Of a stretch of DNA of 64,000 bases, positions 1 to 64,000 are shown one piece after another. Every line of letters begins with the position of its first letter. Positions within the stretch are counted from its first letter, which is position 1. The notes beneath the pieces were generated by a model, which had not been told where the DNA came from, searched no databases, and worked only from the letters and a program-made list of their open reading frames with translations. This DNA is from a virus: IMG/VR virus record IMGVR_UViG_3300045988_152944; one strand, written 5' to 3'. The translations under genes were made by a program, and so were the position numbers.

Positions 1-641
1 CGACTTTCAATATGATGTACATTTAATACATTATCTTTTGATTTACCGTGGCAACATTGGCATTCGTGGTGATCGCGGAATAATACATAGGCTCTCACAT
101 TCCAGAAACCTAATTGCTCGCCCTGTTGATATTCTTTTCCCGATATTTCGGGATTGTTTATCTTCTGGATATCGAATTGAGCGGTTTCGACAATAAGTTT
201 AGTTATCGGTAAAATCGCATACAAGCGTTTTATAACTTGAATATGCGAATTTATCTTTTGTTCAACACTTGGAGCAAGCCATCCTTTGTGTTTTGAATAA
301 ACACGATTGTTAAATCTTGCAGGGCGATATCTCAACCGGTTTCTTCTCGTTCTTCTTGCTTCTCTACGAGATGATAGTTTATTTACAATATCATTACGCA
401 ATTCGACATCAGCTTCATATAGCACTTGTTTGTCCGTTGTGGCAGAAACACCAATATGCTTACTTCCGACATCAATTCCAAGATTCACTTCTTGTGTTTG
501 ATTTTCACAATCGAATAATAACTGAATTGTAAACGGTTCGTATTTTACTATTTTTGCTTTATTTTGTTTTAGCAATTTTCTTGCTTTTGCTTCTTTGCAA
601 GGCATTAATGGTTTGCCTTGTTTGTTTAATACATATACCAT
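1..641 (-). CDS. iscB: IscB-type RNA-guided nuclease, N-terminal 213 aa only (gene runs off the left edge of the window)
   Basis: Absent from the ORF track because it exits the window. Minus-strand translation from ATG at 641 reads MVYVLNKQGKPLMPCKEAKARKLL..NLGIDVGSKHIGVSA..SSRREARRTRRNRLRYRPARF..LIVETAQFD..RDHHECQCCHGKSKDNVLNVHHIES. This gives the PLMP motif, RuvC-I Asp, Arg-rich bridge helix, RuvC-II Glu and the start of an HNH (CxxC..HH). AGGAGG lies at 653-658. Confidence 0.8.
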   Translation of the reverse strand, partial: MVYVLNKQGKPLMPCKEAKARKLLKQNKAKIVKYEPFTIQLLFDCENQTQEVNLGIDVGSKHIGVSATTDKQVLYEADVELRNDIVNKLSSRREARRTRRNRLRYRPARFNNRVYSKHKGWLAPSVEQKINSHIQVIKRLYAILPITKLIVETAQFDIQKINNPEISGKEYQQGEQLGFWNVRAYVLFRDHHECQCCHGKSKDNVLNVHHIES

Positions 642-895
642 TGCTTTTATAGCCTCCTATATGTTAGAGTGGTTACTCCACGACAATGTTATTCAAAGGT
701 TTTACGTATGCAACACTGTTCCTACCCATCAGAACTGTTTAATCACATACCGCAGAGCGTAAGACTGGAGAGTACATCCTACAGTGCCTATATATTCTTT
801 GATAACGTAGTGCTCGAAGCACTGAGTCTGATCAACTAGTGAGCTTGAAGCCCACGCCTATTTATGGGCTGGGTAGTTGACAAAAACTCCTTTTG
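642..895 (-). ncRNA. candidate IscB omega-RNA (scaffold abutting the iscB start; guide expected at the high-coordinate end)
   Basis: About 250 nt with no ORF directly 5' of iscB on the same strand, the canonical omega-RNA position. The minus strand is hairpin-dense (GCCCA-N10-TGGGC; nested TTGAT..AGTGC-TTCGA-GCACT..ATCAA). Ends not determined. Confidence 0.5.
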
Positions 896-907
896 AAAAT
901 AAATTCG

Positions 908-1378
908 TCACTCACTCAAGGCGTCGCCGCCATTGAAAATGAAATGCTCGTAATTTTGTCCCATGCTTTTATAAGATTTTGTGTCCTTATCCCAGCAATA
1001 GGTTGCTTGTTCTGATAATACAAAGTACACACCACCAACATCGCCCACAGCGGGTAGTTGTTCGCGTGTACTCACTTGAACAGCCCCTGCGGTAACGCCC
1101 GAAGCAGAAATAACATTGTTTTCGTCAATTGTAATACCAGAACCAGCGGTTAATTTTTGTTGATACTTTTGTAGCTCCTCGGTTGAATCCAAGGCTATCC
1201 AATTAGAACCGTCTGAACGATATAGACCGTTGTGTTCTAATTTCTCCGTTGTGGCACCAAGATGATGATAGATTTTATTATCGCTTGCGTCCTTCGGAGA
1301 AAAAGAACTCAGATCTTTGTTCTCAATTGGAGTGTTAAGCAGCTGATTATAATCAGCAATCATAATTCTTTGAATCAT
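908..1378 (-). CDS. hypothetical late protein (possibly a tail-fibre or receptor-binding tip)
   Basis: ORF track; ATG at 1376-1378; last gene of the structural operon. No motif recognised. Confidence 0.55.
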   Translation of the reverse strand: MIQRIMIADYNQLLNTPIENKDLSSFSPKDASDNKIYHHLGATTEKLEHNGLYRSDGSNWIALDSTEELQKYQQKLTAGSGITIDENNVISASGVTAGAVQVSTREQLPAVGDVGGVYFVLSEQATYCWDKDTKSYKSMGQNYEHFIFNGGDALSE

Positions 1379-1381
1379 CTT

Positions 1382-1702
1382 TTAACCCTCTGTAATTATA
1401 TAGTAAGCATTTTGAACATATTTTTCCGTGGTCGGTCCCACATACTTAACAAATTTACCAAAAAACTCACTTACGTTCAGCTTGTTCATTTCTTCTTCGG
1501 TTTTGGCTATAATGGGGTTTTCGATCGAACCAAGTTCTCCAGTACCATTAATTACCTTCCCATACGAATCGTAAGCTGAATAACCCTTTAAAACCTTGGC
1601 CGCATCTGCCTGATTGCCAAGAGGGGTTAATACATAATCTCCTGTTGGACTATAATTATCATTAGTTTGGATAATTAACGTCCCCTCGTATTTTTGTCCC
1701 AT
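1382..1702 (-). CDS. small late protein, paralog A (N-terminus shared with 1763..1981)
   Basis: Start moved to the internal ATG at 1702, preceded by CAGGAGGAG. N-terminus is MGQKYEGTLIIQTNDNYSPTGDY. Confidence 0.6.
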   Translation of the reverse strand: MGQKYEGTLIIQTNDNYSPTGDYVLTPLGNQADAAKVLKGYSAYDSYGKVINGTGELGSIENPIIAKTEEEMNKLNVSEFFGKFVKYVGPTTEKYVQNAYYIITEG

Positions 1703-1762
1703 ACTTTCTCCTCCTGCCAAATCACCCATAACCAATAGTGTGGATGCTTTTGCGATAGTTGT

Positions 1763-1981
1763 TTACGCCGCAGGTTCAGGTTCAGGTTCAGGTTCAGGAT
1801 CTTTCTCCGGTGCGACATAAGAACCATTCAATACCACGCCCTGTGCTCCATAAGCTTTTTTGCCTTTCAGGATGTCTTCTTCGGATGCCAGATCAGGTAT
1901 TGACTCCAAACGATATTCGCCCGTAGGACTATAATTATCGTTGGTTTGAATAATCAGTGTGCCTTCATATTTTTGTCCCAT
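1763..1981 (-). CDS. small late protein, paralog B, ending in a (PE)5 repeat
   Basis: ORF track. N-terminus MGQKYEGTLIIQTNDNYSPTGEY matches paralog A over the first 21 aa. C-terminus is EKDPEPEPEPEPAA. Confidence 0.6.
   Translation of the reverse strand: MGQKYEGTLIIQTNDNYSPTGEYRLESIPDLASEEDILKGKKAYGAQGVVLNGSYVAPEKDPEPEPEPEPAA
1771..1798. repeat. (CAGGTT)4 in-frame hexanucleotide repeat encoding (PE)n
   Basis: caggttcaggttcaggttcaggttcagg read directly. Confidence 0.9.
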
Positions 1982-1991
1982 AATTTTCCCC

Positions 1992-2318
1992 TCACTTCTT
2001 ATTTACTTTTTTTGAAAAATCAATAATGAATTCGATTGCGTCGGAAATTTGATCAACCTCATATTGAATACCCAATTCCTTCGCAAAAGAATCCACAGCT
2101 GCCATAACAATTTCTTTTTTTTCTGCCCCAGATTGTCCAGTGGCTTCAGCATCTGCGATAGCCCGTAAAATCATAGGATACAGTTTTTTCCAATTGCCAT
2201 CTTTTGCTAATTCGCCAAACTTCTTTTTCAGTTTTGTAAACATTGCAACCATAGCAGTAATCGCAGCGATGACAATACTGACAAGTGAGACGATTAATCC
2301 AATATCTACATTACTCAT
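1992..2318 (-). CDS. membrane protein, holin-like (N-terminal TM helix plus helical tail, LL-H-type architecture)
   Basis: Start moved to the ATG at 2318, after GAGGTGG. Sequence MSNVDIGLIVSLVSIVIAAITAMVAMFTKLKKK gives one TM segment followed by a charged region. Assignment is by architecture only. Confidence 0.45.
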   Translation of the reverse strand: MSNVDIGLIVSLVSIVIAAITAMVAMFTKLKKKFGELAKDGNWKKLYPMILRAIADAEATGQSGAEKKEIVMAAVDSFAKELGIQYEVDQISDAIEFIIDFSKKVNKK

Positions 2319-2460
2319 GGATTCCACCTCGTTAAATAAAATGATATTTTTATTTGAACCCACACACTGTGGGATTATTTTCGATTTTAATAGACAAGTG
2401 TCTATTTGTAAAAAAGAAAATTGGGGCCATACATAAATGTACGACCCCAAAACCTTTTAA

Positions 2461-2643
2461 TCAGTCTTTTAACTGAAAATATTTGCAATTTTCTTTGCAA
2501 CCATTTGGCACCCAGCATTTCTCATTGTGACAAAATCGCTGAAAAGGACAAACCTCTCCTTTGAGTTTTTCACACACATATGTGTCTGCGCCACACCCTC
2601 TTGCAAATTGGCAAGGATGCAAGGTCCTTTTTGGAAATTCCAT
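2461..2643 (-). CDS. 8-Cys mini-protein (60 aa)
   Basis: ORF track. Its start overlaps the upstream stop as TAATG. Cys spacing is C-x5-C-x6-C-x7-C-x5-C-x4-C-x5-C-x3-C. Confidence 0.55.
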   Translation of the reverse strand: MEFPKRTLHPCQFARGCGADTYVCEKLKGEVCPFQRFCHNEKCWVPNGCKENCKYFQLKD

Positions 2644-3680
2644 TACGCAATAGTGAAGGAATCCGTTTTGTTACCAAATGTAGCAGAAAGAACCTTACCT
2701 TGTTCAAGAGCAGTGGTTTCCTCTGCCACCGTATTATCATATTTGATTTCGAGGCCCTCTATGTCGTGTTTAAGCAACATCAGGCTCTTATCGTTATACA
2801 AGGCATAGATTTCAACATCCGAAACCTTATTGCCTACAACGGCGCTTTCGGGATTGATCGCGATAGCAACCAAGCCATCGGTAAGACTTCTACCTTCAAT
2901 AACTTCAATAATACGGAACAGTTTACCACTGCCAACATCACAACCCTCGTTCATAACCATGGCGGTACCATTGAGGTTCATAGTTGCATTCGAACTCATG
3001 TTGAAGGTGAATTCTTGACCACCATCAAGTTGGAATCTCGGAACCTCAAACGTAAGAGTGCCAGCTTTGCTACCCTTCGAGGCCGCACAAGCGTCACCGG
3101 CGAAAATAGGCACAGTGATAACCAACATAAGCTCTTGAGGGATAAGATCGCTCTTCACAACCGCTTCTTTAGCTTCGTTGCTAGAACCATAATAGCGCAC
3201 ACAATAGGTTTTACCTTCAACGCCATCCTCAATGGTCACGTCTTTACCAACAATTGCCGTGCTGACCTTGTAATCATCATTGCCTTCCAGTGCATACCAA
3301 ACCATTTTGGTTACAGCGCCGCTATCACATTTCAGCATGGGAATATCAGCAGGAGTTTGTTTGAGGGAAAGTTTGTTCCCATTGCACACAACCTCTTCAC
3401 CTTGATACGCGTTGAGACCACGCGCAAAAGTAGTGCCAAGCTGAGCTTCAATATAAGATTCTTTATAAAGAATATCCGTAAGGGTGATTGCTACAGCAGG
3501 ATCGTGGAAAAAGTTTGCAACAACAGGCGCATTCGTGCCACCACGAAGTTCGTCTTTCGTGATTGTGACAGAAATCGAAGAATCCGTCAACGTCTTGGCA
3601 ACAAACGCCATCGTCGGTTTCCCATCGACCAAACGAAACGCTTCAGCCGTACCAACGGAGCCTAAAAAATATTTTGCCAT
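2643..3680 (-). CDS. abundant structural protein, tail-tube-like with a possible C-terminal Ig-like segment
   Basis: ORF track; strong SD context shared with gene 9493..10053. The functional call is tentative and based on position and composition only. Confidence 0.4.
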   Translation of the reverse strand: MAKYFLGSVGTAEAFRLVDGKPTMAFVAKTLTDSSISVTITKDELRGGTNAPVVANFFHDPAVAITLTDILYKESYIEAQLGTTFARGLNAYQGEEVVCNGNKLSLKQTPADIPMLKCDSGAVTKMVWYALEGNDDYKVSTAIVGKDVTIEDGVEGKTYCVRYYGSSNEAKEAVVKSDLIPQELMLVITVPIFAGDACAASKGSKAGTLTFEVPRFQLDGGQEFTFNMSSNATMNLNGTAMVMNEGCDVGSGKLFRIIEVIEGRSLTDGLVAIAINPESAVVGNKVSDVEIYALYNDKSLMLLKHDIEGLEIKYDNTVAEETTALEQGKVLSATFGNKTDSFTIA

Positions 3681-3692
3681 ATTAGTTTCTCC

Positions 3693-3706
3693 TTATATAA
3701 TTAAAT
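3693..3706 (-). promoter_or_regulatory. conserved box ATTTAATTATATAA just 5' of the SD (copy 1 of 2)
   Basis: Identical 14-mer at 10069..10082 in front of another structural gene. Confidence 0.4.
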
Positions 3707-3712
3707 TATGTT

Positions 3713-4636
3713 TTAGATTTGAGACATCTCACCCTTGAATTCATCAAGAGTCCTATAAGCGTCGCCCAAAACATCTGTCTCTTTTTTATATATCCAATGT
3801 TCGGGCGGTTCTTTCATTGAAACCATTCCGGTCATCATACCAACACGAGTAGCCTCATATTGAATTACATCATCAACCGTAGTTAACAACATCAAAAACT
3901 TTCTGATGGGCATATCATACAGCTCACTCAACTTATAGCTGGTTTTAGCTGAAACACATACCATCTTTTTCTCAGTGGTCGCTTTTCCACTCTTTTGGCT
4001 TTTAATTCTGATACGTTCTGCGTAGTCAGCCTTCAAGTCAGGATCAATCTTGCTGTCATCATAATAATCAGGTAAATTCTGATACATTACAATTTGCCTT
4101 AAACGCTCAAACGCCGCAGCGTCGATTGAATGTCCCGCTACGACTAACTTATACTTCTTCGTTTCCGGATCTGCAGCATATCGTATCATTGCCTCAAGTT
4201 GTGTTGAACCGCACTTAGGGCAAGCCACCAACTTCTCCTCTTCTGGTTTTTCTTGAGTGAGAATTTCTCTGTGTTGAGTTATAAACTCGGCGTAAGTCAT
4301 CGTGTTGCCACATTGTGGGCACCACACCCCATCTTTTAAATGGAAAATCAACTCAAACAATTTACTCAAGCGAAGAGTCCAAAGCTGTCCTTCTTCTTGA
4401 TCGTTAAGTTTTCCGATCAAAAAATCTAGATGAGTTTGTTTAAGGCCTTCAAAGGTTTCATTTTTATTCAATGTTAAACACGGATTCACCAACATAAAAT
4501 CGTTGTAATTCCGCATTGGTATTGGATAAATTTGTAACCCACAAAAGGGAACGGGTTCGTCATAGGTAAAATACGTAGCCTCATATTGTTGAATTTCGTT
4601 GGCTATTTTTTCGCTCAAACACCCATATCTGTCCAT
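3713..4636 (-). CDS. late protein with a central zinc ribbon (CPQCG..CPKCG)
   Basis: ORF track; AGAAGGAGG upstream. Confidence 0.6.
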   Translation of the reverse strand: MDRYGCLSEKIANEIQQYEATYFTYDEPVPFCGLQIYPIPMRNYNDFMLVNPCLTLNKNETFEGLKQTHLDFLIGKLNDQEEGQLWTLRLSKLFELIFHLKDGVWCPQCGNTMTYAEFITQHREILTQEKPEEEKLVACPKCGSTQLEAMIRYAADPETKKYKLVVAGHSIDAAAFERLRQIVMYQNLPDYYDDSKIDPDLKADYAERIRIKSQKSGKATTEKKMVCVSAKTSYKLSELYDMPIRKFLMLLTTVDDVIQYEATRVGMMTGMVSMKEPPEHWIYKKETDVLGDAYRTLDEFKGEMSQI

Positions 4637-4709
4637 TCTATCCTCCTTCTCATCCTTATATTTCAGTAGCTATTAATATATTGCGCTCATTTCAAGCTAT
4701 TGAAACCCT

Positions 4710-5402
4710 TTAGAAATTGCGATTCGGTCCTTCCGCTAATCCTGATACCAGCATTGCCATCTTGGTAACGTGGCCCAGATAGGTTCGACCATTCCACAAA
4801 TTTTGTTGTGAGTTGTTATAATAATTTGTTTTTTGGTTAAATTGGAAGTACCCAATTCCATCCAAATACAAACCATTCAACTCTGCAATCACGCTCTTTA
4901 ATAGAACGCTCTCGCGATTTTTATATAAAACCACCGCTTCTCCTTTTTTATCCGAATCGTTGGGATTCGGATTGGGAAGTAAGGGGTTTATATCTTGTGC
5001 GTCGGCATCTCCCATAATTTTAATAATCTTGCTGTGTGAAATTGTTTCTAACGCAATATTAACTACAGCGACCTCGTGGTTGGTCGGGAAAACGCCGTCT
5101 ATATAAATATGGAGATGTGCACATTGTTCAGTCCACGCGTCGTCAACATATCTGGATAAAAACACTCTTTTATTTGTTTCTTGGCCATCTTCAGTGTCGA
5201 TTAGGGCATAACGCTCTTCGAGTGAAACATTGTCTTTGAACAAACAATCCATTGTTGGATACTTTAAGATTTTCCAAATATTTTGAGCATTTTTCGTTTG
5301 ACTATACAACAAATGGGATATAATTTTCCACTCGATGCTGTCAAGATTGGTGAACCTATTATAGTTGCTCATCTCATCATAACTACCTTGATATCCTGCC
5401 AT
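4710..5402 (-). CDS. hypothetical structural/morphogenesis protein
   Basis: ORF track; located in the late operon. Confidence 0.55.
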   Translation of the reverse strand: MAGYQGSYDEMSNYNRFTNLDSIEWKIISHLLYSQTKNAQNIWKILKYPTMDCLFKDNVSLEERYALIDTEDGQETNKRVFLSRYVDDAWTEQCAHLHIYIDGVFPTNHEVAVVNIALETISHSKIIKIMGDADAQDINPLLPNPNPNDSDKKGEAVVLYKNRESVLLKSVIAELNGLYLDGIGYFQFNQKTNYYNNSQQNLWNGRTYLGHVTKMAMLVSGLAEGPNRNF

Positions 5403-5408
5403 AATACC

Positions 5409-6551
5409 TTATAACCCCCTTAGTGAAATATTAAATTTATATGTCACGTCCACACCTTCAAGAATTGCCTTGCAGGTAACTTCTAAATTTCCCGCCGGAT
5501 AAAATTTTAATTTTTGCAACGAAAAGCTATTACCGTCCAATTGCTCAAATTTGACATATTTATCTCTAACTGAATCATCAACGGGTTGTGGTGGACTAGA
5601 GGCGTTCATAAGCTGATATGTGGTTGCGACCTTCGTATCGGTAGATACACCAGAAGCATATACCACAGGCTTAAATATCAACGGCTCATTTGAAAGCGTT
5701 TCGGGAATGACAGATGGTTCGTCTAATCGGATTTGATAATCCGTTTCTGTTCCAGTTTCTTCAACAACAACGCTTTCTTTTTGGTTATACGCAATGCGCG
5801 TTTGAAAATTATCGTATTCAGATTTTTGAACAACTTCAAAATAAAGAATAATTGTTCCTAAATCATCATCCACAAATGTACGATTGGAAGCAAATTTGCT
5901 TATTGCTTGTATACGATAAACCTGGTCATATCCAACAATAAATCGTTGGTTGACATAATATTTACGCGTAAACTCGTTGTGCTGCACAATTACGGTTAAG
6001 TCCGATGATTGACTCACCGCTGTCTGATTATACACGATGTTAACGCCAGCAAGCTCTTTTGTTTGAACTGCGGGCTCATAATGATAACGTGTTATACCTT
6101 GAGCGTCTAAGTATTCACTACCTAAAGTGCCGTTGCATCGCGCAATAATAGCACTTGCGGTTGCATCACTAGTATTACGGTTAGTCGTTAACCAAACACT
6201 TTTGTTTTCCTCTGGTTCATCGATATCATATTGGAATGAAAATTTAAATTTTAATCCCAAAGGACAGTGATAGTGAACATCGCGAAATACCACACGACGC
6301 CAGTCGTCAGAAATCGGAACGCCTTTATCGGTTTTAACTGTTTGTAAAACGACCTCCAAGGGGACGAACTTGTTTGTTCCAATTGCCGTCTCTTGTTCAA
6401 TCAATGCGCGATTGGGACGATAATCCCAGTCGGCATCTACCTTATCTTGAATTTCTTTTAGCCAATAATTTTGAGGTACGTAATTGCGTGGAGTTTGTGA
6501 AATTAAATGATAAGGATTTGGTCTGTTTGTAGTATCATAAACTTTACCCAT
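5409..6551 (-). CDS. hypothetical structural protein (380 aa)
   Basis: The track start at 6560 is GTG. The ATG at 6551 has GAGGAGG 8 nt upstream. Confidence 0.55.
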   Translation of the reverse strand: MGKVYDTTNRPNPYHLISQTPRNYVPQNYWLKEIQDKVDADWDYRPNRALIEQETAIGTNKFVPLEVVLQTVKTDKGVPISDDWRRVVFRDVHYHCPLGLKFKFSFQYDIDEPEENKSVWLTTNRNTSDATASAIIARCNGTLGSEYLDAQGITRYHYEPAVQTKELAGVNIVYNQTAVSQSSDLTVIVQHNEFTRKYYVNQRFIVGYDQVYRIQAISKFASNRTFVDDDLGTIILYFEVVQKSEYDNFQTRIAYNQKESVVVEETGTETDYQIRLDEPSVIPETLSNEPLIFKPVVYASGVSTDTKVATTYQLMNASSPPQPVDDSVRDKYVKFEQLDGNSFSLQKLKFYPAGNLEVTCKAILEGVDVTYKFNISLRGL

Positions 6552-6570
6552 TCGCACCACCTCCTCGTTA

Positions 6571-6909
6571 TCACAAGCTCTTTAGCAAATGATCGATAAT
6601 GCCCTTGGTTTCAAAAATCTGTTTTCGCACCAACGAATAAGGGAGATTTTTATAATCTCGAATACCGTTTAGTTTTACAATTACATCAACCAAAGCACCA
6701 TCAAATAAAATATTGGCCGAATTCACCTCAAACAACTGACTTACAATATAATCATCCGCAGTGATTCTATGTTCATCTTGGACAGTGTTGTTAGTTTCAT
6801 CTTCAATAAGATACAGAATTTTTATACATCGCTTACTCAGTTTATGAAGGTAATCTTTTTTTGCCTCTAAGGGCAGTATTAACTTATTTGCCAATTTGTC
6901 TACCTCCAA
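6571..6909 (-). CDS. hypothetical late protein
   Basis: ORF track. The start is TTG and uncertain. Overlaps the upstream gene by 26 nt. Confidence 0.45.
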   Translation of the reverse strand: MEVDKLANKLILPLEAKKDYLHKLSKRCIKILYLIEDETNNTVQDEHRITADDYIVSQLFEVNSANILFDGALVDVIVKLNGIRDYKNLPYSLVRKQIFETKGIIDHLLKSL

Positions 6910-7576
6910 TTGCTCCTGACCACAAATCCCATGACAGCTTCTGTGTCAAATCATTTAACCCTTCACGAATATTTTGGTACCACTCGGTTTTGGCTCTTAC
7001 AGAGTTGGCCGGAGAATGCAATTTGAAATCTGTATCAGTTAAAATATTGCGAATATCTAACATGAAATTCTTTTCATTCTCAGCCCACCCTAAAAGCAAA
7101 CAGTGTGCTAAAATATCTTTCGTACGCGATTCTATAAACGCAGACGAAATATTTGACGAAAATCCTGTAAAATCTGCAGCGAACTCGCCGGCATAATACC
7201 ATTCAACCGAACATGGTGTTTCGTTTGGAACATCACGCGAGAATGTCACGGTATTGGTTTCGGGATTGTATTCCGCCAGTGGATCGGCTGTTTTTCCAAT
7301 GAAAAAACTCATTACTGCATTATCCAGCGGAGTCGTAGACAAAGTATAACTAGCACCACCGTTGCCGTCAAAAACCTCTAACTTGCCTTGGGCATCTGTA
7401 TAATTAGAAAACCTGGAGGAAACCGTTGTGGGATTTGCAAACATCCCTAAACCGTTAATCAAGTATGGTCTCATTGTTTTTGAAAATTCAACAGGGTTGA
7501 GTTCATAAGCACGTAAAATATCGGGGTCATCGAATAAATTCACCGCGCGATTAAAAATATCTTCAAATAGAATCAT
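6884..7576 (-). CDS. hypothetical head/neck protein
   Basis: ORF track; ATG at 7574-7576. Confidence 0.55.
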   Translation of the reverse strand: MILFEDIFNRAVNLFDDPDILRAYELNPVEFSKTMRPYLINGLGMFANPTTVSSRFSNYTDAQGKLEVFDGNGGASYTLSTTPLDNAVMSFFIGKTADPLAEYNPETNTVTFSRDVPNETPCSVEWYYAGEFAADFTGFSSNISSAFIESRTKDILAHCLLLGWAENEKNFMLDIRNILTDTDFKLHSPANSVRAKTEWYQNIREGLNDLTQKLSWDLWSGAIGGRQIGK

Positions 7577-7595
7577 AACGACCCCCTATTAAAAA

Positions 7596-8288
7596 TTATT
7601 TGTTAGTAGTTAGCTCGAGGATTTCGTACTCGAACGCGTTGTTGGTAAAACCATTAAGAATCTGCAACTTTTTCAAATCTCTGAATTCGGGTGCTTTTTC
7701 AATGAATTTACGTTTCCAGTAACTTACAATGAAATCTTTTTGACCATCGCAAACTTTTTCGTAAATATCCTGCACTTCATTCATGGGAAGTGTGCCAAGT
7801 TTGCGAATAAACTCAGAGCTTATCAACGACTCAGACGCCATTTTAAGATTGTTACGACGTGCATAGTATTCCGAACCAGCACCGACAGCAATAATACCAC
7901 GGTCAAACCAAGAGCGATATCTGCCGACCAACTCTTCAAATTGTTGAACCGTAAGAGTTCTTACTTCACCGAATGCTGCCATATCAATAGAATAATTTGA
8001 TAGATCGATGTGTGTGGTAATACCAGGCGCATTATCAAACAGATGGACAATCGTCACTTCATCATTACGATTATAACTCGTCGATTGAGCAACAGGCGTC
8101 GCCATATTATTCTTCAATTCTGCAAACTGAGCCATCAAAGACTTCATTGCATCTTGAAGTTCTGCATTTTGATTGCGCAAAAAATCTATTTCTTCCTGTT
8201 TGTTATCAGGTTTAATTTCAGTTTTTACAACCTTTTCTTCGTTTATTGCCTTTTCTACCGTCTGGGTAGCTTCCTTGTTATTTGCCAT
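7596..8288 (-). CDS. hypothetical protein with an N-terminal coiled coil
   Basis: ORF track; AAGGAGACTTATT before the ATG. Confidence 0.55.
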   Translation of the reverse strand: MANNKEATQTVEKAINEEKVVKTEIKPDNKQEEIDFLRNQNAELQDAMKSLMAQFAELKNNMATPVAQSTSYNRNDEVTIVHLFDNAPGITTHIDLSNYSIDMAAFGEVRTLTVQQFEELVGRYRSWFDRGIIAVGAGSEYYARRNNLKMASESLISSEFIRKLGTLPMNEVQDIYEKVCDGQKDFIVSYWKRKFIEKAPEFRDLKKLQILNGFTNNAFEYEILELTTNK

Positions 8289-8336
8289 AATAAGTCTCCT
8301 TGTGAACTAAAAATCTAAGATAATAAGTCTCAACAA

Positions 8337-8356
8337 GGGCCTCCAAAAGGAGGCCC
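8337..8356 (-). terminator. hairpin GGGCCTCC-AAAA-GGAGGCCC after the capsid gene
   Basis: Perfect 8-bp GC-rich stem 20 nt after the capsid gene stop. The downstream tract on the minus strand is only partly T-rich (ttgttgag), so it is probably an attenuating terminator. Confidence 0.5.
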
Positions 8357-8375
8357 CAATTAGACTTTAAATTAA

Positions 8376-9473
8376 TTATTGAAGATCGATACGACCAAAT
8401 TTCGAACCAACGATCGCCGAAACACCAACCCTCATTTGAATACGGATACCGTATCTCTTGTCAGTGGTTTCTTCGGGGATTCTTTCAACCGTCATCGAAG
8501 TGCCTTCGAAAACGATCTTAACAGGTTTGTACGCATCTGCCGCAACCAGATAAATCTTGTTATCGGGAACCGCGAGGTCAGCCGTCGTATTGATGGTTGT
8601 CGGAACGAGAGCGGGATCAACGGGAATCATTCTCGCGCCAAGGAATTTATCAAGATAGCCCTTGGAGAGATAATCTTCGCCAACAAAATATTGAAGGCCA
8701 AGGCCGTTAGCACCCGTGGTGTTGACTTTCATCAACGCACCAAGCGAACCAATTGCATAAACGGGAGCGCCACCGTTTGCCGCCGAAACTTTCTGAACAA
8801 GGCCGGTCCAGTTAGCGGGAGTGTAGCCGTTAGCAATATAACCAGCGCCCATCATATCGCCCGTGACCGAAGTCATAGCAGCAATAACTTTCAGGAAGAT
8901 ATATGCTTCGAACGAACGGCCAGCGCGGAGACCGAAGTCACCCCAATCGAACACACCAGCTGCGACTGCATACCAGTCAATAGCCGTTGCGATTTCGATC
9001 GGCGAGGGGTTAACCGTAACTTCGTTATCGAAGATGGGTTGCAATACACCACGGTTTACACCTTCTGCGATTTCGTTGACTTTAAAGAGTTCGTTAGAAC
9101 GGATAATGAAACGACCAGTGTCGCCCCAACCGATTTGACGAACTTCAGCAAGGAATCTCGAATAATCCGCACTGGTAACCGACGGAGCGATCGCGTTGAC
9201 CACTTCAGCGATAACAGCTTCGAAATTGCTACGAACGGTTTCGTTTTTCGTAATTTGAGGGTTTTTCATGCAAGCAAGGCCTTCCTGTTCGAATTTAGCT
9301 TCGAAACGGGTACCTTCAAGCGCGTATTTAACGATTGCTTCGTTTTGGAGTCTGAGGTCATCTTTCGAGGGCTCAGATTTTGCTTCATAATGAGCTTGAG
9401 CACTTTCAACGATCGAGCTGATAATTGCGTTGAAATTGTCGTCTTGACTATTAAAATTGAAATGTTCCATCAT
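8376..9473 (-). CDS. major capsid protein (HK97-fold type, putative)
   Basis: 365 aa. The gene order is portal, scaffold-like, 186-aa protein, then this gene. It is followed by a strong hairpin. The call rests on Gly/Ala-rich composition and position, with no database check. Confidence 0.55.
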   Translation of the reverse strand: MMEHFNFNSQDDNFNAIISSIVESAQAHYEAKSEPSKDDLRLQNEAIVKYALEGTRFEAKFEQEGLACMKNPQITKNETVRSNFEAVIAEVVNAIAPSVTSADYSRFLAEVRQIGWGDTGRFIIRSNELFKVNEIAEGVNRGVLQPIFDNEVTVNPSPIEIATAIDWYAVAAGVFDWGDFGLRAGRSFEAYIFLKVIAAMTSVTGDMMGAGYIANGYTPANWTGLVQKVSAANGGAPVYAIGSLGALMKVNTTGANGLGLQYFVGEDYLSKGYLDKFLGARMIPVDPALVPTTINTTADLAVPDNKIYLVAADAYKPVKIVFEGTSMTVERIPEETTDKRYGIRIQMRVGVSAIVGSKFGRIDLQ

Positions 9474-9492
9474 TGCTGTAGTCCTCCCTTAA

Positions 9493-10053
9493 TTAAAGTC
9501 CAACGACTTCGCAAAGATAGAGTTTGCCATTGGCCGACTGACCATAGTTGAAATCTTTGCCGAGGTGAATTTTGACATTGAGTTGACCCGCAGTAATAGT
9601 TTTTGCACCACTGTCTTTAAGGGTCGTTTTGTTTGCTTCGAGACCTGCGATGTTGCCAACGACAACAGCACCATCAAAGTTGCCTTCGCCAAGCCAGAAT
9701 CTGTCATGGAGAGCAAGTCTGCGAGCGCGAACAGGACGGCCAGCAGGTGCTACAAGGTCAAAAAGTTTGACGCCAATTCTGTAAGAGTTACCAGAGATAG
9801 CTCCTTCAGAAACGCCAGGATAATCGATAACGACAACTTCGTCGGTCACAGCGGCCGGCGCAGCAGCGAGATAAACGTTGTAATCTTTATCGCCAGCTGC
9901 AACATAAGTTTTATCGTCTTTGAGTTCGCCAAGTTTAACAAACGCGCCGTCTTCGATAGGAGCGTCGACGCCGTCAGCTTGGTATTGGCAGGAAATTACA
10001 TAGGACTGAACGTCTTCCGACATCATTTCAGCCGCTCTAAACACTTTTGCCAT
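9493..10053 (-). CDS. head-associated protein co-transcribed with the capsid gene (decoration or scaffold-like)
   Basis: ORF track; SD context with the conserved upstream box. Confidence 0.45.
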   Translation of the reverse strand: MAKVFRAAEMMSEDVQSYVISCQYQADGVDAPIEDGAFVKLGELKDDKTYVAAGDKDYNVYLAAAPAAVTDEVVVIDYPGVSEGAISGNSYRIGVKLFDLVAPAGRPVRARRLALHDRFWLGEGNFDGAVVVGNIAGLEANKTTLKDSGAKTITAGQLNVKIHLGKDFNYGQSANGKLYLCEVVGL

Positions 10054-10068
10054 AATAAGTTTTCTCCT

Positions 10069-10082
10069 TTATATAATTAAAT
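10069..10082 (-). promoter_or_regulatory. conserved box ATTTAATTATATAA (copy 2 of 2)
   Basis: Same 14-mer as 3693..3706, again directly 5' of AGGAGAAA and the ATG. Confidence 0.4.
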
Positions 10083-10108
10083 AAAATGTATTATTTTTCG
10101 TATGCTGA

Positions 10109-11569
10109 CTATTCTCTTCCAACATACAGTTTTAGTTTGTCCATAGCACTCATATTCTTCTCAGATTTGATTTCTACGGGTTTTGCGATAGGTGTGGTAA
10201 ACGTCTCTTTTTTGTGAGTTTTACTGCCCTTGTTCGCGTTAAAGACTGCCAATGCTACTTCTGCACGCAATGCGTCAGACGAAGCATACTCGCCACGTGC
10301 GCACTTATCGAAAATCGCATCACATTGCTCTTTATTGACGTTTTCGTCGTCCAAAAGCTCGTGCGCTTCTGCCACACGCTTCTCGCACTCAATAGCAAAT
10401 AGCGCTTGGTTGGCTTTAGCGAGTTGTTCTTTGATCTCGTCATAATCGAAATATTTAGAATAAGCTTCTTCTTTTTCGGCCATCTTACACTCAAGCTCTT
10501 CAATGCGTTTCATAAGTTCGCAATTTTTTGCTTCGAGTTCGCCACATTTCATCAAAAGCTCTTCTTCTGGATTGGGGGCAGGTTCGCCTTCGCCTTCGGG
10601 TTCTCCCGAATAAGCAGGTTCTGCACCTTCTTCACCAGAGGGACATTCCGAATATGCAGGTTCAGGATTATCGGAACCTTTGTCGTCATCCGAATCGTCA
10701 TCATCTTGATTGTCATCTTGATCGTCGTCGTTATCGTCGTCCATATGGCAATCTTGACACTGAGCGTCTTCTTGTGCCGGTGCGACTGGGCAATCTTCTT
10801 GCGCCACTTCACCTTCACCAAAGTTGACAACTTGGGCTTCTTCCTGTAAAGTCAATTCATTGTCCAACTGCTCGCTATCCTCCTTATTAGATTTTTCGAC
10901 ATCCACTGCGTCGCCATCCAATTCTTTGTAAGCAAAACACAATGCCGTCTTCTGTCTGTTGAAAACCTCATTATCGATGATATCCAAGACTGACGCCGAT
11001 GCACCCTCGATACCTTCCGTAACTGGTTTCCCGTTTTTCGAACCTAATATAGTGATGCCCAGAAGTTCAAACTGGTTGATATATCTGATACCATCCCTAT
11101 CCTCATAGTCCTTTATATCGATCTCAACAGAAACTTTCTTTTTCTTATCTTTAAGCAGCCGTTTAATTTGAGGCAAAGCGTATTGTACCCACAGAGCGCA
11201 TGTAAGCACAATCCAATTTTTCCCCTTATTATCGGGCTCTATAGAGACAGAATCAGACTCTCTGATCAATCCTAATATTCTCTCACCATTGGGCATAGTT
11301 GTGTCCCAATAAGGTGTGTCGGTCTCGGAATCTCTTTTCCAAGTACCGTTGTGAGATTCAAAATCTTGCTCTTTTGTATTAAAATATCCCAAAATTGGTT
11401 TATTTCTAAAACTGGGAAGAGCACCCTGCATTGCTTCTAAAGAGAAGCTACTGTGATTACGATTTTCGCCTTCTGAAATAGCCTTCATCTCAAGTTGTAA
11501 GAAATTACTACCAAGTATTTTCTTTAACTTGATTCTATCGGCCTCAAGGCTAAACACCATTGGATTCAT
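10109..11569 (-). CDS. head scaffolding/maturation-like protein with a poly-Asp tract and a C-terminal coiled coil
   Basis: The track start is TTG; the ATG at 11569 is preferred. Contains DDDNDDDQDDNQDDDDSDDD followed by heptad-like ELEAKNCELMKRIEELECKMAEKEE. Sits between portal and capsid. Confidence 0.4.
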   Translation of the reverse strand: MNPMVFSLEADRIKLKKILGSNFLQLEMKAISEGENRNHSSFSLEAMQGALPSFRNKPILGYFNTKEQDFESHNGTWKRDSETDTPYWDTTMPNGERILGLIRESDSVSIEPDNKGKNWIVLTCALWVQYALPQIKRLLKDKKKKVSVEIDIKDYEDRDGIRYINQFELLGITILGSKNGKPVTEGIEGASASVLDIIDNEVFNRQKTALCFAYKELDGDAVDVEKSNKEDSEQLDNELTLQEEAQVVNFGEGEVAQEDCPVAPAQEDAQCQDCHMDDDNDDDQDDNQDDDDSDDDKGSDNPEPAYSECPSGEEGAEPAYSGEPEGEGEPAPNPEEELLMKCGELEAKNCELMKRIEELECKMAEKEEAYSKYFDYDEIKEQLAKANQALFAIECEKRVAEAHELLDDENVNKEQCDAIFDKCARGEYASSDALRAEVALAVFNANKGSKTHKKETFTTPIAKPVEIKSEKNMSAMDKLKLYVGRE

Positions 11570-11584
11570 ATAATTCAATCCCCC

Positions 11585-12298
11585 TTACTCTATTTCTTGT
11601 TCAACATGAGAAAATTGAAGGGCTCCAGAAATGCGTTGCGCTTTTTTACTCAAGCATAATTTTAGAGCTTCTTTATCCTCAGGCGTTTTCGCGTTAAATT
11701 CAGCCGCAATGAACCCTAACACAACATCGGAAACGTTGTCCACTAAAGCTTTGAAATAAATAGCATCGCTACCCCAGCACTTTAAAAATTGATAACTACC
11801 AGGGTTTCTATCTTTTATCGACTCAATATTATCAATATAACATTCGCCTTTTGTGGCTAGCTCATTATCTAACTCAATAAACAAAGCCCGCTGGACATTT
11901 TGATAATCCATCAGAAACGGCCTTGTTTGATTATCAACAGCCTCTGCCACAATACTACATTTGGAAAAATTACGCGCGTTTAGATATGTGCCGCCATTAT
12001 GATATGCTACACAAAAGGCACGATTTGCGCCATTATCCCGAACGATTGCATTTAATTGAGATTTAATGTAGGTCGTAACCTTACGATTGTCGGCCTCTTC
12101 TGTTGGGCTATGTTTTTTAGAATCGTGTATGGCGAGTTTAATGCTCGAATCGATAAGATCTGTTAGGCGTTTCTCCTGTTCTTCTGCAGCACGATTTTGA
12201 CGTTTTTGCATAGCTAAAAGCAGCCATAAAAGAATTCCCATAAGAACAGGATAAATACCATATTCAATAATTAATTTTACAATTTCTCCAGGACCCAT
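11585..12298 (-). CDS. membrane-anchored hypothetical protein
   Basis: N-terminal hydrophobic helix YPVLMGILLWLLLAM; GAGGTG upstream. Confidence 0.5.
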   Translation of the reverse strand: MGPGEIVKLIIEYGIYPVLMGILLWLLLAMQKRQNRAAEEQEKRLTDLIDSSIKLAIHDSKKHSPTEEADNRKVTTYIKSQLNAIVRDNGANRAFCVAYHNGGTYLNARNFSKCSIVAEAVDNQTRPFLMDYQNVQRALFIELDNELATKGECYIDNIESIKDRNPGSYQFLKCWGSDAIYFKALVDNVSDVVLGFIAAEFNAKTPEDKEALKLCLSKKAQRISGALQFSHVEQEIE

Positions 12299-12306
12299 AA
12301 TTCACC

Positions 12307-12810
12307 TCATTCGACGATGGGAATGAAGTGCGTATAATCGCTAAAGTGAATATCAAAATGGTACGCCGGCACGGTTTTGACAACCTGAAGCCACTCGTCT
12401 GATTGTTTTACATAATTCAACAATACACCGTTAAGCAAATTTTCTCCAAAAATTCTGATGTCCACGTCATCCGACATATCCGCCAAATCTACGATTTCCT
12501 TGCACTTCTCAAAAACCTTATTAACGGCAGCCGAATTGACAACCATCATTAGTTCCAGATTATCATACTCTTCATTTGCTCCCTCTACAGGTAGCCTAAT
12601 TGGTCTCGCGTTTAATTTGAGCATTTCGTCGCTAATCATATCTGCCACTTGACCCCAAGCGTGCGCATAACTGTGATGGAATAACTCTGCTGAATGATTA
12701 TAATACAGATTTGCCATATTATAATATATGTTATCAGCAACAGCATTCATCTCAAAACACATCTTAACCAGCTCATTTAACGCATTGTAAGTTTCTTCAT
12801 GAATTTTCAT
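12307..12810 (-). CDS. hypothetical helical protein (weak ferritin/Dps-like pattern)
   Basis: ORF track; AAGGAGG upstream. The pattern LNELV..H..YAHAWGQVADMISDEMLKLNARP resembles a Dps helix pair, but this is a low-confidence call. Confidence 0.3.
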   Translation of the reverse strand: MKIHEETYNALNELVKMCFEMNAVADNIYYNMANLYYNHSAELFHHSYAHAWGQVADMISDEMLKLNARPIRLPVEGANEEYDNLELMMVVNSAAVNKVFEKCKEIVDLADMSDDVDIRIFGENLLNGVLLNYVKQSDEWLQVVKTVPAYHFDIHFSDYTHFIPIVE

Positions 12811-12822
12811 GCGTGATCCTCC

Positions 12823-14781
12823 TTAAGTTTCACTGTGCTCTTCAAGATACGTCTCTCGACACTCGTCACATAGAACATCGTCGTCGTCATCTAGTTCTGC
12901 CCCGCAAATTGCACACCGTTTTGCGGCATATACATCTTTGTTTTCACTTGTATTTTCACCTTTCTCGCGTGACGCAGCAGTTTCATCAGACTCTATATCT
13001 TCGTCTTCTAATGCAGGACGACCAACTTTCTTAATTGAACCGTCTTCGTTAGTGTTTGAATCGGCTGACTTCGTTTGTTGTGCGCTTAACTTTGAAGCCG
13101 CAACTTGAGTAAGCGTAGTCAAGTTATTATAAAACCCGATTGCATCTAAATACAACTCGGCAGCCTTAGAATCTTTAACCGTAATGTCCTCATAAGCAAG
13201 CAATTTAGGCACAAGTCCCTTCATACCTGCGGTGACAAGCTCTTTAAGATATTTCTTCTGATTTTGTTCAGAGAAAATATCCCCAAAGATGTCCACTTTC
13301 CATTTATAATCGGCACCTATACATTCTTGGACAATATTGTTAAGTGCTGATTTAAACTGTTTCACCACAAAATCATATTGAGCCGCCGAAAGCATATTAG
13401 CAGTTTTTACCTGCGCAATGCTCGGTTTTTCGGTAGCGATAATATTGCCACCTTCGCCCGCGACACTAATAAAGTTTGAAACCGCTTTAGTCTTAATGTC
13501 ACTACTATTAGGAACGTTGTTAAGGCTTTGTAATTTTAAATTCTTCAACGGCGCAAAGAACGCTTCCGTATTGGTGCTCGTCATACTGTTAAACAAGTTT
13601 TGGAATTTTAAAACCGTTTCAGGGTTCATTGCCGTCTGATCACGACCAGTTGAAGGGTTAGGAATCAGCTCAATTTCGCCCGTCAGTAGCGACGTCAAGG
13701 GCGTACTAGCAATAAGCCCTGCCAGTACCGAGTAATCCGTCAATTCTTGCAAATCCATAAAGAGACCTGCTGTATCAGGCGCTGCGGTAGCTGTAGAGGT
13801 GTCGCTACAGAAAGTATAACACAAATCTTGAGGTAATTGGACCCAGAACATATATGTCCTTTTTTCGGTCCTCTCTAGCAATGTGTCATAAGAATTACCA
13901 TCATCATCTACGAACGCATAATTGGCCGCTTTCGCAATGTCCAATTTGTATGACTTTTTCTTAGGATCGAAGACTGCAATTTTATTGTTGATCATATCAC
14001 TCCACACTCTTTGAATAAAAGCAGGGTATTGATCAGGAACAAATGCTGGATTCATAAAGACCATTAAATTAAAACTTGCTACAAAACCATGTTCCCCAAT
14101 TGCCGTAAGTTTGACAAATTGTGGCGGAAGTTTTTGCAACGCCGCATAATCTACAATCTTTTTACCACCTTTTTTTGTCACATGACTACGCAACAAATAA
14201 CTCGGCTTACCTTCGCGTTTCACTTCAATCGCAATGCGTTTAAAAGTGTTCACTATATCGAATTTTTCGAGCCACTCGTCCACAAAGTCGTCATCTTTTT
14301 TGAATTTTTCCGTTTTATATTCAGATGCTTCTAAAAAAGGCGGATATTTAACATACTTCATTAGAGGGATATCGCCCGCTTGACGAAGTATTTTATAATA
14401 CAAATACTGGCTTGACGACAATGAAGCCGCTGCCCCACGAATATCTTCCTCGTGGAATTGAGGATTTTTTAACGCATTGATAATACTATCTTTGCTCATC
14501 TCAATTGGCAGACCTGCCAACGTCTTCAATCGTGTATTTTGTAAAAATGGATTATATTGATTTAAATTATAAATACCTTGACCAAGAACACTGTTGGAAT
14601 CAACATCTCCTAAAAACCGATTAAAGAAATCCGTGCATCCTTGCAACACATCTTTAACTTCGGCCCCAGCGTCTCCTGTCGTCATCAACAACTTGGAGTC
14701 TTGCGGTTGTTCTTGTTCTGTAATGGGAATTTGTTTCTTTGGACGGCCACCTTTGTTTGTGGTCTTATTGGCTTCACCCAT
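12823..14781 (-). CDS. portal protein (putative) with a C-terminal CxxC-N10-CxxC zinc ribbon
   Basis: 652 aa, downstream of the large terminase. C-terminus is CAICGAELDDDDDVLCDEC. Confidence 0.5.
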   Translation of the reverse strand: MGEANKTTNKGGRPKKQIPITEQEQPQDSKLLMTTGDAGAEVKDVLQGCTDFFNRFLGDVDSNSVLGQGIYNLNQYNPFLQNTRLKTLAGLPIEMSKDSIINALKNPQFHEEDIRGAAASLSSSQYLYYKILRQAGDIPLMKYVKYPPFLEASEYKTEKFKKDDDFVDEWLEKFDIVNTFKRIAIEVKREGKPSYLLRSHVTKKGGKKIVDYAALQKLPPQFVKLTAIGEHGFVASFNLMVFMNPAFVPDQYPAFIQRVWSDMINNKIAVFDPKKKSYKLDIAKAANYAFVDDDGNSYDTLLERTEKRTYMFWVQLPQDLCYTFCSDTSTATAAPDTAGLFMDLQELTDYSVLAGLIASTPLTSLLTGEIELIPNPSTGRDQTAMNPETVLKFQNLFNSMTSTNTEAFFAPLKNLKLQSLNNVPNSSDIKTKAVSNFISVAGEGGNIIATEKPSIAQVKTANMLSAAQYDFVVKQFKSALNNIVQECIGADYKWKVDIFGDIFSEQNQKKYLKELVTAGMKGLVPKLLAYEDITVKDSKAAELYLDAIGFYNNLTTLTQVAASKLSAQQTKSADSNTNEDGSIKKVGRPALEDEDIESDETAASREKGENTSENKDVYAAKRCAICGAELDDDDDVLCDECRETYLEEHSET

Positions 14782-15187
14782 TGGTGCAATCCTCCTTTTG
14801 ATGTTTCGGTACTGCGATTAATTGGCCGGAAGCCAAGGCTTGGGCTAACTCAAGTTTAAGTGCCTCGATTTCCATTTTCTTCCGATATTTCTCGCTATTT
14901 AATTCGTCTATCGCCCGTTTGGTCGCAAGATTAGTAAAATACTCACGCGCCCAATCAGCAACGTATCCGCCCTCATTACAAAGACCGTCTTCTGTAATCT
15001 CCAAAATTACACAATCCGACACGCCACTGCGTTTGATAGCAGATTTTAATTTTTGTTTAGAACACTCTCCCAGTGTTTGGAAATAAATTACTCCTTTTAT
15101 TAGCATAAAAGAGCCCATTTTCCCAATTTTATCTAAGAGATTTTCTATATCAATCCCAGTATGATCGAAAATTATTTTACAGATCAT
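14774..15187 (-). CDS. hypothetical protein between terminase and portal
   Basis: ORF track; AAAAGGAGG upstream. Confidence 0.5.
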   Translation of the reverse strand: MICKIIFDHTGIDIENLLDKIGKMGSFMLIKGVIYFQTLGECSKQKLKSAIKRSGVSDCVILEITEDGLCNEGGYVADWAREYFTNLATKRAIDELNSEKYRKKMEIEALKLELAQALASGQLIAVPKHQKEDCTNG

Positions 15188-15207
15188 CCTTCTGCCTCCT
15201 TTTGCTT

Positions 15208-17079
15208 CTATCTTCGCCGCCCAAATGGATTAGTGAATCCATTAAACGGATTGGCGCTTTGTCTTTGCTTGAATCCTTGAGCAATTCGATTACTAAACAA
15301 AACATCCATATTTGTAGTTGGTTCGGCTGAACCTAAAATTTCTTCTCTTCGCAATTGTGCCAAGTGATGCGCCGCCAACACACAGGTGTAACATCTATCG
15401 TCGTGTAGCTTCCTGGATTTTTCTGGCGGCAAACCGTATTTCACATCGCCGCTAGGTGTTTTTGTTTTTACAATTGCTACAAGTTCTTCTTTCATAAGAT
15501 CAATTTCAAGTAGTGCTCGCAATTCTTCTTTTGAAAGTTCGTATTTTTCCCCATCTTTTTCCCAAACTCCGCGTTTGGGTACCGGCATTGGGAAAATTAA
15601 ATAATCGTTTATGATCATTTCTGCACATTCACTAAACATTGTTGTGCGCCACTTGCGCGGCTCAATGATTCGACAAACATCCTTAGCTTGTCTGAATTTT
15701 TCTGCCTGTTCTTTAGCTGTATCATCAGTTAAATCGATAATACCCGCGTGCTCGACCCCATCACGATCTGTCCAAGGAAGCATTAGATTGTCTGCATAAC
15801 TACGACCACCACCCCCAGAACCAGCGTCAACATAAAACATAACGTTTTCGTACTCGGGTGATTTCCCGTTATATGCTACAATGAGTTTGCGAATCCACTC
15901 TAATTGTTCGGGAGAACGTAAAGGCTTCTTATCGCCGTTTGGTAATTTTTCGATAAGGTTAATACCATTAACAATTTTACCCATCCATCCGCGTTTTTTG
16001 TCTTTCCAATATTCAACAATAAGCACAAAACTGTTGTCTTGTTGCAATGCGGGGTCAAAAAATAAACCATAATGGTGTTCTGGACCTTCTGATTTAAAGA
16101 TTGGTAAATAGTCTTGTTCGTTTCGTAAAATATCTTGTCGTTTTACTAACGCGTCAATACCACCCGTGTTATCGAATATGTTATAATACTCGCGCATTGC
16201 TCGAGACTCGTTGCTTTTTAATGCGTCATCGATCTCACTTTGTTTAAGCAATGGTGACATTAATTTTCCGTTGAGTTTCGGTGCAAGCGGAATATCACAA
16301 TTAATATCTGCACAAAAATATCCAGGTATACCCATCATCATATTGGTGGCACAAAGTTTATACATGGACCACAAATGGGTATTGATGTCTTCAGCTGACG
16401 ACGAGTAAATACACTGTGTTGGTATATCCTTTGGATAAACCGACGCATCAAAACCAGAGCCTGTTTTAAAATCACGGTTTTGCGCTGTAAAAGGTTCTGT
16501 TAAATCGAAAAAGGCTTGTGGAATCTTGCCGGCCTCGTCGTAGAAGTTAATATTAGAACGAACACCGACAACAGTCTCTGGTTTACCTACAAGCGCCCTA
16601 ATACGCGAACCGTTATAGAGATTACACTCATAACCCTTTTGGCTATGGGTAAACCCGTCGGTATTAGCATTGCTCTTGATGAGTTCATCAAAAAACACAT
16701 CTGTCGTGTTCAACAATGAAGCAATATTCTTTTTTGCAATATCTTCGATTTTCATAAAGGTGTCAAAAGACTGACGCCCCGAAACGTTCATGATATTTAT
16801 TTTAAATTGTGGGAACAAAACAGCCTTCGCCATTAAATACACCGCTCCCAAAAATGTTTTACCCGCGTTTCGTGAACATACCCAAGCGGCTTTTTCTGCC
16901 GTCCAGGTGCCCATAATAATCCACCGCTGATAATCCAACAATTGTATTCCAAAAATTTTTTCAATAAATCGAGTGGGATGCTTGCGGCCCCATTGAATTA
17001 ACCGATTATATCTTTCAAAACTTTCTTGTTTGCGAATATTTACTTCGTTATCTGTGAGATTCCCATAGACTGAAATCAA
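15208..17079 (-). CDS. terL: terminase large subunit
   Basis: 623 aa with a Walker A-like CSRNAGKTF near the N-terminus. The TTG start overlaps the upstream stop (TTGA). Position is upstream of the portal gene. Confidence 0.7.
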   Translation of the reverse strand: MISVYGNLTDNEVNIRKQESFERYNRLIQWGRKHPTRFIEKIFGIQLLDYQRWIIMGTWTAEKAAWVCSRNAGKTFLGAVYLMAKAVLFPQFKINIMNVSGRQSFDTFMKIEDIAKKNIASLLNTTDVFFDELIKSNANTDGFTHSQKGYECNLYNGSRIRALVGKPETVVGVRSNINFYDEAGKIPQAFFDLTEPFTAQNRDFKTGSGFDASVYPKDIPTQCIYSSSAEDINTHLWSMYKLCATNMMMGIPGYFCADINCDIPLAPKLNGKLMSPLLKQSEIDDALKSNESRAMREYYNIFDNTGGIDALVKRQDILRNEQDYLPIFKSEGPEHHYGLFFDPALQQDNSFVLIVEYWKDKKRGWMGKIVNGINLIEKLPNGDKKPLRSPEQLEWIRKLIVAYNGKSPEYENVMFYVDAGSGGGGRSYADNLMLPWTDRDGVEHAGIIDLTDDTAKEQAEKFRQAKDVCRIIEPRKWRTTMFSECAEMIINDYLIFPMPVPKRGVWEKDGEKYELSKEELRALLEIDLMKEELVAIVKTKTPSGDVKYGLPPEKSRKLHDDRCYTCVLAAHHLAQLRREEILGSAEPTTNMDVLFSNRIAQGFKQRQSANPFNGFTNPFGRRR

Positions 17080-18251
17080 GTGCTACTCTCCTGAAGCTCA
17101 GGAGCAAGCAGTTCCTCTATTTCTTCTGAAGGAATTCCTTTGCGTTTATATTCTTTAATAAGTTCAGCAATCAACTCTTGTTTACGCAAATATTCTTTAC
17201 ACATTCGCAAAGCCTCTTCCGCCTGCTTACGCGCCGCAATCTCTCTGCGTACAACCATTGCTTGTTCCTCAACCATTTGAGCGTAGTCAGAATCTGACAA
17301 TCTCAACTGTGCCATAATTGATTTTGCACTAATATCAGAACACTGTTGGATGCTTGAACTTGTCTCAATATCGTAAAGATTGGTTTTGCCATCGTCATAG
17401 TTGGTCTCTTCCATGTCACGCATAATACCTGACAGCGTACCAGCACCTCGACTCTTGGAGTTAGCATATTTTGCCGACAATCCGTGGTCTTTACATAACA
17501 TTGAAATATTTTTATTAACATCTGATTTCATTTTTCGCAAAACTTCCAAGTCTTTGGCGTTTTTTACGATGTCGTCAGGTGTTATAGATAATTTTGCAAT
17601 CGCCAAATCCAATCGGTCAATTTCCTCATAGTTAGTAACTATTTCAATTGCCGCTCTTTGACGCACCAAGTCATTATTTAAAGTCGGATCAATCATTTGG
17701 CTGAGTGAACGATACAACATTGAACGTTGTGATATAGGTTTAGATTCAAACGGGTCGTAACCAAAACTTTTTTTAATATCATTACGATTTTGTTTATCAT
17801 CTTCCGTAAGCTCGTCTTCACCCTCTTTGAAACTAGCCATCTTTATAAATACTGACCGGCTTAACTGTTTGCAAAAAGATTTATTACAATATTCTTCGTT
17901 TGTAAACAGAATCTCTAGATATTTATCTGGCATTATTTCAGTCGCATCCAATGATGTTGCCACACTTGACGCAAGTAAATCATCATAATACCAGTCATTG
18001 ATTGCGCAGAGCTGGAAAAGTGCCTCAAGATGGTCGTTTTCACATTCTGCTAATATTTTATTATATAATGCACGCGTACATTCTTTACATAATAAAGATT
18101 TGTGCTCTTTATCTTTCACGGTTCGAAGTGCGGATATTGTCCCATTGCTACCCCAAAATTCTTCGGGGTCCAGACTAGTCTTACATCCGACACAATATAA
18201 CTTTTGGGCTATTGTGCCAAAAGCTGATAAAATCTTCCTTTCAGTGGCCAT
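17076..18251 (-). CDS. terminase small subunit-like protein with an N-terminal zinc ribbon
   Basis: Start moved to the ATG at 18251 (AAGGAGG upstream). Translationally coupled to terL. Contains CVGCK..N33..CKEC. The call is by position only. Confidence 0.4.
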   Translation of the reverse strand: MATERKILSAFGTIAQKLYCVGCKTSLDPEEFWGSNGTISALRTVKDKEHKSLLCKECTRALYNKILAECENDHLEALFQLCAINDWYYDDLLASSVATSLDATEIMPDKYLEILFTNEEYCNKSFCKQLSRSVFIKMASFKEGEDELTEDDKQNRNDIKKSFGYDPFESKPISQRSMLYRSLSQMIDPTLNNDLVRQRAAIEIVTNYEEIDRLDLAIAKLSITPDDIVKNAKDLEVLRKMKSDVNKNISMLCKDHGLSAKYANSKSRGAGTLSGIMRDMEETNYDDGKTNLYDIETSSSIQQCSDISAKSIMAQLRLSDSDYAQMVEEQAMVVRREIAARKQAEEALRMCKEYLRKQELIAELIKEYKRKGIPSEEIEELLAPELQESST

Positions 18252-18332
18252 AAGCCCTCCTTGTGATCTACACACAACCACTCAAAAAAGCCCCCACAAC
18301 AGCGGAGGCTCTTTGAACAATATATCCTTGAA

Positions 18333-19568
18333 TTATTCCTGAATGTCTAAGTTAATACTATGATGCAACACGTTGTCACCATCAAAGATTAACAGGGTTT
18401 GGCCTGGTTTGCCAAACAGGCGTTTGCTAAACGCATATTGATCTACGCCAACAATACTGCCATTTACATAAACTTTGAAATTGTTGAACGTTTTAAGTTT
18501 TTCACAATGATAATGGCCGACAAAAGCATAATCTACCACTATCCCAGTGTAAGCAGTCATATTTTGGAAAAGCGTTGTAATATTATCATGGTGCCCATGA
18601 ACAAACACGCCGGTCTTCCCGTTTTGGAAATTAATCATACCAATTTCCTGATCGAGAACATTTTCCTCAAAAGTAATGTTCGTGTCTCTCAACCTTTCTT
18701 TTAAATAGAAAGTAATAAGCTTACCATAATTTTCAGCCTCAATACTTTCTTTAAGAGAAGGCGTCATTCGTGAATGATTATCGGTAACAGAATAATATCT
18801 CACATCTGGTGCAGCAGCCTGCAGTTGATTGAGCGTGTCTGCAATAAGCTCAGATGCAACCATGATTTGTTCAACAACATCGATTTGTTGCTCCAATCTT
18901 GCACTTGTGTGAATATGCCCTTGGCAATAATCACCAAGTCCTAAAATATTTAATCTTTGAACATTGTTGTTTACACAATATCTAATTACATCTTGGATTA
19001 GTTTATTTACTCTTTTGCGAGCAATAGTAATATTATATTTATTATAATAATTATCAATCTCTACCCCAATATGTAAGTCCGACAACATTAAAACCGCTTC
19101 TGTGTAAGTATTTCCAACCGGATGATACACAACTTTGGGAAGTTTGGTAATATCCACAACCAACTCTTTCATCAAAGCTTTAAAATCATCCAAACGCGCT
19201 TCTTCTCTCATCATTCTTCGATAAGCATTTAAAGAATCGCGTGTTTTTACTTGTTGTTTATACAAATCTTGAATTTGTCCTTGGATTTCGTCTTCCATTT
19301 CTTGGGTAGACAAATCTTCAACTGTTTTATTAGATAATAATTTTGAATTTCGAGGTAATTCGCCGGTGCGTGCAAGTTTTTGCTTTACCCAACAACGATA
19401 GTTTTCACCCGTTGTAAAAGGCATTCCTAACATCTCGTTCAGGGCACTCCAGTTTTTTACTCCCAATGGTAACTCTTTATGGGTTACCCCTATTTCAAAC
19501 AAATCGTCCTCAGTTAAGTTTTCTTCATTAAACTTTTTGAGGAACTCTAAAAAGTCGGTTTGAGTCAT
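18333..19568 (-). CDS. calcineurin-like metallophosphoesterase
   Basis: Motifs LSDLHIG, GLGDYCQG, GHHDN and VGHYH appear in canonical order. Confidence 0.65.
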   Translation of the reverse strand: MTQTDFLEFLKKFNEENLTEDDLFEIGVTHKELPLGVKNWSALNEMLGMPFTTGENYRCWVKQKLARTGELPRNSKLLSNKTVEDLSTQEMEDEIQGQIQDLYKQQVKTRDSLNAYRRMMREEARLDDFKALMKELVVDITKLPKVVYHPVGNTYTEAVLMLSDLHIGVEIDNYYNKYNITIARKRVNKLIQDVIRYCVNNNVQRLNILGLGDYCQGHIHTSARLEQQIDVVEQIMVASELIADTLNQLQAAAPDVRYYSVTDNHSRMTPSLKESIEAENYGKLITFYLKERLRDTNITFEENVLDQEIGMINFQNGKTGVFVHGHHDNITTLFQNMTAYTGIVVDYAFVGHYHCEKLKTFNNFKVYVNGSIVGVDQYAFSKRLFGKPGQTLLIFDGDNVLHHSINLDIQE

Positions 19569-19578
19569 GTATTTCTCC

Positions 19579-19760
19579 TTTTGCTTCTAGATAGTTCATT
19601 GAACTTCTCACGACTAAAGTCGTGAGATTCTTGGGAACTTCCGACCACTGCCGGAATATTTACCAAGCTAACCCCGTCGTCCCAACGGTTGTTTATATTT
19701 AGGCTAATTGTTTAAGCCCTTCATTAAGAATATTTATCGCCGCATTAACATCTCTATCAT
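19579..19760 (-). ncRNA. candidate TnpB omega/reRNA (overlaps the tnpB 3' end, extends about 100 nt downstream; guide expected at the low-coordinate end)
   Basis: Canonical position for a TnpB guide RNA. Hairpin CTCACGAC-TAAA-GTCGTGAG at 19607..19626. GTTCAA at 19599..19604 resembles the IS605-family TCAA right-end motif. Ends are approximate. Confidence 0.5.
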
Positions 19761-20796
19761 GATGAGTGTGACAAACGGGGCAATCCCATTCTCTGACTTT
19801 TAGGTCTTTTGTCTCAGTGTTCTTATATCCACAAACGCTACAAGTCTGCGAACTCGGGAAGAATTTGTCAACTTTAATAACCATTCTTCCATACCAACGT
19901 GCTTTATACTCCAACTCTCTTACAAATTCTGACCAAGAAACATCATTGATTGCTTGCGCGAGTTTGTGATTTTTAACCATATTTTTTATTTGCAAATCTT
20001 CAAGACAAATCACATCATTTTCTCGAATGATAACTGTTGAGAGTTTTTGTAGAAAATCTTTACGTTGATTTGAAATTTTCTCATGCAATCTCGCGACTTT
20101 TATTCTTGCTTTGTTACGGTTAGAACCATCTTTTGATTTTCGAGATAATTCTTTTTGTAACTTTGCAAGTTTATTTAACGAGTTTTTGAGATATTTCGGA
20201 TTATTGACAACCTCACCATCGCTCGTGATACAAAACTCTTTAAGACCCAGGTCTATGCCGACCACATTGTTTGTAATCGGCAATGGTTGTATATCCACAT
20301 CCACACAGCACAACGAAACGTAGTATTTTCCGCTGGGCTCTTGTGAAACCGTCGCGTTTACTATTCTACCTTGTGGTACCAACTTGTTTTTCGTTTTTAC
20401 CAATCCAAGTTTTGGAAGTTGAATGTAACCGCCAAGATATTTTATGGTGCCATTCCTATATTTAGAGTTGTAAGAATATTTATGAGTTTTCTTACTTTTG
20501 AAATTTGGAAACCCAGCGTGTTCTTTAAAGAACTTTTTATAAGCATTGTCTAAATCTTTGAGAGAAGATTGAAGAGCAGTGGAATCAACTTCTGTAAGCC
20601 ATTCAAGTTCAGCTTTTAGTTTAGTCATCGCTTTCGAACATTGAACGTAAGTTATATTTTTCTTTTCGGTTTTATATAATTCAATCTTTTCAGCAAGATA
20701 CTTGTTATATACAAATCGGCAACAACCAAATGTTTTTGCAATTATTTCTTTCTGCTTTTCGTTTGGATATATACGATATTTATAAGATTTTTCCAC
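19699..20796 (-). CDS. tnpB: TnpB RNA-guided endonuclease (IS605 OrfB family)
   Basis: [16 protein letters not shown]-terminus; RuvC-I GIDLGLK; RuvC-II E in ICLEDL; zinc finger CSVCGY..CPVCH; Ruv[14 protein letters not shown]. The start is GTG with AAAGGAGG upstream. Confidence 0.9.
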
Positions 20797-20888
20797 ACTC
20801 TTTACCTCCTTTTCTGATTTAATAAAACTATTATTTTACTCTTTCCATAGAATATTAGAACACCGTACCTTTCGACATCTACCACAAA

Positions 20889-21641
20889 TCAGATTTTTTT
20901 GGCCTGTCGAGAACGCCGTTTTAACTCGTTTTTACGCTGTGTTAATTCGGTTTTGTAACAATCGGGGCATAAATCCTTATATTTCTTTTTCCCCACGATA
21001 AACCTCTTACCACACGACCTACAAGTGCCACTATATTCGCTAAATTGGAAATCTGTCTTAACCGTTCCTTTATTATCAAAAAAATTTAATTCGATTACGT
21101 TCCCGTAAACAGGTTTCCCGTCTCTGAAATAAGCTTTCTGGTGCATAGTATATAAGTTGTATTGGGCATTCCACTTGTCCATTTGTAAAACTCTATATGG
21201 GCGACGTTGGCGGCGGGTACCTTTAATTAACCCTTCCCAAACTTCTTGGCTACAAAAAAATCCATCTGCTCGTCCAAAAGAGCGTTGGCACTCAACTAAA
21301 ATTCGCAAAAACTCTTTGTATTCTTTGTCTACATCTAAACCTTCAATAAAATTATATTCTTTTGCTGTTAGCCCATAAATATATTTTCTATTAAAGCCAT
21401 AATGTAACGCCTTCTCCCAAAATTTATCAAAATACTCACGAGTTTCTTCTTCACTAAAACACCCTACAACTTGTGGCGACTCTAGTTCCACCCAAATCTT
21501 ATAGGCGGTCTCTTTAGTCACCCCTTGCTCTTGCCAATATTGACAAAGGTGTGTTTGTTCGGTGTTAATACTACGTCGTGTGTTATAATATCCTTGTTTT
21601 AACACTGCTTCTGAATTTTTATTCCAGTCCAAAATTAACAT
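20889..21641 (-). CDS. hypothetical protein with a C-terminal zinc ribbon and basic tail
   Basis: CRSCGKRF..CPDCYK followed by RKNELKRRSRQAKKI; AAAAGGAG upstream. Confidence 0.55.
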   Translation of the reverse strand: MLILDWNKNSEAVLKQGYYNTRRSINTEQTHLCQYWQEQGVTKETAYKIWVELESPQVVGCFSEEETREYFDKFWEKALHYGFNRKYIYGLTAKEYNFIEGLDVDKEYKEFLRILVECQRSFGRADGFFCSQEVWEGLIKGTRRQRRPYRVLQMDKWNAQYNLYTMHQKAYFRDGKPVYGNVIELNFFDNKGTVKTDFQFSEYSGTCRSCGKRFIVGKKKYKDLCPDCYKTELTQRKNELKRRSRQAKKI

Positions 21642-21644
21642 AGG

Positions 21645-22226
21645 TTAACTCCTTTTCGCCACCGGTGTACGCAGTACAGCTAAGAATTCTTGTAAGGAAT
21701 AATCAAGGGCGAACAGCTCATCTTCATTTTCTCGCACGAACACCGGAAGTTTAAAACATAAGATCGGATTTTTACTACCAACCACTCTAAATTCTAATTT
21801 AAGCTTCACGGCCTGATGCACCAATTCTAAAAACTTCTTATGATCCTTCATCCCCAACAATTGCATAATTTGTGGCTCGTCGTATTTGATCCACCCTGAG
21901 TCGTGCCAAGTTGTTTTAGCCACATATATTAACACCCCAAACAAGGCTCGAACTTCCTCATTGCTAATATTTAATAAAAAGTTCCATTCGTCCTCATAAA
22001 CCACGAAAGTTGTGAATGTATTTTTGGTATCAAGAGGGGCCTTTAATAAACAGTCCACAATTTGTTCAAAACATTGGTTATTTAATTCAAACCCGCGTTC
22101 ACACTCAAGGAGAAATTCTCGTATAGAGCCGTCGGTCATACCTTCGGCTCTTAACGAACTAATAATTTTTACAACGCTGCTGCCTTTCTCGATCAATTTG
22201 TTACAAATTTGTTCTTCAACTGTCAT
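21645..22226 (-). CDS. hypothetical protein
   Basis: Start moved to the ATG at 22226, after GGAGGAG. Overlaps the end of RNAP exon 2 by 11 nt. Confidence 0.5.
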   Translation of the reverse strand: MTVEEQICNKLIEKGSSVVKIISSLRAEGMTDGSIREFLLECERGFELNNQCFEQIVDCLLKAPLDTKNTFTTFVVYEDEWNFLLNISNEEVRALFGVLIYVAKTTWHDSGWIKYDEPQIMQLLGMKDHKKFLELVHQAVKLKLEFRVVGSKNPILCFKLPVFVRENEDELFALDYSLQEFLAVLRTPVAKRS

Positions 22227-23456
22227 AGTCACAATCTCCTCCAAATAAGTTATCAGCATCGAAGTCAAAATCTAAATCTTGCCCCAAAATTTCTTCCCAC
22301 GCCGCTTGATTCCAATCGTCATCATCACACAACTCGCTGACGCGATCTTCGTGAATCACTTGTAAAGTGTATCGATTACCAAGGTATTCAAATCCAACTT
22401 CGTTTTTCACGGGAATTTGAACAATTCCACGAGGGATTAAATCTAACACGCTTTCGTCTAAAATGTCCCAAGCAAAATCCCAATTAAACTGTTTGTATTC
22501 TTTTGATAAACAATGGCAGTAATAAAGCAATTCTTTGCCACTGAACGACGAAGACTCAATCGCCTCTTGAATTTCCGTTCTGATAAATGTCATTGCCCCG
22601 AATCTGATTTCATCATATTCGTCACGATTCGGTAAATCAATATTATCAACAATACTCTCCAAGGTTTTTACTTGTTTACGCGCTGTATATTTGCGATACA
22701 AATCTTTAACAATAGCAAACCGTTCTTGATCAAATTCAAAACAATCCTCAAAGGTGGGCAACATACTTACCGCGTTTTTATTGAAATTAATATCAAAATC
22801 GACATTTTCAAATTCCTTACACAACACATTCATTATGCACGGTGCGGTGATTAGTGGCGAATACTTTTGATAACGGCGTACCAAATTCATCTCGTCTTCT
22901 GATTTATTAGGTTTGGTTAAAAGTTTTTTAAATTTAACACCAAACATATTTTTGGACGCCATATTATAACTGTTTTCGTATTGTTTAAATTGTTGATTTA
23001 GTTCGGGATATAAATATCTAAAGAAATATGGTTTTTTAGAAATAACCATCGAGTTTCTTTTATATTTATCAGCCTTAACCGCATCAGTGTCATCATCATT
23101 AATTCGGATGAATTTCTTCCACTCTTTCGGCAACTCCGGCGCGGCTGTTCCTTTAATTCGATCAATTTCTTGACCAACAATTTCTCGAAGTAATTTAATA
23201 CGCAATGTAAGTTCGTCTCTTTGCTCTTTTTGGGTGTCTTTTTGGAAAATTCCCTTCATCGCGTGCATTATTGTTGCGCAGTTAGAAAAACCTCCAACCC
23301 CAGTTCCCAATCCGCGAATATCAGTCGCGATTGAATTCTTTAAACAAATCTTTTGAACCGGCACCGCACCTTTCTCATATGTGATGACATTGTGCCATTT
23401 TTGCGCACCCTTGATAAAGATTTTATTATCCGTGGACATTACTACATCTCCGTCAA
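22216..23456 (-). CDS. YonO/RdRP-like single-chain RNA polymerase, exon 2
   Basis: The frame is open upstream of the annotated Met and reads ..VDGDVVMSTDNK. Joining it to exon 1 gives an in-frame 960-aa protein with a DFDGD motif. Confidence 0.6.
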
Positions 23457-23770
23457 CCTTTACACCCTCGGTTTCCCGATATTTCTTAGGGGAGTAGATT
23501 ATCTCATCAACTCATTTCCTGTTACCGTAGTGAGCTGCTCAGCGCTTTGAATGTTGGAGTTTCACCAACACCCTACTCTACTTGCTTACTTTCAAACATA
23601 TTTCTTGTTTGATACGCGTTCGATAATCGTTACACTTTCCTTATTAAAGGCTTAGCACGGTGTTCCCTACGCAGGTTCACCGTTAGCAGGATTTCATCCC
23701 ACACCTTGGATTTCCAAGTTCACTGAGTTATCATTCGATTGTCACCAACCGACGGACCCTGTATACGTTA
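23457..23770 (-). other. group I intron (314 nt, no internal ORF), probably td-like subgroup IA
   Basis: The 5' exon ends in U, which can wobble-pair in GACU/GGUC. The last intron nucleotide is G. Paired elements include ACGGUG/CACCGU, CCUU-UAAU-AAGG, GUUGG-N7-CCAAC and UCGG-GAAA-CCGA. Splicing restores the reading frame and the catalytic motif. Confidence 0.7.
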
Positions 23771-25412
23771 AGTCACTATCGGAGTGTCGTAATGTTGAAG
23801 TATCATATATACTGTAAATGATTCCACTCTTAATATATTGATACCAATAGTCCATATCTTCGGACGATACTACTTTACAAGGGTTGTGTTCGTGCGAATC
23901 AATCATCGGGCTTCGGCACAGGTCAACACAACCCACACTTCGCTGCCTCCAGAAATTTGAATACACTTGGTCAGGCCCAATTAACCCCACCGGTTCCAAC
24001 CCAAGCGCCGATTGACACTGTGCCACGGGATCAGAAATCATAAAACTATAATTTCCTCTCACCCATATCTTACCAATCTTCGCCTTGTTTATCGTCTCAG
24101 CAATATTGCGATATATTTTCTTCTGTACATGAGCGTCTTCCAACATTATCGGGTTTTTAATAATAGCCCTCAACGCCGTGCTTTGCGCCCCATTATACAA
24201 TTCTTTAAAACTGACTTGTTCACCCTTGCAACCCAACATATACAACATTGTATACAATTGGTCACCTGAACAAATCTTTTTAATCCAATCAATTGTCGGT
24301 TGAATCAATTCCAGAATATCATCCTTATTGATATCCAACACTTGCAGATATTGATAATTGGCCAGCACATATTCGTCATCGTACTTTTTATTATATCTCG
24401 CAACTCCCCACTGAATACCAGCCGCATCTACATACTTTTGATATTCATACCAAGATACATAATATTTATACATCTTGAATTGAGATTCACTCAATATAAC
24501 GTCAATATCCTCCAACCTATGTGAAATTCCCCACCGGTCACGAATTGAATCAATACCGTGTTCAGCTCCAAACTCTCGAAAATCAAACGGGACCAAACAC
24601 CCCTTCACAAAAACGCTACGAACAACGAACGACGACGGCGTATACGATAAATTCATATCTTCTGCCCACAGTGCCGCAAACTTAGGATCGACCAATCCCT
24701 GTCCATCAGCGCAATTCAACTCGATGTCCATAGTTCTTTCTTTAATCTGCTTCTTCCCGGTCTCAGGATTAGGGCAAATCCAATCCACCTGTTGGTCCTT
24801 CACCACATTAAAGAAATCCTTAACAACACACACTCTCGGCGTCCTCACCCACATAACACTCGAAAACGCCAACGCAAAATACGCATGATATTTCGCCAAA
24901 TTCATTTCTGAAATCTTGGTGTCCAACCCGCACATCAGATTTTTATACAGGGTGTCATAAAGAGCTTCATTAATAAAGGTAATAGTGTTGCGCCTCATTT
25001 GTCCCGAACCACAACAAAACCTCACATAATGAATACCGTTAACGTCAAATCCGTTCTTGGCCAATTCTTTATATTCTTTTTTGGTCACGACTTCAACGTT
25101 AACAATATCTTTAACAAACAACGCATCTGTCAAAAACCGATTAAGAATACCAGCTTCTTTGGTTCGTCCTTCTCTCTTCGCAGCTCTGATAGCGCGACGA
25201 AATTGTTGGACATCGTTAAAAATCTCTCGATGACTTCTGGTATCATTATAATATTTTCTGATTTGTTGAAAAACCAGATTATCACCAATTGATACCAGTG
25301 CCCCATCGCGAGCTGCCTTAGATTTTGAATAATTAACTATATTTAAGTTGTTCTCTACAATAAAACTAGATTTAAGTTTAAAAACTTGATATAGGTTTTG
25401 TAAATTAGGCAC
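23771..25412 (-). CDS. YonO/RdRP-like single-chain RNA polymerase, exon 1
   Basis: GTG start after AAGAGGAAG. Ends ..CRSPMIDSHEHNPCKVV..TLRHSDSD plus the first nucleotide of the Phe codon. Confidence 0.6.
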
Positions 25413-25414
25413 TC

Positions 25415-25963
25415 TTAATCTTCCTCTTTTTCGCGTTTAATAATATCTAGCAAATCATTCACCGTTTGTGTCAAATCTAAATTTGTCAAAACGTATTTGT
25501 TTTTATATTCCTTCTCGAACTCACAAAACTGGGCGTCTTCCGCAGCCATTCTCTTGTGGACAATTTCAACATCATCGCCTCGTTTCATCAAGAATCCACG
25601 TTGTACATCCGCAGGTACAGAAATCAAAACAGCCACAATTTTTAATGGGTGTTTGTGGAAGTTCCAATACTTCCACAAATCCCCAAGTCCTTTAGGATCG
25701 ATTATATAAAAATCACTATTTAATACTTGCGTAACTGTAGCAAAATATTCCACATCTCCAATTACAGTCTGTGCAATAATATCATCTTTATATTTATCCA
25801 CATCCTCAGGTTGTACAAAAATGTGGGTGTCACCTTCATTAACTCTCTTGGGACGTGTGGTATAAGAACACACTTTCTTCATTCCTGTCAGTTGGCACAC
25901 ACGATCAACGACCGTATCTTTCCCGGCGCCACTTCTGCCAAGTACACAAAATAATGTTTTCAT
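25415..25963 (-). CDS. P-loop nucleoside-monophosphate kinase (guanylate-kinase-like)
   Basis: GRSGAGKDT P-loop and SYTTRPKRVNEGDTHIFV, a GK-type TTRxxR..G..F segment. Confidence 0.6.
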   Translation of the reverse strand: MKTLFCVLGRSGAGKDTVVDRVCQLTGMKKVCSYTTRPKRVNEGDTHIFVQPEDVDKYKDDIIAQTVIGDVEYFATVTQVLNSDFYIIDPKGLGDLWKYWNFHKHPLKIVAVLISVPADVQRGFLMKRGDDVEIVHKRMAAEDAQFCEFEKEYKNKYVLTNLDLTQTVNDLLDIIKREKEED

Positions 25964-25964
25964 T

Positions 25965-26534
25965 TTACTCCTCGATAATCGACGAAGGTTTCCCTACAAG
26001 TTCAGGATAGTTGGCATAAAACTTTACCAACGCTTCCAAGTCTTTAAAGTTATGTATGATATAAAAATCATCCTCATTACCCTCAACATGATTACGTTGA
26101 TGGTTAACGTCGCCAGTAAACAACACAACCATATCAGCTAAATAATTAGCACACATACGATAATCGCTACCGACATATATAACCGAATCTCCAAAAAGAC
26201 GAATTTTTTCTATATCCGCTGCTGTTGCTGTTCTATAAGCTTCAGCATAACTTTCAATCTCGATAGTGAGCTTGCAGTTCTCCGCAAGTTCTGTGATGGT
26301 ATCAAGAAAATCTTCCGCACCTTCTCGAATCCACAAGTCGGGCACATTCAGACTTTTGATACAATTAATGATTTCGAAATCATGATCTTGACCACAGAAC
26401 GTTTGGAATTTGTTTTCGTAAAAATCGATTACAGAATAATTAGTGTTGTATTTTTCATTAAGTTTTTTGGTTATTGTCTCCGCACAATTAAAAATTACAT
26501 TGTCTTCTACAATTAGATGTAAGTGTTTGCTCAT
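25965..26534 (-). CDS. hypothetical protein, first gene of the leftward operon
   Basis: ORF track; weak SD. Confidence 0.5.
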   Translation of the reverse strand: MSKHLHLIVEDNVIFNCAETITKKLNEKYNTNYSVIDFYENKFQTFCGQDHDFEIINCIKSLNVPDLWIREGAEDFLDTITELAENCKLTIEIESYAEAYRTATAADIEKIRLFGDSVIYVGSDYRMCANYLADMVVLFTGDVNHQRNHVEGNEDDFYIIHNFKDLEALVKFYANYPELVGKPSSIIEE

Positions 26535-26608
26535 AGTAGTGTAGTTCCTTAGAAGTTATATAGATTCCCAAAGAAAGAGGATATTCTCTTTCTTCTTATT
26601 ATATTTAT

Positions 26609-26649
26609 ATTATAACACATATCATATTTAATATCAACCTATGATGACA
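26609..26649 (-). promoter_or_regulatory. sigma-A/sigma-70-type promoter (TGTCA-N7-TTGATA-N17-TATAAT) for the leftward operon
   Basis: -10 at 26609..26614, -35 at 26632..26637, TGTCA at 26645..26649 (minus strand). Confidence 0.7.
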
Positions 26650-26683
26650 TTTTTATAAAATTTTTAACATTTTTTAATTTTTC

Positions 26684-26724
26684 TGTCATTGTAGGTTGAC
26701 TTTTCTTTTCAAAGTTGTTATAAT
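26684..26724 (+). promoter_or_regulatory. promoter TGTCA-N7-TTGACT-N17-TATAAT pointing into the AT core
   Basis: -35 at 26696..26701, -10 at 26719..26724. Confidence 0.7.
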
Positions 26725-26879
26725 TTGGGTGGTGGGCGGGTATAGATAAGAAGATCTTTTTTATTTATATATAAATATATAATATATATTCTATAATTAT
26801 AACATATAATATGTTAAATATATATTAAAATATAATATAATAAAAAATAGTGATCTCATTCTCCCGACCACCCACCCCT

Positions 26880-26920
26880 ATTATACACAGAAAAATACCA
26901 TTTGTCAACTACCAATGACA
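26880..26920 (-). promoter_or_regulatory. promoter TGTCA-N7-TTGACA-N17-TATAAT, convergent with the 26684 promoter
   Basis: -10 at 26880..26885, -35 at 26903..26908 (minus strand). Confidence 0.7.
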
Positions 26921-26996
26921 GAAAATACAAAAAAATAAAAAAATATTTTCCACAAAGCAAAACTACCACGCATGCTCACAGAATCTTAAAGAATTA

Positions 26997-27037
26997 TGTC
27001 ATCTACGGTTGACTTTTGTTGGCACATAGTGTATAAT
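26997..27037 (+). promoter_or_regulatory. early rightward promoter TGTCA-N7-TTGACT-N17-TATAAT
   Basis: -35 at 27009..27014, -10 at 27032..27037. Confidence 0.75.
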
Positions 27038-27139
27038 ATTTATATATAAGATATAAAAGGAGTATAGTGATGTAACAATCCTAATTAAATAGAGCAACAA
27101 ATTCCAACCAAATAACCAACTATGCTATGATGAGGCTAC

Positions 27140-27337
27140 ATGACACGTAAATCTAATCCTACAACAACAACAGCAACCCCGCAACCACAAAAACCACCAA
27201 AATCCCAAACTCCGAATCCTCAACCTCCGACGACTCGACAATTGCCCCGCGCAATTATCCACAAAAAGAAGAAACCCAAAAATCTTCCGCCGGAACCAAT
27301 AACCGAAGATTCTTACATAGATCAAGTTATGAGTTAA
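27140..27337 (+). CDS. Pro/Thr/Lys/Gln-rich 65-aa ORF in a G-depleted leader; coding status uncertain
   Basis: ORF track; only a GAGG 4 nt before the ATG; low-complexity sequence. Confidence 0.3.
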   Translation: MTRKSNPTTTTATPQPQKPPKSQTPNPQPPTTRQLPRAIIHKKKKPKNLPPEPITEDSYIDQVMS

Positions 27338-27362
27338 ACGCCTAACCCCAAGGAGCAACCAA

Positions 27363-27731
27363 ATGTGTATTCTTCAAAAAACACTGCCTTATACTACCAA
27401 AACACGCCAACGTCTGTCAAGGTACCCAACCATTTACATTATTTGCTATTTCGCACACGTCGGTTGTTTATCTTTCCCTTTCACCGGGAAGCATGATAAT
27501 AAAGGTCGCCCCCTTGTGTACCAGTTTGATGATCACGATGGTCTATATCCCGAGTATTGCCTTCGCAACATTAACGAAGTCACTTCCGTTCACATCTGTG
27601 AATGGACGACGAATGCTGACGACGTACAACGACTCATAACCAAATGGCAAACCAAATACGACGAATATCGCGCCGCAATGATCAAAACTTATGAGGAAAA
27701 CTTACAAGCCTATGAGAATAACTCTAACTAA
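27363..27731 (+). CDS. MCIL-N-terminus protein, paralog 1
   Basis: AAGGAG upstream. Shares MCIL.K.LP..KT and PLVY.FDDH.G.YPEY.LR with 28640..29071. Confidence 0.65.
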   Translation: MCILQKTLPYTTKTRQRLSRYPTIYIICYFAHVGCLSFPFTGKHDNKGRPLVYQFDDHDGLYPEYCLRNINEVTSVHICEWTTNADDVQRLITKWQTKYDEYRAAMIKTYEENLQAYENNSN

Positions 27732-28437
27732 CCAAAGCTGTTTTGACTTACTCAAAACCACGCCAGATAAATCAGTCGACTTGGTTCTCATCAATCCGCC
27801 CTACGAGGTCTCTAGAGATACAAATTTCCAATCAGGGGAACCCAAAGGCGCTGACACCGACCGCTTTCGCGTGTCGATGGATTTCGGCGAGTGGGATAAT
27901 AATTTCACGGGGTTGGATTTGGTAATCAAAGAGTGCTACAGACTCTTAAAAGACGGCGGAACTTTAATATGCTTTTACGATCTGTGGAAGCTCACAACCT
28001 TAAAACACTACTTTGAGCTCGCGAACTTTAAACAGCTCCGTTTCATCGAATGGGTGAAAACAAATCCGGTCCCGCTTAATAGCAAAACGAACTACCTCAC
28101 AAATTCCAGAGAGATAGCCATCGTGGGTGTGAAAAAAGGGAAGCCGACATTCAATTCAGAGTATGACAATGGCATTTATAATTTTCCCATATGTCACGAC
28201 AAAGGCAGATTCCACCCCACCCAAAAACCTGTCGCATTGCTTGAAGACTTGATTCTCAAACATTCGCACGAGAACGATACTGTTCTCGATTGTTTCGCCG
28301 GGAGCGGTTCGACCGCTGTCGCTGCCCATAACACGAACAGGAATTTCATCGGATGTGAACTGTCGAAAGAGTATTTCGACAAAACCTTGCAACGGTTCGA
28401 CGCACTAGGGTTCAAATACACGGAGGCGGACCTATGA
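27691..28437 (+). CDS. DNA methyltransferase, beta-class N4/N6 type, probably N6-adenine
   Basis: Motif IV DLVLINPPY precedes motif I DCFAGSGSTAVAA. An alternative start at 27712 is possible. Confidence 0.8.
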   Translation: MRKTYKPMRITLTNQSCFDLLKTTPDKSVDLVLINPPYEVSRDTNFQSGEPKGADTDRFRVSMDFGEWDNNFTGLDLVIKECYRLLKDGGTLICFYDLWKLTTLKHYFELANFKQLRFIEWVKTNPVPLNSKTNYLTNSREIAIVGVKKGKPTFNSEYDNGIYNFPICHDKGRFHPTQKPVALLEDLILKHSHENDTVLDCFAGSGSTAVAAHNTNRNFIGCELSKEYFDKTLQRFDALGFKYTEADL

Positions 28438-28634
28438 CCCTCAAAGAGTACATCAAAAAACATCCGTATAACAGCGACGGCGATAACATTATTGAATTCC
28501 TTCGCCACGACATTAAACTCCGTGCGCTGGTGCTAAGCCAGCTCGCGAGAGACGTAAGCATCGATATTCAATTGCTGTTGTATGAGAACGAATCAAAACA
28601 AAAACAATTAGACAAGCAAAATAATAAGGAGTAA
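28434..28634 (+). CDS. hypothetical small protein
   Basis: ATGA overlap with the methyltransferase stop; GGAGG upstream. Confidence 0.55.
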   Translation: MTLKEYIKKHPYNSDGDNIIEFLRHDIKLRALVLSQLARDVSIDIQLLLYENESKQKQLDKQNNKE

Positions 28635-28639
28635 TCACT

Positions 28640-29071
28640 ATGTGCATATTAAGAAAACATCTACCCGATAATCAAAAAACTAAAGACAAGCTCGCCAAGC
28701 TGCCAAAGATTTACCTCGTGGCCTGTTGGGCAAGTTATGGTACCCTCGAGTTTCCATTCCCAATAAAATATAAAAAGGTGAAAGATAAAGACACCAAAGT
28801 TGTCCGATATATTCCGCTGGTTTACGACTTCGATGATCATAACGGTGTTTACCCCGAGTACGTCCTCAGACCAATAACATCAACGACTACAGGATTTATA
28901 AGAGGTTGGTTTTATACCAAACAACAGGCGAAGGATGTCGCTGATGTCTACGAGAGCTATCGACGTCAGAAAGCGAGGGAGTATGCAACACAAATAGATG
29001 CCGAGTTTAGGTACAGAATGTCGCTTGAAAGAGAAGAATTAAATAACACAACGCTGAAATTGAACGATTGA
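28640..29071 (+). CDS. MCIL-N-terminus protein, paralog 2
   Basis: AAGGAG upstream; see 27363..27731. Confidence 0.65.
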   Translation: MCILRKHLPDNQKTKDKLAKLPKIYLVACWASYGTLEFPFPIKYKKVKDKDTKVVRYIPLVYDFDDHNGVYPEYVLRPITSTTTGFIRGWFYTKQQAKDVADVYESYRRQKAREYATQIDAEFRYRMSLEREELNNTTLKLND

Positions 29072-29178
29072 AAAATAGTTAAACAAACCGACCAGGCAGG
29101 TTCATATAATCCCGTCAGCAGAGAACGGCGGGAAATATAAATCAGAGCGAAGATAAGGAACGCTCAAAGGAGTACAAT

Positions 29179-29484
29179 ATGAAATATTATAGTGAAATGA
29201 CCAATAAAGTCTATGAAACAAAAGAAGAGTGCGAAAAGGCCGAAGAGGCTATTGTCGCAAAAAAGAAAGCCGAAGAAGAAAAACAACTGGCTCTCAAAAA
29301 CGAACGTGAGACGAGATCGAAGGCTGTCGTCGACGCCTTTAAAAAGGCGCGAGAGGCTGAGGCCGAAGCACAGAAGTTGCTGAAAGAGTTCGTCAAGGAC
29401 TACGGCTCTTTCCATATGAGTTATAATGGGAAGAGTTCGATGCCGTCGATGTTCGACATACTCGATAATTTCTTTTTGCTGTAA
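29179..29484 (+). CDS. Lys/Glu-rich coiled-coil protein
   Basis: AAAGGAG upstream; followed by two terminators. Confidence 0.6.
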   Translation: MKYYSEMTNKVYETKEECEKAEEAIVAKKKAEEEKQLALKNERETRSKAVVDAFKKAREAEAEAQKLLKEFVKDYGSFHMSYNGKSSMPSMFDILDNFFLL

Positions 29485-29491
29485 ATGAAAG

Positions 29492-29518
29492 AGAGGGGGC
29501 CTGGCTCCTCTTTTTTTT
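29492..29518 (+). terminator. intrinsic terminator 1
   Basis: 7-bp stem (AGAGGGG/CTCCTCT, with one GU pair) followed by T8. Confidence 0.6.
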
Positions 29519-29521
29519 ATG

Positions 29522-29554
29522 GGCGCTGACTACGGATGTCGGCGCCTTTTTTTT
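29522..29554 (+). terminator. intrinsic terminator 2
   Basis: 9-bp stem GGCGCTGAC/GTCGGCGCC, 7-nt loop, T8 run. Confidence 0.8.
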
Positions 29555-29556
29555 AT

Positions 29557-29595
29557 GGGGAAATTGGGGAGGGGGTGGGATGGTGGGAAAATGGG
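29557..29595 (+). repeat. G-quadruplex-type G-run cluster
   Basis: GGGGaaattGGGGaGGGGGtGGGatggtGGGaaaatGGG. Confidence 0.6.
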
Positions 29596-29696
29596 TTTAT
29601 GAATATTTTTGTCCATAAGTGTGTAAAAAGTTGAATTTTACATTGTAAAAAGTGTAAATTCGACTTTATACATAATAATATAAGGAGGTAGAAGAT

Positions 29697-29855
29697 ATGA
29701 AATTGTATACAATTTCCTATTTCAAGTTTGGTAAAACTTTTGAGGTATATCCTCAAGTGTTTACTAAGCGCAAAGACGCAGAACAGCTCTGTGTTTTTCT
29801 GCGTGAAAACAAACATACTAAAGTGCAAATTACGGTTTGCACTTTGGCAGAGTAA
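29697..29855 (+). CDS. hypothetical 52-aa protein (below the track cutoff)
   Basis: TAAGGAGG 8 nt before the ATG. Translation is MKLYTISYFKFGKTFEVYPQVFTKRKDAEQLCVFLRENKHTKVQITVCTLAE. Confidence 0.5.
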   Translation: MKLYTISYFKFGKTFEVYPQVFTKRKDAEQLCVFLRENKHTKVQITVCTLAE

Positions 29856-29938
29856 AAATTCGCTACTGGCGGGACAAGCGCAAAAATGCCCTCCACCAAC
29901 ATTTCCTTGCTCCCAGGGATAAGGGAAAAGATAAACTT

Positions 29939-30115
29939 ATGTTAAAACTCAAAGTCAACTTTTACGCACAAAACAACAACCACCTCCTCAACACCCTCAA
30001 CATTGAAGTTGAGGATAATTCAGACTACGCAGCGGTCGTGTACGAACGTTGTGACAGAATCGCAGAAGAAATTGAACGCGATTTGAAATGTGGTAATGTT
30101 TACTACACTTTCTAA
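29939..30115 (+). CDS. hypothetical 58-aa protein
   Basis: Internal ATG of track ORF 29837..30115; weak SD. Confidence 0.4.
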   Translation: MLKLKVNFYAQNNNHLLNTLNIEVEDNSDYAAVVYERCDRIAEEIERDLKCGNVYYTF

Positions 30116-30279
30116 ACCCTCACGTCCTGAGCAAGACATTAAACTGTTCTCTTAATGCAGCCGACGGCGGTCCAAAGCCCGCGAGTAATGCAGATGGAGC
30201 AGACGCTACATAACGGCGTCCCCCGCAAAAACTAAAAATAACGCCAGTCGGGGAGCTCGGCAAGCAAAGGAGAAATGCT

Positions 30280-30483
30280 ATGGGAAATTTTAAATCTTGG
30301 ATCGACGAGCTCGATCGAGTAGCAACTGAGAGACAACTCTCCCATTATGATCAACTTTTGCTGGATGCAGCAGAAGTACAACTGCTTCTGGGCAACCTGG
30401 GGGCGGCGGACAGCTTGATCAGCAAAATCAGCGACTATAATATCATTGGAACGTTCAATGTTCTTAAAGAAAAGGAGGACTAA
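30280..30483 (+). CDS. hypothetical small protein
   Basis: AAAGGAG upstream. Confidence 0.55.
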   Translation: MGNFKSWIDELDRVATERQLSHYDQLLLDAAEVQLLLGNLGAADSLISKISDYNIIGTFNVLKEKED

Positions 30484-30487
30484 TAAA

Positions 30488-30673
30488 ATGAAAAACTTAA
30501 AACATTATAGTTTTGTTTTCAGCAACAACAACGGCGTCACCGTCGCAACGATGACGCTGGCAACGCCCGTCAAACTTGACGTCTTCGAACTCGGAGACGA
30601 TCTTTCGATGGCGCTTATCCATCAATTGGGTATAAATATTAACACAAAAGTCACAGTCGACACGATCGACTAA
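30488..30673 (+). CDS. hypothetical small protein
   Basis: Start moved to the ATG at 30488, after AAAGGAGG. Confidence 0.55.
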   Translation: MKNLKHYSFVFSNNNGVTVATMTLATPVKLDVFELGDDLSMALIHQLGININTKVTVDTID

Positions 30674-30687
30674 TAAGGAGGTATAAT

Positions 30688-31029
30688 ATGAAAAAATATC
30701 AAAATTTAATTAACCAGGTGAACGACCTGGTAGCAACAAAAAAACAAAACGACAATTGGAATAAAAACGAAGCCATTTGTTATTATTGGGTCATTGGGGC
30801 CCTCAAAGACGATAACTTGCCATACGCAAGATATTTTGCTATGGGATCGTCGATTGCGGACGATTATCTCAAAATTCTTGGCGTCAGTCGCCAATTCACA
30901 AACGAACAAAAACAAGCAATTGGGTTGTTTGTGGGAGACTTGTGGAGTCTATTTGACAATAAACAAGTTAACGATTATCATGTTACAAAATTCCTGAAAA
31001 CTTATGGTATAAAGGAGATTAAAGCATGA
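30688..31029 (+). CDS. hypothetical protein
   Basis: TAAGGAGG upstream. Confidence 0.6.
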   Translation: MKKYQNLINQVNDLVATKKQNDNWNKNEAICYYWVIGALKDDNLPYARYFAMGSSIADDYLKILGVSRQFTNEQKQAIGLFVGDLWSLFDNKQVNDYHVTKFLKTYGIKEIKA

Positions 31030-31190
31030 TGATTTACACGCTTTTTATCAATGGAAAACAAAAAGACTACCAAAGCCGCCGCCGCGCCTATGCGGTGGCG
31101 AAACTTTATAAAGTGGTAGTTTTTAAACATGAACGATATTTATATACCCTCGAGGAGGTATTAAATATAAAAACCAAAACTTTTTTATAG
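31026..31190 (+). CDS. hypothetical 54-aa protein (below the track cutoff)
   Basis: ATGA overlap with the upstream stop. Begins MMIYTLFINGKQKDYQSRRRAY. Confidence 0.45.
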   Translation: MMIYTLFINGKQKDYQSRRRAYAVAKLYKVVVFKHERYLYTLEEVLNIKTKTFL

Positions 31191-31202
31191 GAGGTCATTA
31201 TT

Positions 31203-31529
31203 ATGACAAAAACGGAATTTTTGAATCAAATCAACAAACTTTTGCCTAATGGCGCTGAAATTCTCACGCGAGATGAGCTTGAACAACAGCGCCAAGAGGT
31301 TTCAGAACTGAAGGAGCACATCAAAGCACTCGACGAACAATTGAGTGATTTATACCACATAGGGTATGAGTCGTGGGATAGCGGCGCTGAGTGGGCAATT
31401 CAAATTATCAAATGTTTATTGTTACAAGAGCATTGTAACAACAACACTATCACATTAACCCGCGATGAGTTAATGCGTGATGTTGTTGGGTATGTTAAAA
31501 ACATACTCAATAATCGTTATAGGGGGTGA
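31203..31529 (+). CDS. hypothetical protein
   Basis: TAGGAGG upstream. Confidence 0.6.
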   Translation: MTKTEFLNQINKLLPNGAEILTRDELEQQRQEVSELKEHIKALDEQLSDLYHIGYESWDSGAEWAIQIIKCLLLQEHCNNNTITLTRDELMRDVVGYVKNILNNRYRG

Positions 31530-31533
31530 ACTA

Positions 31534-31659
31534 ATGGCATACAAGCAAATCACCATCGATGAATATCTCGAGGAAAATGTATCAACTCTCGACGAAGATC
31601 CGTGTAAGGACTGTACAGATCGTACATGTGAGTGGGGAATCTGCTCACAGGCAAATTAA
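31534..31659 (+). CDS. hypothetical 41-aa Cys-containing peptide
   Basis: GGGGGTG upstream; contains CKDCTDRTCEWGIC. Confidence 0.4.
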   Translation: MAYKQITIDEYLEENVSTLDEDPCKDCTDRTCEWGICSQAN

Positions 31660-31675
31660 TGAAGGAGGTGTCGCA

Positions 31676-32071
31676 ATGCTCATACACGACCTAACAGAAT
31701 ACATCAATAATCACAAAGACGACAACATCAAAGTCGTCGTCAAACAGCACCCACTCAGTGGTGTTGAAAACTCTCAGGTCTTGCTTACCTTTAAACAGCA
31801 AAAAGTAAAAATCTCATTAGCTCAGTTTTCACCCGAAGGCTATCTATATCTGTGTATTATAGCAAAGAAAACCCCGAGTGGGCTGCCAGCGGGAAGCAAA
31901 CTGTCCGGAGGCACATACAATTGGACTGAGGTTTATTGCAGTCCTTTTTGCAACAAACTCGATCAGATTTATACTCTGATCACAAGAATGGCCGATCACA
32001 CAGATCGATTCTTTGATAGGTCAATGCCTATCGGCATCAAAACCGCTTGCGAAAGAGTGGTAAACATTTAA
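31676..32071 (+). CDS. hypothetical protein
   Basis: Start moved to the ATG at 31676, after GAAGGAGG. Confidence 0.6.
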   Translation: MLIHDLTEYINNHKDDNIKVVVKQHPLSGVENSQVLLTFKQQKVKISLAQFSPEGYLYLCIIAKKTPSGLPAGSKLSGGTYNWTEVYCSPFCNKLDQIYTLITRMADHTDRFFDRSMPIGIKTACERVVNI

Positions 32072-32104
32072 TTAAAAAATATTATTATAAAGGAGGACAT
32101 CACT

Positions 32105-32596
32105 ATGTCTATTAAAATCAATCAAATTGCAGCAACCGCCAACATCATCAACGCTCTCGATGCAATGAAAGCAGACGAGAACATCAGCCTCGGCATCGAA
32201 GAAATCGAGTTTCCTGATGGAAGCAAAGAGAAATTCTATTACAACGGCGAGTCCGACAAACAAGCAGCCGTGCACTTCGCACAGATTTGCATCGATGTTT
32301 GCGCCGGCGACAGCGACAAAGCCAAACGTATGATGGCTTCGTGTTTCAAACTTCTCACTAAAGGCTACAATGTCGACGAAATTGTCCCGTCTGCGGAAAG
32401 CGAAATCAACACCGAAACTTATATTGATTATAAGAAAGGTGTCTTGCTCACGCCGTACGCGTCGGTTGTCGCGTCTCTCACCGAGGATGAACTCAAAGCA
32501 ACAAAGGGCAAAAAGAATCCCCTTACCAAATCACTCTTGCTCGAAAGATCGAGAACTGATTGTTTAGAAGACGCTCTTAAATATTACGAGAGCTGA
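32105..32596 (+). CDS. hypothetical protein
   Basis: AAAGGAGG upstream. Confidence 0.6.
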   Translation: MSIKINQIAATANIINALDAMKADENISLGIEEIEFPDGSKEKFYYNGESDKQAAVHFAQICIDVCAGDSDKAKRMMASCFKLLTKGYNVDEIVPSAESEINTETYIDYKKGVLLTPYASVVASLTEDELKATKGKKNPLTKSLLLERSRTDCLEDALKYYES

Positions 32597-32743
32597 ACCC
32601 CGCAAGGCCCGCACGAAAGTGTGAACGGCGCAAGCCCGTTGCCCTCTTAGGAGGGTGGCGCTCATGGTGTTCATAATGGCATCATCTTCGTAAAATAAAA
32701 ATCTTGCTAATCGAAGACTAATGGCATAGAAAGGAGAATCATT

Positions 32744-33337
32744 ATGAAAAATTATATTATTGCAACCGTCAAGGCAACCTTCTACAATGTAGAAAAACAA
32801 GTTCCAGTTGCCCCGACCCATCCGATGGACCAAAATGAATGGGACGAGAATGTCGTCACTGAAACGGTATTCCAAAATGTAGTGGAGGAATTCCACTCCT
32901 TGCCGCGCAGGAACACTGCCGCAGCAATGGAAGAGGCTAAATGGCTGGCACTTCGTAAAGGTTGGTCAATGCAACGCAACGATTACGAGATCGAAATCGA
33001 AGAACTGCCTACCAAGGCGGTGTCAGTTTATGAGGAAGAAGACCTCGTAAAATTGTATCAAGGTAACAAAGTTGAAAAATTCGCTTTGTTGCAAAATCTT
33101 GTCCCTGGACAAGAAATCAAATCATATACCAAACGTTATTGGATGTTAAATCCTCAAACGTTTGAACCCGTCCGTACGACGGTGACGATGTACAAAGAAG
33201 GGAATATCAACCCCGACTTCGAAAACGAAGAGGGTACTGGGAAATGGTATTATCTAAATGAAGAAGAGTGCCTCTTCACCGGCGACGAGAGCTGCCGCAA
33301 ACATATCAATAAACACCGCAATATTTGGTTGTTTTAA
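32744..33337 (+). CDS. hypothetical protein
   Basis: AAAGGAG upstream. Confidence 0.6.
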   Translation: MKNYIIATVKATFYNVEKQVPVAPTHPMDQNEWDENVVTETVFQNVVEEFHSLPRRNTAAAMEEAKWLALRKGWSMQRNDYEIEIEELPTKAVSVYEEEDLVKLYQGNKVEKFALLQNLVPGQEIKSYTKRYWMLNPQTFEPVRTTVTMYKEGNINPDFENEEGTGKWYYLNEEECLFTGDESCRKHINKHRNIWLF

Positions 33338-33364
33338 AATACACAAATAAAAGGAGATATAACA

Positions 33365-35395
33365 ATGAGAAACATTCAAAAAATTATCGAAAATATTGTT
33401 ACAAAAGAACCCAATCCTGATACCAAATACACGCCACACCTGGTGTTACATTGGTACACAAAAACAGAAGGACAAATTTATCACGATTTGTCTACTGGTG
33501 AGAGACTGTCACGTGATGACATAGATACGTTTTTCAGATGGGAGAACTTCTCTTATAATTATTTAAAATATTGCACGGGGGCGTCGCCTCGAATCACATA
33601 TATTAAATACCATCACAAACAAAAAGTAATGGAATTGGCATATGTGAATATTCCAATGAATCGCGCCAAACCTGGCGAAATTCGTACGTTTGAATATAAC
33701 AAGAATTGGTCGGGCAAGACCGATAGGTATTTTGTTGATTTGTCCCAATATCCTCGCCGACTGTTTGGGAGCGATGGTATGCTCGCCCCGATAGTGATGG
33801 TGAAAAACATCATGCGGGACACTGGTGCTCATCGAAAGGTCCAAATTTATAATGAACTCTTTCCAGATGATAAGATAACAGCAATAAAATTCTCGTGGTC
33901 CAAAATAGAGTATGTGACAAAGTATCTCACATATCAAAGACAACTCACGATTGCAACATCAAAAACTGCAAAAGCGGCGCTTATTGCCAAAGGTAATAGT
34001 TTGCTTGCGGCTTCTCCCACAACATTTCCGAAAGAAATTATGAGTGTTGGTATTGTGAGGAATTTCCCTGGTATCTCTATTGTGGAGGCGAAGCCGTGGT
34101 TTGGCTTAACAACGCGATTTTATTACGATGGTAAAACTTTCGCAGCAGCCAAATCACCGAAGTTTGATGTAAGTTATGCTTGCTCAAATATTAAAGATGT
34201 TTCAATCTACAATCCCGAAGATTTACAAAACGGGATGTTTAACAAGTATGCTGATTTGTTTGTTAAACCTGCACTCGAACCGGTAAGCTGGGACGATCGG
34301 TATCGTTGTAAAAATCCTGATCAAAATAATAAATTTATCAACTTACAAATATTGGCCGCAATGATCAAAAATCCCTTGTACGAACAGTTGGCAAAATCAT
34401 ACAAAGGAATCCAGTTACTGAATCTCACCAGAGCATACACCCAAGATGAACTGTTTGGTGACAACTTAAACAAAAAGGCCACAACAGTTGACAAGTGGTT
34501 GGGGTTAAACAAATATCAAATCAATCGTTTAATATCTGAACAAAACCCTAATGATCCCTATTCAACACGAAAAGGGATTAGCATTTTCCGAAAACTCGTT
34601 GGCGAAAATGCGTCCTCGTTGGATAATCACACAAGTGATATGTATATTGATCATTTGGATGCGCTCGCATCGCTGACCACAAACTATTTATGGGATCCAG
34701 AACTAATTCCTTGGGCGAAGCAAATATTGCGAAAAATCGTCAAAAGCACCCAAGTGTCATATAATATCGAGTTGTTACTAGATGCAATGCGTTTATGGCG
34801 GTCGTTAAATTGGCCACGTCCTACATTGCCAAACATATCCGTCTCTGAATTACAAAGACTTCATGATTTGTATATGACAATGTCAAACGAACAGTTCAGA
34901 CAACGCCAAGCAATGTATGCGGAGGAAACCCGCAAACAAGAGGAGCGTAGGCAAAAAGAAAATAAACTCAAACTGGAATTTCGTCAACAACTGAATTATG
35001 AAGACGAGAATTATCTCATTCGACTGCCGGTTGATGGCGACGAAATCCAACAAGAAGGTTTGACGCTACACCATTGTGTGGGTGGCTACGCCTATAGCCA
35101 CGAGAGCGGTGCTACGACAATTATGTTTTTGCGTAAAAAGTCCGAACCTGATAAACCTTTCTACACCATTGAAGTAGAGATTGGACTTGCGGACGGCAAG
35201 GTTGCAGGATTGCGGATAAAGCAAGCGCATTGTGTAAACAATGGTTGGTTGGGTTTGTGCGTCTCAGCAGCGCAGTTTGTATATAAATGGTGCCGCATCA
35301 AAAATATTGAGGTAAGGAAAGAAATTTTATTATGTAAGTCACATGGGTATAGCCCAACCAACCAGTTCTTGCCCGATAGTGTTTTGGAGGTTTAA
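33365..35395 (+). CDS. large early protein with a PcfJ-like C-terminal domain (putative)
   Basis: The C-terminal segment EIQQEGLTLHHCVGGYAYSHESGATTIMFLRKKSEPDKPFYTIEVE matches my recollection of the PcfJ-like EG..L.HCV..Y signature. Confidence 0.45.
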   Translation: MRNIQKIIENIVTKEPNPDTKYTPHLVLHWYTKTEGQIYHDLSTGERLSRDDIDTFFRWENFSYNYLKYCTGASPRITYIKYHHKQKVMELAYVNIPMNRAKPGEIRTFEYNKNWSGKTDRYFVDLSQYPRRLFGSDGMLAPIVMVKNIMRDTGAHRKVQIYNELFPDDKITAIKFSWSKIEYVTKYLTYQRQLTIATSKTAKAALIAKGNSLLAASPTTFPKEIMSVGIVRNFPGISIVEAKPWFGLTTRFYYDGKTFAAAKSPKFDVSYACSNIKDVSIYNPEDLQNGMFNKYADLFVKPALEPVSWDDRYRCKNPDQNNKFINLQILAAMIKNPLYEQLAKSYKGIQLLNLTRAYTQDELFGDNLNKKATTVDKWLGLNKYQINRLISEQNPNDPYSTRKGISIFRKLVGENASSLDNHTSDMYIDHLDALASLTTNYLWDPELIPWAKQILRKIVKSTQVSYNIELLLDAMRLWRSLNWPRPTLPNISVSELQRLHDLYMTMSNEQFRQRQAMYAEETRKQEERRQKENKLKLEFRQQLNYEDENYLIRLPVDGDEIQQEGLTLHHCVGGYAYSHESGATTIMFLRKKSEPDKPFYTIEVEIGLADGKVAGLRIKQAHCVNNGWLGLCVSAAQFVYKWCRIKNIEVRKEILLCKSHGYSPTNQFLPDSVLEV

Positions 35396-36157
35396 ATGAG
35401 TAATTTTATTGATATGACAGGCTGGGTAATGGCCGAACATGGGGTTGAAGGCAGTCGCCTGAAAGTAATTAAAAGAGTAGACAATTATGTTGCTAACTGT
35501 GGTTCACAATCGGCACAATGGCTGTGTGAGTGTTCTTGTGAAAAACATACCCAATTTATTTTAAAAGCACAGCGAGTCAAAACAACCAAATCTTGTGGTT
35601 GTTTACGAACGGAAAAATCAGCCGAACGATTAAAACAAATGAATGCCAAACCCACTACTGTTGAATTAAGAGATGGTTACGCGGTTGGTTTTACACCTAA
35701 AAATGAAGAGTTTTGGTTTGATATAGAATTTATCGATTTTGTCAAAGCACATTGTTGGCATTACGATAAGTGCGGATATGTTCGGAGTCGTATAAATGGT
35801 AAGGGCGTTCGTCTACACCGATATGTTATGGGCGTAACCGACAGTGCTATTATTGTTGACCACATCGTTCATCCACCTTGGGGAGAACATCAAGTTGATA
35901 ATCGAAAATCAAATTTACGTCTCGTAACAAATAGCCAAAATAAAATGAACAGTAAAATCTCCAAAAATAACACAACGGGAGTCAAAGGCGTGAGTAAATC
36001 CGGAAATAAATATGTGGCTCGCATTATGATAAACGGTAAGTCCATATCATTGGGTTATTATTCAACTCTTGAAGAGGCCGCCAAAGCACGTCAAGACGCA
36101 GAAAAACAATTCTTTGGTAATTATGCGTATGACACTTTTAATAATGAAACAACATAA
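35396..36157 (+). CDS. free-standing HNH homing endonuclease with an AP2 DNA-binding domain
   Basis: HRYVMG..VDHI..DNRKSNLRLVTNSQNKMN (HNH_3 type) followed by TGVKGVSKSGNKYVARIMINGKSISLGYYSTLEEAAKAR (AP2). Confidence 0.8.
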   Translation: MSNFIDMTGWVMAEHGVEGSRLKVIKRVDNYVANCGSQSAQWLCECSCEKHTQFILKAQRVKTTKSCGCLRTEKSAERLKQMNAKPTTVELRDGYAVGFTPKNEEFWFDIEFIDFVKAHCWHYDKCGYVRSRINGKGVRLHRYVMGVTDSAIIVDHIVHPPWGEHQVDNRKSNLRLVTNSQNKMNSKISKNNTTGVKGVSKSGNKYVARIMINGKSISLGYYSTLEEAAKARQDAEKQFFGNYAYDTFNNETT

Positions 36158-36168
36158 AGGAGGTATGT

Positions 36169-36384
36169 ATGATAGCACGTTATTTGAAATATGGCAATGA
36201 TTGCCTATTATATCAAACACTTGTCCTTGAGGACAACATCATCATTATCATCAACCGCGAGAAAGGCGGTTGGTGTGATAAAGCACCAAGAGTGTCAACC
36301 AAAGTATATGATACTCGCCTGGAAGCCAAAACGGCTTTTAAACAATTGTGCAACGAGCTTGCACAAGAATATACCAAAATTTAG
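36169..36384 (+). CDS. hypothetical small protein
   Basis: AAAGGAGG upstream. Confidence 0.55.
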   Translation: MIARYLKYGNDCLLYQTLVLEDNIIIIINREKGGWCDKAPRVSTKVYDTRLEAKTAFKQLCNELAQEYTKI

Positions 36385-36395
36385 GAGGTAGCAAG

Positions 36396-36605
36396 ATGAA
36401 AAATCAACTCATTCAAGAGACCGCAGCAGGTCTCGCAATGGCAACGGCGTTCACAGACGGCGATTTCAAAGGGATATCGATTATCCTTAATACCGATGGC
36501 GAACAAGCAGAAGTCCGTCTCGACGTTACGTCAGACGGTGAAGCAAGAGTCTTCGTTTACAAAGTGGGCGAAGACGAACCCAGCGACACAATCGTGTTAA
36601 ACTAA
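36396..36605 (+). CDS. hypothetical small protein
   Basis: Start moved to 36396, after TAGGAGG. Confidence 0.55.
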   Translation: MKNQLIQETAAGLAMATAFTDGDFKGISIILNTDGEQAEVRLDVTSDGEARVFVYKVGEDEPSDTIVLN

Positions 36606-36619
36606 AAGGAGGCATAAAA

Positions 36620-37021
36620 ATGGAAAACATCACATTTACACAAGAACAAAAAGAACAAATCAAAAACAATGCGCTCGCCATTGAGCGTTACATCGTCGAA
36701 AACGTCGTCCCGCGTCTTGCGGGCGATGTTCGACTCGAGTTTGGAGGGACTTATCACTGCCCAAGAACAGGAACGGCAACACCGACGTATGTTCTTGTCG
36801 TCAAAAAAGAACCCTACTATTTTTGTGCAGGGTGGAACAAAACCCAAGAAGCCCATGTGGGGCTCGTTTACGGGTTTGGTTCTGCAATGGTGTTGGAGGA
36901 ACGTTTGGCAGACGACCTCTACGCTCTGCTCAAAAATTGGCCCTATCTTAAGGCCAAACTTGAACAAATAATCGCTGATCAAGACGCAGCCAATGCGTTT
37001 ATAAACAATTTCGAAATTTAA
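36620..37021 (+). CDS. hypothetical protein
   Basis: AAAGGAGG upstream. Confidence 0.6.
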   Translation: MENITFTQEQKEQIKNNALAIERYIVENVVPRLAGDVRLEFGGTYHCPRTGTATPTYVLVVKKEPYYFCAGWNKTQEAHVGLVYGFGSAMVLEERLADDLYALLKNWPYLKAKLEQIIADQDAANAFINNFEI

Positions 37022-37034
37022 GGAGGTATCAATA

Positions 37035-37214
37035 ATGAGAACAATTCAAGCACGTATCCATTCCCTGTGCGGTCAATTCGCCGAAGTCACAATCATCAGC
37101 GAAAAAAGCGATAATGACGTTATCGTCGAATATCGCGGCGTTCGCTGCACCGCAATCTACAATCCGTTTGTGGGTTGCTACTACGTAGATGACATCTACG
37201 GTATTATTAAGTAA
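37035..37214 (+). CDS. hypothetical 59-aa protein (below the track cutoff)
   Basis: AGGAGG 8 nt before the ATG. Begins MRTIQARIHSLCGQFAEV. Confidence 0.5.
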   Translation: MRTIQARIHSLCGQFAEVTIISEKSDNDVIVEYRGVRCTAIYNPFVGCYYVDDIYGIIK

Positions 37215-37228
37215 AGGAGGTAATACAG

Positions 37229-37552
37229 ATGAAGTATTATTATGGTAATGATTACAACGAAGCGCACACCAACGCGCCTATCGAAATCACCTCGGTAGAA
37301 CAACTTCGTCAATATACGGAAAACTACAACGTGGTATTCCCGGCTGACGATGAAATCGATCTGGTTCTTGAAGAATTAGATTACACTGAAACAGAAGACG
37401 GGATCGCCGTTGACAAATACATCTTTGATGATTATCAACAAGGAACTTATATTAACATCCAATTTGCTGATGACAATGAGGATGACAATATTTATTCCTA
37501 TAAAATGATCAACGAAGACGACGAAAAAATCTATTTTGAATTTATTGGTTAA
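37229..37552 (+). CDS. hypothetical strongly acidic protein
   Basis: AAAGGAGG upstream; Asp/Glu-rich. Confidence 0.6.
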   Translation: MKYYYGNDYNEAHTNAPIEITSVEQLRQYTENYNVVFPADDEIDLVLEELDYTETEDGIAVDKYIFDDYQQGTYINIQFADDNEDDNIYSYKMINEDDEKIYFEFIG

Positions 37553-37563
37553 AGGAGGACCAT

Positions 37564-37779
37564 ATGAACAAATACGAAATTGCCAAGGAAATAGAGCAAG
37601 AAGATACCCTAAATGCTATTGAGTGTTTGGGGTATGACACCAGTCGTTTGTCTAACGACGAACTCGCAATCATCAATGATGAGTTGCAAGATGCGCTCGC
37701 TAATGATGATATTTACAACGCAATCTATAATGAGGCGCTGCAAGACATTCTTGCAGCGCACAACATCGAACAACTTTAA
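37564..37779 (+). CDS. hypothetical acidic small protein
   Basis: AAAGGAGG upstream. Confidence 0.55.
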   Translation: MNKYEIAKEIEQEDTLNAIECLGYDTSRLSNDELAIINDELQDALANDDIYNAIYNEALQDILAAHNIEQL

Positions 37780-37794
37780 AGGAGGGTCATAGAG

Positions 37795-37971
37795 ATGACA
37801 ATTGAACAAAAACAAGCATTATTACTTACCGCATTGGTTGACGACCTTTGCGAAGAATCTTCTGCAGAAGAAGTATTCGAACGTTTGATCACCGTCGGTG
37901 AAAACTGCGGTATCACCGAAGACGACATCGTTGAAATGGGATTTGCTCCTATGGGCGACGATGAAGAATAA
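37795..37971 (+). CDS. hypothetical 58-aa acidic protein (below the track cutoff)
   Basis: AAAGGAGGG upstream. Begins MTIEQKQALLLTALVDDLCEE. Confidence 0.5.
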   Translation: MTIEQKQALLLTALVDDLCEESSAEEVFERLITVGENCGITEDDIVEMGFAPMGDDEE

Positions 37972-37984
37972 GGAGGTAAAGATA

Positions 37985-38272
37985 ATGACTTTTAAAGAAC
38001 AACTCAAAGTAGCAAACGATAACAATCTCAGCATTCTCGATCTCGAAATCGCCAACGAATGCGACTGCGTATTCGATTTTGACTACACCGATGACGATTT
38101 TGAAGCCCTTTGTGGGGTTATACGAACTGCTTATCTTAAAGCGGAAGCGATGACGATTATAGCACTCGTTCAATGTGTGAGTGATCTTATCACCGATGAA
38201 AATTACACCGTTCAACAAGTGCTTGATGTAACCACTTGGGATCTTGTCGAAAAAGCAAGTTGGTATTGCTAA
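37985..38272 (+). CDS. hypothetical small protein
   Basis: Start moved to 37985, after TAAGGAGG. Confidence 0.55.
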   Translation: MTFKEQLKVANDNNLSILDLEIANECDCVFDFDYTDDDFEALCGVIRTAYLKAEAMTIIALVQCVSDLITDENYTVQQVLDVTTWDLVEKASWYC

Positions 38273-38285
38273 GGAGGTAACAACA

Positions 38286-38882
38286 ATGGTAAAACTCACA
38301 CCGGCACAACTCGAAATGGCAATGAAACCCGAAAATATTGCGGCAAGAGTAGAGCTCCTAAAGGCTATGGACGTTGTCGTCCGTAGCCTTAATGATGAAA
38401 GCGTTATGAGCCTTTGGCTCACCAACGGAATTCCTGACGGAGCTGATGATTCAGATTATGAATTCATCGCAGAAGACGTCGCAACCCCCGAATATGAGGA
38501 TGGTGATATTTCTTGCTTTGAAGAAACTTGTCGCTGTTTTACGGCGTGCATCGCCGCAGGAGCAAAGTATAGTTATTATAGCGGTGGAGTGCTCGGCGAC
38601 ATCCGACCTGCTTCCAAAATTAAAAAGTCCATCGCAACGTGGGCAAACATTCAGACAGAAGATTTCCTCTTCCGTTGGTATATTGCAAACCTTCACATGA
38701 GCGGCGTGGTTACAGCAAAGAACGTGGTCGCCCCGACGGAGAAAATCCTCAAATATGTTAAGGAACACTTTATTGAAAACGATTGTTTCAACAGAGAAAA
38801 GATTGAAAATCTCTCTGAAGACGACATCCAAGTATGGATCGACTGCGAACAGAACGACGGCGTGCTCGTCCTAAGTTATTAA
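38286..38882 (+). CDS. hypothetical protein
   Basis: Start moved to 38286, after TAAGGAGG. Confidence 0.6.
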   Translation: MVKLTPAQLEMAMKPENIAARVELLKAMDVVVRSLNDESVMSLWLTNGIPDGADDSDYEFIAEDVATPEYEDGDISCFEETCRCFTACIAAGAKYSYYSGGVLGDIRPASKIKKSIATWANIQTEDFLFRWYIANLHMSGVVTAKNVVAPTEKILKYVKEHFIENDCFNREKIENLSEDDIQVWIDCEQNDGVLVLSY

Positions 38883-38896
38883 AGGAGGTATAGAAC

Positions 38897-39166
38897 ATGT
38901 ACAGAAACATTTTAGCTGTCATCGATGTCGATGACACAATCAATAATGGTCAAGTGATTGACACATTGGAACAAAAGATGGATGGGGACATCCACATCCA
39001 TCTCGACAGCGCTGTTATTCTTGATGAAGACAGCGACAGTATGCACGAACGCTATCTGCGTTATCTGCAAGACTGGATTATCGATCATTGTGATGACTAT
39101 TTTGAAGGCAGCTCTCCGGCGTGCTTTGAAGAATGGAAAGACAATGAATACGCATACAACAATTAA
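38897..39166 (+). CDS. hypothetical acidic small protein
   Basis: AAAGGAGG upstream. Confidence 0.55.
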   Translation: MYRNILAVIDVDDTINNGQVIDTLEQKMDGDIHIHLDSAVILDEDSDSMHERYLRYLQDWIIDHCDDYFEGSSPACFEEWKDNEYAYNN

Positions 39167-39178
39167 AGGAGGATATAT

Positions 39179-39571
39179 ATGTTTACTGAAAAAACAGCAC
39201 AAGGTTATCAAATCGTTACAATTATTCCCGATGGCAGTCGGGAACACGTCATCGCAAAACGTGAGATGTTTTGGGGTGATGACTACTTCGTCGGCCTCGG
39301 TTACAATCGGGCTGACGGCACTTGGAGTCAAGGGATGTATTCGTGGAGCACAGCCGACGAGGCGCTTCAGGCTTTGATTGAAGAGAAATATTCTTTTACA
39401 AAGAACTCTCTCATCAAGCGTTTATTGCGCTACGTGGAAGCAAATTCCGAGGGCGCGGAACAGTTGTACCAAACCCTCATTGGAGAAATCCAAATGACCG
39501 AAAGCGAAATCGATGATTGGGGATACGGATATTGTATCCCTGAAGAGGAGAATCAAGATGAAAATGATTAA
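39179..39571 (+). CDS. hypothetical protein
   Basis: AAAGGAGG upstream. Confidence 0.6.
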   Translation: MFTEKTAQGYQIVTIIPDGSREHVIAKREMFWGDDYFVGLGYNRADGTWSQGMYSWSTADEALQALIEEKYSFTKNSLIKRLLRYVEANSEGAEQLYQTLIGEIQMTESEIDDWGYGYCIPEEENQDEND

Positions 39572-39983
39572 CATTGTGAAAGAAGGTTTCAATGTTGAGT
39601 GTTATATTGACAGAGATTATAATGTCGATATAAACATCAACAACAACAACGTCACATATTGTGATGGAGAAATCGTAAGCAATAACGCTGAGGTTGAAGG
39701 CGTTACTCCCCAAGAGTGGATTGAAGCTTTTGTGGTCGAGCCACTCGAAACAGCGGAGACACTTGAACAAGTGCTCGACGAGCTTGACCTCCCCTATGTA
39801 ATTGGAGATACGGTTTATGACCTAATTGATGACTACACGGCAAGTGATGCGTATTCGGCAGAAGATGTTGACCTGCTACGGGGGTTGTCACCAGAACGTC
39901 TCCAAGAGATGTTCAGTTGCACTGAAGGCATTGCCTTTATCAAAACAAAAAATCAATATGCTCTTGTATGGGCAGAAAACTAA
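39558..39983 (+). CDS. hypothetical acidic protein
   Basis: Start moved to 39558, after GAAGAGGAG. Overlaps the upstream gene by 14 nt. Confidence 0.5.
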   Translation: MKMINIVKEGFNVECYIDRDYNVDININNNNVTYCDGEIVSNNAEVEGVTPQEWIEAFVVEPLETAETLEQVLDELDLPYVIGDTVYDLIDDYTASDAYSAEDVDLLRGLSPERLQEMFSCTEGIAFIKTKNQYALVWAEN

Positions 39984-39993
39984 GGAGGTTTAT

Positions 39994-40935
39994 ATGAAAC
40001 AAACAATTTTACATCAAAAACTCAAAGCATTTCTCGACGATCGATATGGGTCGTGGGCTTGGGATGAACAATACCAATGCTACTACGACGAACCTTATCG
40101 TTCTTATGATGATATCATTGATGACAAAACCATCGGCTACATTTTAGATTCAAACTATCCTATGGAGGAGTTGGAAGATAAATGCTACGATTGGTGGGAA
40201 GACGCCGCATGGCAGTGTGAGATGGAACTGGTTAAAGAGTTTCAGAAAACTCTCACACGTCAGTCGTGGGATGACGACCAAATCCGTGAAGAACTCGAAT
40301 CAATGTGGTATTTCAAATACCCAATTGATGAGTATCTAAAACAGGAAGTCGATGTCGACATTTGTATTGATACGGGTGACGCCAACTACGATTACACACT
40401 CAACGCGGTATATCCACATTACAATGGCCGTACGGGTGACGTGATCGATGACGACGCCTCATTGGTGTGGTTGGCAAAAACTCAAGGTTACTCAAAAGAA
40501 CAACTTCAACACGCATTCAACACATTTGAGGACAGCCTTGAACGTCACGGTTTCTTAGAAACTGTATACGACGAGGTGCTCAATTGTTCAACGCCAATGC
40601 CAGCACTCGTATTTCCCGTAAAAATGTCTCTTGGCAAGTTAATTGAACTGTATGAAGTTATGCACAAGAGAGACCAAGAAGGATACGAGTGGTATTCCGA
40701 AAACCGTGAAGATTGTGGTTCAATCATCGTCGATAAAAACGTTGATTGTACACTTTACGACTTTTGGGATGGCGGCGGAGGATGCTGGGGAATCGAACTT
40801 GAAAAAGATGTCGAAATCCCTATTAAGTATATCAAAAGTGCCGAACCCGATGGGGCGAAAACATATTCAATGAAATCTTGTTACGGTTGCAACAGCGATT
40901 GTTGGAAAGACGCCGTCAAAGAATACAAATTCTAA
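39994..40935 (+). CDS. hypothetical 313-aa acidic, Trp/Tyr-rich protein
   Basis: Start moved to 39994, after TAAGGAGG. Confidence 0.6.
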   Translation: MKQTILHQKLKAFLDDRYGSWAWDEQYQCYYDEPYRSYDDIIDDKTIGYILDSNYPMEELEDKCYDWWEDAAWQCEMELVKEFQKTLTRQSWDDDQIREELESMWYFKYPIDEYLKQEVDVDICIDTGDANYDYTLNAVYPHYNGRTGDVIDDDASLVWLAKTQGYSKEQLQHAFNTFEDSLERHGFLETVYDEVLNCSTPMPALVFPVKMSLGKLIELYEVMHKRDQEGYEWYSENREDCGSIIVDKNVDCTLYDFWDGGGGCWGIELEKDVEIPIKYIKSAEPDGAKTYSMKSCYGCNSDCWKDAVKEYKF

Positions 40936-40995
40936 ATCAATCACGATGTGCTATCGACGTTACGGGCAAAATAAATAAATAGGAGAATCAAAATT

Positions 40996-41313
40996 ATGGA
41001 AAAGAAATGTGTTTACTTAGTGGTCATCGACTACGCCGATTGCAGTGGTGACAGTGATCAAACAATCAAGGCGTTTGAGCGCCAAGAAGCCGCAAAGGCG
41101 TTGTATGACATTTGCATCAAAGAGACGAAAATGAACGACTATCCCGAATACTTTGATAGAGACGGGAGTTTCAACGAAGACGAGTACGGCGACACCTTTG
41201 CTTGTGACGAATTTATATCACCAGAGGGCGAATCGTTTTCGTTTTATGAAGACGGTTTTTACAAACAAGAACACTACACCGTTTATTGGCGTAAACTTGA
41301 AGTGCTCGAATAA
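40996..41313 (+). CDS. hypothetical acidic protein
   Basis: TAGGAG upstream. Confidence 0.6.
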   Translation: MEKKCVYLVVIDYADCSGDSDQTIKAFERQEAAKALYDICIKETKMNDYPEYFDRDGSFNEDEYGDTFACDEFISPEGESFSFYEDGFYKQEHYTVYWRKLEVLE

Positions 41314-41338
41314 GTGAAACAAAAAGGAGAACACAAAA

Positions 41339-41518
41339 ATGGTTAAAACCTATCAACAACACAAAACAGAAACAAGAGAACAAGCCATCGAATGGCAACG
41401 CGAATTCGAAAATCAAAATTACTCCTGGTCGGAACTCGCTGACTGGGCAGCACATTTTGAGAAACGCGGTAAAAGATACGGACTCTTAAAAGAGTTTAAA
41501 GAAAATGGTATTTGTTAA
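41339..41518 (+). CDS. hypothetical 59-aa protein (below the track cutoff)
   Basis: AAAAGGAG upstream. Begins MVKTYQQHKTETREQAIEWQREFENQ. Confidence 0.5.
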   Translation: MVKTYQQHKTETREQAIEWQREFENQNYSWSELADWAAHFEKRGKRYGLLKEFKENGIC

Positions 41519-41532
41519 GGAGGTGAACAACT

Positions 41533-42045
41533 ATGCCAAATTGGTGTGAAAACACATTATCAATTAAAGGAACAAAAGAACAAATCGTCGACTTCAACAA
41601 AAGATATCTTCCAAACGGAACCTTTTCTTTTGAAAATGTCATTTCCTCTCCACAAACTATAGAGGAATGCCCCGAAGACTATATTCTTCACAACGAAAAA
41701 GAAGCAAACAAACACTGCCTTTTGTGGGACCCAACACAACCCAGAAATTGGTTCAACTGGTATGATTGGAATTGCCATTATTGGGGGTGCAAATGGGACG
41801 CTACGGTAATGAATGTCGAACAAAACGACGAATCTATCAAAATCCTCTTCGACACCCCCTGGAGTCCATCAATCCCCGTTATCGAGAAACTTATCGTAGA
41901 TAACCCGCAACTCGAAATCGAGTGTGAGTATTTCGAACCAGGAATGTGGTTTGCAGGACTAATCACGAAGGAAGGTTGCGAAGAGCTTTCTGATGAAGAG
42001 ATATCGAACATGTATCCAGAATGGTGCGAACCGGTGGAAGAATAA
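41533..42045 (+). CDS. MPNWC-motif protein (Api92/DUF1281-like ferredoxin-fold family, putative), copy 1
   Basis: N-terminus MPNWCENTLSIKGTKEQ; TAAGGAGG upstream. A paralog lies at 57494..58006. Confidence 0.5.
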   Translation: MPNWCENTLSIKGTKEQIVDFNKRYLPNGTFSFENVISSPQTIEECPEDYILHNEKEANKHCLLWDPTQPRNWFNWYDWNCHYWGCKWDATVMNVEQNDESIKILFDTPWSPSIPVIEKLIVDNPQLEIECEYFEPGMWFAGLITKEGCEELSDEEISNMYPEWCEPVEE

Positions 42046-42057
42046 AGGAGGTATAAT

Positions 42058-42732
42058 ATGAATAAACAAATGCAAACGAAACAATTGAGCCAGTGGCTTA
42101 AAGAAAGCGTCGATTGGGTAATCGACCATCAAGAAGGTTGTTGTACTTTTACCTTGGATGACCACCTCGCCGTGTGCGTTGGTTGGTCGGGAGGTTACAC
42201 AGATGAACCCGATGAAGGTTTGATTCAAGCAATCGATGATTTGACGTTCGCCGTCAACGTCGCCCTTAAAGTCTGGACTTCAGATAGTATGAGAACCGAT
42301 CTTGACTACATCAACGCCCCGTATTACCCAAACGGAGATGTAGCCGATATCGCAGTATCAATTTCTGAAGATGAAGATTATGATAAGTTGGCCGAGTACT
42401 TCCTTAAAGAGTATGAAGGTTTTAAATCTGTCGTAATTTCAGATAATGGTGAAATCACCGAAAACCCCAATCTTGATTATGAGATTGAAGGACGTTATTT
42501 CACCTGGTATGAAATCGACCGTACCAATGTAGGTAAAGATACGTATGTATTGTTTGAATCTTGTGAATACGGCGATGAAGCCGGCGCCATTCTGGTCCAA
42601 CTTCCAAATACACCGTTGGAAATCAAGAGATTATCCACCGGCGAACTCGTGTATGTCATTCCAGAAGACTGCGAAATTGCAGAAACCTTCGATGATCTCA
42701 TCACCGCTTTAGAGGATAACGATATCTTATAA
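42058..42732 (+). CDS. hypothetical acidic protein
   Basis: AAAGGAGG upstream. Confidence 0.6.
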   Translation: MNKQMQTKQLSQWLKESVDWVIDHQEGCCTFTLDDHLAVCVGWSGGYTDEPDEGLIQAIDDLTFAVNVALKVWTSDSMRTDLDYINAPYYPNGDVADIAVSISEDEDYDKLAEYFLKEYEGFKSVVISDNGEITENPNLDYEIEGRYFTWYEIDRTNVGKDTYVLFESCEYGDEAGAILVQLPNTPLEIKRLSTGELVYVIPEDCEIAETFDDLITALEDNDIL

Positions 42733-42785
42733 TCACAACCACCTTGGGACACTTTCCTGTTTAGAAAGCCGAAAAAGGAAATTTT

Positions 42786-43010
42786 ATGAAAACTTTTTAC
42801 ATTTCGGTCACTGAGACCTTGAACAGAATCATTGAAGTTCACGCAGAGGACAAAGATGAAGCAATTCAAAAAGTGAGCGATGCTTACTACGATGGACAAG
42901 TCGTCCTTGACTCGGAGGATTACGTGGATGTCGATTTCAACGACGAAACGGAAGAAACAATCAACAATTACGAACTCGGCGGAATGCCAAAATTCTACGA
43001 AGTGCAATAA
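42786..43010 (+). CDS. hypothetical small protein
   Basis: AAAGGAA upstream. Confidence 0.5.
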   Translation: MKTFYISVTETLNRIIEVHAEDKDEAIQKVSDAYYDGQVVLDSEDYVDVDFNDETEETINNYELGGMPKFYEVQ

Positions 43011-43022
43011 GGAGGCGTCTAA

Positions 43023-43247
43023 ATGATAAAACGATTAGGACGAACCATTTGTGTCAAATGCAGCGAAATAGTATGGGACACAGACGGCGACAAAAAATTA
43101 GCAAGAACCTTACCTCAAAGTTGTGATATCAACATCGAGGATTACGAAGATGGCGATGATTTGGATGATGAAATCGCCGACGCTCTTTCCGATTTAACCG
43201 GATTCTGCGTAGAAGGATTCAATTACACAATTAAAAATAATAAATAA
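43023..43247 (+). CDS. hypothetical small acidic protein
   Basis: TAAGGAGG upstream. Confidence 0.55.
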   Translation: MIKRLGRTICVKCSEIVWDTDGDKKLARTLPQSCDINIEDYEDGDDLDDEIADALSDLTGFCVEGFNYTIKNNK

Positions 43248-43264
43248 AAAGGAGATAACAAATT

Positions 43265-43675
43265 ATGAAATTTAATTCTATTTACAAAAATGGCAAACCC
43301 GATTACTTCTTCATCACAATCGACAGCAAAAAAGGTGAACGCGCGTTCATCCAACCCTACTTTATCGTCACCGACATCGATCACCCGCGTCGTGGTCGTA
43401 TCAAAGAGATGAACGTTCTCGTGAATACAAACGGTGTAATCGTCTATTACGGCAAAGCGACGCACGGTTACGGGTATTCACACTCGGCTGATGTCTACGG
43501 TGAACTCATCGACATTATTAGGGATTCCTACGGGAAAGAGCTGACAGATGCCGAAGAGAAAGAGCTTCGCAAAATCAACACTCACGATGATGAATTGACG
43601 TTGTCGCCCGAATTGCTTGAACATCTCGCGGAACTTAACAACGTTGCTCTTTATGGAAAATTCAACAATCTTTAA
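43265..43675 (+). CDS. hypothetical protein
   Basis: AAAGGAG upstream. Confidence 0.6.
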   Translation: MKFNSIYKNGKPDYFFITIDSKKGERAFIQPYFIVTDIDHPRRGRIKEMNVLVNTNGVIVYYGKATHGYGYSHSADVYGELIDIIRDSYGKELTDAEEKELRKINTHDDELTLSPELLEHLAELNNVALYGKFNNL

Positions 43676-43685
43676 CATTATTACT

Positions 43686-43723
43686 CACAGGCGCTTGACA
43701 AACTCAGGCGCCTGTGATATAAT
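43686..43723 (+). promoter_or_regulatory. internal promoter TTGACA-N17-TATAAT embedded in a 9-bp hairpin
   Basis: -35 at 43695..43700 lies in the loop. The stem is CACAGGCGC (43686..43694) with GCGCCTGTG (43708..43716). -10 at 43718..43723. Confidence 0.6.
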
Positions 43724-43737
43724 TAGGAGGTATTACT

Positions 43738-43983
43738 ATGGCACTTAGAACAATAAATGGATTAGCAATTTGCAACAAAGATGATTATGAGCAATTCTTT
43801 AACTTGCGCACAAACAACGGGATGAAAAACCCGTTTTCTGAGGAAAAAATCAAGAAAATCATCGAAGACTGGGATGATCTTGTATTAGCCAATGATGACC
43901 TGTGGGCCATTTATTGGGATATGTTGCGACAAGCAATTCAAGACAATTCAGAAGAAATCAATGCACAATGTGCAAATATTTAG
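43738..43983 (+). CDS. hypothetical small protein
   Basis: TAGGAGG upstream. Confidence 0.55.
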   Translation: MALRTINGLAICNKDDYEQFFNLRTNNGMKNPFSEEKIKKIIEDWDDLVLANDDLWAIYWDMLRQAIQDNSEEINAQCANI

Positions 43984-43993
43984 GAGGTGTTTT

Positions 43994-44308
43994 ATGGAAC
44001 TGACCAACTACAAAACTTACAAAAAAGAAATGGAACGCATCGGCTACGACGCAGATATGACGCTCGACATGATCGAGCGTTGGGCGTCTGAATGCGACGG
44101 AAGTTATGGCTCACGCGATATTCACTATTGCGACCATTATCACCACGATTTCGCATTCGACTTGGTACGGCCGGCGTATTGGGAAATTTGCGACGAAGCC
44201 ACAGATCGTAGAATTTGCGTTGACAAATGTACGAATTGTGGCGATTTGAAGCCTGGCACTTATATAGGGGATGTGGTAATTGAACCTATATACAGATTTA
44301 GAAAATAA
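43994..44308 (+). CDS. hypothetical Cys/His-rich protein
   Basis: Start moved to 43994, after TAGGAGG. Confidence 0.55.
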   Translation: MELTNYKTYKKEMERIGYDADMTLDMIERWASECDGSYGSRDIHYCDHYHHDFAFDLVRPAYWEICDEATDRRICVDKCTNCGDLKPGTYIGDVVIEPIYRFRK

Positions 44309-44321
44309 TAGGAGGTGGCAC

Positions 44322-44525
44322 ATGTTTAAAGACTATAGTTTTTATGTCAAATGCAACGACAATCCTTTAATATTGGTTAAAGTTGTTGCAGACAATTATG
44401 ACGAAGCTATAAAGTTTGCAAAAAGCTCATATGCTTCGGAATGCTCAATCTACGCCGACGATCGTGCAAATGATTGGCATATCGCTCCGCAATATTGCTA
44501 TTGTATTAATAGGAGGTCTATATGA
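44322..44525 (+). CDS. hypothetical small protein
   Basis: Start moved to 44322, after TAGGAGG. Confidence 0.55.
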   Translation: MFKDYSFYVKCNDNPLILVKVVADNYDEAIKFAKSSYASECSIYADDRANDWHIAPQYCYCINRRSI

Positions 44526-44752
44526 ACACAACAATTCAAACAGAAGCAGTGGAGGTTTGTCCCTTCTGCGAACAAGAAAACGTTTATCCCAATTGGGATG
44601 TCAGCAAGCAAGGCTACGTCGCCCAATGTCAGCATTGTGGTAAATTGATTATGCTTTGCGACGAATGTATGCGCGATGAGGATTCGTGCATTACTTGCAA
44701 CTGGACAAAGGAGCACAATTGCTTCAGAGCTCCAGACTTATATCGTGATTAA
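44522..44752 (+). CDS. zinc-ribbon mini-protein
   Basis: CPFCEQ..CQHCG..CDEC..CITC; TAGGAGG upstream. Confidence 0.55.
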   Translation: MNTTIQTEAVEVCPFCEQENVYPNWDVSKQGYVAQCQHCGKLIMLCDECMRDEDSCITCNWTKEHNCFRAPDLYRD

Positions 44753-44766
44753 TAGGAGGTGTCACA

Positions 44767-45159
44767 ATGAATGACAAACAATTAGAGGCCGCAAGGTCAC
44801 AACTTAGCAATGAAATCGCAGCCATTGGCTACGGTTGGATCAACGGGAAATATCGTAATCCCCCTAAGAAATATCGCCTGCGTGAAAAAGAATTCGATTG
44901 CATCGATATGATTAACTCTCTGTTGTGTTATAGTTATAGCGGCTACTCAGACGATGCGGCTTGGATTCTTCACGACGAACTTAACAGTTATCATTCGTAT
45001 CTTGCATCGTATGTAGATACACTTGGAGAAAAACGAGTAATCGAGTTGATTCAAGGACAGATTGATGATATTGAACGAGTGGGCTACTCGGTATATACCG
45101 ACAGTGAAGGGTGTACATATAACACCCTTATTTGGGAAAACGCGGAGGTAGCGAAATGA
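44767..45159 (+). CDS. hypothetical protein
   Basis: TAGGAGG upstream. Confidence 0.6.
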   Translation: MNDKQLEAARSQLSNEIAAIGYGWINGKYRNPPKKYRLREKEFDCIDMINSLLCYSYSGYSDDAAWILHDELNSYHSYLASYVDTLGEKRVIELIQGQIDDIERVGYSVYTDSEGCTYNTLIWENAEVAK

Positions 45160-45341
45160 CAATTAAAGCACAAGAACTACTGCAAGAATTATATGACGAT
45201 ACGTCGTTTGCCATTGACAGCGATACGGGTAACGCCGATGTAAATAAAGCATTAAAAACAATCGAAAATAACATTAACGAACTATTTAAGATGGCACTTT
45301 TAGAAAAGGCAAAAAAATATAACATAAAAATCAGGAGGTAA
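45156..45341 (+). CDS. hypothetical small protein
   Basis: Start moved to 45156, after GCGGAGG. Confidence 0.5.
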   Translation: MTIKAQELLQELYDDTSFAIDSDTGNADVNKALKTIENNINELFKMALLEKAKKYNIKIRR

Positions 45342-45346
45342 TAAAA

Positions 45347-45697
45347 ATGTGGGTAGAAATTGATAATGAAAAAGCATTAGATATTCTTATGGATAGGGTA
45401 GCGTATTGGACAGACGATATGGAAGTACAGGAGTTGTACAATAAAATGTATGATAATATGGTTTTCGGCGGAGTTTTTGACCACGGCGAGTTCGACGTGA
45501 ACGCTATTGTTGATAACGATTATATTAACTATACAAAAGTTGTAAGCAAGGGCGATGACGAATACGACGAACTTTTGAAAGTTTATAAGGACAACGACTG
45601 CTGCTGCGGCGATGTGTCTTGCAATACGACAATTTGTGATTATATTGAAGCGGTTGACAACGAAGAAGAGCCGACAATGTTTCTTATCAGAATGTAA
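45347..45697 (+). CDS. hypothetical acidic protein
   Basis: CAGGAGG upstream. Confidence 0.6.
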   Translation: MWVEIDNEKALDILMDRVAYWTDDMEVQELYNKMYDNMVFGGVFDHGEFDVNAIVDNDYINYTKVVSKGDDEYDELLKVYKDNDCCCGDVSCNTTICDYIEAVDNEEEPTMFLIRM

Positions 45698-45717
45698 TAA
45701 AACGGAGGTAACTAATT

Positions 45718-46095
45718 ATGGGAAAAGCAGTAGCAATTAGTACATACGATATTGATCAAATCCGTAACATTATCAACGGCTTCAGTTACGACACTCTTGT
45801 TGAGTGTTGCTCACAATTAGACGGCGACGCAGCCGTCTATCCTATGGATGACTTCGACGAAGTAATGGACTATCTTAAACCTTGGGACCTGGCTCGAGCA
45901 GTGTATTATGGGGAGTTTGAACCTATACACAGTTATTTCCGAGTTAACGTCTATGGAAATCTCGAATCATCCAACGCCCCTATCGAAGATGGGTGGATAG
46001 ACATTGACGAACTTGCTATATATGCCGTCGATTACAATGAAGACTTCGGTGATAATGAAATTTGTTCACTCCTCGACCAATGGGAAAAGGAATAA
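45718..46095 (+). CDS. hypothetical acidic protein
   Basis: ACGGAGG upstream. Confidence 0.6.
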   Translation: MGKAVAISTYDIDQIRNIINGFSYDTLVECCSQLDGDAAVYPMDDFDEVMDYLKPWDLARAVYYGEFEPIHSYFRVNVYGNLESSNAPIEDGWIDIDELAIYAVDYNEDFGDNEICSLLDQWEKE

Positions 46096-46144
46096 AAAAA
46101 TAATGAAGAGGTGGCTGAATAAGCCGCCTCGAAGGAGATAAAAA

Positions 46145-46645
46145 ATGAAAATTTATAGTGAACAAAGTTTGGCAGATTTTAAATTTTGGAGTGGTGCAGA
46201 AACCACCGCTCAACGCATTTGGGAAGAGCAAGGATCAGAAGGCTTTGACCAACTTGAAGCGATTTTGGAAGATTTATATCCCGACGGAATCGACGAAACA
46301 GACTTGAATGACTTGCTTTGGTTCGATGCCGACACCGTTTACGAATGGTTGGGAATCGAGGATGAAGAAGACGAAGATGAAGACGACGAAGACACCGACG
46401 ATGACGGTGAAGAAGACGAGGAAGACGACGAGGAAGAGGAAACTGAACCCGCCAGCGATTATGTTATTAACGTAGGTGACAGTTGGGATGATCTGGCACC
46501 ACATGACGCGTTTGCGACAAAAGAAGTTGCAATATCAATGGCAAAAGCAATGTCAAAAGCGCAGCACGACAAATGTGTAGAAGTCGTCTATAGTCCGTGT
46601 GACGATGTCGACACTAATGAAATTATTTGGCGTAATCAAAATTAA
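46145..46645 (+). CDS. hypothetical protein with a roughly 40-aa poly-Asp/Glu tract
   Basis: GAAGGAG upstream; contains EDEEDEDEDDEDTDDDGEEDEEDDEEEE. Confidence 0.6.
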   Translation: MKIYSEQSLADFKFWSGAETTAQRIWEEQGSEGFDQLEAILEDLYPDGIDETDLNDLLWFDADTVYEWLGIEDEEDEDEDDEDTDDDGEEDEEDDEEEETEPASDYVINVGDSWDDLAPHDAFATKEVAISMAKAMSKAQHDKCVEVVYSPCDDVDTNEIIWRNQN

Positions 46646-46659
46646 TATAGGAGGCTTAT

Positions 46660-46920
46660 ATGCAAATCACTAATCAAGAATACAACTTTTTAATGCAATT
46701 ATCACACGACACCAAAACCGATTGCTGGTTTAACCTCACACAAGATGAGAAAGGGCGCGACGTCGTCGAAGACCTTGAAACCGGCGATATACTCGATTTG
46801 GCCGAGGGCATCGATCTTTTGTTTGATGCTGTAAACGACGATATCATTCGTGCTTTCACTCCTGAAGAATCCGAGTTGTTTGCGTCGCTTGAACAAAAAA
46901 TTATGCACGAATATTTATGA
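46660..46920 (+). CDS. hypothetical acidic small protein
   Basis: TAGGAGG upstream. Confidence 0.55.
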   Translation: MQITNQEYNFLMQLSHDTKTDCWFNLTQDEKGRDVVEDLETGDILDLAEGIDLLFDAVNDDIIRAFTPEESELFASLEQKIMHEYL

Positions 46921-46934
46921 GGAGATAACCGAAT

Positions 46935-47363
46935 ATGGAATTCATGAAACAAAATGTAGCAAAACTCAATCAACAAGCAATCGACAACCTCGACGATTTG
47001 ATGGAAAGTGTAACAAGTTATGTGCTCCGCCACTGGGACGAATATGACGATCTGAAGCAGATCCCCCTCGAGGTGCTCGAACACGGTTGCGTAAGTGGAA
47101 TCGTCAGTGGGCTCGTCTGGTATTCCGACACGACTGCTTATTACGCAAAAAACAAAGACGAGATTAATAAGCTTCTTTATGAAAAGATGGACGAATGGGG
47201 GGTATATAGCCTCAACGAAATATTCTCTCGCGATCCGAGCTGGGACGAAGAAGACCCGCTGGCCCTTTATGACTACAATCAGAACCTTCTCGCTTGGTTC
47301 GGCTTCGAAGAAACAATGCGTAACTTTGCACGAGAATTTGAAGAATTCGAAGAACTTATTTAA
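46935..47363 (+). CDS. hypothetical acidic protein
   Basis: GAGGAG upstream. Confidence 0.6.
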   Translation: MEFMKQNVAKLNQQAIDNLDDLMESVTSYVLRHWDEYDDLKQIPLEVLEHGCVSGIVSGLVWYSDTTAYYAKNKDEINKLLYEKMDEWGVYSLNEIFSRDPSWDEEDPLALYDYNQNLLAWFGFEETMRNFAREFEEFEELI

Positions 47364-47436
47364 AGCAACAAAGCCGAGCGGTGGCGATTACGGCTGATGC
47401 TGTTTTGAAGAACTATAGATAAAGGAGGTGATGCGG

Positions 47437-47517
47437 ATGGACACATTATACGGCTTATTAATGGTCGGTGCAGCACTAATGATTGTAGTAGCAATCTGGT
47501 TTAAACTTCATCAATAA
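47437..47517 (+). CDS. 26-aa hydrophobic peptide MDTLYGLLMVGAALMIVVAIWFKLHQ
   Basis: AAAGGAGG 8 nt before the ATG; single predicted TM helix; below the track cutoff. Confidence 0.4.
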   Translation: MDTLYGLLMVGAALMIVVAIWFKLHQ

Positions 47518-47529
47518 AAGGAGGCGCTA

Positions 47530-47610
47530 ATGGCAATAGAAATAATAGGCAGTATTATTGGTTTTACCTTTACTTTTATGCTCACCGCCTGGTTGTGCAA
47601 TTGTAAATAG
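47530..47610 (+). CDS. 26-aa hydrophobic peptide MAIEIIGSIIGFTFTFMLTAWLCNCK
   Basis: AAAGGAGG upstream; single predicted TM helix; below the track cutoff. Confidence 0.4.
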   Translation: MAIEIIGSIIGFTFTFMLTAWLCNCK

Positions 47611-47822
47611 TAACAATTTGGGTTTTGTTGGTAGTCACCATTAAACAAACCATCATCCCTCGGCGGCATCCGTAATCATCGTTTGTCGTCATCATCCCTT
47701 AACCCCACATTAAAACAGGACTGGTCAATGCCTGGGCACATTATGCCGAAATCACACCAGGGGATATTATACACGCGATACTCATCCCCGCCCCAAAAAC
47801 CAATAGATCGACCTACAAAACC

Positions 47823-47843
47823 AGGTCAGCGACCTATTTTTTT
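47823..47843 (+). terminator. weak intrinsic terminator for the rightward early operon
   Basis: AGGTC-AGC-GACCT followed by ATTTTTTT. Confidence 0.3.
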
Positions 47844-47891
47844 CTTTGTTGTCATCCGTCGTCAGCATCCGTTTTTTCTTCCAATGAGAGC

Positions 47892-47931
47892 AAAAAAAGA
47901 ACACAGTCGGGGTGTCTAGCAACTGTGTTCT
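47892..47931 (-). terminator. intrinsic terminator for leftward transcription
   Basis: 10-bp stem AGAACACAGT/ACTGTGTTCT, 14-nt loop, T7 run on the minus strand. Confidence 0.65.
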
Positions 47932-48091
47932 TAAAAATAAAAATAGGAGGTAACATATAATACGTAAAAGAAACAAGGCGCAATAGGAGGTGATAATAAA
48001 AAGATGCGCGATGTATGTGATCTCGGGAAGCAGCGACGTGCGTTCTTCACGGCCGTCAACACCCTTAAGCGGCTTAACCCCGAGGATCTCG

Positions 48092-48280
48092 CTATTTGAA
48101 GAGATCGGGAGGGATGGATGCGAGGAAGTCAGCGTAATCACCCGAGAGGAGGACGGCGTCGTCATCGGACGTAGGCTGATAGTCGTTGATACCATCGGGG
48201 AACGTATCGAAGATAAAAGCGTCGCCTGGGGGGATGGGGATTGAGCGCGTGGCTTTTTTGGAATCCATCTGGAACCTCAT
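48092..48280 (-). CDS. hypothetical 62-aa acidic protein
   Basis: Consensus promoter at 48312..48352 and AAGGAGG 6 nt before the ATG. Confidence 0.55.
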   Translation of the reverse strand: MRFQMDSKKATRSIPIPPGDAFIFDTFPDGINDYQPTSDDDAVLLSGDYADFLASIPPDLFK

Positions 48281-48311
48281 TGGGTACCTCCTTGTTTCTC
48301 TTTATATTTAT

Positions 48312-48352
48312 ATTATAACACAGGGAGAGTGAAAAGTCAACAGGGAGTGACA
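48312..48352 (-). promoter_or_regulatory. promoter TGTCA-N7-TTGACT-N17-TATAAT
   Basis: -10 at 48312..48317, -35 at 48335..48340, TGTCA at 48348..48352 (minus strand). Confidence 0.7.
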
Positions 48353-48487
48353 AAATATTTATTTTTTTTATATGTTTCTTTCCGGAGTGATAACAGGTCA
48401 AATAGATGCGCAATTTCATTAACGCGCAACACCGCAGGTGTAAGCGTTTGAAACACTGGCGAAGCCGCGTAGGGGTTGAAGGGGACG

Positions 48488-48703
48488 TTAGTCCCTTTCT
48501 ATTTCCTGGGCAGCTTCGGGGATCTCTACATTTAATAATTTAGCTACTCGTAGCCAAGCCTGATGAAAGAGAGGAGTATACTCAAATACAAAGGAGGTCT
48601 TGATGGGATTGTCTTTTGCTGGTTTAATATCTATTGGTGGGAATCCTAATTGTATAAGTTTACGAGCTACTGCTGCGTTGGTGATAACTTTTGTAGTTTG
48701 CAT
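48488..48703 (-). CDS. hypothetical 71-aa protein
   Basis: Start moved to the ATG at 48703 (GAGGAG upstream), 1 nt after the upstream stop. Confidence 0.5.
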   Translation of the reverse strand: MQTTKVITNAAVARKLIQLGFPPIDIKPAKDNPIKTSFVFEYTPLFHQAWLRVAKLLNVEIPEAAQEIERD

Positions 48704-48704
48704 A

Positions 48705-49436
48705 TTAATAATCTCCTCTATTGAATTTACCAGGGTTTCTTGTGAACATGTCGTTCTCGGTCGGTGATAATCCATAATACTCTATTAATGACTGAATATC
48801 GAGTTCCCTATATTGAGGTTTACTAGAAGGCAGATGGCCAGCCAAATAGCAAATATCTTCATAGCTTACTGGGTCAAGTATTGCAAACGTAGCCGGTCGT
48901 TTAGCGCGTTTTTTTACACTATCTACAGGAGAGATGGAGGGTATTTTCAAATTTGGTTTTTTCTTCATTTGAAACGGAGTTATATCGTCGGCGGGAATGG
49001 TGAAATCAAAATACTTTCTCCATCCTTGTAATTGGATTTGTCGTTCTGGTGTATTTGGTTGAGTGAATGATAAACCACCATCTAACACAAATGATAAGTA
49101 TGTTGTGGTTTTCCCTTGTGAATCTTTTGTATAATATCCTTTCAATATCGGAATCTCATTTTGTAGATCTGAGTAATATTGTTCTCGTGCTGAGGTTAAT
49201 ATTAAATCTAACGGTTTTAATTTGATGTCATATAATGGCTGAAACATTTGTTTAAGCCAGTCGTTATTATATGAGTGTGAAGATTCTGTGGCAGTTGCTG
49301 GTGTAGTGGCCGTAGTGGTGGTATTAGAGTTTGATAACAAAGCGTTAATAGTTGTACGCATTTGTTGTATTTGTTGCTGTACTTGTTGTTCGAATTGTTG
49401 TAGCTGTTGTGATAGCTGTTCAATTAATGTTTGCAT
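48705..49436 (-). CDS. protein with a Gln-rich coiled-coil N-terminus (243 aa); function unknown
   Basis: ORF track. It lies directly downstream of the repeat array at 49466..49636. Confidence 0.55.
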   Translation of the reverse strand: MQTLIEQLSQQLQQFEQQVQQQIQQMRTTINALLSNSNTTTTATTPATATESSHSYNNDWLKQMFQPLYDIKLKPLDLILTSAREQYYSDLQNEIPILKGYYTKDSQGKTTTYLSFVLDGGLSFTQPNTPERQIQLQGWRKYFDFTIPADDITPFQMKKKPNLKIPSISPVDSVKKRAKRPATFAILDPVSYEDICYLAGHLPSSKPQYRELDIQSLIEYYGLSPTENDMFTRNPGKFNRGDY

Positions 49437-49465
49437 CTTTGTAAGTCCTTTTTTAGTTTATTTTA

Positions 49466-49483
49466 ATATGTGTCGCCACATAT
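49466..49483. repeat. palindrome ATATGTG-TCGC-CACATAT
   Basis: Read directly; 30 nt upstream of the 49436 start codon. Confidence 0.85.
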
Positions 49484-49500
49484 CGTGTTTCTTCTATTCA

Positions 49501-49520
49501 GGAACCCCTATAGGGGTTCC
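49501..49520. repeat. perfect 20-bp palindrome GGAACCCCTATAGGGGTTCC
   Basis: Read directly. Confidence 0.95.
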
Positions 49521-49521
49521 T

Positions 49522-49593
49522 TGTATTACATGTATTACATATGACATATTGTATTACAGTATTACATGTAGTACAGTACTACAGTGTAGTACA
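49522..49593. repeat. array of 9-bp quasi-palindromes TGTA(T/G)TACA (5 full and 2 partial copies)
   Basis: Full copies at 49522, 49531, 49550, 49567 and 49585. Confidence 0.9.
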
Positions 49594-49606
49594 TATATGT
49601 TATATG

Positions 49607-49636
49607 GTCATATCAACTCTTTAGAGTTGATATGAC
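49607..49636. repeat. palindrome with 14-bp arms, GTCATATCAACTCT-TT-AGAGTTGATATGAC
   Basis: Read directly. Confidence 0.9.
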
Positions 49637-49704
49637 ATATGAAATATGAAATATTTGTTTTATGATATATTGAAATACTGATATACTGACATATGACATA
49701 TAAT

Positions 49705-49772
49705 CACGTGCACGCGCATGCACATACACACGCATATACGCACGCCCGCACGCGCATGTATACATATGTGCA
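49705..49772. repeat. alternating pyrimidine-purine tract (41 + 26 nt), Z-DNA-prone
   Basis: cacgtgcacgcgcatgcacatacacacgcatatacgcacgc, then cc, then cgcacgcgcatgtatacatatgtgca. Confidence 0.9.
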
Positions 49773-49847
49773 GAGTCTGGCTGTAAATACAACCACGTCA
49801 AAACCGGCGGCGGACATCTCCCCGTCGCCTTTGGTTTGCCCGCCGCC

Positions 49848-50222
49848 TTAAAACGGCAGTTCTTCGTAGTCCTCTGAGGATTCGGGCGTAACCTCGTCCG
49901 CCGCCACTTCAACAGAGTCGTCGTTGTTGGTTTCGTCTACCGGTCCACTACGTTGCTTAACCACGGTGAACGAAAACTTATTAGGTTCACCGGTTCCAGC
50001 GCCATTCAGGACGAGGTAGACATACCCGCCCCTTTGAAGATTGTGTTCGGCGTAAGTCGCTTGCCTACCCATGGCGACAACTTCGATGCTGCACCATTTG
50101 CCGAAATCTTTACCAGTGCAGACAGTATAGGCCGCCGTCTTTACTTTGTTACCGCGAGCCAATTGCTTTTCGCCGATGGTGATATTGGTGATGATTTTCC
50201 CGAATACGGTCGTCTCAATCAT
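49848..50222 (-). CDS. ssb: single-stranded DNA-binding protein (short OB-fold type)
   Basis: Acidic C-terminal tail ending DYEELPF, matching the SSB D-D-D-I/L-P-F tip. The body is about 100 aa and OB-sized. CAGGAGGG upstream. Confidence 0.6.
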   Translation of the reverse strand: MIETTVFGKIITNITIGEKQLARGNKVKTAAYTVCTGKDFGKWCSIEVVAMGRQATYAEHNLQRGGYVYLVLNGAGTGEPNKFSFTVVKQRSGPVDETNNDDSVEVAADEVTPESSEDYEELPF

Positions 50223-50266
50223 TAGATTATCCCTCCTGTGGGGTGTTATTATTGTGCGGGGCTTTT

Positions 50267-50635
50267 TTACTTGGCCGCCGCCGCCGCTTTTTGTGCTGCC
50301 CTCATTGCTTTCATGCGTTCTGAGTTTGCGATACGTTGCTCTTCGGTCATAGTGCGGGTCACGCGGACACTTCTTAATGACAAAAATTCCTTAGGTGCCT
50401 CAACCTCATACGCCACCGGCTGCCCATCATAAGTGGATATCGAGCGCAGGATATATTCTTCAGGACTCTTTGTCATTAATCCCCTGAGTTTGGTGACTAT
50501 TGTGTTGTCACTGGTCCAGATGGTCATCTTGTCGCCGTTGCGTTCAAAAACGATCGAAGTCTCTTGTTCGTCCAAAGGGTTATTCGGGAAAGCGACCAAA
50601 TCGTCAACCGTGTACGTCTTTTTTTGTTTAACCAT
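50267..50635 (-). CDS. hypothetical protein
   Basis: Promoter at 50670..50710; GGAGG upstream. Confidence 0.6.
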   Translation of the reverse strand: MVKQKKTYTVDDLVAFPNNPLDEQETSIVFERNGDKMTIWTSDNTIVTKLRGLMTKSPEEYILRSISTYDGQPVAYEVEAPKEFLSLRSVRVTRTMTEEQRIANSERMKAMRAAQKAAAAAK

Positions 50636-50669
50636 AAGCTAAACCTCCATTATTCTTTTTTATACTTCT

Positions 50670-50710
50670 ATTATACCACACGGCGGCGGGTATGTCAACA
50701 CAGGGTGACA
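50670..50710 (-). promoter_or_regulatory. promoter TGTCA-N7-TTGACA-N17-TATAAT
   Basis: -10 at 50670..50675, -35 at 50693..50698. Confidence 0.7.
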
Positions 50711-50734
50711 AATACTTCTAACTTGTCGTATAAT
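50705..50734 (+). promoter_or_regulatory. divergent promoter GTGACA-N18-TATAAT
   Basis: Its -35 is the reverse complement of the TGTCAC element of the 50670 promoter. Confidence 0.45.
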
Positions 50735-50740
50735 GAAGAC

Positions 50741-50801
50741 ACCTTATTCCACAAACGAAAATACCTCGGTCGATAAATCTGTCGACCAAACTCTTTTCTT
50801 T
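50741..50801 (+). ncRNA. candidate ~60-nt small RNA
   Basis: Lies between the plus-strand promoter at 50705..50734 and the hairpin GGTCGA-N8-TCGACC (50768..50787), which is followed by aaaCTCTTTTCTTTT. No ORF present. Confidence 0.35.
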
Positions 50802-50884
50802 TACTACAGAGCTTAAATAAGCTCAAGAAAAACCAAAAAAGGGTATCTCAGACCATTTTCCCCCATCACGCGTCCGCCTACACA

Positions 50885-50912
50885 CAAAAAATACCCAGGC
50901 TGCTATGCCTGG
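50885..50912 (-). terminator. intrinsic terminator after gene 50922..51350
   Basis: CCAGGC-N6-GCCTGG followed by T6 on the minus strand. Confidence 0.65.
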
Positions 50913-50921
50913 ATATCTTTC

Positions 50922-51350
50922 TTACTCTTCATCGTCCCATTCGTCGTCTTCTTCGTCCGCCAGCATAATCTGGCACTCGGGGCAGATCTTGTTGTACATC
51001 GCCACCCATCCTTTCGGATTTCTCCATACCGTCCTGGTGGTCACGTCACACCAATGAGCGATGATGCCGACGACGGACTTGATCGCCTGGGGACGATCGT
51101 ACTCGAATTTGAAGCACGGGCACTCACGAATGTTGTACTCCTCACCCAACGCCCCCTGATGCGTCTCATACTTGCTCCCTTCCACCGGGATGCCAGTCTT
51201 GAACTTCGAGCAGGAATGTTCTTTATTGTCGCGGGCGTTCATGCAAGACCAGCACAAGGTGTCTGTCTTCAGATTGTTGAAGAAGATTCTGGCGTTGATG
51301 GCTTCGACTTCCGACTTGGTTAATTTGGTTGCTTTAATGACTCTGTTCAT
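50922..51350 (-). CDS. Cys-rich protein with an acidic tail (142 aa)
   Basis: CWSC..C..CPC..CPEC, C-terminal DEEDDEWDDEE; AGGAGA upstream. Confidence 0.6.
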   Translation of the reverse strand: MNRVIKATKLTKSEVEAINARIFFNNLKTDTLCWSCMNARDNKEHSCSKFKTGIPVEGSKYETHQGALGEEYNIRECPCFKFEYDRPQAIKSVVGIIAHWCDVTTRTVWRNPKGWVAMYNKICPECQIMLADEEDDEWDDEE

Positions 51351-51371
51351 ATCACCGTCTCCTAATCTTTT

Positions 51372-51409
51372 TATACTTTAAGTATAACATAGGTTCGACA
51401 GTTTGTCAA
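51372..51409 (-). promoter_or_regulatory. promoter TTGACA-N17-TATACT with an overlapping palindrome TATACT-TTA-AGTATA
   Basis: -10 at 51381..51386, -35 at 51404..51409, palindrome at 51372..51386. Confidence 0.65.
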
Positions 51410-51746
51410 CATATTTTTAGAAAAAAAAATAAATATTTTTCAAGAAAAAAATAGTGCAAAATTTTCCTATTCAATAGTGTAAAAATTTACCATCGGCGGC
51501 GGACATCTTTTTATGCGGCTGCGCCCGTTTTTTACCCGTTAGCACTGGTTTAGAAAACTGAACATATCGCTACCAAAACCGTCCTGGCGGAGCTGCATTT
51601 TTATAAAAAAACAGGGTATTTTGGGATATTTGTGAAGAAAATTGTAACACGATGTCGACGGCTGATGACGGTCGATGATGACGTAATGTACCATAAACGG
51701 TACATAACTTTAGACAAAAATGACACCGTCCGCCGCCTGAAGTAGG

Positions 51747-51784
51747 ACAAAATATTCCTATTATAGAACAAAATATTCCTATTA
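51747..51784. repeat. direct repeat ACAAAATATTCCTATTA x2 (21-bp period)
   Basis: Copies at 51747..51763 and 51768..51784. Confidence 0.9.
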
Positions 51785-51819
51785 AAATGACAAAAAATTA
51801 CCATCGATTTTGCGGCGAG

Positions 51820-51848
51820 TTGTCCACTTTTCCACATAGTTATCCACA
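51820..51848 (+). promoter_or_regulatory. DnaA-box cluster: TTGTCCACT, TTTTCCACA and a perfect TTATCCACA
   Basis: At 51820..51828, 51828..51836 and 51840..51848, all on the same strand. Confidence 0.55.
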
Positions 51849-52038
51849 TCAAAAGTCACGTTTTCGATGCCTTTCGTTACCAAAATTGTATGGTTTTTTT
51901 AACGAGCGATGACGACGGATGATGCCAAAAGTATCAGTATACTGACACTATGTTTCGTAGAGTAATGTTTATTATAAGCGACAAATAACCCTTTAATGTC
52001 ACTTATAATTGACATTATAATGATACTGTAAGGTACTA

Positions 52039-52062
52039 AAATGACCCTATAAATGACCCTAT
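52039..52062. repeat. tandem 12-mer AAATGACCCTAT x2 (plus a degenerate third copy)
   Basis: Read directly. Confidence 0.9.
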
Positions 52063-52154
52063 AAAGTGCCAAAATGTCCCCCTTTGATGGCGTAAATGAC
52101 GCTGAAAACGATCAAATTCCTGCGGTTTCTCTGTAAAGTTAGTACCCATTTTTG

Positions 52155-52209
52155 CTTGTGCAAAACTTGCACTCTTGTGTGCAAACTCGACTTTTTGTGT
52201 GCAAACTCG
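52155..52209. repeat. three iterons, (C/T)TTGTG(TG)CAAA(A)CT(T/C)G, at about 20-bp spacing
   Basis: Copies at 52155..52169, 52174..52189 and 52194..52209. Confidence 0.85.
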
Positions 52210-52359
52210 CGTTACAAAGGAATCAAATAGGGTGTTGGTTTACGCCAAAAAAGGCACAAAATCGGATGCCTACAGCTGTTCACGTCCGCCGCCTACGTGT
52301 ACCAACGTCTATCGCCTACGTGCAAATAAAGCATAAAAAATGAGCCAAATTGGTGCAGG

Positions 52360-52409
52360 TTTTACACTTTTCCAGACGATATTGGGGTGGTTTTTACACA
52401 TTTTCCACC
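52360..52409 (+). repeat. direct repeat TTTTACAC(A)TTTTCCA x2, containing DnaA-box-like 9-mers
   Basis: TTTTACACA at 52392..52400 fits TTWTNCACA. Three further 9-mers have one mismatch each. Confidence 0.6.
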
Positions 52410-52491
52410 CCTTTAATTCCGTCGAATTCGACCAGTTTAACCGCCTCGATTTCGACACGGTGGCCCAAAGTGGTCAGCCGTCCCTATTTTA

Positions 52492-52518
52492 ATAAAAAAA
52501 AGAGGCATCTCAGCCTCT
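52492..52518 (-). terminator. intrinsic terminator after the CYTH gene
   Basis: AGAGGC-N6-GCCTCT followed by T8 on the minus strand. Confidence 0.7.
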
Positions 52519-52557
52519 CTCTCGCGCACGCATGTATATATACTATATATAATACGC

Positions 52558-53040
52558 TCACTTTTTCAGCGCGTTTTTAGCGATCCACTTCGGTATTTCC
52601 ACGAGCGTGTCTCTTGCACATTCGATTTCGACGACGGCTTCGTCTGATGTCGCTCGAAGGTCGACAACGAAGTAGATGTTCGGGTTTTCTTTCGTCAAGA
52701 TGCGGAATCGAACCTTTTCGTCGAGCGCTGTGTTCGGATAAAGACTACGAACGCTGGCGAATTCGGCCGGTAGAATGGGCCGTTCAAACTCGATTTGGTT
52801 GTCTTTATCAAGTTTGTACTTGGTGCACGCTGTGTATGTGCAGGCGCCGCTGCTGTCAACGAGTTCGCGAATACGACTACGAGCGATGCCATCGTTATAC
52901 GTCCACAGTTGACGGATGATGTATCGGGTAACGACTGTGAATGGTTTGTATGGGCTCGTTAGAAGGTTGACGAAGACCGACTTCGGAAGATGATATCGGA
53001 GTTCGTGTTCGAGTTCGTACGATGATGAGTTAGTTGTCAT
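52558..53040 (-). CDS. CYTH / triphosphate-tunnel metalloenzyme family protein
   Basis: Ordered CYTH-like strand motifs: YELEHELRY (ExExK-type), SRIRE, TKYK, IEFERPI, EKVRFRI and FVVDL..AVVEIE. Confidence 0.6.
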   Translation of the reverse strand: MTTNSSSYELEHELRYHLPKSVFVNLLTSPYKPFTVVTRYIIRQLWTYNDGIARSRIRELVDSSGACTYTACTKYKLDKDNQIEFERPILPAEFASVRSLYPNTALDEKVRFRILTKENPNIYFVVDLRATSDEAVVEIECARDTLVEIPKWIAKNALKK

Positions 53041-53060
53041 TTGTTGCCTCCTTTGGCGGT

Positions 53061-53120
53061 GATTTAAAGTGATTTATAGGGGTTTATGGGGGTTTATAGC
53101 GGGTTATGGGCGGTTAGAGG
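53061..53120. repeat. six tandem 10-bp G-rich repeats (consensus GGTTTATRGG)
   Basis: gatttaaagt gatttatagg ggtttatggg ggtttatagc gggttatggg cggttagagg, in perfect 10-nt register. Confidence 0.9.
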
Positions 53121-53204
53121 GAAATTTTGCCCTTTTTACAAAGAGGTCCAGGACACTGTATAAAATTTTTGACCACTTCTGACCACACCCATAGAAATTA
53201 ATAT

Positions 53205-53230
53205 CCATATAGACCTTTCGGTCTATATGG
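53205..53230 (-). terminator. 11-bp perfect hairpin CCATATAGACC-TTTC-GGTCTATATGG, 3 nt after the stop of 53233..53832
   Basis: Read directly. The downstream tract is only moderately U-rich. Confidence 0.45.
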
Positions 53231-53232
53231 GC

Positions 53233-53832
53233 TTATAAATTCTCTTCTTGTTCTACTCTTTCAGCCTTTCTCAAAAGCATCTTAGCACACATCGGGCAGA
53301 ACACGTAGGAGTGCCCCCATGTTTCGTTCTCCGTCGTCCGGCCAAAAACTTCGACTCTGGCCATAGCGTTGCCCGACGGGAATTCTCGTCCGCAGTTATC
53401 GCACGTTTCCTGTTCTCGTACTTGTACAAAACGAGGGCGATTGACTTTCATATTCTTAATCAGCGGAAATTCTCGATGTCCGATATATAACCCAATCTTT
53501 GCCAATTTGTTGTTGATACATTCTCTTTCTGTTTTTAAGTCATCCATACAAGGCTGCCCCTTATTTGAGCAGAAGTTGCAGAACCAGCTTTCGATCAGCA
53601 GACGGGCTCGTTCGTTGGTCAAGCCGTTCTTGATTTGTTGGCTCTTTTCTTTGTTTCTAACTGAACGAATGTAGCATCCTCTCAACTGACCCAGCACCGC
53701 TCGGCAGTCGTTGCAGATCCACGCAGAATCATCGAAGAGCAGCCCATCGTTTTCGGGTTTGCCGCAGACAGCGCACGTACGACAGCGTTTGGTAGTTAAG
53801 TCCTCGAATGCCTCTTTATTTGCGTCAGCCAT
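53233..53832 (-). CDS. multi-zinc-ribbon protein (199 aa)
   Basis: CRTCAVCG..CNDC, CNFC..C, CDNCG..CPMC. Confidence 0.6.
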   Translation of the reverse strand: MADANKEAFEDLTTKRCRTCAVCGKPENDGLLFDDSAWICNDCRAVLGQLRGCYIRSVRNKEKSQQIKNGLTNERARLLIESWFCNFCSNKGQPCMDDLKTERECINNKLAKIGLYIGHREFPLIKNMKVNRPRFVQVREQETCDNCGREFPSGNAMARVEVFGRTTENETWGHSYVFCPMCAKMLLRKAERVEQEENL

Positions 53833-54265
53833 TTTGTTCTCCTATATACTTTCTAAACTCGCACGGCTCTTCGTCTTCCCATTTGATAGTTTGGAACATA
53901 TGATTAAACAAGGGCAATCTATGATGAGGCGAGTCAGTCAAGGCTCCGCTTTCTTTACGCAGCCTATCTTCGTAAACGAAAATATTACCATCACTATCTC
54001 TCGCTATCCACTTATAGTTTTCTGGTAAATTCCGCAAGATAGCCTTTTCATCTTCGGTAAATTTCCACTTTGGCTGTTCGACGTATTCAGCGTTTAGCCA
54101 TTCCCTAAAACTATTAATACAAGTAAGAGTGTCATCAAATTTGCAATCTTGACACTCACATTCCTTGCACAACATAACTTTGTTAGTGTGTTTATCTACT
54201 GCCAACAAACCTCTGTCGCATACAACGTCGAGTATTTCTTTTTCGTACTTTTCTCTATTTGTCAT
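53825..54265 (-). CDS. hypothetical protein
   Basis: Promoter at 54301..54341; AAGGAG upstream. Confidence 0.6.
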   Translation of the reverse strand: MTNREKYEKEILDVVCDRGLLAVDKHTNKVMLCKECECQDCKFDDTLTCINSFREWLNAEYVEQPKWKFTEDEKAILRNLPENYKWIARDSDGNIFVYEDRLRKESGALTDSPHHRLPLFNHMFQTIKWEDEEPCEFRKYIGEQNG

Positions 54266-54300
54266 AATATTACTCCTTCTGTTTACGATTCTTTAAAATC

Positions 54301-54341
54301 ATTATAATATAAAAAACCGAGTTTGTCAACCTTCTGTGACA
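54301..54341 (-). promoter_or_regulatory. promoter TTTGTCA-N8-TGACAAA (-35) -N17-TATAAT
   Basis: -10 at 54301..54306, -35 at 54324..54329, TGTCA at 54337..54341. Confidence 0.7.
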
Positions 54342-54361
54342 AAACCGACCGTCGTCGTTTG

Positions 54362-55471
54362 TCAACCGTTGGTGACAGAATCCCAACGCGCGTGAACAAT
54401 TTTGAGGAACCGGTCGAACGAGAGTTCTTCAAGATATCGTTCGGGGGTATAGTCGATGTCGTCATACCACTTGAAACAATAATCAGGATATCGGGTGCCC
54501 GATTCTTTAACAACCAAAGCGAAATCTTTGCGAGGATATGCTTTGTATTTACTTTCGGTCATTGTCGTTCTCAATTCCTCTTTGAGGGCGTTGAGTAGTT
54601 TATATAGTTTTGTTACGACAGGAGCATATTCGGGCGCGTAAGTCACAAATTCGTCCAGGTCGCCAGCGCGGTAATATTGCAATAACCCTTTGAGCGAAAC
54701 CTGCCCATTGTTCTTCATATAATGCGCCGCGATGTATGTCGGTGATTTCACCTTGATTCTATTCCAGTGAGCGTCAACCACAACATACCCTTCTTCATTA
54801 TAACTCAAATGAGCCGCCGCCTCTATACAGTCTTGGAGGGAATGGAGAGGATATTCGGTTGGTTTCTGCACCCCGATGTTGGGATTGCTCTCTTCGTTCG
54901 TTTTGTTGTTTCGAGTGCCGATGTGGTAGATCGTTGGTTCGCCATATTGACACACGACTTTATTATATTTCGAGCAAAGTTCAAATGAATAAGTGCAGTC
55001 GGAGTCGAGGTGTTCGTAGGATGGGAGCTGTGTCTGTCGCGCCGTATCGAAGAGTTCGCCGAAGGTGTGATATGGGCAGTTGCCTGTTATAAGGTCTGAC
55101 TGCTGGAGCTCCGCCTTGTAAGCGTCGATCGTCCCGTTCGTAGAGACACGCCATTGTCCTTTGTCGTACCACACTTTAATGAGCGAGCCGTCCATCTTGG
55201 CTTGGCAGCGTGCCGTCGTCCAGTCTATTTCAGGGGCATAAGACTCGCCGAAATTACCGAACTTATCGAACGAATGACAAACCACTTCCCAAGTATATTT
55301 GTTCAAAATTAAACCACGGCATTCTTGAACAATTGGGTTGGCAAAATCGGCGGTAATTCCATATTTTAAAAGAAGGTAGTTTTCATCTTCTTTTATTATA
55401 ATGGAAAGTCCTTCCAATGTTTTGCGCCAGTTTAAGTCTGTTGTAATTAAATTTTGAACTTTTAATTCCAT
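54362..55471 (-). CDS. ATP-dependent RNA ligase, T4 Rnl1-like
   Basis: ECRGLIL..FDKFGNFGE precedes motif I KMDGSL. FELCS, EGYVVVD and RIKVKSP are consistent with motifs III, IV and V. Start moved to the ATG at 55471 (AGGAG upstream). Confidence 0.7.
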   Translation of the reverse strand: MELKVQNLITTDLNWRKTLEGLSIIIKEDENYLLLKYGITADFANPIVQECRGLILNKYTWEVVCHSFDKFGNFGESYAPEIDWTTARCQAKMDGSLIKVWYDKGQWRVSTNGTIDAYKAELQQSDLITGNCPYHTFGELFDTARQTQLPSYEHLDSDCTYSFELCSKYNKVVCQYGEPTIYHIGTRNNKTNEESNPNIGVQKPTEYPLHSLQDCIEAAAHLSYNEEGYVVVDAHWNRIKVKSPTYIAAHYMKNNGQVSLKGLLQYYRAGDLDEFVTYAPEYAPVVTKLYKLLNALKEELRTTMTESKYKAYPRKDFALVVKESGTRYPDYCFKWYDDIDYTPERYLEELSFDRFLKIVHARWDSVTNG

Positions 55472-55475
55472 AGTT

Positions 55476-56399
55476 TTACGCTCCTGCGATGTCACATTCG
55501 TTGAAGAAATCGAGCAAGATTTTGATGTTCGCCGGCAACGATTTATATCGTCTGCTCTCTTTCACAAACTTCAACATATGTATATTTATAAGATACGCCG
55601 TGCATAAGTCAGCGTCAATATTCGTAGCATCTACGCCCTCAATTCCGAGATACAGATACGTCGAAACGTTCTCGTGCCCATAATAATGAGCTTCTTTCGG
55701 CGTGAATTCTTGTCTCGCGTTGAAGAAGGATTTTACGAAAGGCTTGCCAACGTCGTGCCATGTTGCCACCTCTCGAAGGATGGGGTAAACCAAATTCTTT
55801 GTATCTTCGTCGGGGAAACGAGAGTTATCCTCGGCGTACAAAAGTGTATGAACTGCTTTTTGGACTCGGTAGATGTGTTCGCTAATTGAGCCATCGTGAT
55901 GAGGGTTATCGTGAGGAATATTTAGCAAATCGAATAACTCTGCGGAATCATATCCCACGCTATCATTCTTGAGAATGGTAATGTCGTCCCACCCCTCGTC
56001 ATAGTAGGGGACCTCAAATTGTGTCAACATACGCCGAATTACTTCGGGTTCTACCTTTCTTTCTCTTCTAGCGTTGCGTTCTAAACAAGTGCTGTATCGA
56101 GCCCACACAACAATTACATGTTTCTTCGTACCTTTTGGAAGCTGTTCTAGTAAGCCCCTGCGGCGTCTGCTTGCGAGATTGGTCGCATCGTAGCACACCG
56201 ATTCTCCTCTCAAGAGAGCTTCTCTGGTACGACGCAACATTAATTCAAACACTGTATTGTGCTTGCCGAGAATATTTTCGTCGCCATAAAGTTCATTGCG
56301 AATCGCATCACTACTGATGATTGTCATACTTTTTTGAGCCGCAGCTATTGTACTCTTCCCCGAACCAGGAAGCCCTATATACATATAAAAATCGGCCAT
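55476..56399 (-). CDS. bifunctional end-healing enzyme: N-terminal P-loop polynucleotide kinase fused to a C-terminal HD phosphohydrolase
   Basis: GLPGSGKST, SSDAIR and RRRR lid-like segments; then NPHHDG..WHDVGKP..YYGHE, which are HD-domain metal ligands. Confidence 0.7.
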   Translation of the reverse strand: MADFYMYIGLPGSGKSTIAAAQKSMTIISSDAIRNELYGDENILGKHNTVFELMLRRTREALLRGESVCYDATNLASRRRRGLLEQLPKGTKKHVIVVWARYSTCLERNARRERKVEPEVIRRMLTQFEVPYYDEGWDDITILKNDSVGYDSAELFDLLNIPHDNPHHDGSISEHIYRVQKAVHTLLYAEDNSRFPDEDTKNLVYPILREVATWHDVGKPFVKSFFNARQEFTPKEAHYYGHENVSTYLYLGIEGVDATNIDADLCTAYLINIHMLKFVKESRRYKSLPANIKILLDFFNECDIAGA

Positions 56400-56930
56400 C
56401 TAACCCTCCTTTTTTTCTTGTGCGTCGGTAGCGTAATAACAATCGATGGCATCGATCAGGGAATGTTCTGCGTAAAATCCCCCGATCCAACGCTTCAAAT
56501 TGGAAGAGAAGTAATCTGTCTCTATTAATTCTCTGTAGTTGTACAACTCTCTTAACCTATAAATATAGGCAGCAGCGATATCCTTCACTATCTCAACACA
56601 GTGGTTCTTGGCTTGTTCTATGCCGAAGTCGTATTTAAGCAGCGTGCTTTTTTCTTGCTCCCACTTCTTATCAAAGAATCTGTTCAAGACATATTCCAGT
56701 ATCTCTGCAATGTGTCTCGGATCGTCGTCATACTCCTTAAAATGATACTGTGAGCAGAATTCACGGAATTTCGCAACCGAACAGACGCCACTAAAGAAGC
56801 AGTCACAAATGGTTAGCCCATTTCCGCCTGCGTATAACTTAGCGACCTCGTCTTTATGTGTCAGTCGGAATCGTAGATCGTCCATCGCTCGGATGAATTC
56901 GTCTCTATAATTGTTACCTTCTTTACTCAC
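56400..56930 (-). CDS. hypothetical protein
   Basis: GTG start with AAGGAGG 6 nt upstream. Confidence 0.55.
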   Translation of the reverse strand: MSKEGNNYRDEFIRAMDDLRFRLTHKDEVAKLYAGGNGLTICDCFFSGVCSVAKFREFCSQYHFKEYDDDPRHIAEILEYVLNRFFDKKWEQEKSTLLKYDFGIEQAKNHCVEIVKDIAAAYIYRLRELYNYRELIETDYFSSNLKRWIGGFYAEHSLIDAIDCYYATDAQEKKEG

Positions 56931-56941
56931 GATATACCTCC

Positions 56942-57478
56942 TTAAACCTCCGTAATTATCGGCTCTTCTTTGACCTCTTCTTTCGTAGTCGCCGGTGTAA
57001 GGGGTTTTTTAAAGAGTGAGAGTTTCTCGTAATGCGTCAGCAAAATCTCGATGAGATCCCTAAACGGCATCGTTACCGAAAACTGTAAACTGTACCCGTA
57101 GTTATCCAGATCGAACACCGACAGCGCCGCAAGCAGCATGTAAGCTTTTGTGATATACCACATCGGCAGCTCCGAGGGTTCTTCGGCGACGTCGAAATAA
57201 GTCAGCAAAAATATCCACATGTCGCGAGGAAGTCTCTTCATAATTGCGTCGACATACCCGTCTGCTTGGGAATATTGTTCCAAGAGCTTTTTGAACGCCT
57301 CTTGAGAAATCAAAGTGCTGAAAAATTTGTCGCAGATTGCTTCTCTGTCTTCTACAGTTGTCCCTTCTACGAGACGGCGCTGCCGAAAGTCGTCAAACTC
57401 TCTAACGAGGCGGACTATCTTCTTTGCGTACTGATAGTCTGTCTCTCCGATAATTATTTGTCTTGTCGTAGTATCCAT
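56942..57478 (-). CDS. hypothetical protein
   Basis: ORF track. Confidence 0.55.
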   Translation of the reverse strand: MDTTTRQIIIGETDYQYAKKIVRLVREFDDFRQRRLVEGTTVEDREAICDKFFSTLISQEAFKKLLEQYSQADGYVDAIMKRLPRDMWIFLLTYFDVAEEPSELPMWYITKAYMLLAALSVFDLDNYGYSLQFSVTMPFRDLIEILLTHYEKLSLFKKPLTPATTKEEVKEEPIITEV

Positions 57479-57493
57479 AATTCAATTCTCCTT

Positions 57494-58006
57494 TTAACCG
57501 CCGATTCTTGGATCGGGAGCTTCCCACATAAAGTCTGTATACGGGATTATTCTATCTTTCGTGATTTCTCCATTGATGACTTCGATTTCTTGGCAAAATT
57601 CCATACCCGACTCAGTGGCAAAAATACGAAAGTCGACGCCGTACTTTTTGGAAATCTGAGCAAGGTTATCGGCTACAATGCCCCACGCTTGTTTAACATC
57701 TATGAAAATTAAACAAGTATCTCCCCGTCGGACTACACAACTGTCGATAACGTCGCTGGCAACGAACATCCGGCGGGTATCTTTGATATAAAGCTCATCC
57801 GTGTTTGTGATATACACGCCGTTGTTATCGATTTCTGTAGTTACCCCTTCGCGTGGAATCGCTGTTTCTTCAAGACTGATTATCCCCTTGTCATTCAGAT
57901 GTGGAATATATTTATAATCGTTATAATCAGTTCCTTCAAAAAGAAATCTCTTAATATTCTCCATTGAACCACGTACTTTAAGTACGCCTTCGCACCAGTT
58001 TGGCAT
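57494..58006 (-). CDS. MPNWC-motif protein (Api92/DUF1281-like, putative), copy 2
   Basis: N-terminus MPNWCEGVLKVRGSMEN. Same length (170 aa) as 41533..42045. Confidence 0.5.
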   Translation of the reverse strand: MPNWCEGVLKVRGSMENIKRFLFEGTDYNDYKYIPHLNDKGIISLEETAIPREGVTTEIDNNGVYITNTDELYIKDTRRMFVASDVIDSCVVRRGDTCLIFIDVKQAWGIVADNLAQISKKYGVDFRIFATESGMEFCQEIEVINGEITKDRIIPYTDFMWEAPDPRIGG

Positions 58007-58008
58007 CG

Positions 58009-58218
58009 TTATATCTCCTTATGGGTTAGTCCTTCGGCGTCGTGCACCAGTTGTTCGATCCATTGTTTTACGCCACACTTCAAATCTCGCATCGCTTCTT
58101 CCGGGGAGTGCCCACGACCCATAAGTCGGGGGGCATCTTCGGGAAGGAAACCTGTGAGTTCTGCCCAATATATAGTGGCGCAATTATTTTGCGCTTTGGT
58201 TATCTGAATGTTTACCAT
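58009..58218 (-). CDS. hypothetical small protein (HicB/UPF0150-like pattern suspected)
   Basis: YWAEL..FLPEDAPRLMGRGHSPEEAMRDLKCGVKQWIEQL resembles the HicB N-terminal domain. No HicA partner was seen. Confidence 0.35.
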   Translation of the reverse strand: MVNIQITKAQNNCATIYWAELTGFLPEDAPRLMGRGHSPEEAMRDLKCGVKQWIEQLVHDAEGLTHKEI

Positions 58219-58220
58219 TG

Positions 58221-58772
58221 TTAGATTGTTTGATCGCCAAACAGTGGCGCTCCTTCTGTTCCCAAGGATTCTAAGACTTCAGCTTCACATGCGGATAAGA
58301 AGGTAAAGTACTCATTCGTTAGGGAAAGAGACTTGGCAATTTTAGCCAGTTGCCTATAGACAACCTCATAACAGAATTCATACTTCGCTGTTTTGGAACA
58401 GCACACACGGAAATTGTATGCTCGAGTGGAATGATAATTTTCACGCTCGTTATCGAGTTCTGTGAGTTTATCGAGGTACAGTATTTTACAGGCGAAAGTA
58501 GCCAACCGTTCTGCAAGTTCAGCATCCACTTTATCTTGGACCAGTCCTTTAAGAATCAACCTTGAACCCATCGGTTTACGGTCGATGGGGGTGAGGATAT
58601 CACAGATAGTAGACACCACTTGGCGGCGGCTCATTATTAGTGAGTAAAATACAGAAAGGGCTGTTTCACTTTGCTGTTTGGTGCCGGTGAAACCTTTCCC
58701 TATGAGTTGGAGAGTATCAAAAAACCTCTCCACGTCTGCGTTGGACATCTTCTTGCTTTCTTTAATTTTCAT
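58221..58772 (-). CDS. hypothetical protein
   Basis: Start moved to the ATG at 58772, 1 nt after the upstream stop. Confidence 0.5.
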   Translation of the reverse strand: MKIKESKKMSNADVERFFDTLQLIGKGFTGTKQQSETALSVFYSLIMSRRQVVSTICDILTPIDRKPMGSRLILKGLVQDKVDAELAERLATFACKILYLDKLTELDNERENYHSTRAYNFRVCCSKTAKYEFCYEVVYRQLAKIAKSLSLTNEYFTFLSACEAEVLESLGTEGAPLFGDQTI

Positions 58773-58773
58773 A

Positions 58774-59241
58774 TTATATTCTCTCTTCGTATAGTTTTTG
58801 TAGATTAGGAAGGTATAGTGCGTAATGCACGATGGTAACTTTACCATAGTAAATAACCCCCTCCCCGTCGTGCGCCAATAGACTCCAACCACAGAGTTCG
58901 TGACACTCCATTATTTCGCGCAAGATGTCTATGGGGTAAGTTTCTGACCATTTGCCGAGCGCTTCGTTGTAAGCCTTTTGCTCTATCTTTTCTGCTTGAG
59001 TAACAAACTCTTTGCCGAGCGCTTGTAGATCGGTGTTGTCGTTTACTGGTAGGGACACACTATAAGTTTCCAGTTTACCACGGAGTTGATTATAAGTTTC
59101 ACTTCCGGGAGATTCGGGATACGCAATGATGACTTCGTTCCCCCACACATTGAGCGATGAGTGGTAACAGGGGTAATTTAGGTTTCTAAGTGCGTCGGTA
59201 ACTGTTTGTCTGAGTGCGTTGTCTAATTCACGATTAATCAT
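58774..59241 (-). CDS. hypothetical protein
   Basis: ORF track. Confidence 0.55.
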   Translation of the reverse strand: MINRELDNALRQTVTDALRNLNYPCYHSSLNVWGNEVIIAYPESPGSETYNQLRGKLETYSVSLPVNDNTDLQALGKEFVTQAEKIEQKAYNEALGKWSETYPIDILREIMECHELCGWSLLAHDGEGVIYYGKVTIVHYALYLPNLQKLYEERI

Positions 59242-59539
59242 TTGAACCTCTTAACAACTCTTCCTCGGTGATGTTCTCGTCGTCGTCGCACTCGTATGCG
59301 ATTTCGAAGTTGGTATCAAACCGCGTGATTTTCGAGAACGGCGTACCAAGACCGAGGTCGTACTCACCTTCTGGGAGGGGTTTGGTGCACCTGTGATGAG
59401 CGAAAAAGAAGTCGTTGAGGGCTTGCGAGAGGGGAAGACCGTATTCTTGATAAACCCACAGGCCATCGCCGTCGTGTTTGCCCAAATAAAGAGCGTCTCC
59501 GCATTGTTTGCATCTTAAGTAGATTCTATTGTTTGCCAT
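59234..59539 (-). CDS. hypothetical protein
   Basis: ORF track; N-terminal CKQCG. Confidence 0.55.
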   Translation of the reverse strand: MANNRIYLRCKQCGDALYLGKHDGDGLWVYQEYGLPLSQALNDFFFAHHRCTKPLPEGEYDLGLGTPFSKITRFDTNFEIAYECDDDENITEEELLRGSND

Positions 59540-59540
59540 A

Positions 59541-60041
59541 TTATACCTCCTCTTGTTTCGGGAACCAATAAATCAAGACTGCGAGCGGCAGTCGAGTGTC
59601 TTGGCGCTTTTCTGTAACTATCACAAAGTCGTTAAGCAGTAGTTTATTATTCTCGATACCATCTGCCATTTTTGCAAGGAATGCTCGGAACAGATTTTTA
59701 TTGATGTCGGTGAGAGTTTTATAACCGAGGGTTCGGTCCATCACCAATTCAAACACACGTGGAAAGAAACAATCTATTTGCTGGGTCTGATTTGGGTCCG
59801 AGATAGTCTGCTGGATTCGTGCGGTGTCAGCAGCGTCCGGTTTCCCTAAGCGCAGACGGTGTGTAACCTCGTCGTCAACCGTGGTGGCATCGTACGAGAA
59901 ATAATACGTTTTATTGGGAATGAGAAAATCTACAGCTTGTGTAAGCTCTAGGAAAAGAGATAAGAGAATCTCTTTGGTGGACATGTTATATATCGGCAAG
60001 ACGATTTTGCTCACCTCGGTAGTGATGGTCGATTGCGTCAT
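59541..60041 (-). CDS. hypothetical protein
   Basis: ORF track. Confidence 0.55.
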   Translation of the reverse strand: MTQSTITTEVSKIVLPIYNMSTKEILLSLFLELTQAVDFLIPNKTYYFSYDATTVDDEVTHRLRLGKPDAADTARIQQTISDPNQTQQIDCFFPRVFELVMDRTLGYKTLTDINKNLFRAFLAKMADGIENNKLLLNDFVIVTEKRQDTRLPLAVLIYWFPKQEEV

Positions 60042-60208
60042 GCTTTAATCTCCTCTAGAACCTTGTTATAGATTGCTTCGGCTGCTTCCTGTGCGACTGG
60101 ACAAATGCTCTTTTCTTCCATTCCTGATAGAAACGAATCACACTTAAAATCACATACATTGCATATATATTTTGCTATTTCTTCAATTTGTTCTTGTTTC
60201 GTTTTCAT
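60038..60208 (-). CDS. hypothetical 56-aa Cys-containing protein (below the track cutoff)
   Basis: GAGGAG 6 nt before the ATG at 60208. ATGA overlap with the next gene. Begins MKTKQEQIEEIAKYICNVCDFKCDSF. Confidence 0.5.
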   Translation of the reverse strand: MKTKQEQIEEIAKYICNVCDFKCDSFLSGMEEKSICPVAQEAAEAIYNKVLEEIKA

Positions 60209-60211
60209 AAT

Positions 60212-60559
60212 CTACTCCTCAAGCATTTTCTTCGCTTTGTATAAAGCAACAGCAGTTTCTTTGCCTATTACATACCACCCATTACAAGAATATTCCTCAT
60301 AGTCGTCATCTGGGTTTCTTTCGAGTTTACACCCATACATATCCATATACCACCGCAATGCAGTTTTCAACTGAGCAATCTCTTTCGCCGTTTCTTTTCG
60401 GACTTCTTCGGCTTTTCGGTAGTTGTTTCCATAGAGAACGCTTGCAACTTCACTTTTATGCATCGGGTTTAATGAAACGCACTTGTCTAAAAGCTTCATA
60501 ATATCTTTTATTTCGTTTCTTTCTTTTGCCATTTCGTATATTTGTTCTTTTTTGGTCAT
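60212..60559 (-). CDS. hypothetical protein
   Basis: ORF track. Confidence 0.55.
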   Translation of the reverse strand: MTKKEQIYEMAKERNEIKDIMKLLDKCVSLNPMHKSEVASVLYGNNYRKAEEVRKETAKEIAQLKTALRWYMDMYGCKLERNPDDDYEEYSCNGWYVIGKETAVALYKAKKMLEE

Positions 60560-60807
60560 TTTACACTCCTTATTATGTTATAATATATCGTGTCGCCGTT
60601 GTTGAATGTGATTTGTCCACACGGGACCGCGCACTCTTTTTCGGTGCAGAACTGCAACGAGTTATCGTTTGCGTAATAATCCAAACGTGAAAAACTATCG
60701 CCGCGTGTAATCATTTTATCGCCAATAGCAATAACGTCATTGCCTGCTTCTATCCACGATTTTACCTGTGTAGTTTTGAACAATTTTTTAAGTTCCGAAA
60801 GCGTCAT
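60556..60807 (-). CDS. hypothetical small protein
   Basis: ORF track; 4-nt overlap with the next gene. Confidence 0.55.
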   Translation of the reverse strand: MTLSELKKLFKTTQVKSWIEAGNDVIAIGDKMITRGDSFSRLDYYANDNSLQFCTEKECAVPCGQITFNNGDTIYYNIIRSVK

Positions 60808-60819
60808 TTTCTTAACTCC

Positions 60820-61143
60820 TTATTCTTCCCAACCACATTCGGGGCAATAATGACCCCTAACTTCACTAACCTCGTAAGCAGGGCGCCCATCGATGTAACC
60901 AACGTGGGTATCAACAAATGCGTCGAGTTCTTCTCCACAATCAGGACAACGCCCATCTTCGATGAGTCCTTCGCGGAGTGTGCGGCGTGTTTTTTTCACC
61001 CAATCTTTAATGAATTGGAAGACTTCTTCGGGGGTGTGTTTTTTCAGGTCATCTGAAAAATCCTCGAGAGCGGTGAGGGCTTCAAATTGGTCGTCGTAAT
61101 CCTCACTGATTGTGAGATCTAAACTGGTTAATAATAATTCCAT
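60820..61143 (-). CDS. zinc-ribbon protein
   Basis: CPDCGEEL..CPECGW; promoter at 61166..61203. Confidence 0.6.
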   Translation of the reverse strand: MELLLTSLDLTISEDYDDQFEALTALEDFSDDLKKHTPEEVFQFIKDWVKKTRRTLREGLIEDGRCPDCGEELDAFVDTHVGYIDGRPAYEVSEVRGHYCPECGWEE

Positions 61144-61165
61144 AGTTGTTACGCTCCTTAGTTGT

Positions 61166-61203
61166 TATACTGTTAGTATAGCACAGGGGTTAGCTTTTGT
61201 CAA
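61166..61203 (-). promoter_or_regulatory. promoter TTGACA-N17-TATACT with palindrome TATACT-GTT-AGTATA
   Basis: -10 at 61175..61180, -35 at 61198..61203, palindrome at 61166..61180. Confidence 0.65.
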
Positions 61204-61224
61204 CATATTTTGAAAAAATTTTTT

Positions 61225-61545
61225 TCAGAACATGAACCCCATTTGATGCGCACTGAGAACAGCGCGGTCAAAGCGGCTGGTGGCACAAATGGCGCCGGCG
61301 TTAAGTTGTGCTAACGTATTTTTGATATACTCTTGTTTCAGGGTTTCAAAGCGTGTCTTGTCGGTCGTCCAGTTGGTGGTGTTTTCTTCGCTTTTATTCA
61401 AGGTGTCTTCCCAATCGAGAGCGCGTTGTTGGTCGGCGGTGAGACGTTCGTAATCAAAGATGTACGCTTGGTCAGATTCCGTCAATATGGGGATTTCGGT
61501 GATCAAAAATTCTGTATCGTAATTGATTGCGTAAATTGTTTTCAT
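61225..61545 (-). CDS. hypothetical protein
   Basis: ORF track. Confidence 0.55.
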   Translation of the reverse strand: MKTIYAINYDTEFLITEIPILTESDQAYIFDYERLTADQQRALDWEDTLNKSEENTTNWTTDKTRFETLKQEYIKNTLAQLNAGAICATSRFDRAVLSAHQMGFMF

Positions 61546-61551
61546 TTGTGT

Positions 61552-62139
61552 TTACCACCCGTAAAATAAAATAGTTTCGTTATCCCAATCAATAACTTTT
61601 AGTAAATGAATTAGGTTAAAGATTGCGTGTTCGTACATATGACTTGCAGATACTGTATATTTGTGTGTTTCGTCTATGTCTTCAAAATAGTTTTGTATCC
61701 AAAGAATTCTGTCGTTTACAAAATTCTTCATTTTATCGTATTCGGATATATCCTCTGTCATAGTGATACCCAATGGGTACTGAACTTCTTGTCCGTCCCC
61801 TAAAAGCGATTGATAAGCATTTATGACCTTTTCCTTATATATCTTAATCGCTTCTAACAAACCTTCTTTACCGACAACGAAAGGGTAATAATCTTCAAAA
61901 TATTCCTGACAATCTTTGTCGCCAAATAATGGTTTGCCGGTGTTGTATATTCTTTCGGCGGTATTTTCATAATATAATTTTCCAAATTCAAAGATTTCAA
62001 TTCGTGGGAAAATTTCATCGAAATCTATATAACCGCTGTCAGCATCGCCATACTGCCTTTTTAATTCGCTAAAGCTTATATTGTGGCATTTTTCTACGTC
62101 CGATTTTTTAACTAAATAAAAATAATGTCTGTATCCCAT
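61552..62139 (-). CDS. hypothetical protein
   Basis: ORF track. Confidence 0.55.
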   Translation of the reverse strand: MGYRHYFYLVKKSDVEKCHNISFSELKRQYGDADSGYIDFDEIFPRIEIFEFGKLYYENTAERIYNTGKPLFGDKDCQEYFEDYYPFVVGKEGLLEAIKIYKEKVINAYQSLLGDGQEVQYPLGITMTEDISEYDKMKNFVNDRILWIQNYFEDIDETHKYTVSASHMYEHAIFNLIHLLKVIDWDNETILFYGW

Positions 62140-62140
62140 T

Positions 62141-62344
62141 TTATTCTCCTACTGTTATTGCGTTTGCTTTAATTGCCGTACCAATTACTTTACATATCGT
62201 ACACGGTATAGTGCCGAAGTCGTCATTATCCATAAACGGGCACCTACACTCAAAGGGGCAACAATAGTCTATGTTTCTATTTGTATAGTTTTTAATTTTA
62301 TTCGTTACTTCTCTTATTTTTTCTTCAATTTGTTTATCCGTCAT
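62141..62344 (-). CDS. Cys-rich mini-protein
   Basis: YCCPFECRCPF..CTIC. Confidence 0.5.
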   Translation of the reverse strand: MTDKQIEEKIREVTNKIKNYTNRNIDYCCPFECRCPFMDNDDFGTIPCTICKVIGTAIKANAITVGE

Positions 62345-62345
62345 T

Positions 62346-62636
62346 TTACCGCCTCAAATAGGGTTGATTAAAATTATCATCATACCAATATTGTTTGATA
62401 TAGTTTCTGGTTTGCTTGTCAAACGCTCCTATATATCTCTCGCGCCATTCTCTCAAAAAAACATAGCCAAAAAACTCTTGTCTTATACCACAAATACCCG
62501 TACAATTACAGCATATTTTTTGACCATCGCAACATAGGTATTCTCGATTGTCTTCAACAACATAATCAAGGTTTATGCCGAGTACACTTGCAATCGGATT
62601 TAATTCTGTAAGTACCATTTCTCTTTTATCAATCAT
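62346..62636 (-). CDS. Cys-rich small protein
   Basis: LCCDGQKICCNCTGICG. Confidence 0.5.
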   Translation of the reverse strand: MIDKREMVLTELNPIASVLGINLDYVVEDNREYLCCDGQKICCNCTGICGIRQEFFGYVFLREWRERYIGAFDKQTRNYIKQYWYDDNFNQPYLRR

Positions 62637-62651
62637 TTCTCATACCCCTAT

Positions 62652-62975
62652 TTAATCTTCCGATACCCTATATCTATTATTAGAAATCTTACTTCCGCCA
62701 AAACATAAATTACCTCCATCAAATATCAACAATAATTCACTTGTCGTAATTTCGGTCGGTGCCTTATATAGAGTATACTCACTATGTGCGTAGCAAGGTT
62801 TTCTCGAATAGACAATATCGTTATTTAACAGTTGTTCTTCTGACGGTCCGTCAAAATTAGAAACTTGTAAAATCTTATACTTGTTTTTCAAGTCCAAATA
62901 TATTTTGTAGTTAATCTTGCATTTTTCTTCTTCGTTATCGCTGAATGCCCACGAATTGTATATGCGTTCTTCCAT
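62652..62975 (-). CDS. hypothetical protein
   Basis: ORF track. Confidence 0.55.
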   Translation of the reverse strand: MEERIYNSWAFSDNEEEKCKINYKIYLDLKNKYKILQVSNFDGPSEEQLLNNDIVYSRKPCYAHSEYTLYKAPTEITTSELLLIFDGGNLCFGGSKISNNRYRVSED

Positions 62976-62988
62976 TCTTTTGTTCCTC

Positions 62989-63423
62989 CTAAAACTCCCA
63001 CTGTGGCTTGTCTTTGAATTCTATGTTATATCTTTCTTTGAGGTATTTTACTGTCGGCATAAAAAACATTCTCGGAACATTGATGTTTGGAATATTTTCT
63101 TTTGCCCAATCGAGAATGTCGTCTGGTAACGACATAGACAGCATACAATATGTTATAATATAATTTAACATATCAGCAGTTAGTTTATCGTTAGCAAACT
63201 CTTTATTACAGTTCATATCAATTTTACACGGAATCCAAGATTGCGCAAACGACAATTTGTCTTGCAATTTCTTGATTTTATGCGCCGACAAGCTGGGAAT
63301 CATAGAAAGTCCTACATCTTCAAAGTCGTTTTCAACAAACCATCTTTTTATGATGTCTGCTTCTTTAACCGGATCAGTTGTGTTTCCGTATTGACGTAAA
63401 AGTTCAAGTAAACTTGTGTACAT
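62989..63423 (-). CDS. hypothetical protein
   Basis: ORF track. Confidence 0.55.
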   Translation of the reverse strand: MYTSLLELLRQYGNTTDPVKEADIIKRWFVENDFEDVGLSMIPSLSAHKIKKLQDKLSFAQSWIPCKIDMNCNKEFANDKLTADMLNYIITYCMLSMSLPDDILDWAKENIPNINVPRMFFMPTVKYLKERYNIEFKDKPQWEF

Positions 63424-63432
63424 ATTGTTCTC

Positions 63433-63720
63433 CTAGTTTTCGCATATTACAGTGTCCTGATATTTACGTATCAGGTCTTGAGGGTTGGTGTCTACGATAT
63501 TGCCCGCATCATTTAAAAATTGAATGAAGTCTGCGCCGTCCACGAACCCCTGCTTCACCAATTCGATTGCCGAATAATAATCGTGGCACCTATCGTTGAC
63601 TGGAAAGATTGACGGAATGTCATGGTAATGACAATCGGCGCAGTTTGTCGTCCCACACGAAGGACCGTGTAGAATTTTTGCAATTTTAACAAGTTGAATG
63701 TCGGCCTTAGAGTTGGACAT
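63433..63720 (-). CDS. Cys/His-rich small protein
   Basis: GPSCGTTNCADCHYHD..CHDYY. Confidence 0.5.
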   Translation of the reverse strand: MSNSKADIQLVKIAKILHGPSCGTTNCADCHYHDIPSIFPVNDRCHDYYSAIELVKQGFVDGADFIQFLNDAGNIVDTNPQDLIRKYQDTVICEN

Positions 63721-63946
63721 CGTAATAATCCTCGTCTTTTATTATGGTCTCGTCGTCGTTCCCCCACAGTGGGCCGGAACAGTTGAAGCAGTCTTCAAAG
63801 AACCCGTCATCAGTATTGTCTTCGATATCATCGTACTGATACTCATAATCGTCATCGTCTTCAAATCCGTAGTCTTCGAGCGCCGTCATTTGCTCGTCTT
63901 TAATATCTTGTTCCATCGCTAACCACGTTAAGAAAAATTCATCCAT
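63707..63946 (-). CDS. hypothetical strongly acidic protein
   Basis: ORF track; AAGGAGCG upstream. Confidence 0.55.
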   Translation of the reverse strand: MDEFFLTWLAMEQDIKDEQMTALEDYGFEDDDDYEYQYDDIEDNTDDGFFEDCFNCSGPLWGNDDETIIKDEDYYDVQL

Positions 63947-64000
63947 AGTTGTCGCTCCTTATCGGTTTTTAATTACATATTGAGTATAACAAAAAAAAAG

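Follow-up and report, generated by a model that had tools for sequence, protein, structure and literature searches.

A Probable IscB/OMEGA Element with Its Omega-RNA at a Tail-Fibre Gene of an SPbeta-like Gut Phage

Introduction

IscB, an RNA-guided DNA cutter, is ancestral to Cas9; what is known of its natural biology comes mainly from a few bacterial chromosomes. The biochemistry of the IscB family was reportedly set out by Altae-Tran in 2021, and the HEARO RNA is said to go back to Weinberg et al. in 2010.

HEARO is the omega-RNA of IscB (PMC10055086; PMC13565253). The scaffold of this RNA comes from the transposon end, termed "RE" by the TnpA convention, and its guide from outside it; transcription has to begin beyond the element, and the genes upstream of IscB elements are biased to the same orientation (Meers et al., PMC10055086). 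In Geobacillus stearothermophilus, GstIscB and its TnpA have the TAM TTCAT; of iscB genes in general, only ~1.5% lie near a tnpA (Meers et al., PMC10055086). Among phage genes, homing endonucleases such as T4 Seg/Mob and I-TevI (PMC13565253) and the TnpB elements of epsilon crAss-like phages (PMC11054128) offer the nearest parallels. IscB homologues occur in 35 of 50,697 GenBank phage records (phages of Ralstonia, Staphylococcus, Clostridium, and cyanobacteria), and no paper analysing IscB elements in phages was found in the literature searched.

The locus described here lies at the left end of a 64,000-nucleotide stretch of viral DNA (the window; IMG/VR record IMGVR_UViG_3300045988_152944). 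Its positions 1..881, read on the minus strand, very probably belong to a non-autonomous element of the IS200/IS605 type (ISC/OMEGA), ~1.5 kb long and inserted in a temperate SPbeta-like gut phage, and comprise its first half with the omega-RNA end. The locus resembles the IS605-like ISGst IscB of G. stearothermophilus in its HEARO-type omega-RNA with a scaffold from the transposon end, a guide outside the element, a co-oriented upstream gene, and no tnpA in the element; the TAM agrees as well, since ATGAA on the iscB strand is TTCAT on the opposite strand, and the catalytic residues D57/H209/H210 correspond approximately to the D58/H209/H210 mutated in dIscB (Meers et al., PMC10055086). It differs from ISGst in lying in a phage genome rather than a bacterial chromosome, in the ATGGA at its own site, and in that no cognate TnpA was found for it. 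With OgeuIscB (7UTN, 7XHT) a full-length relative shares the domain order PLMP, RuvC-I, bridge helix, RuvC-II, HNH, RuvC-III; unlike OgeuIscB (496 aa), the relatives have ~410-426 aa, and the C-terminal TAM-interacting region is unaligned by sequence. The OgeuIscB TAM, as quoted in PMC12660989, is NWRRNA, unlike the one found here.

As with homing endonucleases, the predicted activity is cutting of the element-free allele and repair by copying (PMC13565253); here, however, an RNA guide from the flank, not the protein, would find the target, and a Y1 transposase could also move the element to new sites. The likeness to phage TnpB elements lies in OMEGA-type nuclease genes scattered through some members of a phage group (PMC11054128), whereas TnpB has RuvC only, is Cas12-like, and has its omega-RNA at the 3' end; the IscB type seen here is much rarer. 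A TnpB element is also present in the window, at 19699..20796.

Results and Discussion

Features at the left end of the window are collected in Table 1.

Table 1. Features of the iscB locus and its surroundings
Feature	Position	Strand	Details	Basis
5' part of iscB	1..641	minus	codons 1-213	RRXRR match, translation
IscB domains within the window	1..641	minus	PLMP, RuvC-I (D57, GIDVGS), Arg-rich bridge helix	
IscB domains within the window, continued			RuvC-II (E152, ETAQFD), first half of HNH (CQCC...NVHH, H209/H210)	
Leader, Rfam model end to start codon	642..668	minus		letters read; conserved in alignment of copies
Omega-RNA scaffold (HEARO RNA)	669..881	minus		Rfam RF02033
Element boundary	881..882	minus	881, first element base (omega-RNA end); 882, last phage flank base	
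Guide segment of omega-RNA	882..897	minus	TTCAAAAGGAGTTTTT; phage flank	matches empty sites
Upstream co-oriented phage gene	908..1378	minus	156 aa, stop 910..908; context, outside the element	ORF list
Start of Mtd-like gene, expected beyond the far end and off the window			ATGGAGAAACAAATACG	

The iscB Gene and Its Product

The gene begins with an ATG at 641..639 on the minus strand and is open from 641 to 3, a run of 213 stop-free codons that leaves the window at its edge; an earlier note, made from the letters of this DNA, had noted that the ORF track missed the gene for this reason. The motifs that the note had read as an IscB N-terminus (KPLMPC, GIDVGS, RREARRTRRNRLRYR, ETAQFD, and CQCCHGKS...NVHH) all fall within this frame, and the Pfam family RRXRR (PF14239), whose model spans IscB from the PLMP domain through RuvC-I and the bridge helix to RuvC-II, matches the fragment along its full length (1-174 of 174, E 9.2e-68). 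An HNH domain is inserted after RuvC-II; its first half is in the window, it is complete in a same-site copy that is 98.9% identical (L041), and Pfam HNH was found in the full-length relatives L006 and L014. A Shine-Dalgarno sequence (GGAGG, 657..653) stands ahead of the start codon.

The N-terminal fragment has 2870 database homologues, the best of them 91% identical, and nearly all combine RRXRR with HNH. Relatives of the gene are present on 20 IMG/VR phage contigs of 11-254 kb, and the intact ones encode 406-426 aa. One of these proteins (L006), 92% identical to the window's IscB over the shared 213 residues, matches the OgeuIscB structures 7UTN and 7XHT (phmmer, E ~1e-46) from the PLMP domain through RuvC-III (HYIDARC). 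RuvC-III is visible in the 406-426-aa relatives, which extend ~100 residues beyond the part aligned with OgeuIscB; both regions lie off the window. The earlier note would have taken a full-length protein devoid of RuvC-III, HNH, or TI domains as a refutation; the relatives have RuvC-III, a complete HNH, and the C-terminal domain. Because the RRXRR and HNH domains occur together and a full-length relative matches solved OgeuIscB structures, the minus-strand gene from 641 is by all these signatures IscB. The dN/dS of 0.03-0.13 between the window's gene and its relatives indicates that strong purifying selection acts on the protein.

The Omega-RNA

No co-oriented ORF is present in 642..907, the 266 nt between the iscB ATG and the preceding stop codon, as the earlier note had stated in placing an omega-RNA candidate there. 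The covariance-model search that it suggested as a check gives a full-length match to the Rfam family HEARO (RF02033) at 881..669 on the minus strand (model 1-211, 133.4 bits against a gathering score of 83, E 8.3e-29), which is the sole HEARO match within the 64 kb and bears the candidate out. The match exceeds the gathering score by 50 bits and lies directly 5' of an HNH/RRXRR ORF, in keeping with HEARO, from which it differs in nothing significant. RF02033 is without the downstream structural elements of the omega-RNA (Meers et al., PMC10055086), and the leader between model end and start codon probably forms the 3' tail of the omega-RNA as well.

The region 5' of iscB was aligned across 20 copies. 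Conservation begins exactly at 881, with (G/A)TCAA, and the sequence 5' of that position is unrelated between copies. The consensus fold has 56 pairs, 23 of them with compensatory double changes; the folding energy of the single sequence does not differ significantly from that of shuffled sequences (z = -1.6). Evidence for structure in the predicted RNA is provided by the covariance model and covariation, not by folding energy, and the nested hairpins proposed earlier are upheld by the former two and receive no support from the latter. The first hairpin of the omega-RNA is at the same time the subterminal hairpin at this end of the transposon, and from one phage copy to another the first hairpins of the RNA are of different lengths.

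Identity to the window was compared in the 14 closest copies: it is 92-98% in the omega-RNA core, 53-83% at third codon positions of the adjoining ORF, and 5-55% in the 20 nt upstream of 881. These figures indicate that the omega-RNA is more constrained than the synonymous sites of IscB. A scan of a genome collection with the omega-RNA core returned a single contig, in a MAG labelled Bacteroidaceae, which is uninformative on host and TnpA.

Guide and Insertion Site

In all eight sibling loci examined, the 156-aa gene that precedes the element in the window is followed after 27 nt by a gene for a 421-aa protein with Mtd_N (major tropism determinant), and then by large tail-fibre-like and LRR genes and an integrase; the window's insertion site is empty in each. 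The exact 156-aa product of 908..1378 was found in 70 blocks of the assembly collection. It had been proposed that this gene is the last structural gene and that the element lies at the distal end of the late operon; the Mtd_N gene and further tail-fibre-like genes downstream of it in all eight siblings contradict that placement, and since they follow the 156-aa gene there, the element lies inside a tail-fibre module. Comparison with these loci places it between the ATG of the 421-aa Mtd-like tail-fibre gene and the ribosome-binding site of that gene.

Five of the eight siblings (L032, L033, L034, L037, and L038) carry the empty site TTCAAAAGGAGTTTTT/ATGGAG (here and below the slash marks a junction), a perfect match to the guide; they read ...ATTTATTTTCAAAAGGAGTTTTT/ATGGAGAAACAA where the window reads ...ATTTATTTTCAAAAGGAGTTTTT/GTCAACTACCC. 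The predicted guide, whose 16-nt length is taken from characterised IscBs, takes in the ribosome-binding site of the downstream gene that the element displaces. It is phage flank and equals, base for base, the empty allele circulating in sibling phages; no second guide target is present in the window. The earlier note was right to put the guide at the 5' end of the RNA, but the guide does not abut the upstream stop codon: 10 nt separate that codon (910..908) from the segment at 897..882.

A link between insertion and start codons recurs among the relatives. Where the far end can be recognised (ten loci), the TAM's ATG is the start of an ORF of 54-526 aa in nine, and the same is true of the window's own site; of all ATGA[AC] sites in the window, only ~8% could plausibly be gene starts. 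The simplest explanation of this start-codon landing is selection, with insertions at intragenic ATGAA sites being lost from a densely coding phage.

Element Ends and Mobility

Homology to IscB elements elsewhere starts at 880-884, and homology to empty-site sibling phages ends at 882-887. The comparison with element-free relatives that had been recommended supplied the boundary at 881/882, the guide, and the 3' motif ATGGA. Relatives of the element, ~1.5 kb in size, occupy many different sites in sibling SPbeta-like gut phages. The contig L005 is 96% identical to window positions 26766..15719 and has a 1516-bp insertion exactly at window 22227/22226. The empty site of the L005 element, as in the window, is GATTGTGACT/ATGACAG; across this junction the window reads GGAGGAGATTGTGACT/ATGACAGTTGAAG, and the filled site of L005 reads GGAGGCGATTGCGACT/GTCAATTACCC...GGCAAAGTGTT/ATGACAATTGAAG. 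Compared with the empty site, L005 has GACT/element/ATGACA, and a target duplication is absent. In L001 a copy of the element lies at window ~26860; on other contigs the copies lie in unrelated surroundings, and two copies are present on each of two contigs.

Similar imperfect hairpins at both ends are a hallmark of IS200/IS605 ends. In this family the omega-RNA-end hairpin is CCCAGCCCC-TAAA-GGGGCGTGGG and the far-end hairpin, read in relatives, is CCGCAGCCC-TAAG-GGGCCTGTGG on the same strand; the two are imperfect, subterminal, and similar in sequence, and there are no terminal inverted repeats. The far end is directly followed by ATGA(A/C) in ten loci (...TT/ATGA(A/C)). At the window's own site, as seen in the empty allele, the 3' motif is ATGGA, against the consensus ATGAA. 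For the predicted TAM-dependent, RNA-guided cleavage of double-stranded DNA, the sequence correlate is ATGA(A/C) or ATGGA immediately 3' of the target. The relatives L006, L009-L011, and L018 have no recognisable far end, and relatives of this kind may be immobile. An exact search for the junction of the window's insertion found none in IMG/VR and one contig in the metagenome collection (L041), which ends inside iscB.

The earlier note saw no TnpA, and none was found here: regular expressions for the Y1/HUH motif pair gave no hit in the window or the other loci searched, and neither did tblastn with two TnpA sequences, both being weak tests. Such an absence is consistent with the ~98.5% of iscB loci that are without tnpA.

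Intact and Interrupted Relatives

The contig L041 is a metagenome contig, independently assembled, with the same insertion as the window. It extends 150 nt further left and carries the protein to residue 263, with no stop; the contig ends inside iscB.

Among the 12 closest copies (those long enough to judge), six have one in-frame stop each: TGA at codon 144 in L005 (L in intact copies), TAA at codon 271 in L001 (Y), TAA at codon 276 in L009 (E), TAA at codon 317 in L013 (Q), TAG at codon 358 in L003 (Y), and TAA at codon 377 in L010 (R). Because the codons (TGA, TAA, or TAG), the residues replaced (L, E, R, Q, Y, and Y), and the positions differ, the stops are independent, recent inactivations of the six genes by nonsense mutation. 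Recoding of stop codons was considered for these "short" iscB genes and rejected, since all three stop codons occur and they replace different residues at different positions.

Phage Context

The window encodes a large terminase (15208..17079) and a portal protein (12823..14781), and the sibling loci have SPbeta-type YonB, YonD, YomU, and YomW proteins, an integrase, and strong ribosome-binding sites; given the terminase and portal and the SPbeta-type YonB, YonD, and YomU of the siblings, the host of the element is by gene content a phage. As the earlier note had it, the element is co-oriented with the phage structural genes. A YonO-like single-subunit RNA polymerase is encoded in the window, seen as a Pfam RdRP match; a 313-nt insertion in its gene has no Rfam match. 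The RdRP match had raised the idea of a crAss-like phage, which was dropped on account of the SPbeta-type proteins, the integrase, and the strong ribosome-binding sites of the siblings.

No close GenBank phage was found by megablast with window positions 1-3000, and distant blastn gave only weak iscB matches. The terminase is ~25% identical to those of Bacillus phages, and all named relatives are distant ones. The sample names of the relatives and the faecal phage contigs among the matches point to the human gut as the probable source.

Proposed Mechanism

From the established biochemistry of the family, RNA-guided homing or retention is the likely role of the element. No terminator-like site lies between the gene at 908..1378 and position 881, and for IscB elements both transcription from outside and a bias in the orientation of upstream genes have been described (PMC10055086); read-through is thus the likely source of the RNA. 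Transcription of the upstream late genes would run into the element and supply the guide together with the omega-RNA, and the transcript would be processed to an omega-RNA with 16 nt of flank at its 5' end. IscB with this RNA would cut DNA in which the 16-mer is followed by the TAM, that is, the empty site, which might arise by TnpA-mediated excision or enter the cell with a co-infecting sibling phage free of the element. Recombinational repair from the element-bearing copy would then restore or copy the element (homing or retention), and for new insertions a Y1 transposase would have to act in trans.

Alternative Explanations

A different reading of the window's copy, as a decaying and non-functional relic, is unlikely. 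The copy would still be recognisable as an IscB element, but the nuclease would be dead, through a nonsense codon in its C-terminal half, or the far end lost, and the sole effect of the relic would be to part a tail-fibre gene from its ribosome-binding site. The six single stops at different positions among 12 close copies fit such a fate, as do the several relatives without a conserved far end, and the C-terminal half of the window's own copy lies off the window. Against decay, all 213 visible codons are intact, as are the 263 of L041, purifying selection on the protein is strong (dN/dS 0.03-0.13), the whole omega-RNA is intact, and the guide is still perfect for a circulating empty site. Somewhat less probable than decay is co-option by the phage, in which the system would serve as an RNA-guided weapon or gene drive against co-infecting siblings without TnpA, or would control expression of the Mtd-like receptor-binding gene. 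In its favour, five sibling contigs have a tail-fibre gene whose RBS-ATG junction the guide matches; the ATG of a downstream ORF is where the window's element and nine of ten others stand, when gene starts make up ~8% of ATGA[AC] sites; and a 2026 review regards "non-restorative homing" into co-infecting phages as possible in theory (PMC13565253). However, the element is found at different locations in different siblings, and one in two close copies has a nonsense mutation; both points argue against a fixed, beneficial role, and landing at start codons is expected also from purifying selection against intragenic insertions.

Two further readings concern the identity of the nuclease. The 35 GenBank phage records label their IscB homologues "HNH endonuclease" or "hypothetical protein," and an HNH motif is present, but a conventional protein-guided phage HNH endonuclease, whether free-standing and homing or terminase-assisting, is very hard to reconcile with a full RRXRR/RuvC module in the N-terminal 174 residues, the matches to solved IscB structures, the full-length HEARO RNA that precedes the gene, and a position that is not fixed beside the terminase. 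Smaller still, and practically negligible, is the chance of a phage-borne CRISPR system with the protein as its compact type II effector (Cas9): RuvC and HNH are common to both architectures and there are weak PDB matches to Cas9d-like proteins, yet the 64-kb window has no CRISPR-like repeat array, the protein has ~410 aa with IscB as its best match, the RNA belongs to HEARO, and flank DNA provides the guide. The preferred reading, a non-autonomous IscB element with a likely role in homing or retention, is an ordinary one in kind, though the setting is uncommon; the element fits the published IscB/OMEGA family in its protein, its RNA, its TAM, the structure of its ends, and its genetic logic.

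Significance

The value of the locus lies in a natural population that shows the match between guide and empty site, and mobility, within one phage lineage, and does so with unusual completeness. With many sites, precise boundaries, and filled and empty alleles circulating together, the homing model can be read from the sequences. As a more speculative and rather doubtful extension, IscB elements might act as RNA-guided gene drives between co-infecting SPbeta-like gut phages, with the window's guide directed at the RBS-ATG junction of the siblings' Mtd-like gene. If so, cutting would convert siblings (homing without TnpA) or remove them as competitors, and the start-codon landings and frequent single nonsense mutations would reflect a conflict between drive and phage fitness. 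In phage co-infection, RNA-guided homing from one genome to another could be measured, as opposed to the restoration that follows excision; and with their compact size (~410 aa) and ATGAA TAM, these IscBs add to the candidates for genome editing.

Insertion Sites and Promoter Context

In nine of ten IscB loci, as at the phage/element junction in the window (882/881), the downstream gene starts with the ATG of the target-adjacent motif (TAM); the loci named are L005, L008, L012, L013, L015, L016, L019, and L020, together with 882/881. The IscB element therefore parts the downstream gene from its ribosome-binding site. In the sibling phage L001 (9700..9755), a near-consensus sigma-70-type promoter (TTGACA, 17 nt, TATAAT) lies about 20 nt upstream of the IscB insertion, so a transcript begun at the natural start of this predicted promoter would need no processing for its guide to be about as long as required.

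When the omega-RNA core was compared with the genome collection, the only match was a 62-kb contig (L040, CAVKBM010000005.1) encoding a 426-aa IscB and labeled as a Bacteroidaceae MAG. Elsewhere the features of the family are of Firmicutes type and SPbeta-like, so the contig may be mis-binned phage DNA.

Other Elements in the Window

The window also contains a second OMEGA element, of the TnpB type (see table below), whose 365-aa protein matches the Pfam domains HTH_OrfB_IS605, OrfB_IS605, and Cas12f1-like TNB. The 1.2 kb carrying this gene is absent from the sibling phages L001 and L005, and its 5′ flank ends in TTTAT, the TAM given for GstTnpB2 (PMC10055086). Two sibling loci with an empty version of the window's IscB site (L033 and L034) have a TnpB at a different position, between the tube gene and the one following it.

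The YonO-like RNA polymerase gene, unbroken in L001 (957 aa), is split in the window within its D-F-D-G-D catalytic codons by a 313-nt insertion, which is also found in L005 (97% identity). With a terminal T on the upstream exon and a terminal G on the insert, the arrangement resembles that of group I introns; an Rfam search of the insertion gave no match.

Features identified in the window
Feature	Position	Strand	Evidence
TnpB-type OMEGA element	19599..20821; gene 19699..20796	-	Pfam domains; absence in L001 and L005
Insertion without ORF in YonO-like RNA polymerase gene	23457..23769	-	Comparison with L001
Two adjoining small genes	1382..1735 and 1763..1981	-	Shared sequence
Repeated intergenic motifs	26588, 48291, 50649, 51368, 61162		Recurrence upstream of gene blocks
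Twister-sister ribozyme (RF02681)	32595..32674	+	Rfam match, full model

The two small genes have in common a 74-nt stretch (81% identical) and the N-terminus MGQKYEGTLIIQTNDNYSPTG; the pair is a local duplication within the tail-fibre region. The intergenic motifs (…TATATTATAACACA and TTATAC…N…TTGTCAACATATTTT) may be phage promoters or operators. The twister-sister match (64.1 bits, threshold 34, E 3e-12) is located at the 3′ terminus of a gene in the early region.

Probable Decay of IscB Copies

Five loci (L006, L009, L010, L011, and L018; about 7150..7280 in each) contain the omega-RNA and the iscB gene, with no recognizable hairpin or ATGAA junction at the far end, opposite the omega-RNA; these copies may be truncated, immobilized elements. 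Half of the closest IscB copies (L001, L003, L005, L009, L010, and L013) each carry one in-frame nonsense codon in iscB. Because these single stops differ in position between copies and interrupt otherwise conserved ORFs, they suggest that the IscB nuclease has been inactivated repeatedly and recently in phage genomes.

Follow-up and report, generated by a model that had tools for sequence, protein, structure and literature searches.

The closest known relatives of the predicted intron described here are the T4 td intron, a member of subgroup IA2 that carries I-TevI, and introns of the Herelleviridae (Twortvirinae and Bastillevirinae), including ones in split terminase genes that match its 3' end. 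Among multisubunit phage RNA polymerases (RNAPs), that of PhiPA3 has a group I intron with the HNH endonuclease gp210 in its beta-subunit gene (PMC11620839), and 201phi2-1 gp273/274 contains a mobile intron (PMC2919709). SPbeta YonO is a single-chain DNA-dependent RNAP that transcribes the SPbeta late genes, and its aspartate triad is essential, as the 3D>3N mutant is inactive (PMC5467207). Here, we examine a 64-kb stretch of viral DNA (the window), in which, as we can state with high confidence, a YonO-type single-chain, two-barrel RNAP gene is split into two exons by an ORF-less, td/Herelleviridae-related IA group I intron in its DFDGD loop (Table 1).

The window lists two minus-strand ORFs, 23742..25412 (556 aa, GTG start) and 22216..23439 (407 aa). 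Joining nucleotide 23771 to 23456 in silico fuses 1642 and 1241 nt in frame and yields 960 aa plus a stop, reading ..TLRHSDSDFDGDVVMSTDNK.. with ..RHSDSD-F-DGDVV.. over the junction, in agreement with the coordinates and arithmetic of the original prediction. Exon 1 comprises the GTG start, codons 1-547, and the initial U of the Phe548 codon, ending in ..CGA CAC UCC GAU AGU GAC U. Exon 2 starts with UU GAC GGA GAU GUA.., which completes Phe548, and encodes D549-G-D551 up to residue 960 and the stop. The intron thus interrupts the catalytic D547-F-D549-G-D551 loop after the first base of its Phe codon. Read unspliced, translation would stop 10 codons into the intron, so that ORF1 retains only D547 of the D-x-D-x-D triad, while no in-frame ATG, GTG, or TTG upstream of the ORF2 Met could include the DGD codons. 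Consequently, neither unspliced fragment contains the aspartate triad.

Table 1. Exons, predicted intron, RNA elements, and covariance-model matches in the window. Intron position i equals window coordinate 23771-i.
Feature	Coordinates	Strand	Intron positions and basis
Exon 1, YonO-like RNA polymerase gene	23771..25412	-	ORF list; join arithmetic; colinearity with intron-less L009-L012 and L087
Exon 2	22216..23456	-	Join; intron-less alleles; same sequence uninterrupted in P0001
Predicted group I intron, 314 nt, no ORF	23457..23770	-	Absent in intron-less alleles; R1 and R2 matches; folding z-score -3.07
P1	23755..23774	-	Exon GACU (23774..23771) and intron U1 pair with guide GGGUC (12-16); read from sequence
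P2 hairpin	23735..23752	-	19-24 (UCGGUU)/31-36 (AAUCGA); MFE and centroid fold
P3 5' strand	23721..23727	-	44-50 CUCAGUG, partner 227-233; covariation and fold
Two extra hairpins between P3 and P4	23686..23718	-	Covariation, R1 alignment, fold
P4-P6 domain	23634..23683	-	P4 88-93/109-114, P5 96-98/104-106, P6 115-117/135-137, P6a 121-124/129-132
P7 5' strand	23623..23628	-	143-148 GAUUAU, after J6/7 GUAAC; R2 alignment
P7.1 and P7.2	23551..23612	-	159-165/173-179 and 200-206/214-220; fold
P3 3' strand, then directly P8 hairpin	23508..23544	-	P3 3' 227-233; P8 234-240/257-263
J8/7 (AUGAG) and P7 3' strand	23497..23507	-	P7 3' 269-274 AUAAUC; R2 alignment
P9 region	23457..23492	-	Outer stem 279-281/304-306, hairpin UCGG-GAAA-CCGA 292-303; R2, blastn to Herelleviridae introns
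R1 match extent	23622..23729	-	80.6 bits, E 1.7e-17 (rough, shortened calibration), full-length, only match in 64-kb window
R2 match extent	23456..23633	-	80.7 bits, E 1.1e-14 (rough, shortened calibration), only match in window

Comparison at the DNA level places the junction to the nucleotide. Five intron-less alleles (L009, L010, L011, L012, and L087) run ..GAYAGYGAUU/UUGACGGCGAC.. unbroken, exactly where the prediction had put the break inside DFDGD, and it is at this same nucleotide that the intron-containing alleles have the insert. At the protein level, P0001 (960 aa, 99% identical) is identical across the junction with an uninterrupted RHSDSDFDGDVVMST, which is also found in P0002/P0012 (85%). 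Only one choice of boundaries gives D-F-D as in the intron-less alleles, and it supplies U(-1) as well as the terminal G. These comparisons support the two ORFs being two exons of one gene. Among the close relatives, four IMG/VR loci and L087 lack the intron, whereas at least six loci contain it, with at least five contigs besides the window (L013, L014, L015, L017, and L208) carrying the intron-containing allele. By protein similarity, the cultured relatives of the window phage are phages of Bacillus and clostridial hosts.

A search with Rfam RF00028, proposed earlier as a check, gives no match at the gathering threshold (50 bits), nor when 23350-23900 is searched at E<=10. Related introns in L001, L003, L004, and L005 likewise escape this model, and in L002 it finds only one unrelated intron. 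A match to RF00028 serves to detect group I introns but does not define them, and such models may fail on phage introns (PMC11878797). We used two covariance models, R1 (5' domain) and R2 (3' domain), derived from 12 unrelated viral-contig introns with the window intron lineage excluded; both match the insert. R2, although built without td, also recognizes the 3' domain of the T4 td intron and the insert of Clostridium phage c-st (E 1.4e-4 each, a rough value given the shortened calibration), which relates the insert to an experimentally proven self-splicing intron. Together with covariation and the nucleotide-exact junction, these matches support the group I assignment of the insert as a sequence-based prediction. 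The intron class is widespread in phages: a full core is present in 35 of the first 120 viral-contig matches to the intron signature listed, and no copy tested matches RF00028.

The insert has the predicted length, is preceded by U, and ends in G: the P9-region tail UGUAAAGG terminates in G314 at window position 23457, giving ..GUAAAGG/UUGAC at the 3' splice site with the omega-G in place. At the 5' splice site, U(-1) and G13 form a wobble within P1, and a U also precedes every related polymerase intron examined. In L013-L015, G12 is replaced by A with the pairing to U1 kept, while pair 23/32 of P2 is swapped from U-A to A-U in L016. All stems named in the prediction proved real, namely GACU/GGUC as P1, ACGGUG/CACCGU as P4, CCUU-UAAU-AAGG as P6a, GUUGG..CCAAC as P7.2, and UCGG-GAAA-CCGA as P9. 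The likeness of the P4-P6 segment to T4 td was equally borne out, as the td core string quoted there occurs exactly in T4 (L088 position 485) and aligns with P4-P5-P4' of the window. In the R2 alignment, G143-C274 takes the place of the conserved G-C pair that opens P7. P7.1 and P7.2 form a subgroup IA-type insertion between P7 and P3', within which all changes between the window and L017 keep pairing, and the J8/7-P7' region belongs to the part of the intron with 86-93% identity to Herelleviridae introns.

Covariation was assessed in 12 independent viral-contig introns over 44 pairs in 10 helices against 500 shuffles. Paired combinations fill 90.8% of the cells, compared with 70.6% after shuffling and no more than 42% when the partners are slid. 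Changes on both sides are seen in 30 of the 44 pairs, and none of the 500 shuffles reaches the observed values. Covariation occurs in P3, P4, P6, P6a, P8, and P9. In P3, all seven pairs are 100% paired in the 12-sequence alignment and four change on both sides. P7 is invariant in this set and hence uninformative there; its support is a single compensatory C-G to U-A change that distinguishes the window lineage from all other family members. Moreover, the MFE fold reproduces the helices. The insert therefore has the P3-P4-P6 and P7-P3'-P8 domains, the P3/P7 pseudoknot, and the covariation of a group I core. Where subgroup IA introns join P3 to P4 by a short J3/4, two covarying hairpins are found, provisionally termed P3.1 (intron 53-66) and P3.2 (69-85), within the conserved frame GUGAAC-hp-GGUGU-hp-GCUAAC. 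On account of these hairpins, which the textbook core lacks, the intron is a structural variant, IA-like in its 3' half; we found no name for the arrangement in the literature.

Splicing would follow the group I pathway. The pre-mRNA would fold into the core, exogenous guanosine would attack after U(-1), the partner in the U·G wobble of P1, and the freed exon 1 would attack after the terminal G314, joining ..GACU to UUGAC.. and restoring DFDGD. A decayed intron that no longer splices, in a polymerase gene turned pseudogene, would agree with the lack of an endonuclease ORF in the window copy, with the failure of Rfam to recognize it, and with splicing being predicted from sequence only. However, the exons are intact across 2883 nt without other lesions and 96% identical to an intron-less allele, the intron-containing allele recurs in the other contigs listed above, and all core elements score full length against the independent models. 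Further, the window and L017 differ at 11 helix positions, every one of which remains paired, and each difference is compensatory or a wobble, indicating selection on the RNA fold. Decay is thus highly improbable, and the predicted intron is presumably spliced out.

The protein restored by the join is a YonO/RdRP-like polymerase, as had been proposed. Pfam RdRP (PF05183) matches residues 107-575 across the junction (E 4.7e-11; 42.5 bits, cutoff 23.8), and tblastn against SPbeta yonO aligns residues 65-609 at 28% identity (E 4e-32). R500 and P502 of the R-x-P motif, the D547/D549/D551 triad, which exists in the spliced product only, R265, and, in the other (N-terminal) barrel, D236 and K270 are invariant in seven sequences including YonO and also in 42 closer homologues. 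The suggested structure prediction, an AF2 model of an uninterrupted allele (pLDDT 84.9, pTM 0.80), retrieves RDR2 and QDE-1 as top Foldseek matches (E 1e-17 to 1e-12, TM 0.4-0.46), followed by the P32 gp64 and crAss phi14:2 gp66 RNAPs. These data support a YonO homologue with a predicted RDR2/QDE-1-like fold. By analogy with YonO, the enzyme may carry out DNA-dependent RNA synthesis and transcribe late genes.

Two polypeptides translated apart and assembled without splicing, comparable to the beta' subunits that are split in some RNAPs, would be in line with ORF2 having its own ATG preceded by GGAG at 8 nt, and with PHROGs keeping separate N-half and C-half families (phrog_25339 and phrog_35857). 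Yet the break falls inside D-x-D-x-D, with D549 and D551 upstream of the first possible ORF2 start, so that neither product could bind the catalytic metal, and YonO is inactive as the 3D>3N mutant (PMC5467207). GGAG merely reflects Gly-Asp codons, and for the half-length PHROG families, further unrecognized introns as in c-st are the best explanation. A genuinely split gene is therefore very improbable, and with the two-exon gene, an active enzyme would require RNA splicing of the predicted intron. Some other mobile DNA (IS, MITE, or group II intron) or an assembly artefact has a negligible likelihood despite a TnpB ORF (19699-20796) and a HEARO RNA (669-881) in the window, as no terminal inverted repeats or target-site duplication were found at the insert, its length and core fit group I and not group II, the covariance-model matches are strong, and independent contigs share the same insert at the same nucleotide.

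The group I intron also bears the signatures of homing, that is, presence/absence polymorphism at one site and co-conversion of flanking exon sequence. L016 contains the same intron plus a 246-aa ORF that matches phrog_314 'homing endonuclease' (E 4.5e-17) and has a NUMOD3 motif. No such ORF lies in the window intron, as originally noted, the longest open stretch in all sense frames being 29 codons. The introns of the window and L017 are 92% identical in host genes of 76% identity, and identity rises to 95-98% over the 120 nt preceding the intron. Compared with its own lineage, L017 falls to 83% identity over the final 60 nt. Between the window and L009, six synonymous differences cluster within +/-13 nt of the insertion site. 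These apparent co-conversion tracts show recent intron movement. The intron is thus mobile by homing, or was so until recently, with a sister copy encoding the endonuclease and flanking exon sequence co-converted between diverged host genes, and the window copy may have lost the endonuclease or never had it.

Breaks within the DxDGD codons also occur in distant YonO-like genes, among them that of c-st. Independent invasions of the metal-binding loop have taken place at three adjacent positions and involve at least three intron/endonuclease combinations; the lineages concerned are only 25-35% identical. What would be annotated as two "hypothetical proteins" is one 960-aa RNA polymerase. Reading the break as an intron likewise makes sense of CST179/CST178 in c-st, annotated in 2005 as "YonO homolog, N-ter only" and never corrected since. 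The half-length families PHROG 25339 and 35857 are probably due to the same kind of interruption.

YonO-like single-chain RNAPs thereby join the genes targeted by phage group I introns. The claim that no example had been described holds for YonO-type enzymes, as we found no report of a group I intron in a YonO-like RNAP gene in the searchable literature; in multisubunit RNAP genes of jumbo phages, such introns beside catalytic residues are known (PMC11620839, PMC2919709). The conceptual surprise is modest, since it is a textbook principle that homing introns reside in the most conserved codons of essential genes. We consider it conceivable, though rather doubtful, that the DxDGD codons are a battleground of interference competition between co-infecting phages, a process reportedly demonstrated for PhiPA3 gp210 against PhiKZ. 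Endonuclease-bearing copies (L016, L083, and MT835481) would then cut the catalytic-loop codons of intron-less rivals, and ORF-less copies with recoded flanks, like that of the window, would confer immunity at the price of splicing-dependent polymerase production. The introns would form a structurally distinct IA-like branch with two hairpins between P3 and P4, of which we found no description and which would be invisible to current Rfam models.

The best structural matches of the predicted fold, QDE-1, RDR2, P32 gp64, and phi14:2 gp66 (E 1e-17 to 6e-6), share only 9-14% sequence identity with the window protein, and no group I intron is known at this loop in any of them. SPbeta YonO is likewise phage-encoded and has the R-x-P and D-x-D-G-D motifs and the conserved N-terminal barrel residues in common with the window protein; its gene is uninterrupted (L008), and with 839 instead of 960 aa, it is only distantly related.

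On the RNA side, the td and Herelleviridae introns share with the window the helix order P1-P2-P3-P4-P5-P6-P7-P7.1-P7.2-P3'-P8-P7'-P9, the J6/7-P7 UAACGAYUA, the J8/7-P7' AGAUA..RUCU, and the GAAA hairpin of P9. The P4/P5 segment is near-identical to td, and over its last ~55 nt, the window intron has 86-93% identity by blastn with introns of Staphylococcus, Listeria, Enterococcus, Bacillus, and Brochothrix phages. As with td, the interrupted phage gene is essential and the break falls in one of its conserved catalytic segments. In contrast to these relatives, the window intron resides in another host gene, lacks an endonuclease ORF, and goes undetected by RF00028. Moreover, the two extra hairpins replace the 3-nt J3/4 of td, J8/7 is 2 nt shorter than in td, and U-A replaces C-G as the third pair of P7. 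With PhiPA3 and 201phi2-1, the window shares a mobile group I intron in a phage two-barrel RNAP gene, adjoining conserved catalytic aspartates. While those introns interrupt multisubunit beta-like subunits of jumbo Pseudomonas phages, the window gene encodes a single-chain YonO/RdRP-like enzyme of a ~130-kb phage, and its insertion lies in the beta'-type DxDGD metal loop itself.

Joining nucleotide 23771 to nucleotide 23456 turns the two minus-strand ORFs into a single open frame (1642 + 1241 = 2883 nt, 960 codons and a stop), and the translated in silico join reads ..YDTSTLRHSDSD-F-DGDVVMSTDNKIFIKG.. at the junction. The hypothetical spliced product is 99% identical over 100% of its length to an uninterrupted 960-aa protein (P0001; ..RHSDSDFDGDVVMSTDNK.. 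at the junction), and the protein search returned ~24 further clusters at 79-85% identity that are likewise uninterrupted there. DNA alleles taken from IMG/VR loci comprise intron-less forms, of which L009 and L010 are 100% identical to P0001, and intron-containing forms (Table). The uninterrupted site of an intron-less target reads ..CATTCTGACAGTGATTTTGACGGCGACGTAG.., and the exon junction of an intron-containing allele ..CACTCCGATAGTGACTTTGACGGAGATGTAG..; comparing the two sets of alleles at the site fixes the insertion point to the nucleotide. The insert measures 314 nt in the window, L013, L014, and L015, 313 nt in L017, and 1040 nt in L016. The window insert is preceded by U and ends in G, and its sense frames stay open for 29 codons at most. 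An in-frame join yielding 960 aa and an insert between U and a terminal G, without a homing endonuclease ORF, had both been predicted, and both are borne out. Splicing is predicted to give ..GAUAGUGACU-UUGACGGAGAU.., a product 314 nt shorter than the genomic one. Other boundaries are excluded, as each either introduces a residue that intron-less alleles lack or violates the requirement for U at -1 and G at the intron end: GAC/GUU would yield DVDGD with C at -1, and GACUU/U would leave an intron ending in U. Terminal inverted repeats and a target duplication were sought at the 314-nt insert, and neither was found.

At window 23440-23456 (-), Gly-Asp is encoded by GGAGAU in intron-containing alleles versus GGCGAC in intron-less ones (L009 3143-3160), so that a Shine-Dalgarno-like GGAG stands 8 nt ahead of the ORF2 ATG. 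This coding may be merely co-converted donor sequence or a shield against endonuclease, and the GGAG could let unspliced RNA be translated into the C-terminal fragment.

Features of the split gene, its intron, related junctions, and neighbors (intron position i is window position 23771-i; a slash marks the insertion point)
Feature	Position	Strand	Remarks
ORF1	23742..25412	-	556 aa, GTG start, end ..TLRHSDSDLTYTGSVGW and stop (ORF listing)
ORF2	22216..23439	-	407 aa, N-terminus MSTDNK (ORF listing)
Intron-less alleles			L009, L010, L011, L012, L087; site ..GAYAGYGAUU/UUGACGGCGACGU..
Intron-containing alleles			Window, L013, L014, L015, L017, L016; site ..GAUAGUGACU/insert/UUGACGGAGAYGU..
P1	exon GACU + U1 with intron 12-16	-	
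P2	intron 19-24 / 31-36	-	
P3	intron 44-50 / 227-233	-	
P3.1	intron 53-57 / 62-66	-	
P3.2	intron 69-75 / 79-85	-	
P4	intron 88-93 / 109-114	-	
P5	intron 96-98 / 104-106	-	
P6	intron 115-117 / 135-137	-	
P6a	intron 121-124 / 129-132	-	
P7	intron 143-148 / 269-274	-	
P7.1	intron 159-165 / 173-179	-	
P7.2	intron 200-206 / 214-220	-	
P8	intron 234-240 / 257-263	-	
P9	intron 279-281 / 304-306 and 292-295 / 300-303	-	GAAA loop
Terminal G	intron 314	-	
Clostridium phage c-st (CST179/CST178)	DxD/GD		..NGMDMD/GDAVIS; annotated 'YonO N-ter only'
MT835481	DxD/GD		..SDADFD/GDISL; HNH_3 + NUMOD4 ORF in insert
Enterocloster phage CB457P1	DxD/GD		..NGSDFD/GD..; second intron further downstream
L166	D/xDGD, phase 0		Close homologue of MT835481 gene
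L083-L086, L072	D/xDGD, phase 0		..ILQFD/VDGDKS; ~28-32% identical to window protein
Window lineage	one base beyond D/xDGD, phase 1		
Guanylate-kinase-like ORF	25415..25963		Upstream of polymerase gene
IS605 OrfB/TnpB ORF	19699..20796	-	365 aa; Pfam HTH_OrfB_IS605, OrfB_IS605, Cas12f1-like TNB

The joined product is a YonO/RdRP-like polymerase split within its DFDGD loop, as originally proposed. The junction falls inside a Pfam RdRP (PF05183) match to residues 107-575 (E 4.7e-11, over the curated cutoff), phrog_8308 gives a full-length match (E 7e-102), and tblastn returns SPbeta yonO (over residues 65-609, at 28% identity and E 4e-32) together with phage genes labelled 'RNA-dependent RNA polymerase' or 'DNA-directed RNA polymerase'. 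When the window's spliced product is aligned to YonO, BUCT082, and Perkons and to the spliced products of c-st, MT835481, and L083, D236-G237, R265, K270-G271, R500-x-P502, and the triad D547, D549, and D551 are invariant, confirming the R-x-P segment anticipated ahead of the catalytic loop; the YonO triad sequence is QFDNDGDKAL. The YonO 3D>3N mutant is inactive, and YonO transcribes the SPbeta late genes (PMC5467207); by analogy, the window polymerase may act in late transcription. Since a PDB sequence search with the polymerase found nothing, we turned to structure prediction and Foldseek. The AlphaFold2 model of the uninterrupted allele (pLDDT 84.9, pTM 0.80) has its best matches in RDR2 of maize and Arabidopsis and in QDE-1 (E 1e-17 to 1e-12, TM 0.4-0.46), followed by phage P32 gp64 RNAP and crAss-like phi14:2 gp66, in line with the comparison proteins suggested beforehand (QDE-1 and crAss gp66). 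If unspliced, ORF1 retains D547 only and meets a stop 10 codons into the intron, and no in-frame ATG, GTG, or TTG able to include D549 and D551 lies upstream of the ORF2 ATG. Consequently, neither fragment would be able to bind the catalytic metal. In the uninterrupted gene of Bacillus phage BUCT082 (L007), D-F-D-Y-D aligns with D-F-D-G-D of the window protein (547-551), and this Tyr is, judging from the alignment, a natural variant at an otherwise invariant metal-loop Gly.

The Rfam group I model RF00028, named in the original prediction as a check on the insert, gave no match to the window at gathering and none at E<=10 on the insert region alone. This negative is uninformative, as the same model also misses the related inserts of a Silviavirus split terminase (L001), c-st (L003), MT835481 (L004), and CB457P1 (L005), detecting one unrelated intron only, in L002, among these five loci; Rfam and GISSD models may miss phage introns (PMC11878797). 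By blastn, the 3'-terminal ~55 nt of the insert are 86-93% identical to short stretches in 178 records of phages of Staphylococcus, Listeria, Enterococcus, Bacillus, and Brochothrix, some of them inside split terminase genes. Class members unrelated to the window lineage were gathered from IMG/VR by the signature GTGAAC..GGTGT..GCTAAC, and 35 of the first 120 matches also have J6/7-P7 (AACGAYUA) and J8/7-P7' (AGAUA(UA)RUC) in the correct order. In an alignment of 12 compact ORF-less introns excluding the window lineage (A1), an unbiased covarying-column scan recovers P3, P4, P6, P6a, P7, P8, and P9. Paired cells amount to 90.8%, versus 70.6% when shuffled and <=42% with slid partners, both sides change in 30 of 44 pairs, the covariation score is 0.562 versus 0.172, and none of 500 shuffles matches the observed value on any measure. 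All 7 positions of P3 are paired in each of the 12 sequences, four of these positions showing 3-5 pair types, and P7 is without covariation in this independent set.

Covariance models of the 5' domain (R1, 126 positions) and the 3' domain (R2, 129 positions) were built from the 12 A1 introns only, omitting P5, P7.1, and P7.2, which align inconsistently across these diverse introns; a 3'-only sub-alignment with P8 out of register (A3) was superseded by A4, which starts at P7. Each model has a single match in the window, R1 at 23622-23729 (-) (80.6 bits, E 1.7e-17) and R2 at 23456-23633 (-) (80.7 bits, E 1.1e-14), all R1 and R2 E-values being from a shortened calibration. The two matches are colinear and, taken together, extend over the insert between P3 and the 3' splice site, and neither model matches the intron-less loci L009 and L011. 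R2 further matches the T4 td intron (L088 1303-1430, located in T4 by a 153-nt query with a 100% match) at E 1.4e-4 and the c-st insert at an equal E-value. R1 does not match td, as expected, because td has no two extra hairpins. The td segment quoted in the original prediction is exact in T4 and aligns to P4-P5-P4' of the window, so that the proposed similarity to the td core holds, and all stems listed there are present in the insert. On these comparative grounds, the insert is a group I intron, and we infer that it splices.

ViennaRNA MFE and centroid folds (z = -3.07) give P2, P3, both extra hairpins, P4, P5, P6a, P7.1, P7.2, P8, and P9, of which P5, P7.1, and P7.2 are drawn solely from the fold and within-lineage changes. 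Between the window and L017 introns, 11 of 11 differing helix positions stay paired; examples include U-A to C-G changes in P3.1, P6a, and P7.2 and, in P7.1, C-G becoming U-A and A-U becoming G-C. P7 is GAUUA/UAAUC in the window lineage versus GACUA/UAGUC in every other family member, a compensatory change from C-G to U-A. The helix order P7-P7.1-P7.2-P3'-P8-P7' matches that of subgroup IA, including td, but the two hairpins separating P3 from P4, provisionally P3.1 and P3.2, depart from it. J3/4 of textbook group I introns spans ~3 nt. Two covarying hairpins characterize the class at this place (window 23686-23718 (-), A1 columns 10-53; frame GUGAAC-hairpin-GGUGU-hairpin-GCUAAC), and a literature search for a name or description of hairpins between P3 and P4 found none. 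RF00028 matched none of the copies of this class that it was run on (window, L004, and L005). An alternative P3 proposed from the td P3-strand position, UCCUG (intron 80-84) with CAGGA (250-254), was rejected, as L016 and L017 lack the complementarity and the competing hairpin covaries. The IA-like structural variant unseen by Rfam is a new, minor point.

The catalytic loop has been invaded repeatedly (Table). Every listed DxDGD junction has U at -1 and a terminal intron G, an ORF of L083 is GIY-YIG-like by eye, and uninterrupted homologues include SPbeta yonO, BUCT082, and Perkons. This hotspot, too, is new and of minor weight. In c-st (AP008983, L003), R2 matches 3346-3477 (E 1.4e-4), and the intron, at ~3166-3471, is absent from the record annotation; CST179 and CST178 are predicted to be one gene that a group I intron interrupts past ..NGMDMD. 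An overlap between CST177 ('C-ter only') and the end of CST178 may stem from an additional frameshift or mark a genuine gene boundary. The YonO-like gene of CB457P1 (L005) appears to have two same-class group I introns, at ~1748-2276 in the DFD/GD loop and at ~2561-3072, ~280 nt deeper in the gene, both matched by R1 and R2. Bacillus phage SBSphiJ4 (OM982671, L002, Bastillevirinae) has an R2-matched intron 3' domain (83.8 bits, above the window's) and a separate R1 match, at 1598-1735 and 2449-2620, both amid unannotated 'hypothetical protein' fragments; RF00028 finds a different intron in this locus, at 882-1239.

L016 carries the same intron at the same nucleotide, with a core 76% identical to the window intron and a 246-aa ORF placed in the P4-P6 region. 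This ORF is matched to phrog_314, a 'homing endonuclease' family (E 4.5e-17), and to NUMOD3 in Pfam; its start (..FYVYEW..GEIFYVGKGSG..) is GIY-YIG-like by eye, and a Pfam search at E <= 0.01 returned no GIY-YIG domain. The window host gene falls in the lineage of L009 (96% nt identity), that of L017 in the lineage of L011 (90.7%), and these lineages are ~75% identical; the window and L017 introns are 92% identical. Over the exon 0-120 nt upstream of the intron, the window and L017 are 95-98% identical, and over the last 60 nt L017 is only 83% identical to its own lineage. The window differs from L009 at -13, -10, -7, -1, +8, and +11, the rest of the stretch being identical. We read the upstream pattern as a co-conversion tract, as expected of homing, and the intron as mobile now or formerly.

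The polymerase gene lies within a minus-strand block, with the TnpB ORF ~1.4 kb downstream, beyond two ORFs for which a family search gave no match; blastn found no cultured phage with DNA similarity over the polymerase gene. IS605-type OrfB/OrfA genes also flank the YonO homologue of c-st (L003). Elsewhere in the window, Rfam HEARO (RF02033) matches 669-881 (-) at full length (133 bits, E 1.8e-27). HEARO is an HNH endonuclease-associated RNA of the IscB omega-RNA type, and its associated ORF may run past the window start. A full-length twister-sister ribozyme match (RF02681, 32595-32674 (+), 64 bits, E 3e-12) represents a second catalytic RNA in the window.

Group I introns in conserved parts of essential phage genes are classical, as in td, the nrd genes, DNA polymerase, terminase, and recA. 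A full-text literature search turned up no paper that links introns to YonO-type polymerases, so that, within this search, the statement that no described example was known in this family stands; c-st BAE47877.1 is cited as a YonO-like enzyme in a jumbo-phage review that leaves the interruption unmentioned (PMC7824862). In phage RNA polymerase genes, mobile group I introns are already known, but only from multisubunit jumbo-phage enzymes: PhiPA3 gp210 sits directly behind two conserved Asp of a beta subunit and takes part in competition between phages (PMC11620839), and 201phi2-1 gp273/274 provides another case in a jumbo-phage multisubunit RNAP gene (PMC2919709).

Follow-up and report, generated by a model that had tools for sequence, protein, structure and literature searches.

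Introduction

Several described systems resemble the locus reported here in parts of their layout. In the lambda PR'-qut system (6S RNA) and in RfaH/ops (JUMPStart), a strong constitutive host promoter heads a very long operon, and a short conserved element, kept across differing promoters, lies on the non-template strand within the first ~20 transcribed bases. The origins ori(uvsY) and ori(34) of phage T4, ColE1 RNA II and the mitochondrial LSP-CSBII region share a promoter that leads into a G-rich transcribed block, together with an easily unwound tract. T4 origin transcripts also serve downstream genes. At CSBII, a G-quadruplex (G4) or hybrid G4 stabilises the R-loop (PMC3488243, PMC4176368). 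In coliphage 186 (pR/pL), P2 (Pe/Pc) and pCF10 (prgQ/prgX), face-to-face promoters of unequal strength, located beside repressor genes, serve opposite gene sets with overlaps of ~60-220 nt. Finally, the Firmicute 5' stabilisers (the 5' hairpins of ermC and aprE, and the STAB-SD of cryIIIA) combine a structured or G-rich, Shine-Dalgarno-like element near the 5' end with a long leader.

In terms of position, the counterpart of our locus is the yonP-yonR region of phage SPbeta, a divergent region upstream of the yonO operon, with structural genes downstream. Polymerases of the YonO type consist of a single chain and are distantly related to cellular RNA polymerases. In SPbeta, YonO starts upstream of yonK and yonJ (PMC5467207), and the opening point of SPbeta-like genomes has been located between yonR and yonP (bioRxiv 10.1101/2021.11.22.469490).

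The DNA analysed here, referred to as the window in the following, is a stretch of 64,000 nucleotides (IMG/VR record IMGVR_UViG_3300045988_152944). It is part of an uncultured ~135-kb phage with a YonO-type single-subunit RNA polymerase, for which bin labels and the hosts of relatives suggest a host among the gut Clostridia. Between its divergent leftward and rightward operons lies a hub of four promoters. It occupies the same place as the yonP-yonR region of SPbeta, which, however, lacks convergent consensus promoters, a four-tract G block and an A+T-only core, and the YonO proteins are ~28% identical. In the following, we describe the hub, a start module of which it appears to hold two head-on copies, and the explanations that may account for them.

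Results

Four promoters between divergent operons

A promoter scan located four near-consensus sigma-70/sigma-A-type promoters within 26609-27037, at the coordinates given by an earlier reading of this DNA from its letters alone (the sequence-only reading). All have -35 and -10 elements at a 17-bp spacing, within the 17 +/- 1 bp of sigma-A promoters:

26609..26649, minus strand: PL2, outer leftward promoter, 11/12, TG-extended (scan span 26637..26609); -35 TTGATA at 26637..26632, -10 TATAAT at 26614..26609, TGTCAT half-site at 26649..26644
26684..26724, plus strand: PR1, inner rightward promoter, TGTCAT-N5-GTTGACT-17-TATAAT, 11/12, TG-extended (26696..26724)
26880..26920, minus strand: PL1, inner leftward promoter, TTGACA-17-TATAAT, 12/12 (26908..26880), with TGTCA-N8-TGACA
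26997..27037, plus strand: PR2, outer rightward promoter, TGTCAT-N5-GTTGACT-17-TATAAT, 11/12 (27009..27037)

The hub is real and unusual: both strands of the window together hold 15 promoter-like sites of at least 11/12, and four of them fall inside these 430 bp. Common to all four is TGTCAT-N5-GTTGA, just upstream of and into the -35, a pattern with nine matches at up to one mismatch against 1.7 expected, a number never reached in shuffles. All four also carry an operator-like TGTCA-N8-TGACA, a candidate operator to which one regulator could bind. Behind PL2 come a hairpin-containing AT-rich leader and the ribosome-binding site (RBS) of a 189-aa ORF, and behind PR2 an AT-rich leader and an AAGGAG RBS. 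Judged by order and orientation, PR1 is the upstream partner of PR2 in a rightward tandem pair, and PL1 that of PL2 in a leftward one. The two inner promoters face each other, with predicted starts near 26731 (PR1) and 26873 (PL1); from these, the overlap of ~143 nt between their predicted transcripts follows directly.

Two inverted arms around an A+T-only core

The inner promoters are part of a larger symmetrical structure:

26680..26926, no strand: imperfect inverted repeat, whole; arms of ~86 nt each at 26680-26765 (left) and 26841-26926 (right)
26727..26740, plus strand: G block of PR1, GGGTGGTGGGCGGG, G tracts of 3, 2, 3 and 3, on the non-template strand, straddling the predicted start at ~26731
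26863..26878, minus strand: G block of PL1, GGGGTGGGTGGTCGGG, G tracts of 4, 3, 2 and 3, straddling the predicted start at ~26873
26757..26849, no strand: A+T-only core, 93 nt, 97% A+T

Aligned with the reverse complement of the right arm, the left arm is identical in 63 of 93 columns (~68%). The alignment score of 22, against a maximum of 12 in 1000 shuffles (mean -6, sd 5), bears out the large imperfect inverted repeat that the sequence-only reading had described, and the succession of G block, GATC (26753 and 26852) and T6 run that it noted after each inner promoter can be read directly in the letters. The G block of PR1 is followed by TATAGATAAG, as it is in the group-B relatives described below, and the motif GGGTGGNNGG has no other occurrence in the window.

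No duplex in the entire window is less stable than the core (z about 5.0-5.5). The core had been described as both extremely A+T-rich and partly palindromic in itself; the composition stands, whereas its own palindromy does not (z = -0.78 against dinucleotide shuffles), and in relatives, too, the self-complementarity of the core (z -1.9 to +2.0) is not beyond chance. The palindrome is made by the arms alone, not by the core. As a single strand, the whole repeat folds with the G block paired to the opposite C block, and single-strand folding is better than in shuffles across relatives (z -3.4 to -7.3). Via the opposite C block, a 5' GC-clamped hairpin is predicted on each inner transcript (-34.5 and -39.7 kcal/mol; z -3.5 and -4.4).

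A scan of 26600-27140 found no terminator-like sites, and an Rfam search of the hub gave no match. Against 50,697 GenBank phage records, the hub had no meaningful match with megablast or blastn, and short G-block queries returned chance-level matches only. The window has three perfect DnaA boxes, two of them near the hub; we dropped them as evidence, since the near-hub boxes are not conserved in relatives.

The inner promoters point into the far operons

The two operons extend over 20-26 kb in the window and begin as follows:

22216..26534, minus strand: start of the leftward unit (PL1 and PL2), four ORFs
25965-26534, minus strand: 189-aa ORF, first of the leftward unit
25415-25963, minus strand: guanylate/dNMP-kinase-like ORF, leftward unit
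23742-25412 and 22216-23439, minus strand: YonO-type RNA polymerase, two ORFs, leftward unit
27140..29071, plus strand: start of the rightward unit (PR1 and PR2), small ORFs and a methyltransferase
from 27140, plus strand: 65-aa P/T-rich ORF, first of the rightward unit
27363-27731 and 28640-29071, plus strand: two paralogous small ORFs, rightward unit
27691-28437, plus strand: N6/N4 DNA methyltransferase, rightward unit

Further left, the leftward unit holds exonuclease, terminase and portal genes; over its 26 kb, down to position 1, its strand has no further near-consensus sigma-A promoter. The rightward operon looks early, with the methyltransferase, PcfJ and DpnD/PcfM.

The sequence-only reading had assigned no gene to the inner promoters. 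We come to a different view: each of them has the outer promoter and operon of the opposite side downstream of it in the same orientation, with no terminator found between, so that each probably serves the far operon. Other lineages point the same way, as the same module occurs there as a unidirectional unit upstream of genes.

A Pfam sweep of the 110 ORFs of the window (64 of ~135 kb, with most ORFs unannotated) found no NusG/NGN, KOW, Q-like or sigma domain and no protelomerase domain, and no replication genes or initiator-type replication protein were found among these ORFs. Downstream, we identified no terminators that transcription would have to override.

A recurrent start module in IMG/VR

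We searched IMG/VR for the pattern TTGAC-N18-TATAAT-N0-4-GGGTGGNNGG, with its C-rich complement as a control, and obtained 86 stretches against none for the control. They comprise 70 distinct modules, which fall into 36 clusters by their pattern-unconstrained positions, and thus into about 36 sequence contexts. A looser pattern, TATAAT-N0-4-GGGTGGNNGG, gave mostly chance hits among the matches listed and was superseded by the full-promoter pattern.

In 64 of the 70 distinct modules, a further GGG comes after the pattern, and 60 fit the form G3-4/T/G2-3/N1-2/G2-4/N1-2/G3-5, followed by A and AT-rich sequence. The G tracts are kept and the loop bases vary (C, T, A, TT or TA in loop 2; mostly C, A or TC in loop 3, with T and CT once each), with G4Hunter values of 2.0-2.8. 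At the level of sequence, four short-loop tracts with variable loops constitute a G-quadruplex motif. ViennaRNA with G4 folding predicted a two-layer G4 in four of five four-tract sequences tried, the PL1 strand being the exception. With the predicted start 7 nt after the -10, however, the RNA lacks the first G tract and no G4 is predicted for it alone, which makes a G4 cap at the RNA 5' end doubtful. Ten pattern matches without four G tracts have a 5'-terminal hairpin at the same place instead, a hint at a function of the RNA 5' end.

Of 48 modules with enough sequence, 41 have an RBS-preceded ORF downstream on the same strand, for which the ~50% expected by orientation is the sole yardstick. 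The module lies a median of 270 nt upstream of this ORF, and a second same-strand promoter-like site is found downstream in 28 of the 48. Several modules head terminase or structural operons, and in unrelated smaller phages the module is located upstream of the large terminase gene. Head-on pairs occur only in the family of the hub; elsewhere, modules are single and unidirectional.

An Rfam search of 11 module-bearing loci found nothing at the modules. Upstream ORFs of ~120-130 aa in groups D and E and in the L281/L292/L306 lineage were considered as candidate regulators and set aside; they have no Pfam match, and by motif, the upstream ORFs of the terminase-linked groups D and E are PD-(D/E)xK nuclease-like. 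The literature that we searched on YonO promoters and on G4 or R-loop elements at phage promoters and origins contains no description of the module, and the combination of a consensus promoter and a four-run G block is apparently undescribed.

Conservation among YonO phages

The hub family consists of three diverged lineages, with YonO identities of 99%, 89% and 81-83%. TTGAC-17-TATAAT and the G block are kept in all three, while the spacers and the AT core change: across relatives, the -35, the -10 and the 17-bp spacing are invariant and the spacer sequences diverge. Conserved in these diverged relatives is thus the arrangement of convergent consensus promoters, G blocks and A+T-only core. 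The L010/L212 lineage has lost both GATC and the T6 run, so that Dam-type sites and intrinsic terminators do not count among the conserved parts. The core keeps its A+T-only composition at variable sequence and lengths of 84-216 nt, with an (ATT)n microsatellite in some relatives, and the predicted overlap of the inner transcripts ranges from 140 to ~270 nt. The two G blocks of a genome have not been maintained as identical copies, and this speaks against selection for pairing of a cruciform or telomere type. In the window and in six relatives, the sequence continues uninterrupted across the hub. A small peptide encoded behind PL1 was discarded for lack of conservation, the ORF, as read by eye, having 20 codons in the window against about 9 (L007) and 4 (L010).

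In a scan of 80 YonO loci, an AT island flanked by paired G and C blocks was found only in the close family. A duplex-stability scan of distant YonO phages revealed no common AT island, with the exception of L062, and an Rfam search of the yonO gap found nothing. The group-B YonO phages (55% identity) have a hub without PL1: leftward, a PL2-like promoter leads to a ~180-aa ORF and yonO, and rightward, module, AT tract and P2 lead to exonuclease, terminase and portal genes. Their second module is ~70 kb away on the same strand. The variant with an AT tract adjoins yonO in the hub family, in group B and in the 28%-identical lineage L285.

Discussion

Proposed promoter-proximal leaders of two long units

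What we observe directly is the anatomy of the hub, together with its conservation, strand specificity and placement relative to genes. For its function, we favour, at a little under even confidence, the interpretation that two long transcription units have the inner modules as their promoter-proximal leaders. The hub would then be the place where both units start, with two head-on copies of a recurrent phage start module. This module comprises a consensus host sigma-A promoter and a four-tract G block on the non-template strand, which begins 0-4 nt past the -10 and straddles the predicted start, followed by an A+T-only tract in YonO-encoding lineages, and by a second, plain promoter and the RBS of the first gene. 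PR1 would read via the shared AT tract, past PR2, into the rightward operon, and PL1 via the same tract, past PL2, into the leftward operon with yonO, exonuclease, terminase and portal. Each long unit would accordingly yield two classes of transcripts, with and without the G-block leader. The G block itself may work just as host RNA polymerase begins elongation, by way of a first hybrid rich in rG:dC and of a displaced strand prone to G4 formation, and thereby mark or modify the transcription complexes or RNA 5' ends bound for a 20-26-kb operon. Initiation at these sites, read-through and the action of the G block are what we infer from the arrangement of the sequence. The head-on placement is lineage-specific, and through their ~140-nt antisense overlap the two units probably also interfere with each other.

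The logic would be that of lambda PR'/qut, RfaH/ops or the Firmicute 5' stabilisers. Like qut and ops, the G block is promoter-proximal, on the non-template strand and at the head of a long operon; its GGCGG..TAG also faintly resembles ops, GGCGGTAG. Unlike these systems, it comes with no Q, NusG or RfaH paralogue (in the 64 of ~135 kb covered here, with most ORFs unannotated), no fixed -10-like pause element and no identified downstream terminator. The missing factor and terminators make membership of the qut/ops class less probable, though the mode of action may still be similar. A further difference from QBE and ops is the element itself, which is a four-tract G block, and the fact that two modules face each other. 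With the 5' stabilisers, the module shares the 5'-terminal hairpins of the ten deviating matches, and GGGGUGG could pair with the 16S 3' end. A canonical GGAGG, however, is not what is conserved, the predicted RNA starts past the first G tract, and known stabilisers have no A+T-only tract. Taken alone, the leader interpretation leaves two things unexplained, namely the near-pure A+T spacer of the YonO lineages and the assembly breaks discussed below. Moreover, strong head-on promoters 140 nt apart should collide, which makes them an odd way to feed two operons.

A possible transcription-activated origin

Clearly less probable is a transcription-activated replication origin assisted by an R-loop or G4. 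The G-rich 5' part of the PR1 or PL1 RNA would stay on its C-rich template while the displaced G-rich strand folds, the A+T-only tract would serve as the unwinding element for replisome loading, and two head-on modules would make replication bidirectional. As at T4 ori(uvsY), the transcripts may double as mRNA. At the sequence level, a promoter, a G-rich initial transcript and an extreme candidate for DNA unwinding are indeed combined in the manner of R-loop origins, and it is the A+T-only makeup of this least stable duplex that is conserved, rather than its sequence or length. The cumulative GC-skew minimum also lies at 26-28 kb, but the skew switches together with the coding strand and is therefore not independent evidence. 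Elsewhere, the YonO phage L062 has iterons and AT-rich tandem repeats in the equivalent divergent region, and the module of L308 is followed by two perfect DnaA boxes, although those near the hub are not conserved. The absence of a visible initiator from the window makes an initiator-independent start conceivable; the hub differs from R-loop origins in having no replication genes nearby. It differs further in that, in small phages, modules without an AT tract directly precede terminase operons, and that the module is tied strongly to downstream genes on its own strand, which is not required of origins. Its modules are also convergent, an arrangement not known for the T4, ColE1 or mitochondrial R-loop origins, and convergent transcription would drive positive supercoils into the core and disfavour melting while both promoters fire.

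A possible opening device and YonO entry site

A rather unlikely alternative combines G block and A+T-only tract into a sigma-independent opening device. A single firing of host polymerase would suffice for the G-rich RNA and the G4-prone displaced strand to hold a bubble or R-loop open beside the melt-prone tract, and this pre-opened site might be used by YonO for late transcription or by the replisome for origin firing, neither of which would melt the DNA itself.

In a narrower form, which we judge to be quite unlikely, the hub is the entry or priming site of the phage's sigma-less YonO RNA polymerase alone: host polymerase, G4 and melt-prone AT tract would stabilise a bubble or R-loop at which YonO starts late transcription. 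The association of the AT-tract module with yonO in three lineages is consistent with this. So are the group-B module at the head of the exonuclease/terminase/portal operon, a position like that of the SPbeta YonO start (PMC5467207), the lack of an internal sigma-A promoter in the late leftward unit, and the fact that a YonO promoter is undefined in the literature we searched. Against this, the SPbeta region between the published primer-extension primers has neither G block nor AT-only tract, the module carries perfect host -35 and -10 elements, PR1 heads an early-looking operon, and modules are present in small phage contigs without detectable YonO in the available flanks.

A possible convergent-transcription switch

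The head-on pair might also have been selected for mutual interference between the leftward and rightward units, with collision, occlusion, antisense or dsRNA over ~140 nt setting their balance or timing, as at coliphage 186 pR/pL. The geometry fits: the overlap is of the size known from such switches, each inner promoter is aimed at the opposite operon, the arrangement is kept in all three lineages of the hub family, and one regulator could bind the shared TGTCA-N8-TGACA. Nevertheless, we regard a switch as improbable. Known switches need promoters of unequal strength or a one-sided regulator, whereas both inner promoters are near consensus, each is backed by a second co-directional promoter, and no regulator was identified among the ORFs of the window. 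The length of the overlap varies among relatives. The inner promoters, unlike those of known switches, carry a conserved G block, and the module is ancestral as a unidirectional unit, in group B and others, so that a switch does not explain G block and AT tract.

Possible packaging ends and structural roles

A packaging role had also been raised, and the hub could be a pac site or physical genome end, with G blocks flanking a cut in the AT core. What remains of it is the positional analogy with the opening point of SPbeta, set against one cultured relative. In at least 15 contigs, the end lies no more than 125 nt past a G block; one of them, of 135,452 bp, both starts and ends inside the hub (L003/L185 and L205). 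Two GenBank records, the cultured Enterocloster phage CB457P1 and MT835481, a scaffold of an uncultured phage from a faecal sample, have AT-only DNA upstream of yonO at their very start. These ends are scattered, however (26737, 26740, 26766, 26780 and about 26865), with no single cut site, and extreme A+T next to a G4 motif is plausibly a purely technical cause of assembly breaks. Other assemblies continue straight through the hub, and in the cultured PMBT24 the AT-only region upstream of yonO lies at 8.8-9.5 kb, while PhageTerm places the pac site at position 1. The G block is also common to phages with unrelated terminases (phrog_2 and phrog_38), which would be unexpected of a terminase recognition site. 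We thus consider a packaging function very unlikely.

Highly improbable, finally, are a structural palindrome (cruciform or telomere resolution), a decoy for host RNA polymerase, itself an unlikely sink, and two T-run-ended non-coding RNAs: single-strand folding beyond shuffles, very strong promoters with no RBS directly behind and T6 runs after both G blocks of the window speak for them, but the arms are only ~68% identical around a non-palindromic centre, the G blocks of one genome are not co-maintained, and the single modules of other phages form no palindrome. Telomere resolution can be rejected, given the imperfect arms, the centre, the lack of a protelomerase domain among the 110 ORFs and the read-through in relatives. 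An intrinsic-terminator small RNA is disfavoured, with no terminator-like site in 26600-27140, no conserved T runs (they are absent in L010/L212, as is GATC) and no Rfam match.

Implications

In practical terms, G block and AT tract are a recurrent break point in metagenomic phage assemblies and can be mistaken for genome ends. Should the ~16-nt four-tract G block control elongation, RNA stability, R-loops or polymerase hand-off, it would count as a regulatory element widespread among phages, and it could also be used as a compact part to build strong, insulated transcription units in Firmicutes. If the opening device were real, the hand-off of transcription or replication from host to phage would reside in a ~20-nt motif common to many phages. 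For the questions of how YonO phages organise early and late transcription and of what YonO recognises (cf. PMC5467207), the hub offers a concrete, conserved sequence.

Gene content around the hub

On the left of the hub, the promoter region at ~26609-27037, the minus strand carries an ORF of 189 aa, one resembling guanylate kinase, yonO, and genes for an SbcD-like exonuclease, a TnpB-type transposase, the large terminase and the portal. To its right, on the plus strand, follow small uncharacterised ORFs, an N6/N4 DNA methyltransferase, PcfJ, and DpnD/PcfM-like and HNH proteins. The yonO ORF (23742-25412, minus strand; 556 aa) encodes a YonO-type single-subunit RNA polymerase of the Pfam RdRP family, with tblastn matches to yonO of SPbeta, the Enterocloster phages CB457P1 and PMBT24, and Clostridium phage c-st (best 36% identical). 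Among the 110 window ORFs, no replication-protein, sigma, NusG, Q or protelomerase domain was found. Metagenomes and viromes yielded close relatives as contigs of 95-141 kb, one of which (135,452 bp) starts and stops inside the hub and thereby sets the genome size. The MAG bin labels on close copies name Clostridia and also Treponema, the latter deemed implausible. AT-only DNA upstream of yonO forms the start of GenBank entries CB457P1 and MT835481; the former finishes in a run of at least 50 T. In SPbeta, the yonN-yonK spacer (L313 2654-4334 = SPBc2 59153-60833) comprises ~1.7 kb of non-coding, seemingly structured DNA.

The yonO gene itself is seemingly split. A gap (23440-23741, minus strand) separates it from ORF 22216-23439, whose 407-aa product matches the full-length YonO-like polymerase of PMBT24 at residues 507-725 (E 1e-15). 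This 300-nt non-coding gap is highly conserved in the related contigs L007 and L010, its 3' part is kept in group B (YonO phages described below), and in L309 it measures ~990 nt and, read by eye, appears to contain an ORF of the GIY-YIG type. The gap probably represents a self-splicing intron; a search against Rfam gave no match. The late operon also carries, between the yonO region and the exonuclease, an IS605 OrfB/TnpB-type gene (19699-20796, minus strand; Cas12f-like TNB domain), related copies of which occupy varying positions in group-B loci. The rightward operon opens with paralogous small ORFs of unassigned function (27363-27731 and 28640-29071; 122 and 143 aa, both starting MCIL.K.LP...); in L253 and L259, homologues come after the contig start on the PL1 side. 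GATC is depleted over the whole window (142 observed vs ~232 expected from base composition), and this coexists with the phage methyltransferase gene at 27691-28437.

Promoters, G blocks and AT core

A consensus scan recovered all four near-consensus promoters that the sequence-only reading had placed in the hub.

Features of the hub (promoters from the consensus scan)
26637..26609, minus strand: PL2, outer leftward promoter, 11/12, TG-extended
26696..26724, plus strand: PR1, inner rightward promoter, 11/12, TG-extended
26727-26740, plus strand: G block of PR1, 1-2 nt 3' of the -10
26757-26849: AT core, 93 nt, 97% A+T
26863-26878, minus strand: G block of PL1, 1-2 nt 3' of the -10
26908..26880, minus strand: PL1, inner leftward promoter, TTGACA-17-TATAAT, 12/12
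27009..27037, plus strand: PR2, outer rightward promoter, 11/12

The entire window holds 15 sites of at least 11/12 on both strands, four of them within the 430 bp of the hub. Common to all four hub promoters is TGTCAT-N5-GTTGA, which, with at most one mismatch, has 9 matches vs 1.7 expected, a count reached by none of 100 shuffles. It corresponds to a palindrome, TGTCA-N8-TGACA, with the -35 hexamer as its right half; 10 sites of this kind occur in the window vs 2.5 expected (26632-27014, 48335, 50693, 51997, 54324, 54360 and 61198). The palindrome marks a promoter family of the window phage and could be the operator for a single dimeric regulator; it is absent from group-B relatives. Perfect DnaA boxes (TTATCCACA) are found at 25794, 27255 and 51840, all on the plus strand and two of them at most 1 kb from the hub. 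Relatives do not retain the relaxed boxes at 26881 and 26946.

The inner promoters do lie within the arms of an inverted repeat: 26680-26765 and the reverse complement of 26841-26926 are identical in 63 of 93 aligned columns, with a score of 22 (1000 shuffles: mean -6, maximum 12). The GGGTGGNNGG motif is confined to the two G blocks and found nowhere else in the 64 kb. No other duplex in the window is as unstable as the core, for any of the window sizes tried (z 4.6-5.5). Its description as AT-rich and partly palindromic stands in its first half only, as its self-complementarity is not in excess of dinucleotide shuffles (z -0.78), and the folding of the whole interval is due solely to G block-C block pairing.

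We compared three lineages of the family: the window with L005 and L006, L007-L009 (YonO 89% identical) and L010/L212 (81-83%). All three retain the convergent promoter pair, with invariant TTGAC and TATAAT and 17-bp spacers of diverged sequence, a G block beginning 0-3 nt past each -10, and an A+T-only core of unconstrained sequence and length (84-216 nt), which is an (ATT)n run in L212 and consists of ATATAG-type repeats in L010. GATC and the T6 runs of the arms are lost from L010/L212. Within a genome, the two G blocks are less alike than are copies of the same arm in different genomes, which points to selection on each arm's own promoter and G block, not on arm-arm pairing.

A widespread promoter module

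A scan of IMG/VR with TTGAC-N18-TATAAT-N0-4-GGGTGGNNGG matched 86 stretches, whereas the identical promoter followed by the complementary CCCACCNNCC matched none. The 86 stretches represent 70 distinct modules, whose 38 pattern-free positions fall into 36 clusters at 70% identity. A further GGG follows the pattern in 64 of the 70, and 60 fit G3-4, T, G2-3, N1-2, G2-4, N1-2, G3-5, then A and AT-rich sequence; the loops are variable, precisely one tract has two Gs, and G4Hunter scores are 2.0-2.8. Some groups have the same continuation as the window; it is GGGGTGGTTGGGCGGGAATAGATAA in group B and GGGTGGTGGGCGGGTATAGATAAG in PR1. Among the 48 modules with 1.6 kb of downstream sequence, a same-strand, RBS-preceded ORF follows in 41 (median 270 nt) and a second promoter-like site in 28. 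The module is widespread and normally unidirectional; head-on pairs occur only in the window's family.

In group B, whose YonO is 55% identical to the window's, the hub equals that of the window minus PL1. Leftward, a PL2-like promoter precedes ~210-aa and ~180-aa ORFs and yonO; rightward, the module is followed by an AT tract of ~90 nt, then by a second promoter and homologues of the exonuclease, terminase and portal. A second module lies ~70 kb off on the same strand, in one example directly after a terminator-like hairpin and before a collagen-like gene. Between AT tract and second promoter, group B has a Z-DNA-prone alternating purine-pyrimidine run, ACGTGCGCGCGTGCGTGTATATAT (L268 ~2440-2470; L146 ~6318-6330). 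Groups D and E, unrelated smaller phages, carry the module between a PD-(D/E)xK-like nuclease ORF and packaging genes; 0.3-2.5 kb separate it from the large terminase downstream, and no AT-only tract is present. In L308 (~5,800, minus strand), two perfect DnaA boxes (TGTGGATAA CC TGTGGATAA) lie at most 20 nt after one module. A further YonO phage, L062, carries 29-nt iterons (TGATAGCGTnAGGCTATG-type; four to five copies) and then six 13-nt AT-only tandem repeats (2300-2520) within the non-coding divergent region of 2.8 kb that precedes its yonO, a layout resembling classical origins or partition sites.

Possible roles of the inner promoters and the G block

The inner promoters had been thought to serve no gene. 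Each is, however, co-directional with the outer promoter and operon across the hub, and our scan found no terminator-like site in between. The most fitting view is thus that PR1 and PL1 are the upstream partners, equipped with G blocks, in two tandem pairs, and that their predicted leaders cross one another. The 26-kb leftward unit, with yonO and the structural genes, contains no other near-consensus sigma-A promoter, and homologues of its distal genes are directly headed by a module in group B; it is thus plausible that PL1 is present in the window's family because late genes moved behind yonO.

Since the G block is strand-specific, fixed beside the -10 and located at the heads of long operons, it would seem to act at or right after initiation by the host polymerase. 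One possibility is a pausing or loading function in the manner of qut or ops; another is a role at the 5' end of the RNA. Ten pattern matches without four tracts have a 5'-terminal hairpin at the G-block position instead, and a 5' hairpin closed by the opposite C block is predicted for the inner transcripts of the window. With a start 7 nt past the -10, the RNA would lack tract 1 and no G4 is predicted for RNA alone; the full four-tract motif is then present only in the displaced DNA strand.

A promoter, a G-rich first transcript and an extreme unwinding element are also the anatomy of the T4, ColE1 and mitochondrial CSBII origins, and an R-loop replication origin would account for the A+T-only requirement. 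We nevertheless consider an origin at the hub unlikely: replication genes are absent nearby, the switch in skew cannot be told apart from the change of coding strand, and G blocks also precede terminase operons without an AT tract. That the module is an entry site for YonO, whose promoter is undefined in the literature searched (PMC5467207), is improbable; the AT-tract variant accompanies yonO across deep divergence, but the SPbeta start region is without such a motif.

A pac site at the hub is very improbable. The SPbeta genome opens between yonR and yonP (bioRxiv 10.1101/2021.11.22.469490), and at least 15 independent contigs stop at most 125 nt downstream of a G block (L001-L004, L211, L253, L257, L259, L270, L288, L296, L137, L250, L300, L164 and others). 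Yet these ends are scattered, the AT-only region upstream of yonO in PMBT24 is 9 kb from its PhageTerm pac site, and the G block is common to phages with unrelated terminases. The contig ends, like the AT-only starts of CB457P1 and MT835481, are either a recurrent technical assembly break at G4 and extreme A+T, the simpler account, or a hint of physical ends. Given the hub's anatomy and conservation, with no excess self-complementarity in the core and T6 lost in L010/L212, cruciform, telomere, polymerase-sink and terminated-small-RNA roles are rejected or unlikely.

Phages commonly have promoters in tandem, divergent and convergent arrangement, and a strong-promoter hub where operons diverge is equally ordinary. 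In Rfam and the literature searched, we found no description of a consensus promoter joined to a conserved four-tract G block, of the co-occurrence of this block and an A+T-only tract in YonO phages, or of head-on module pairing. We file the module as a putative promoter-proximal leader element.
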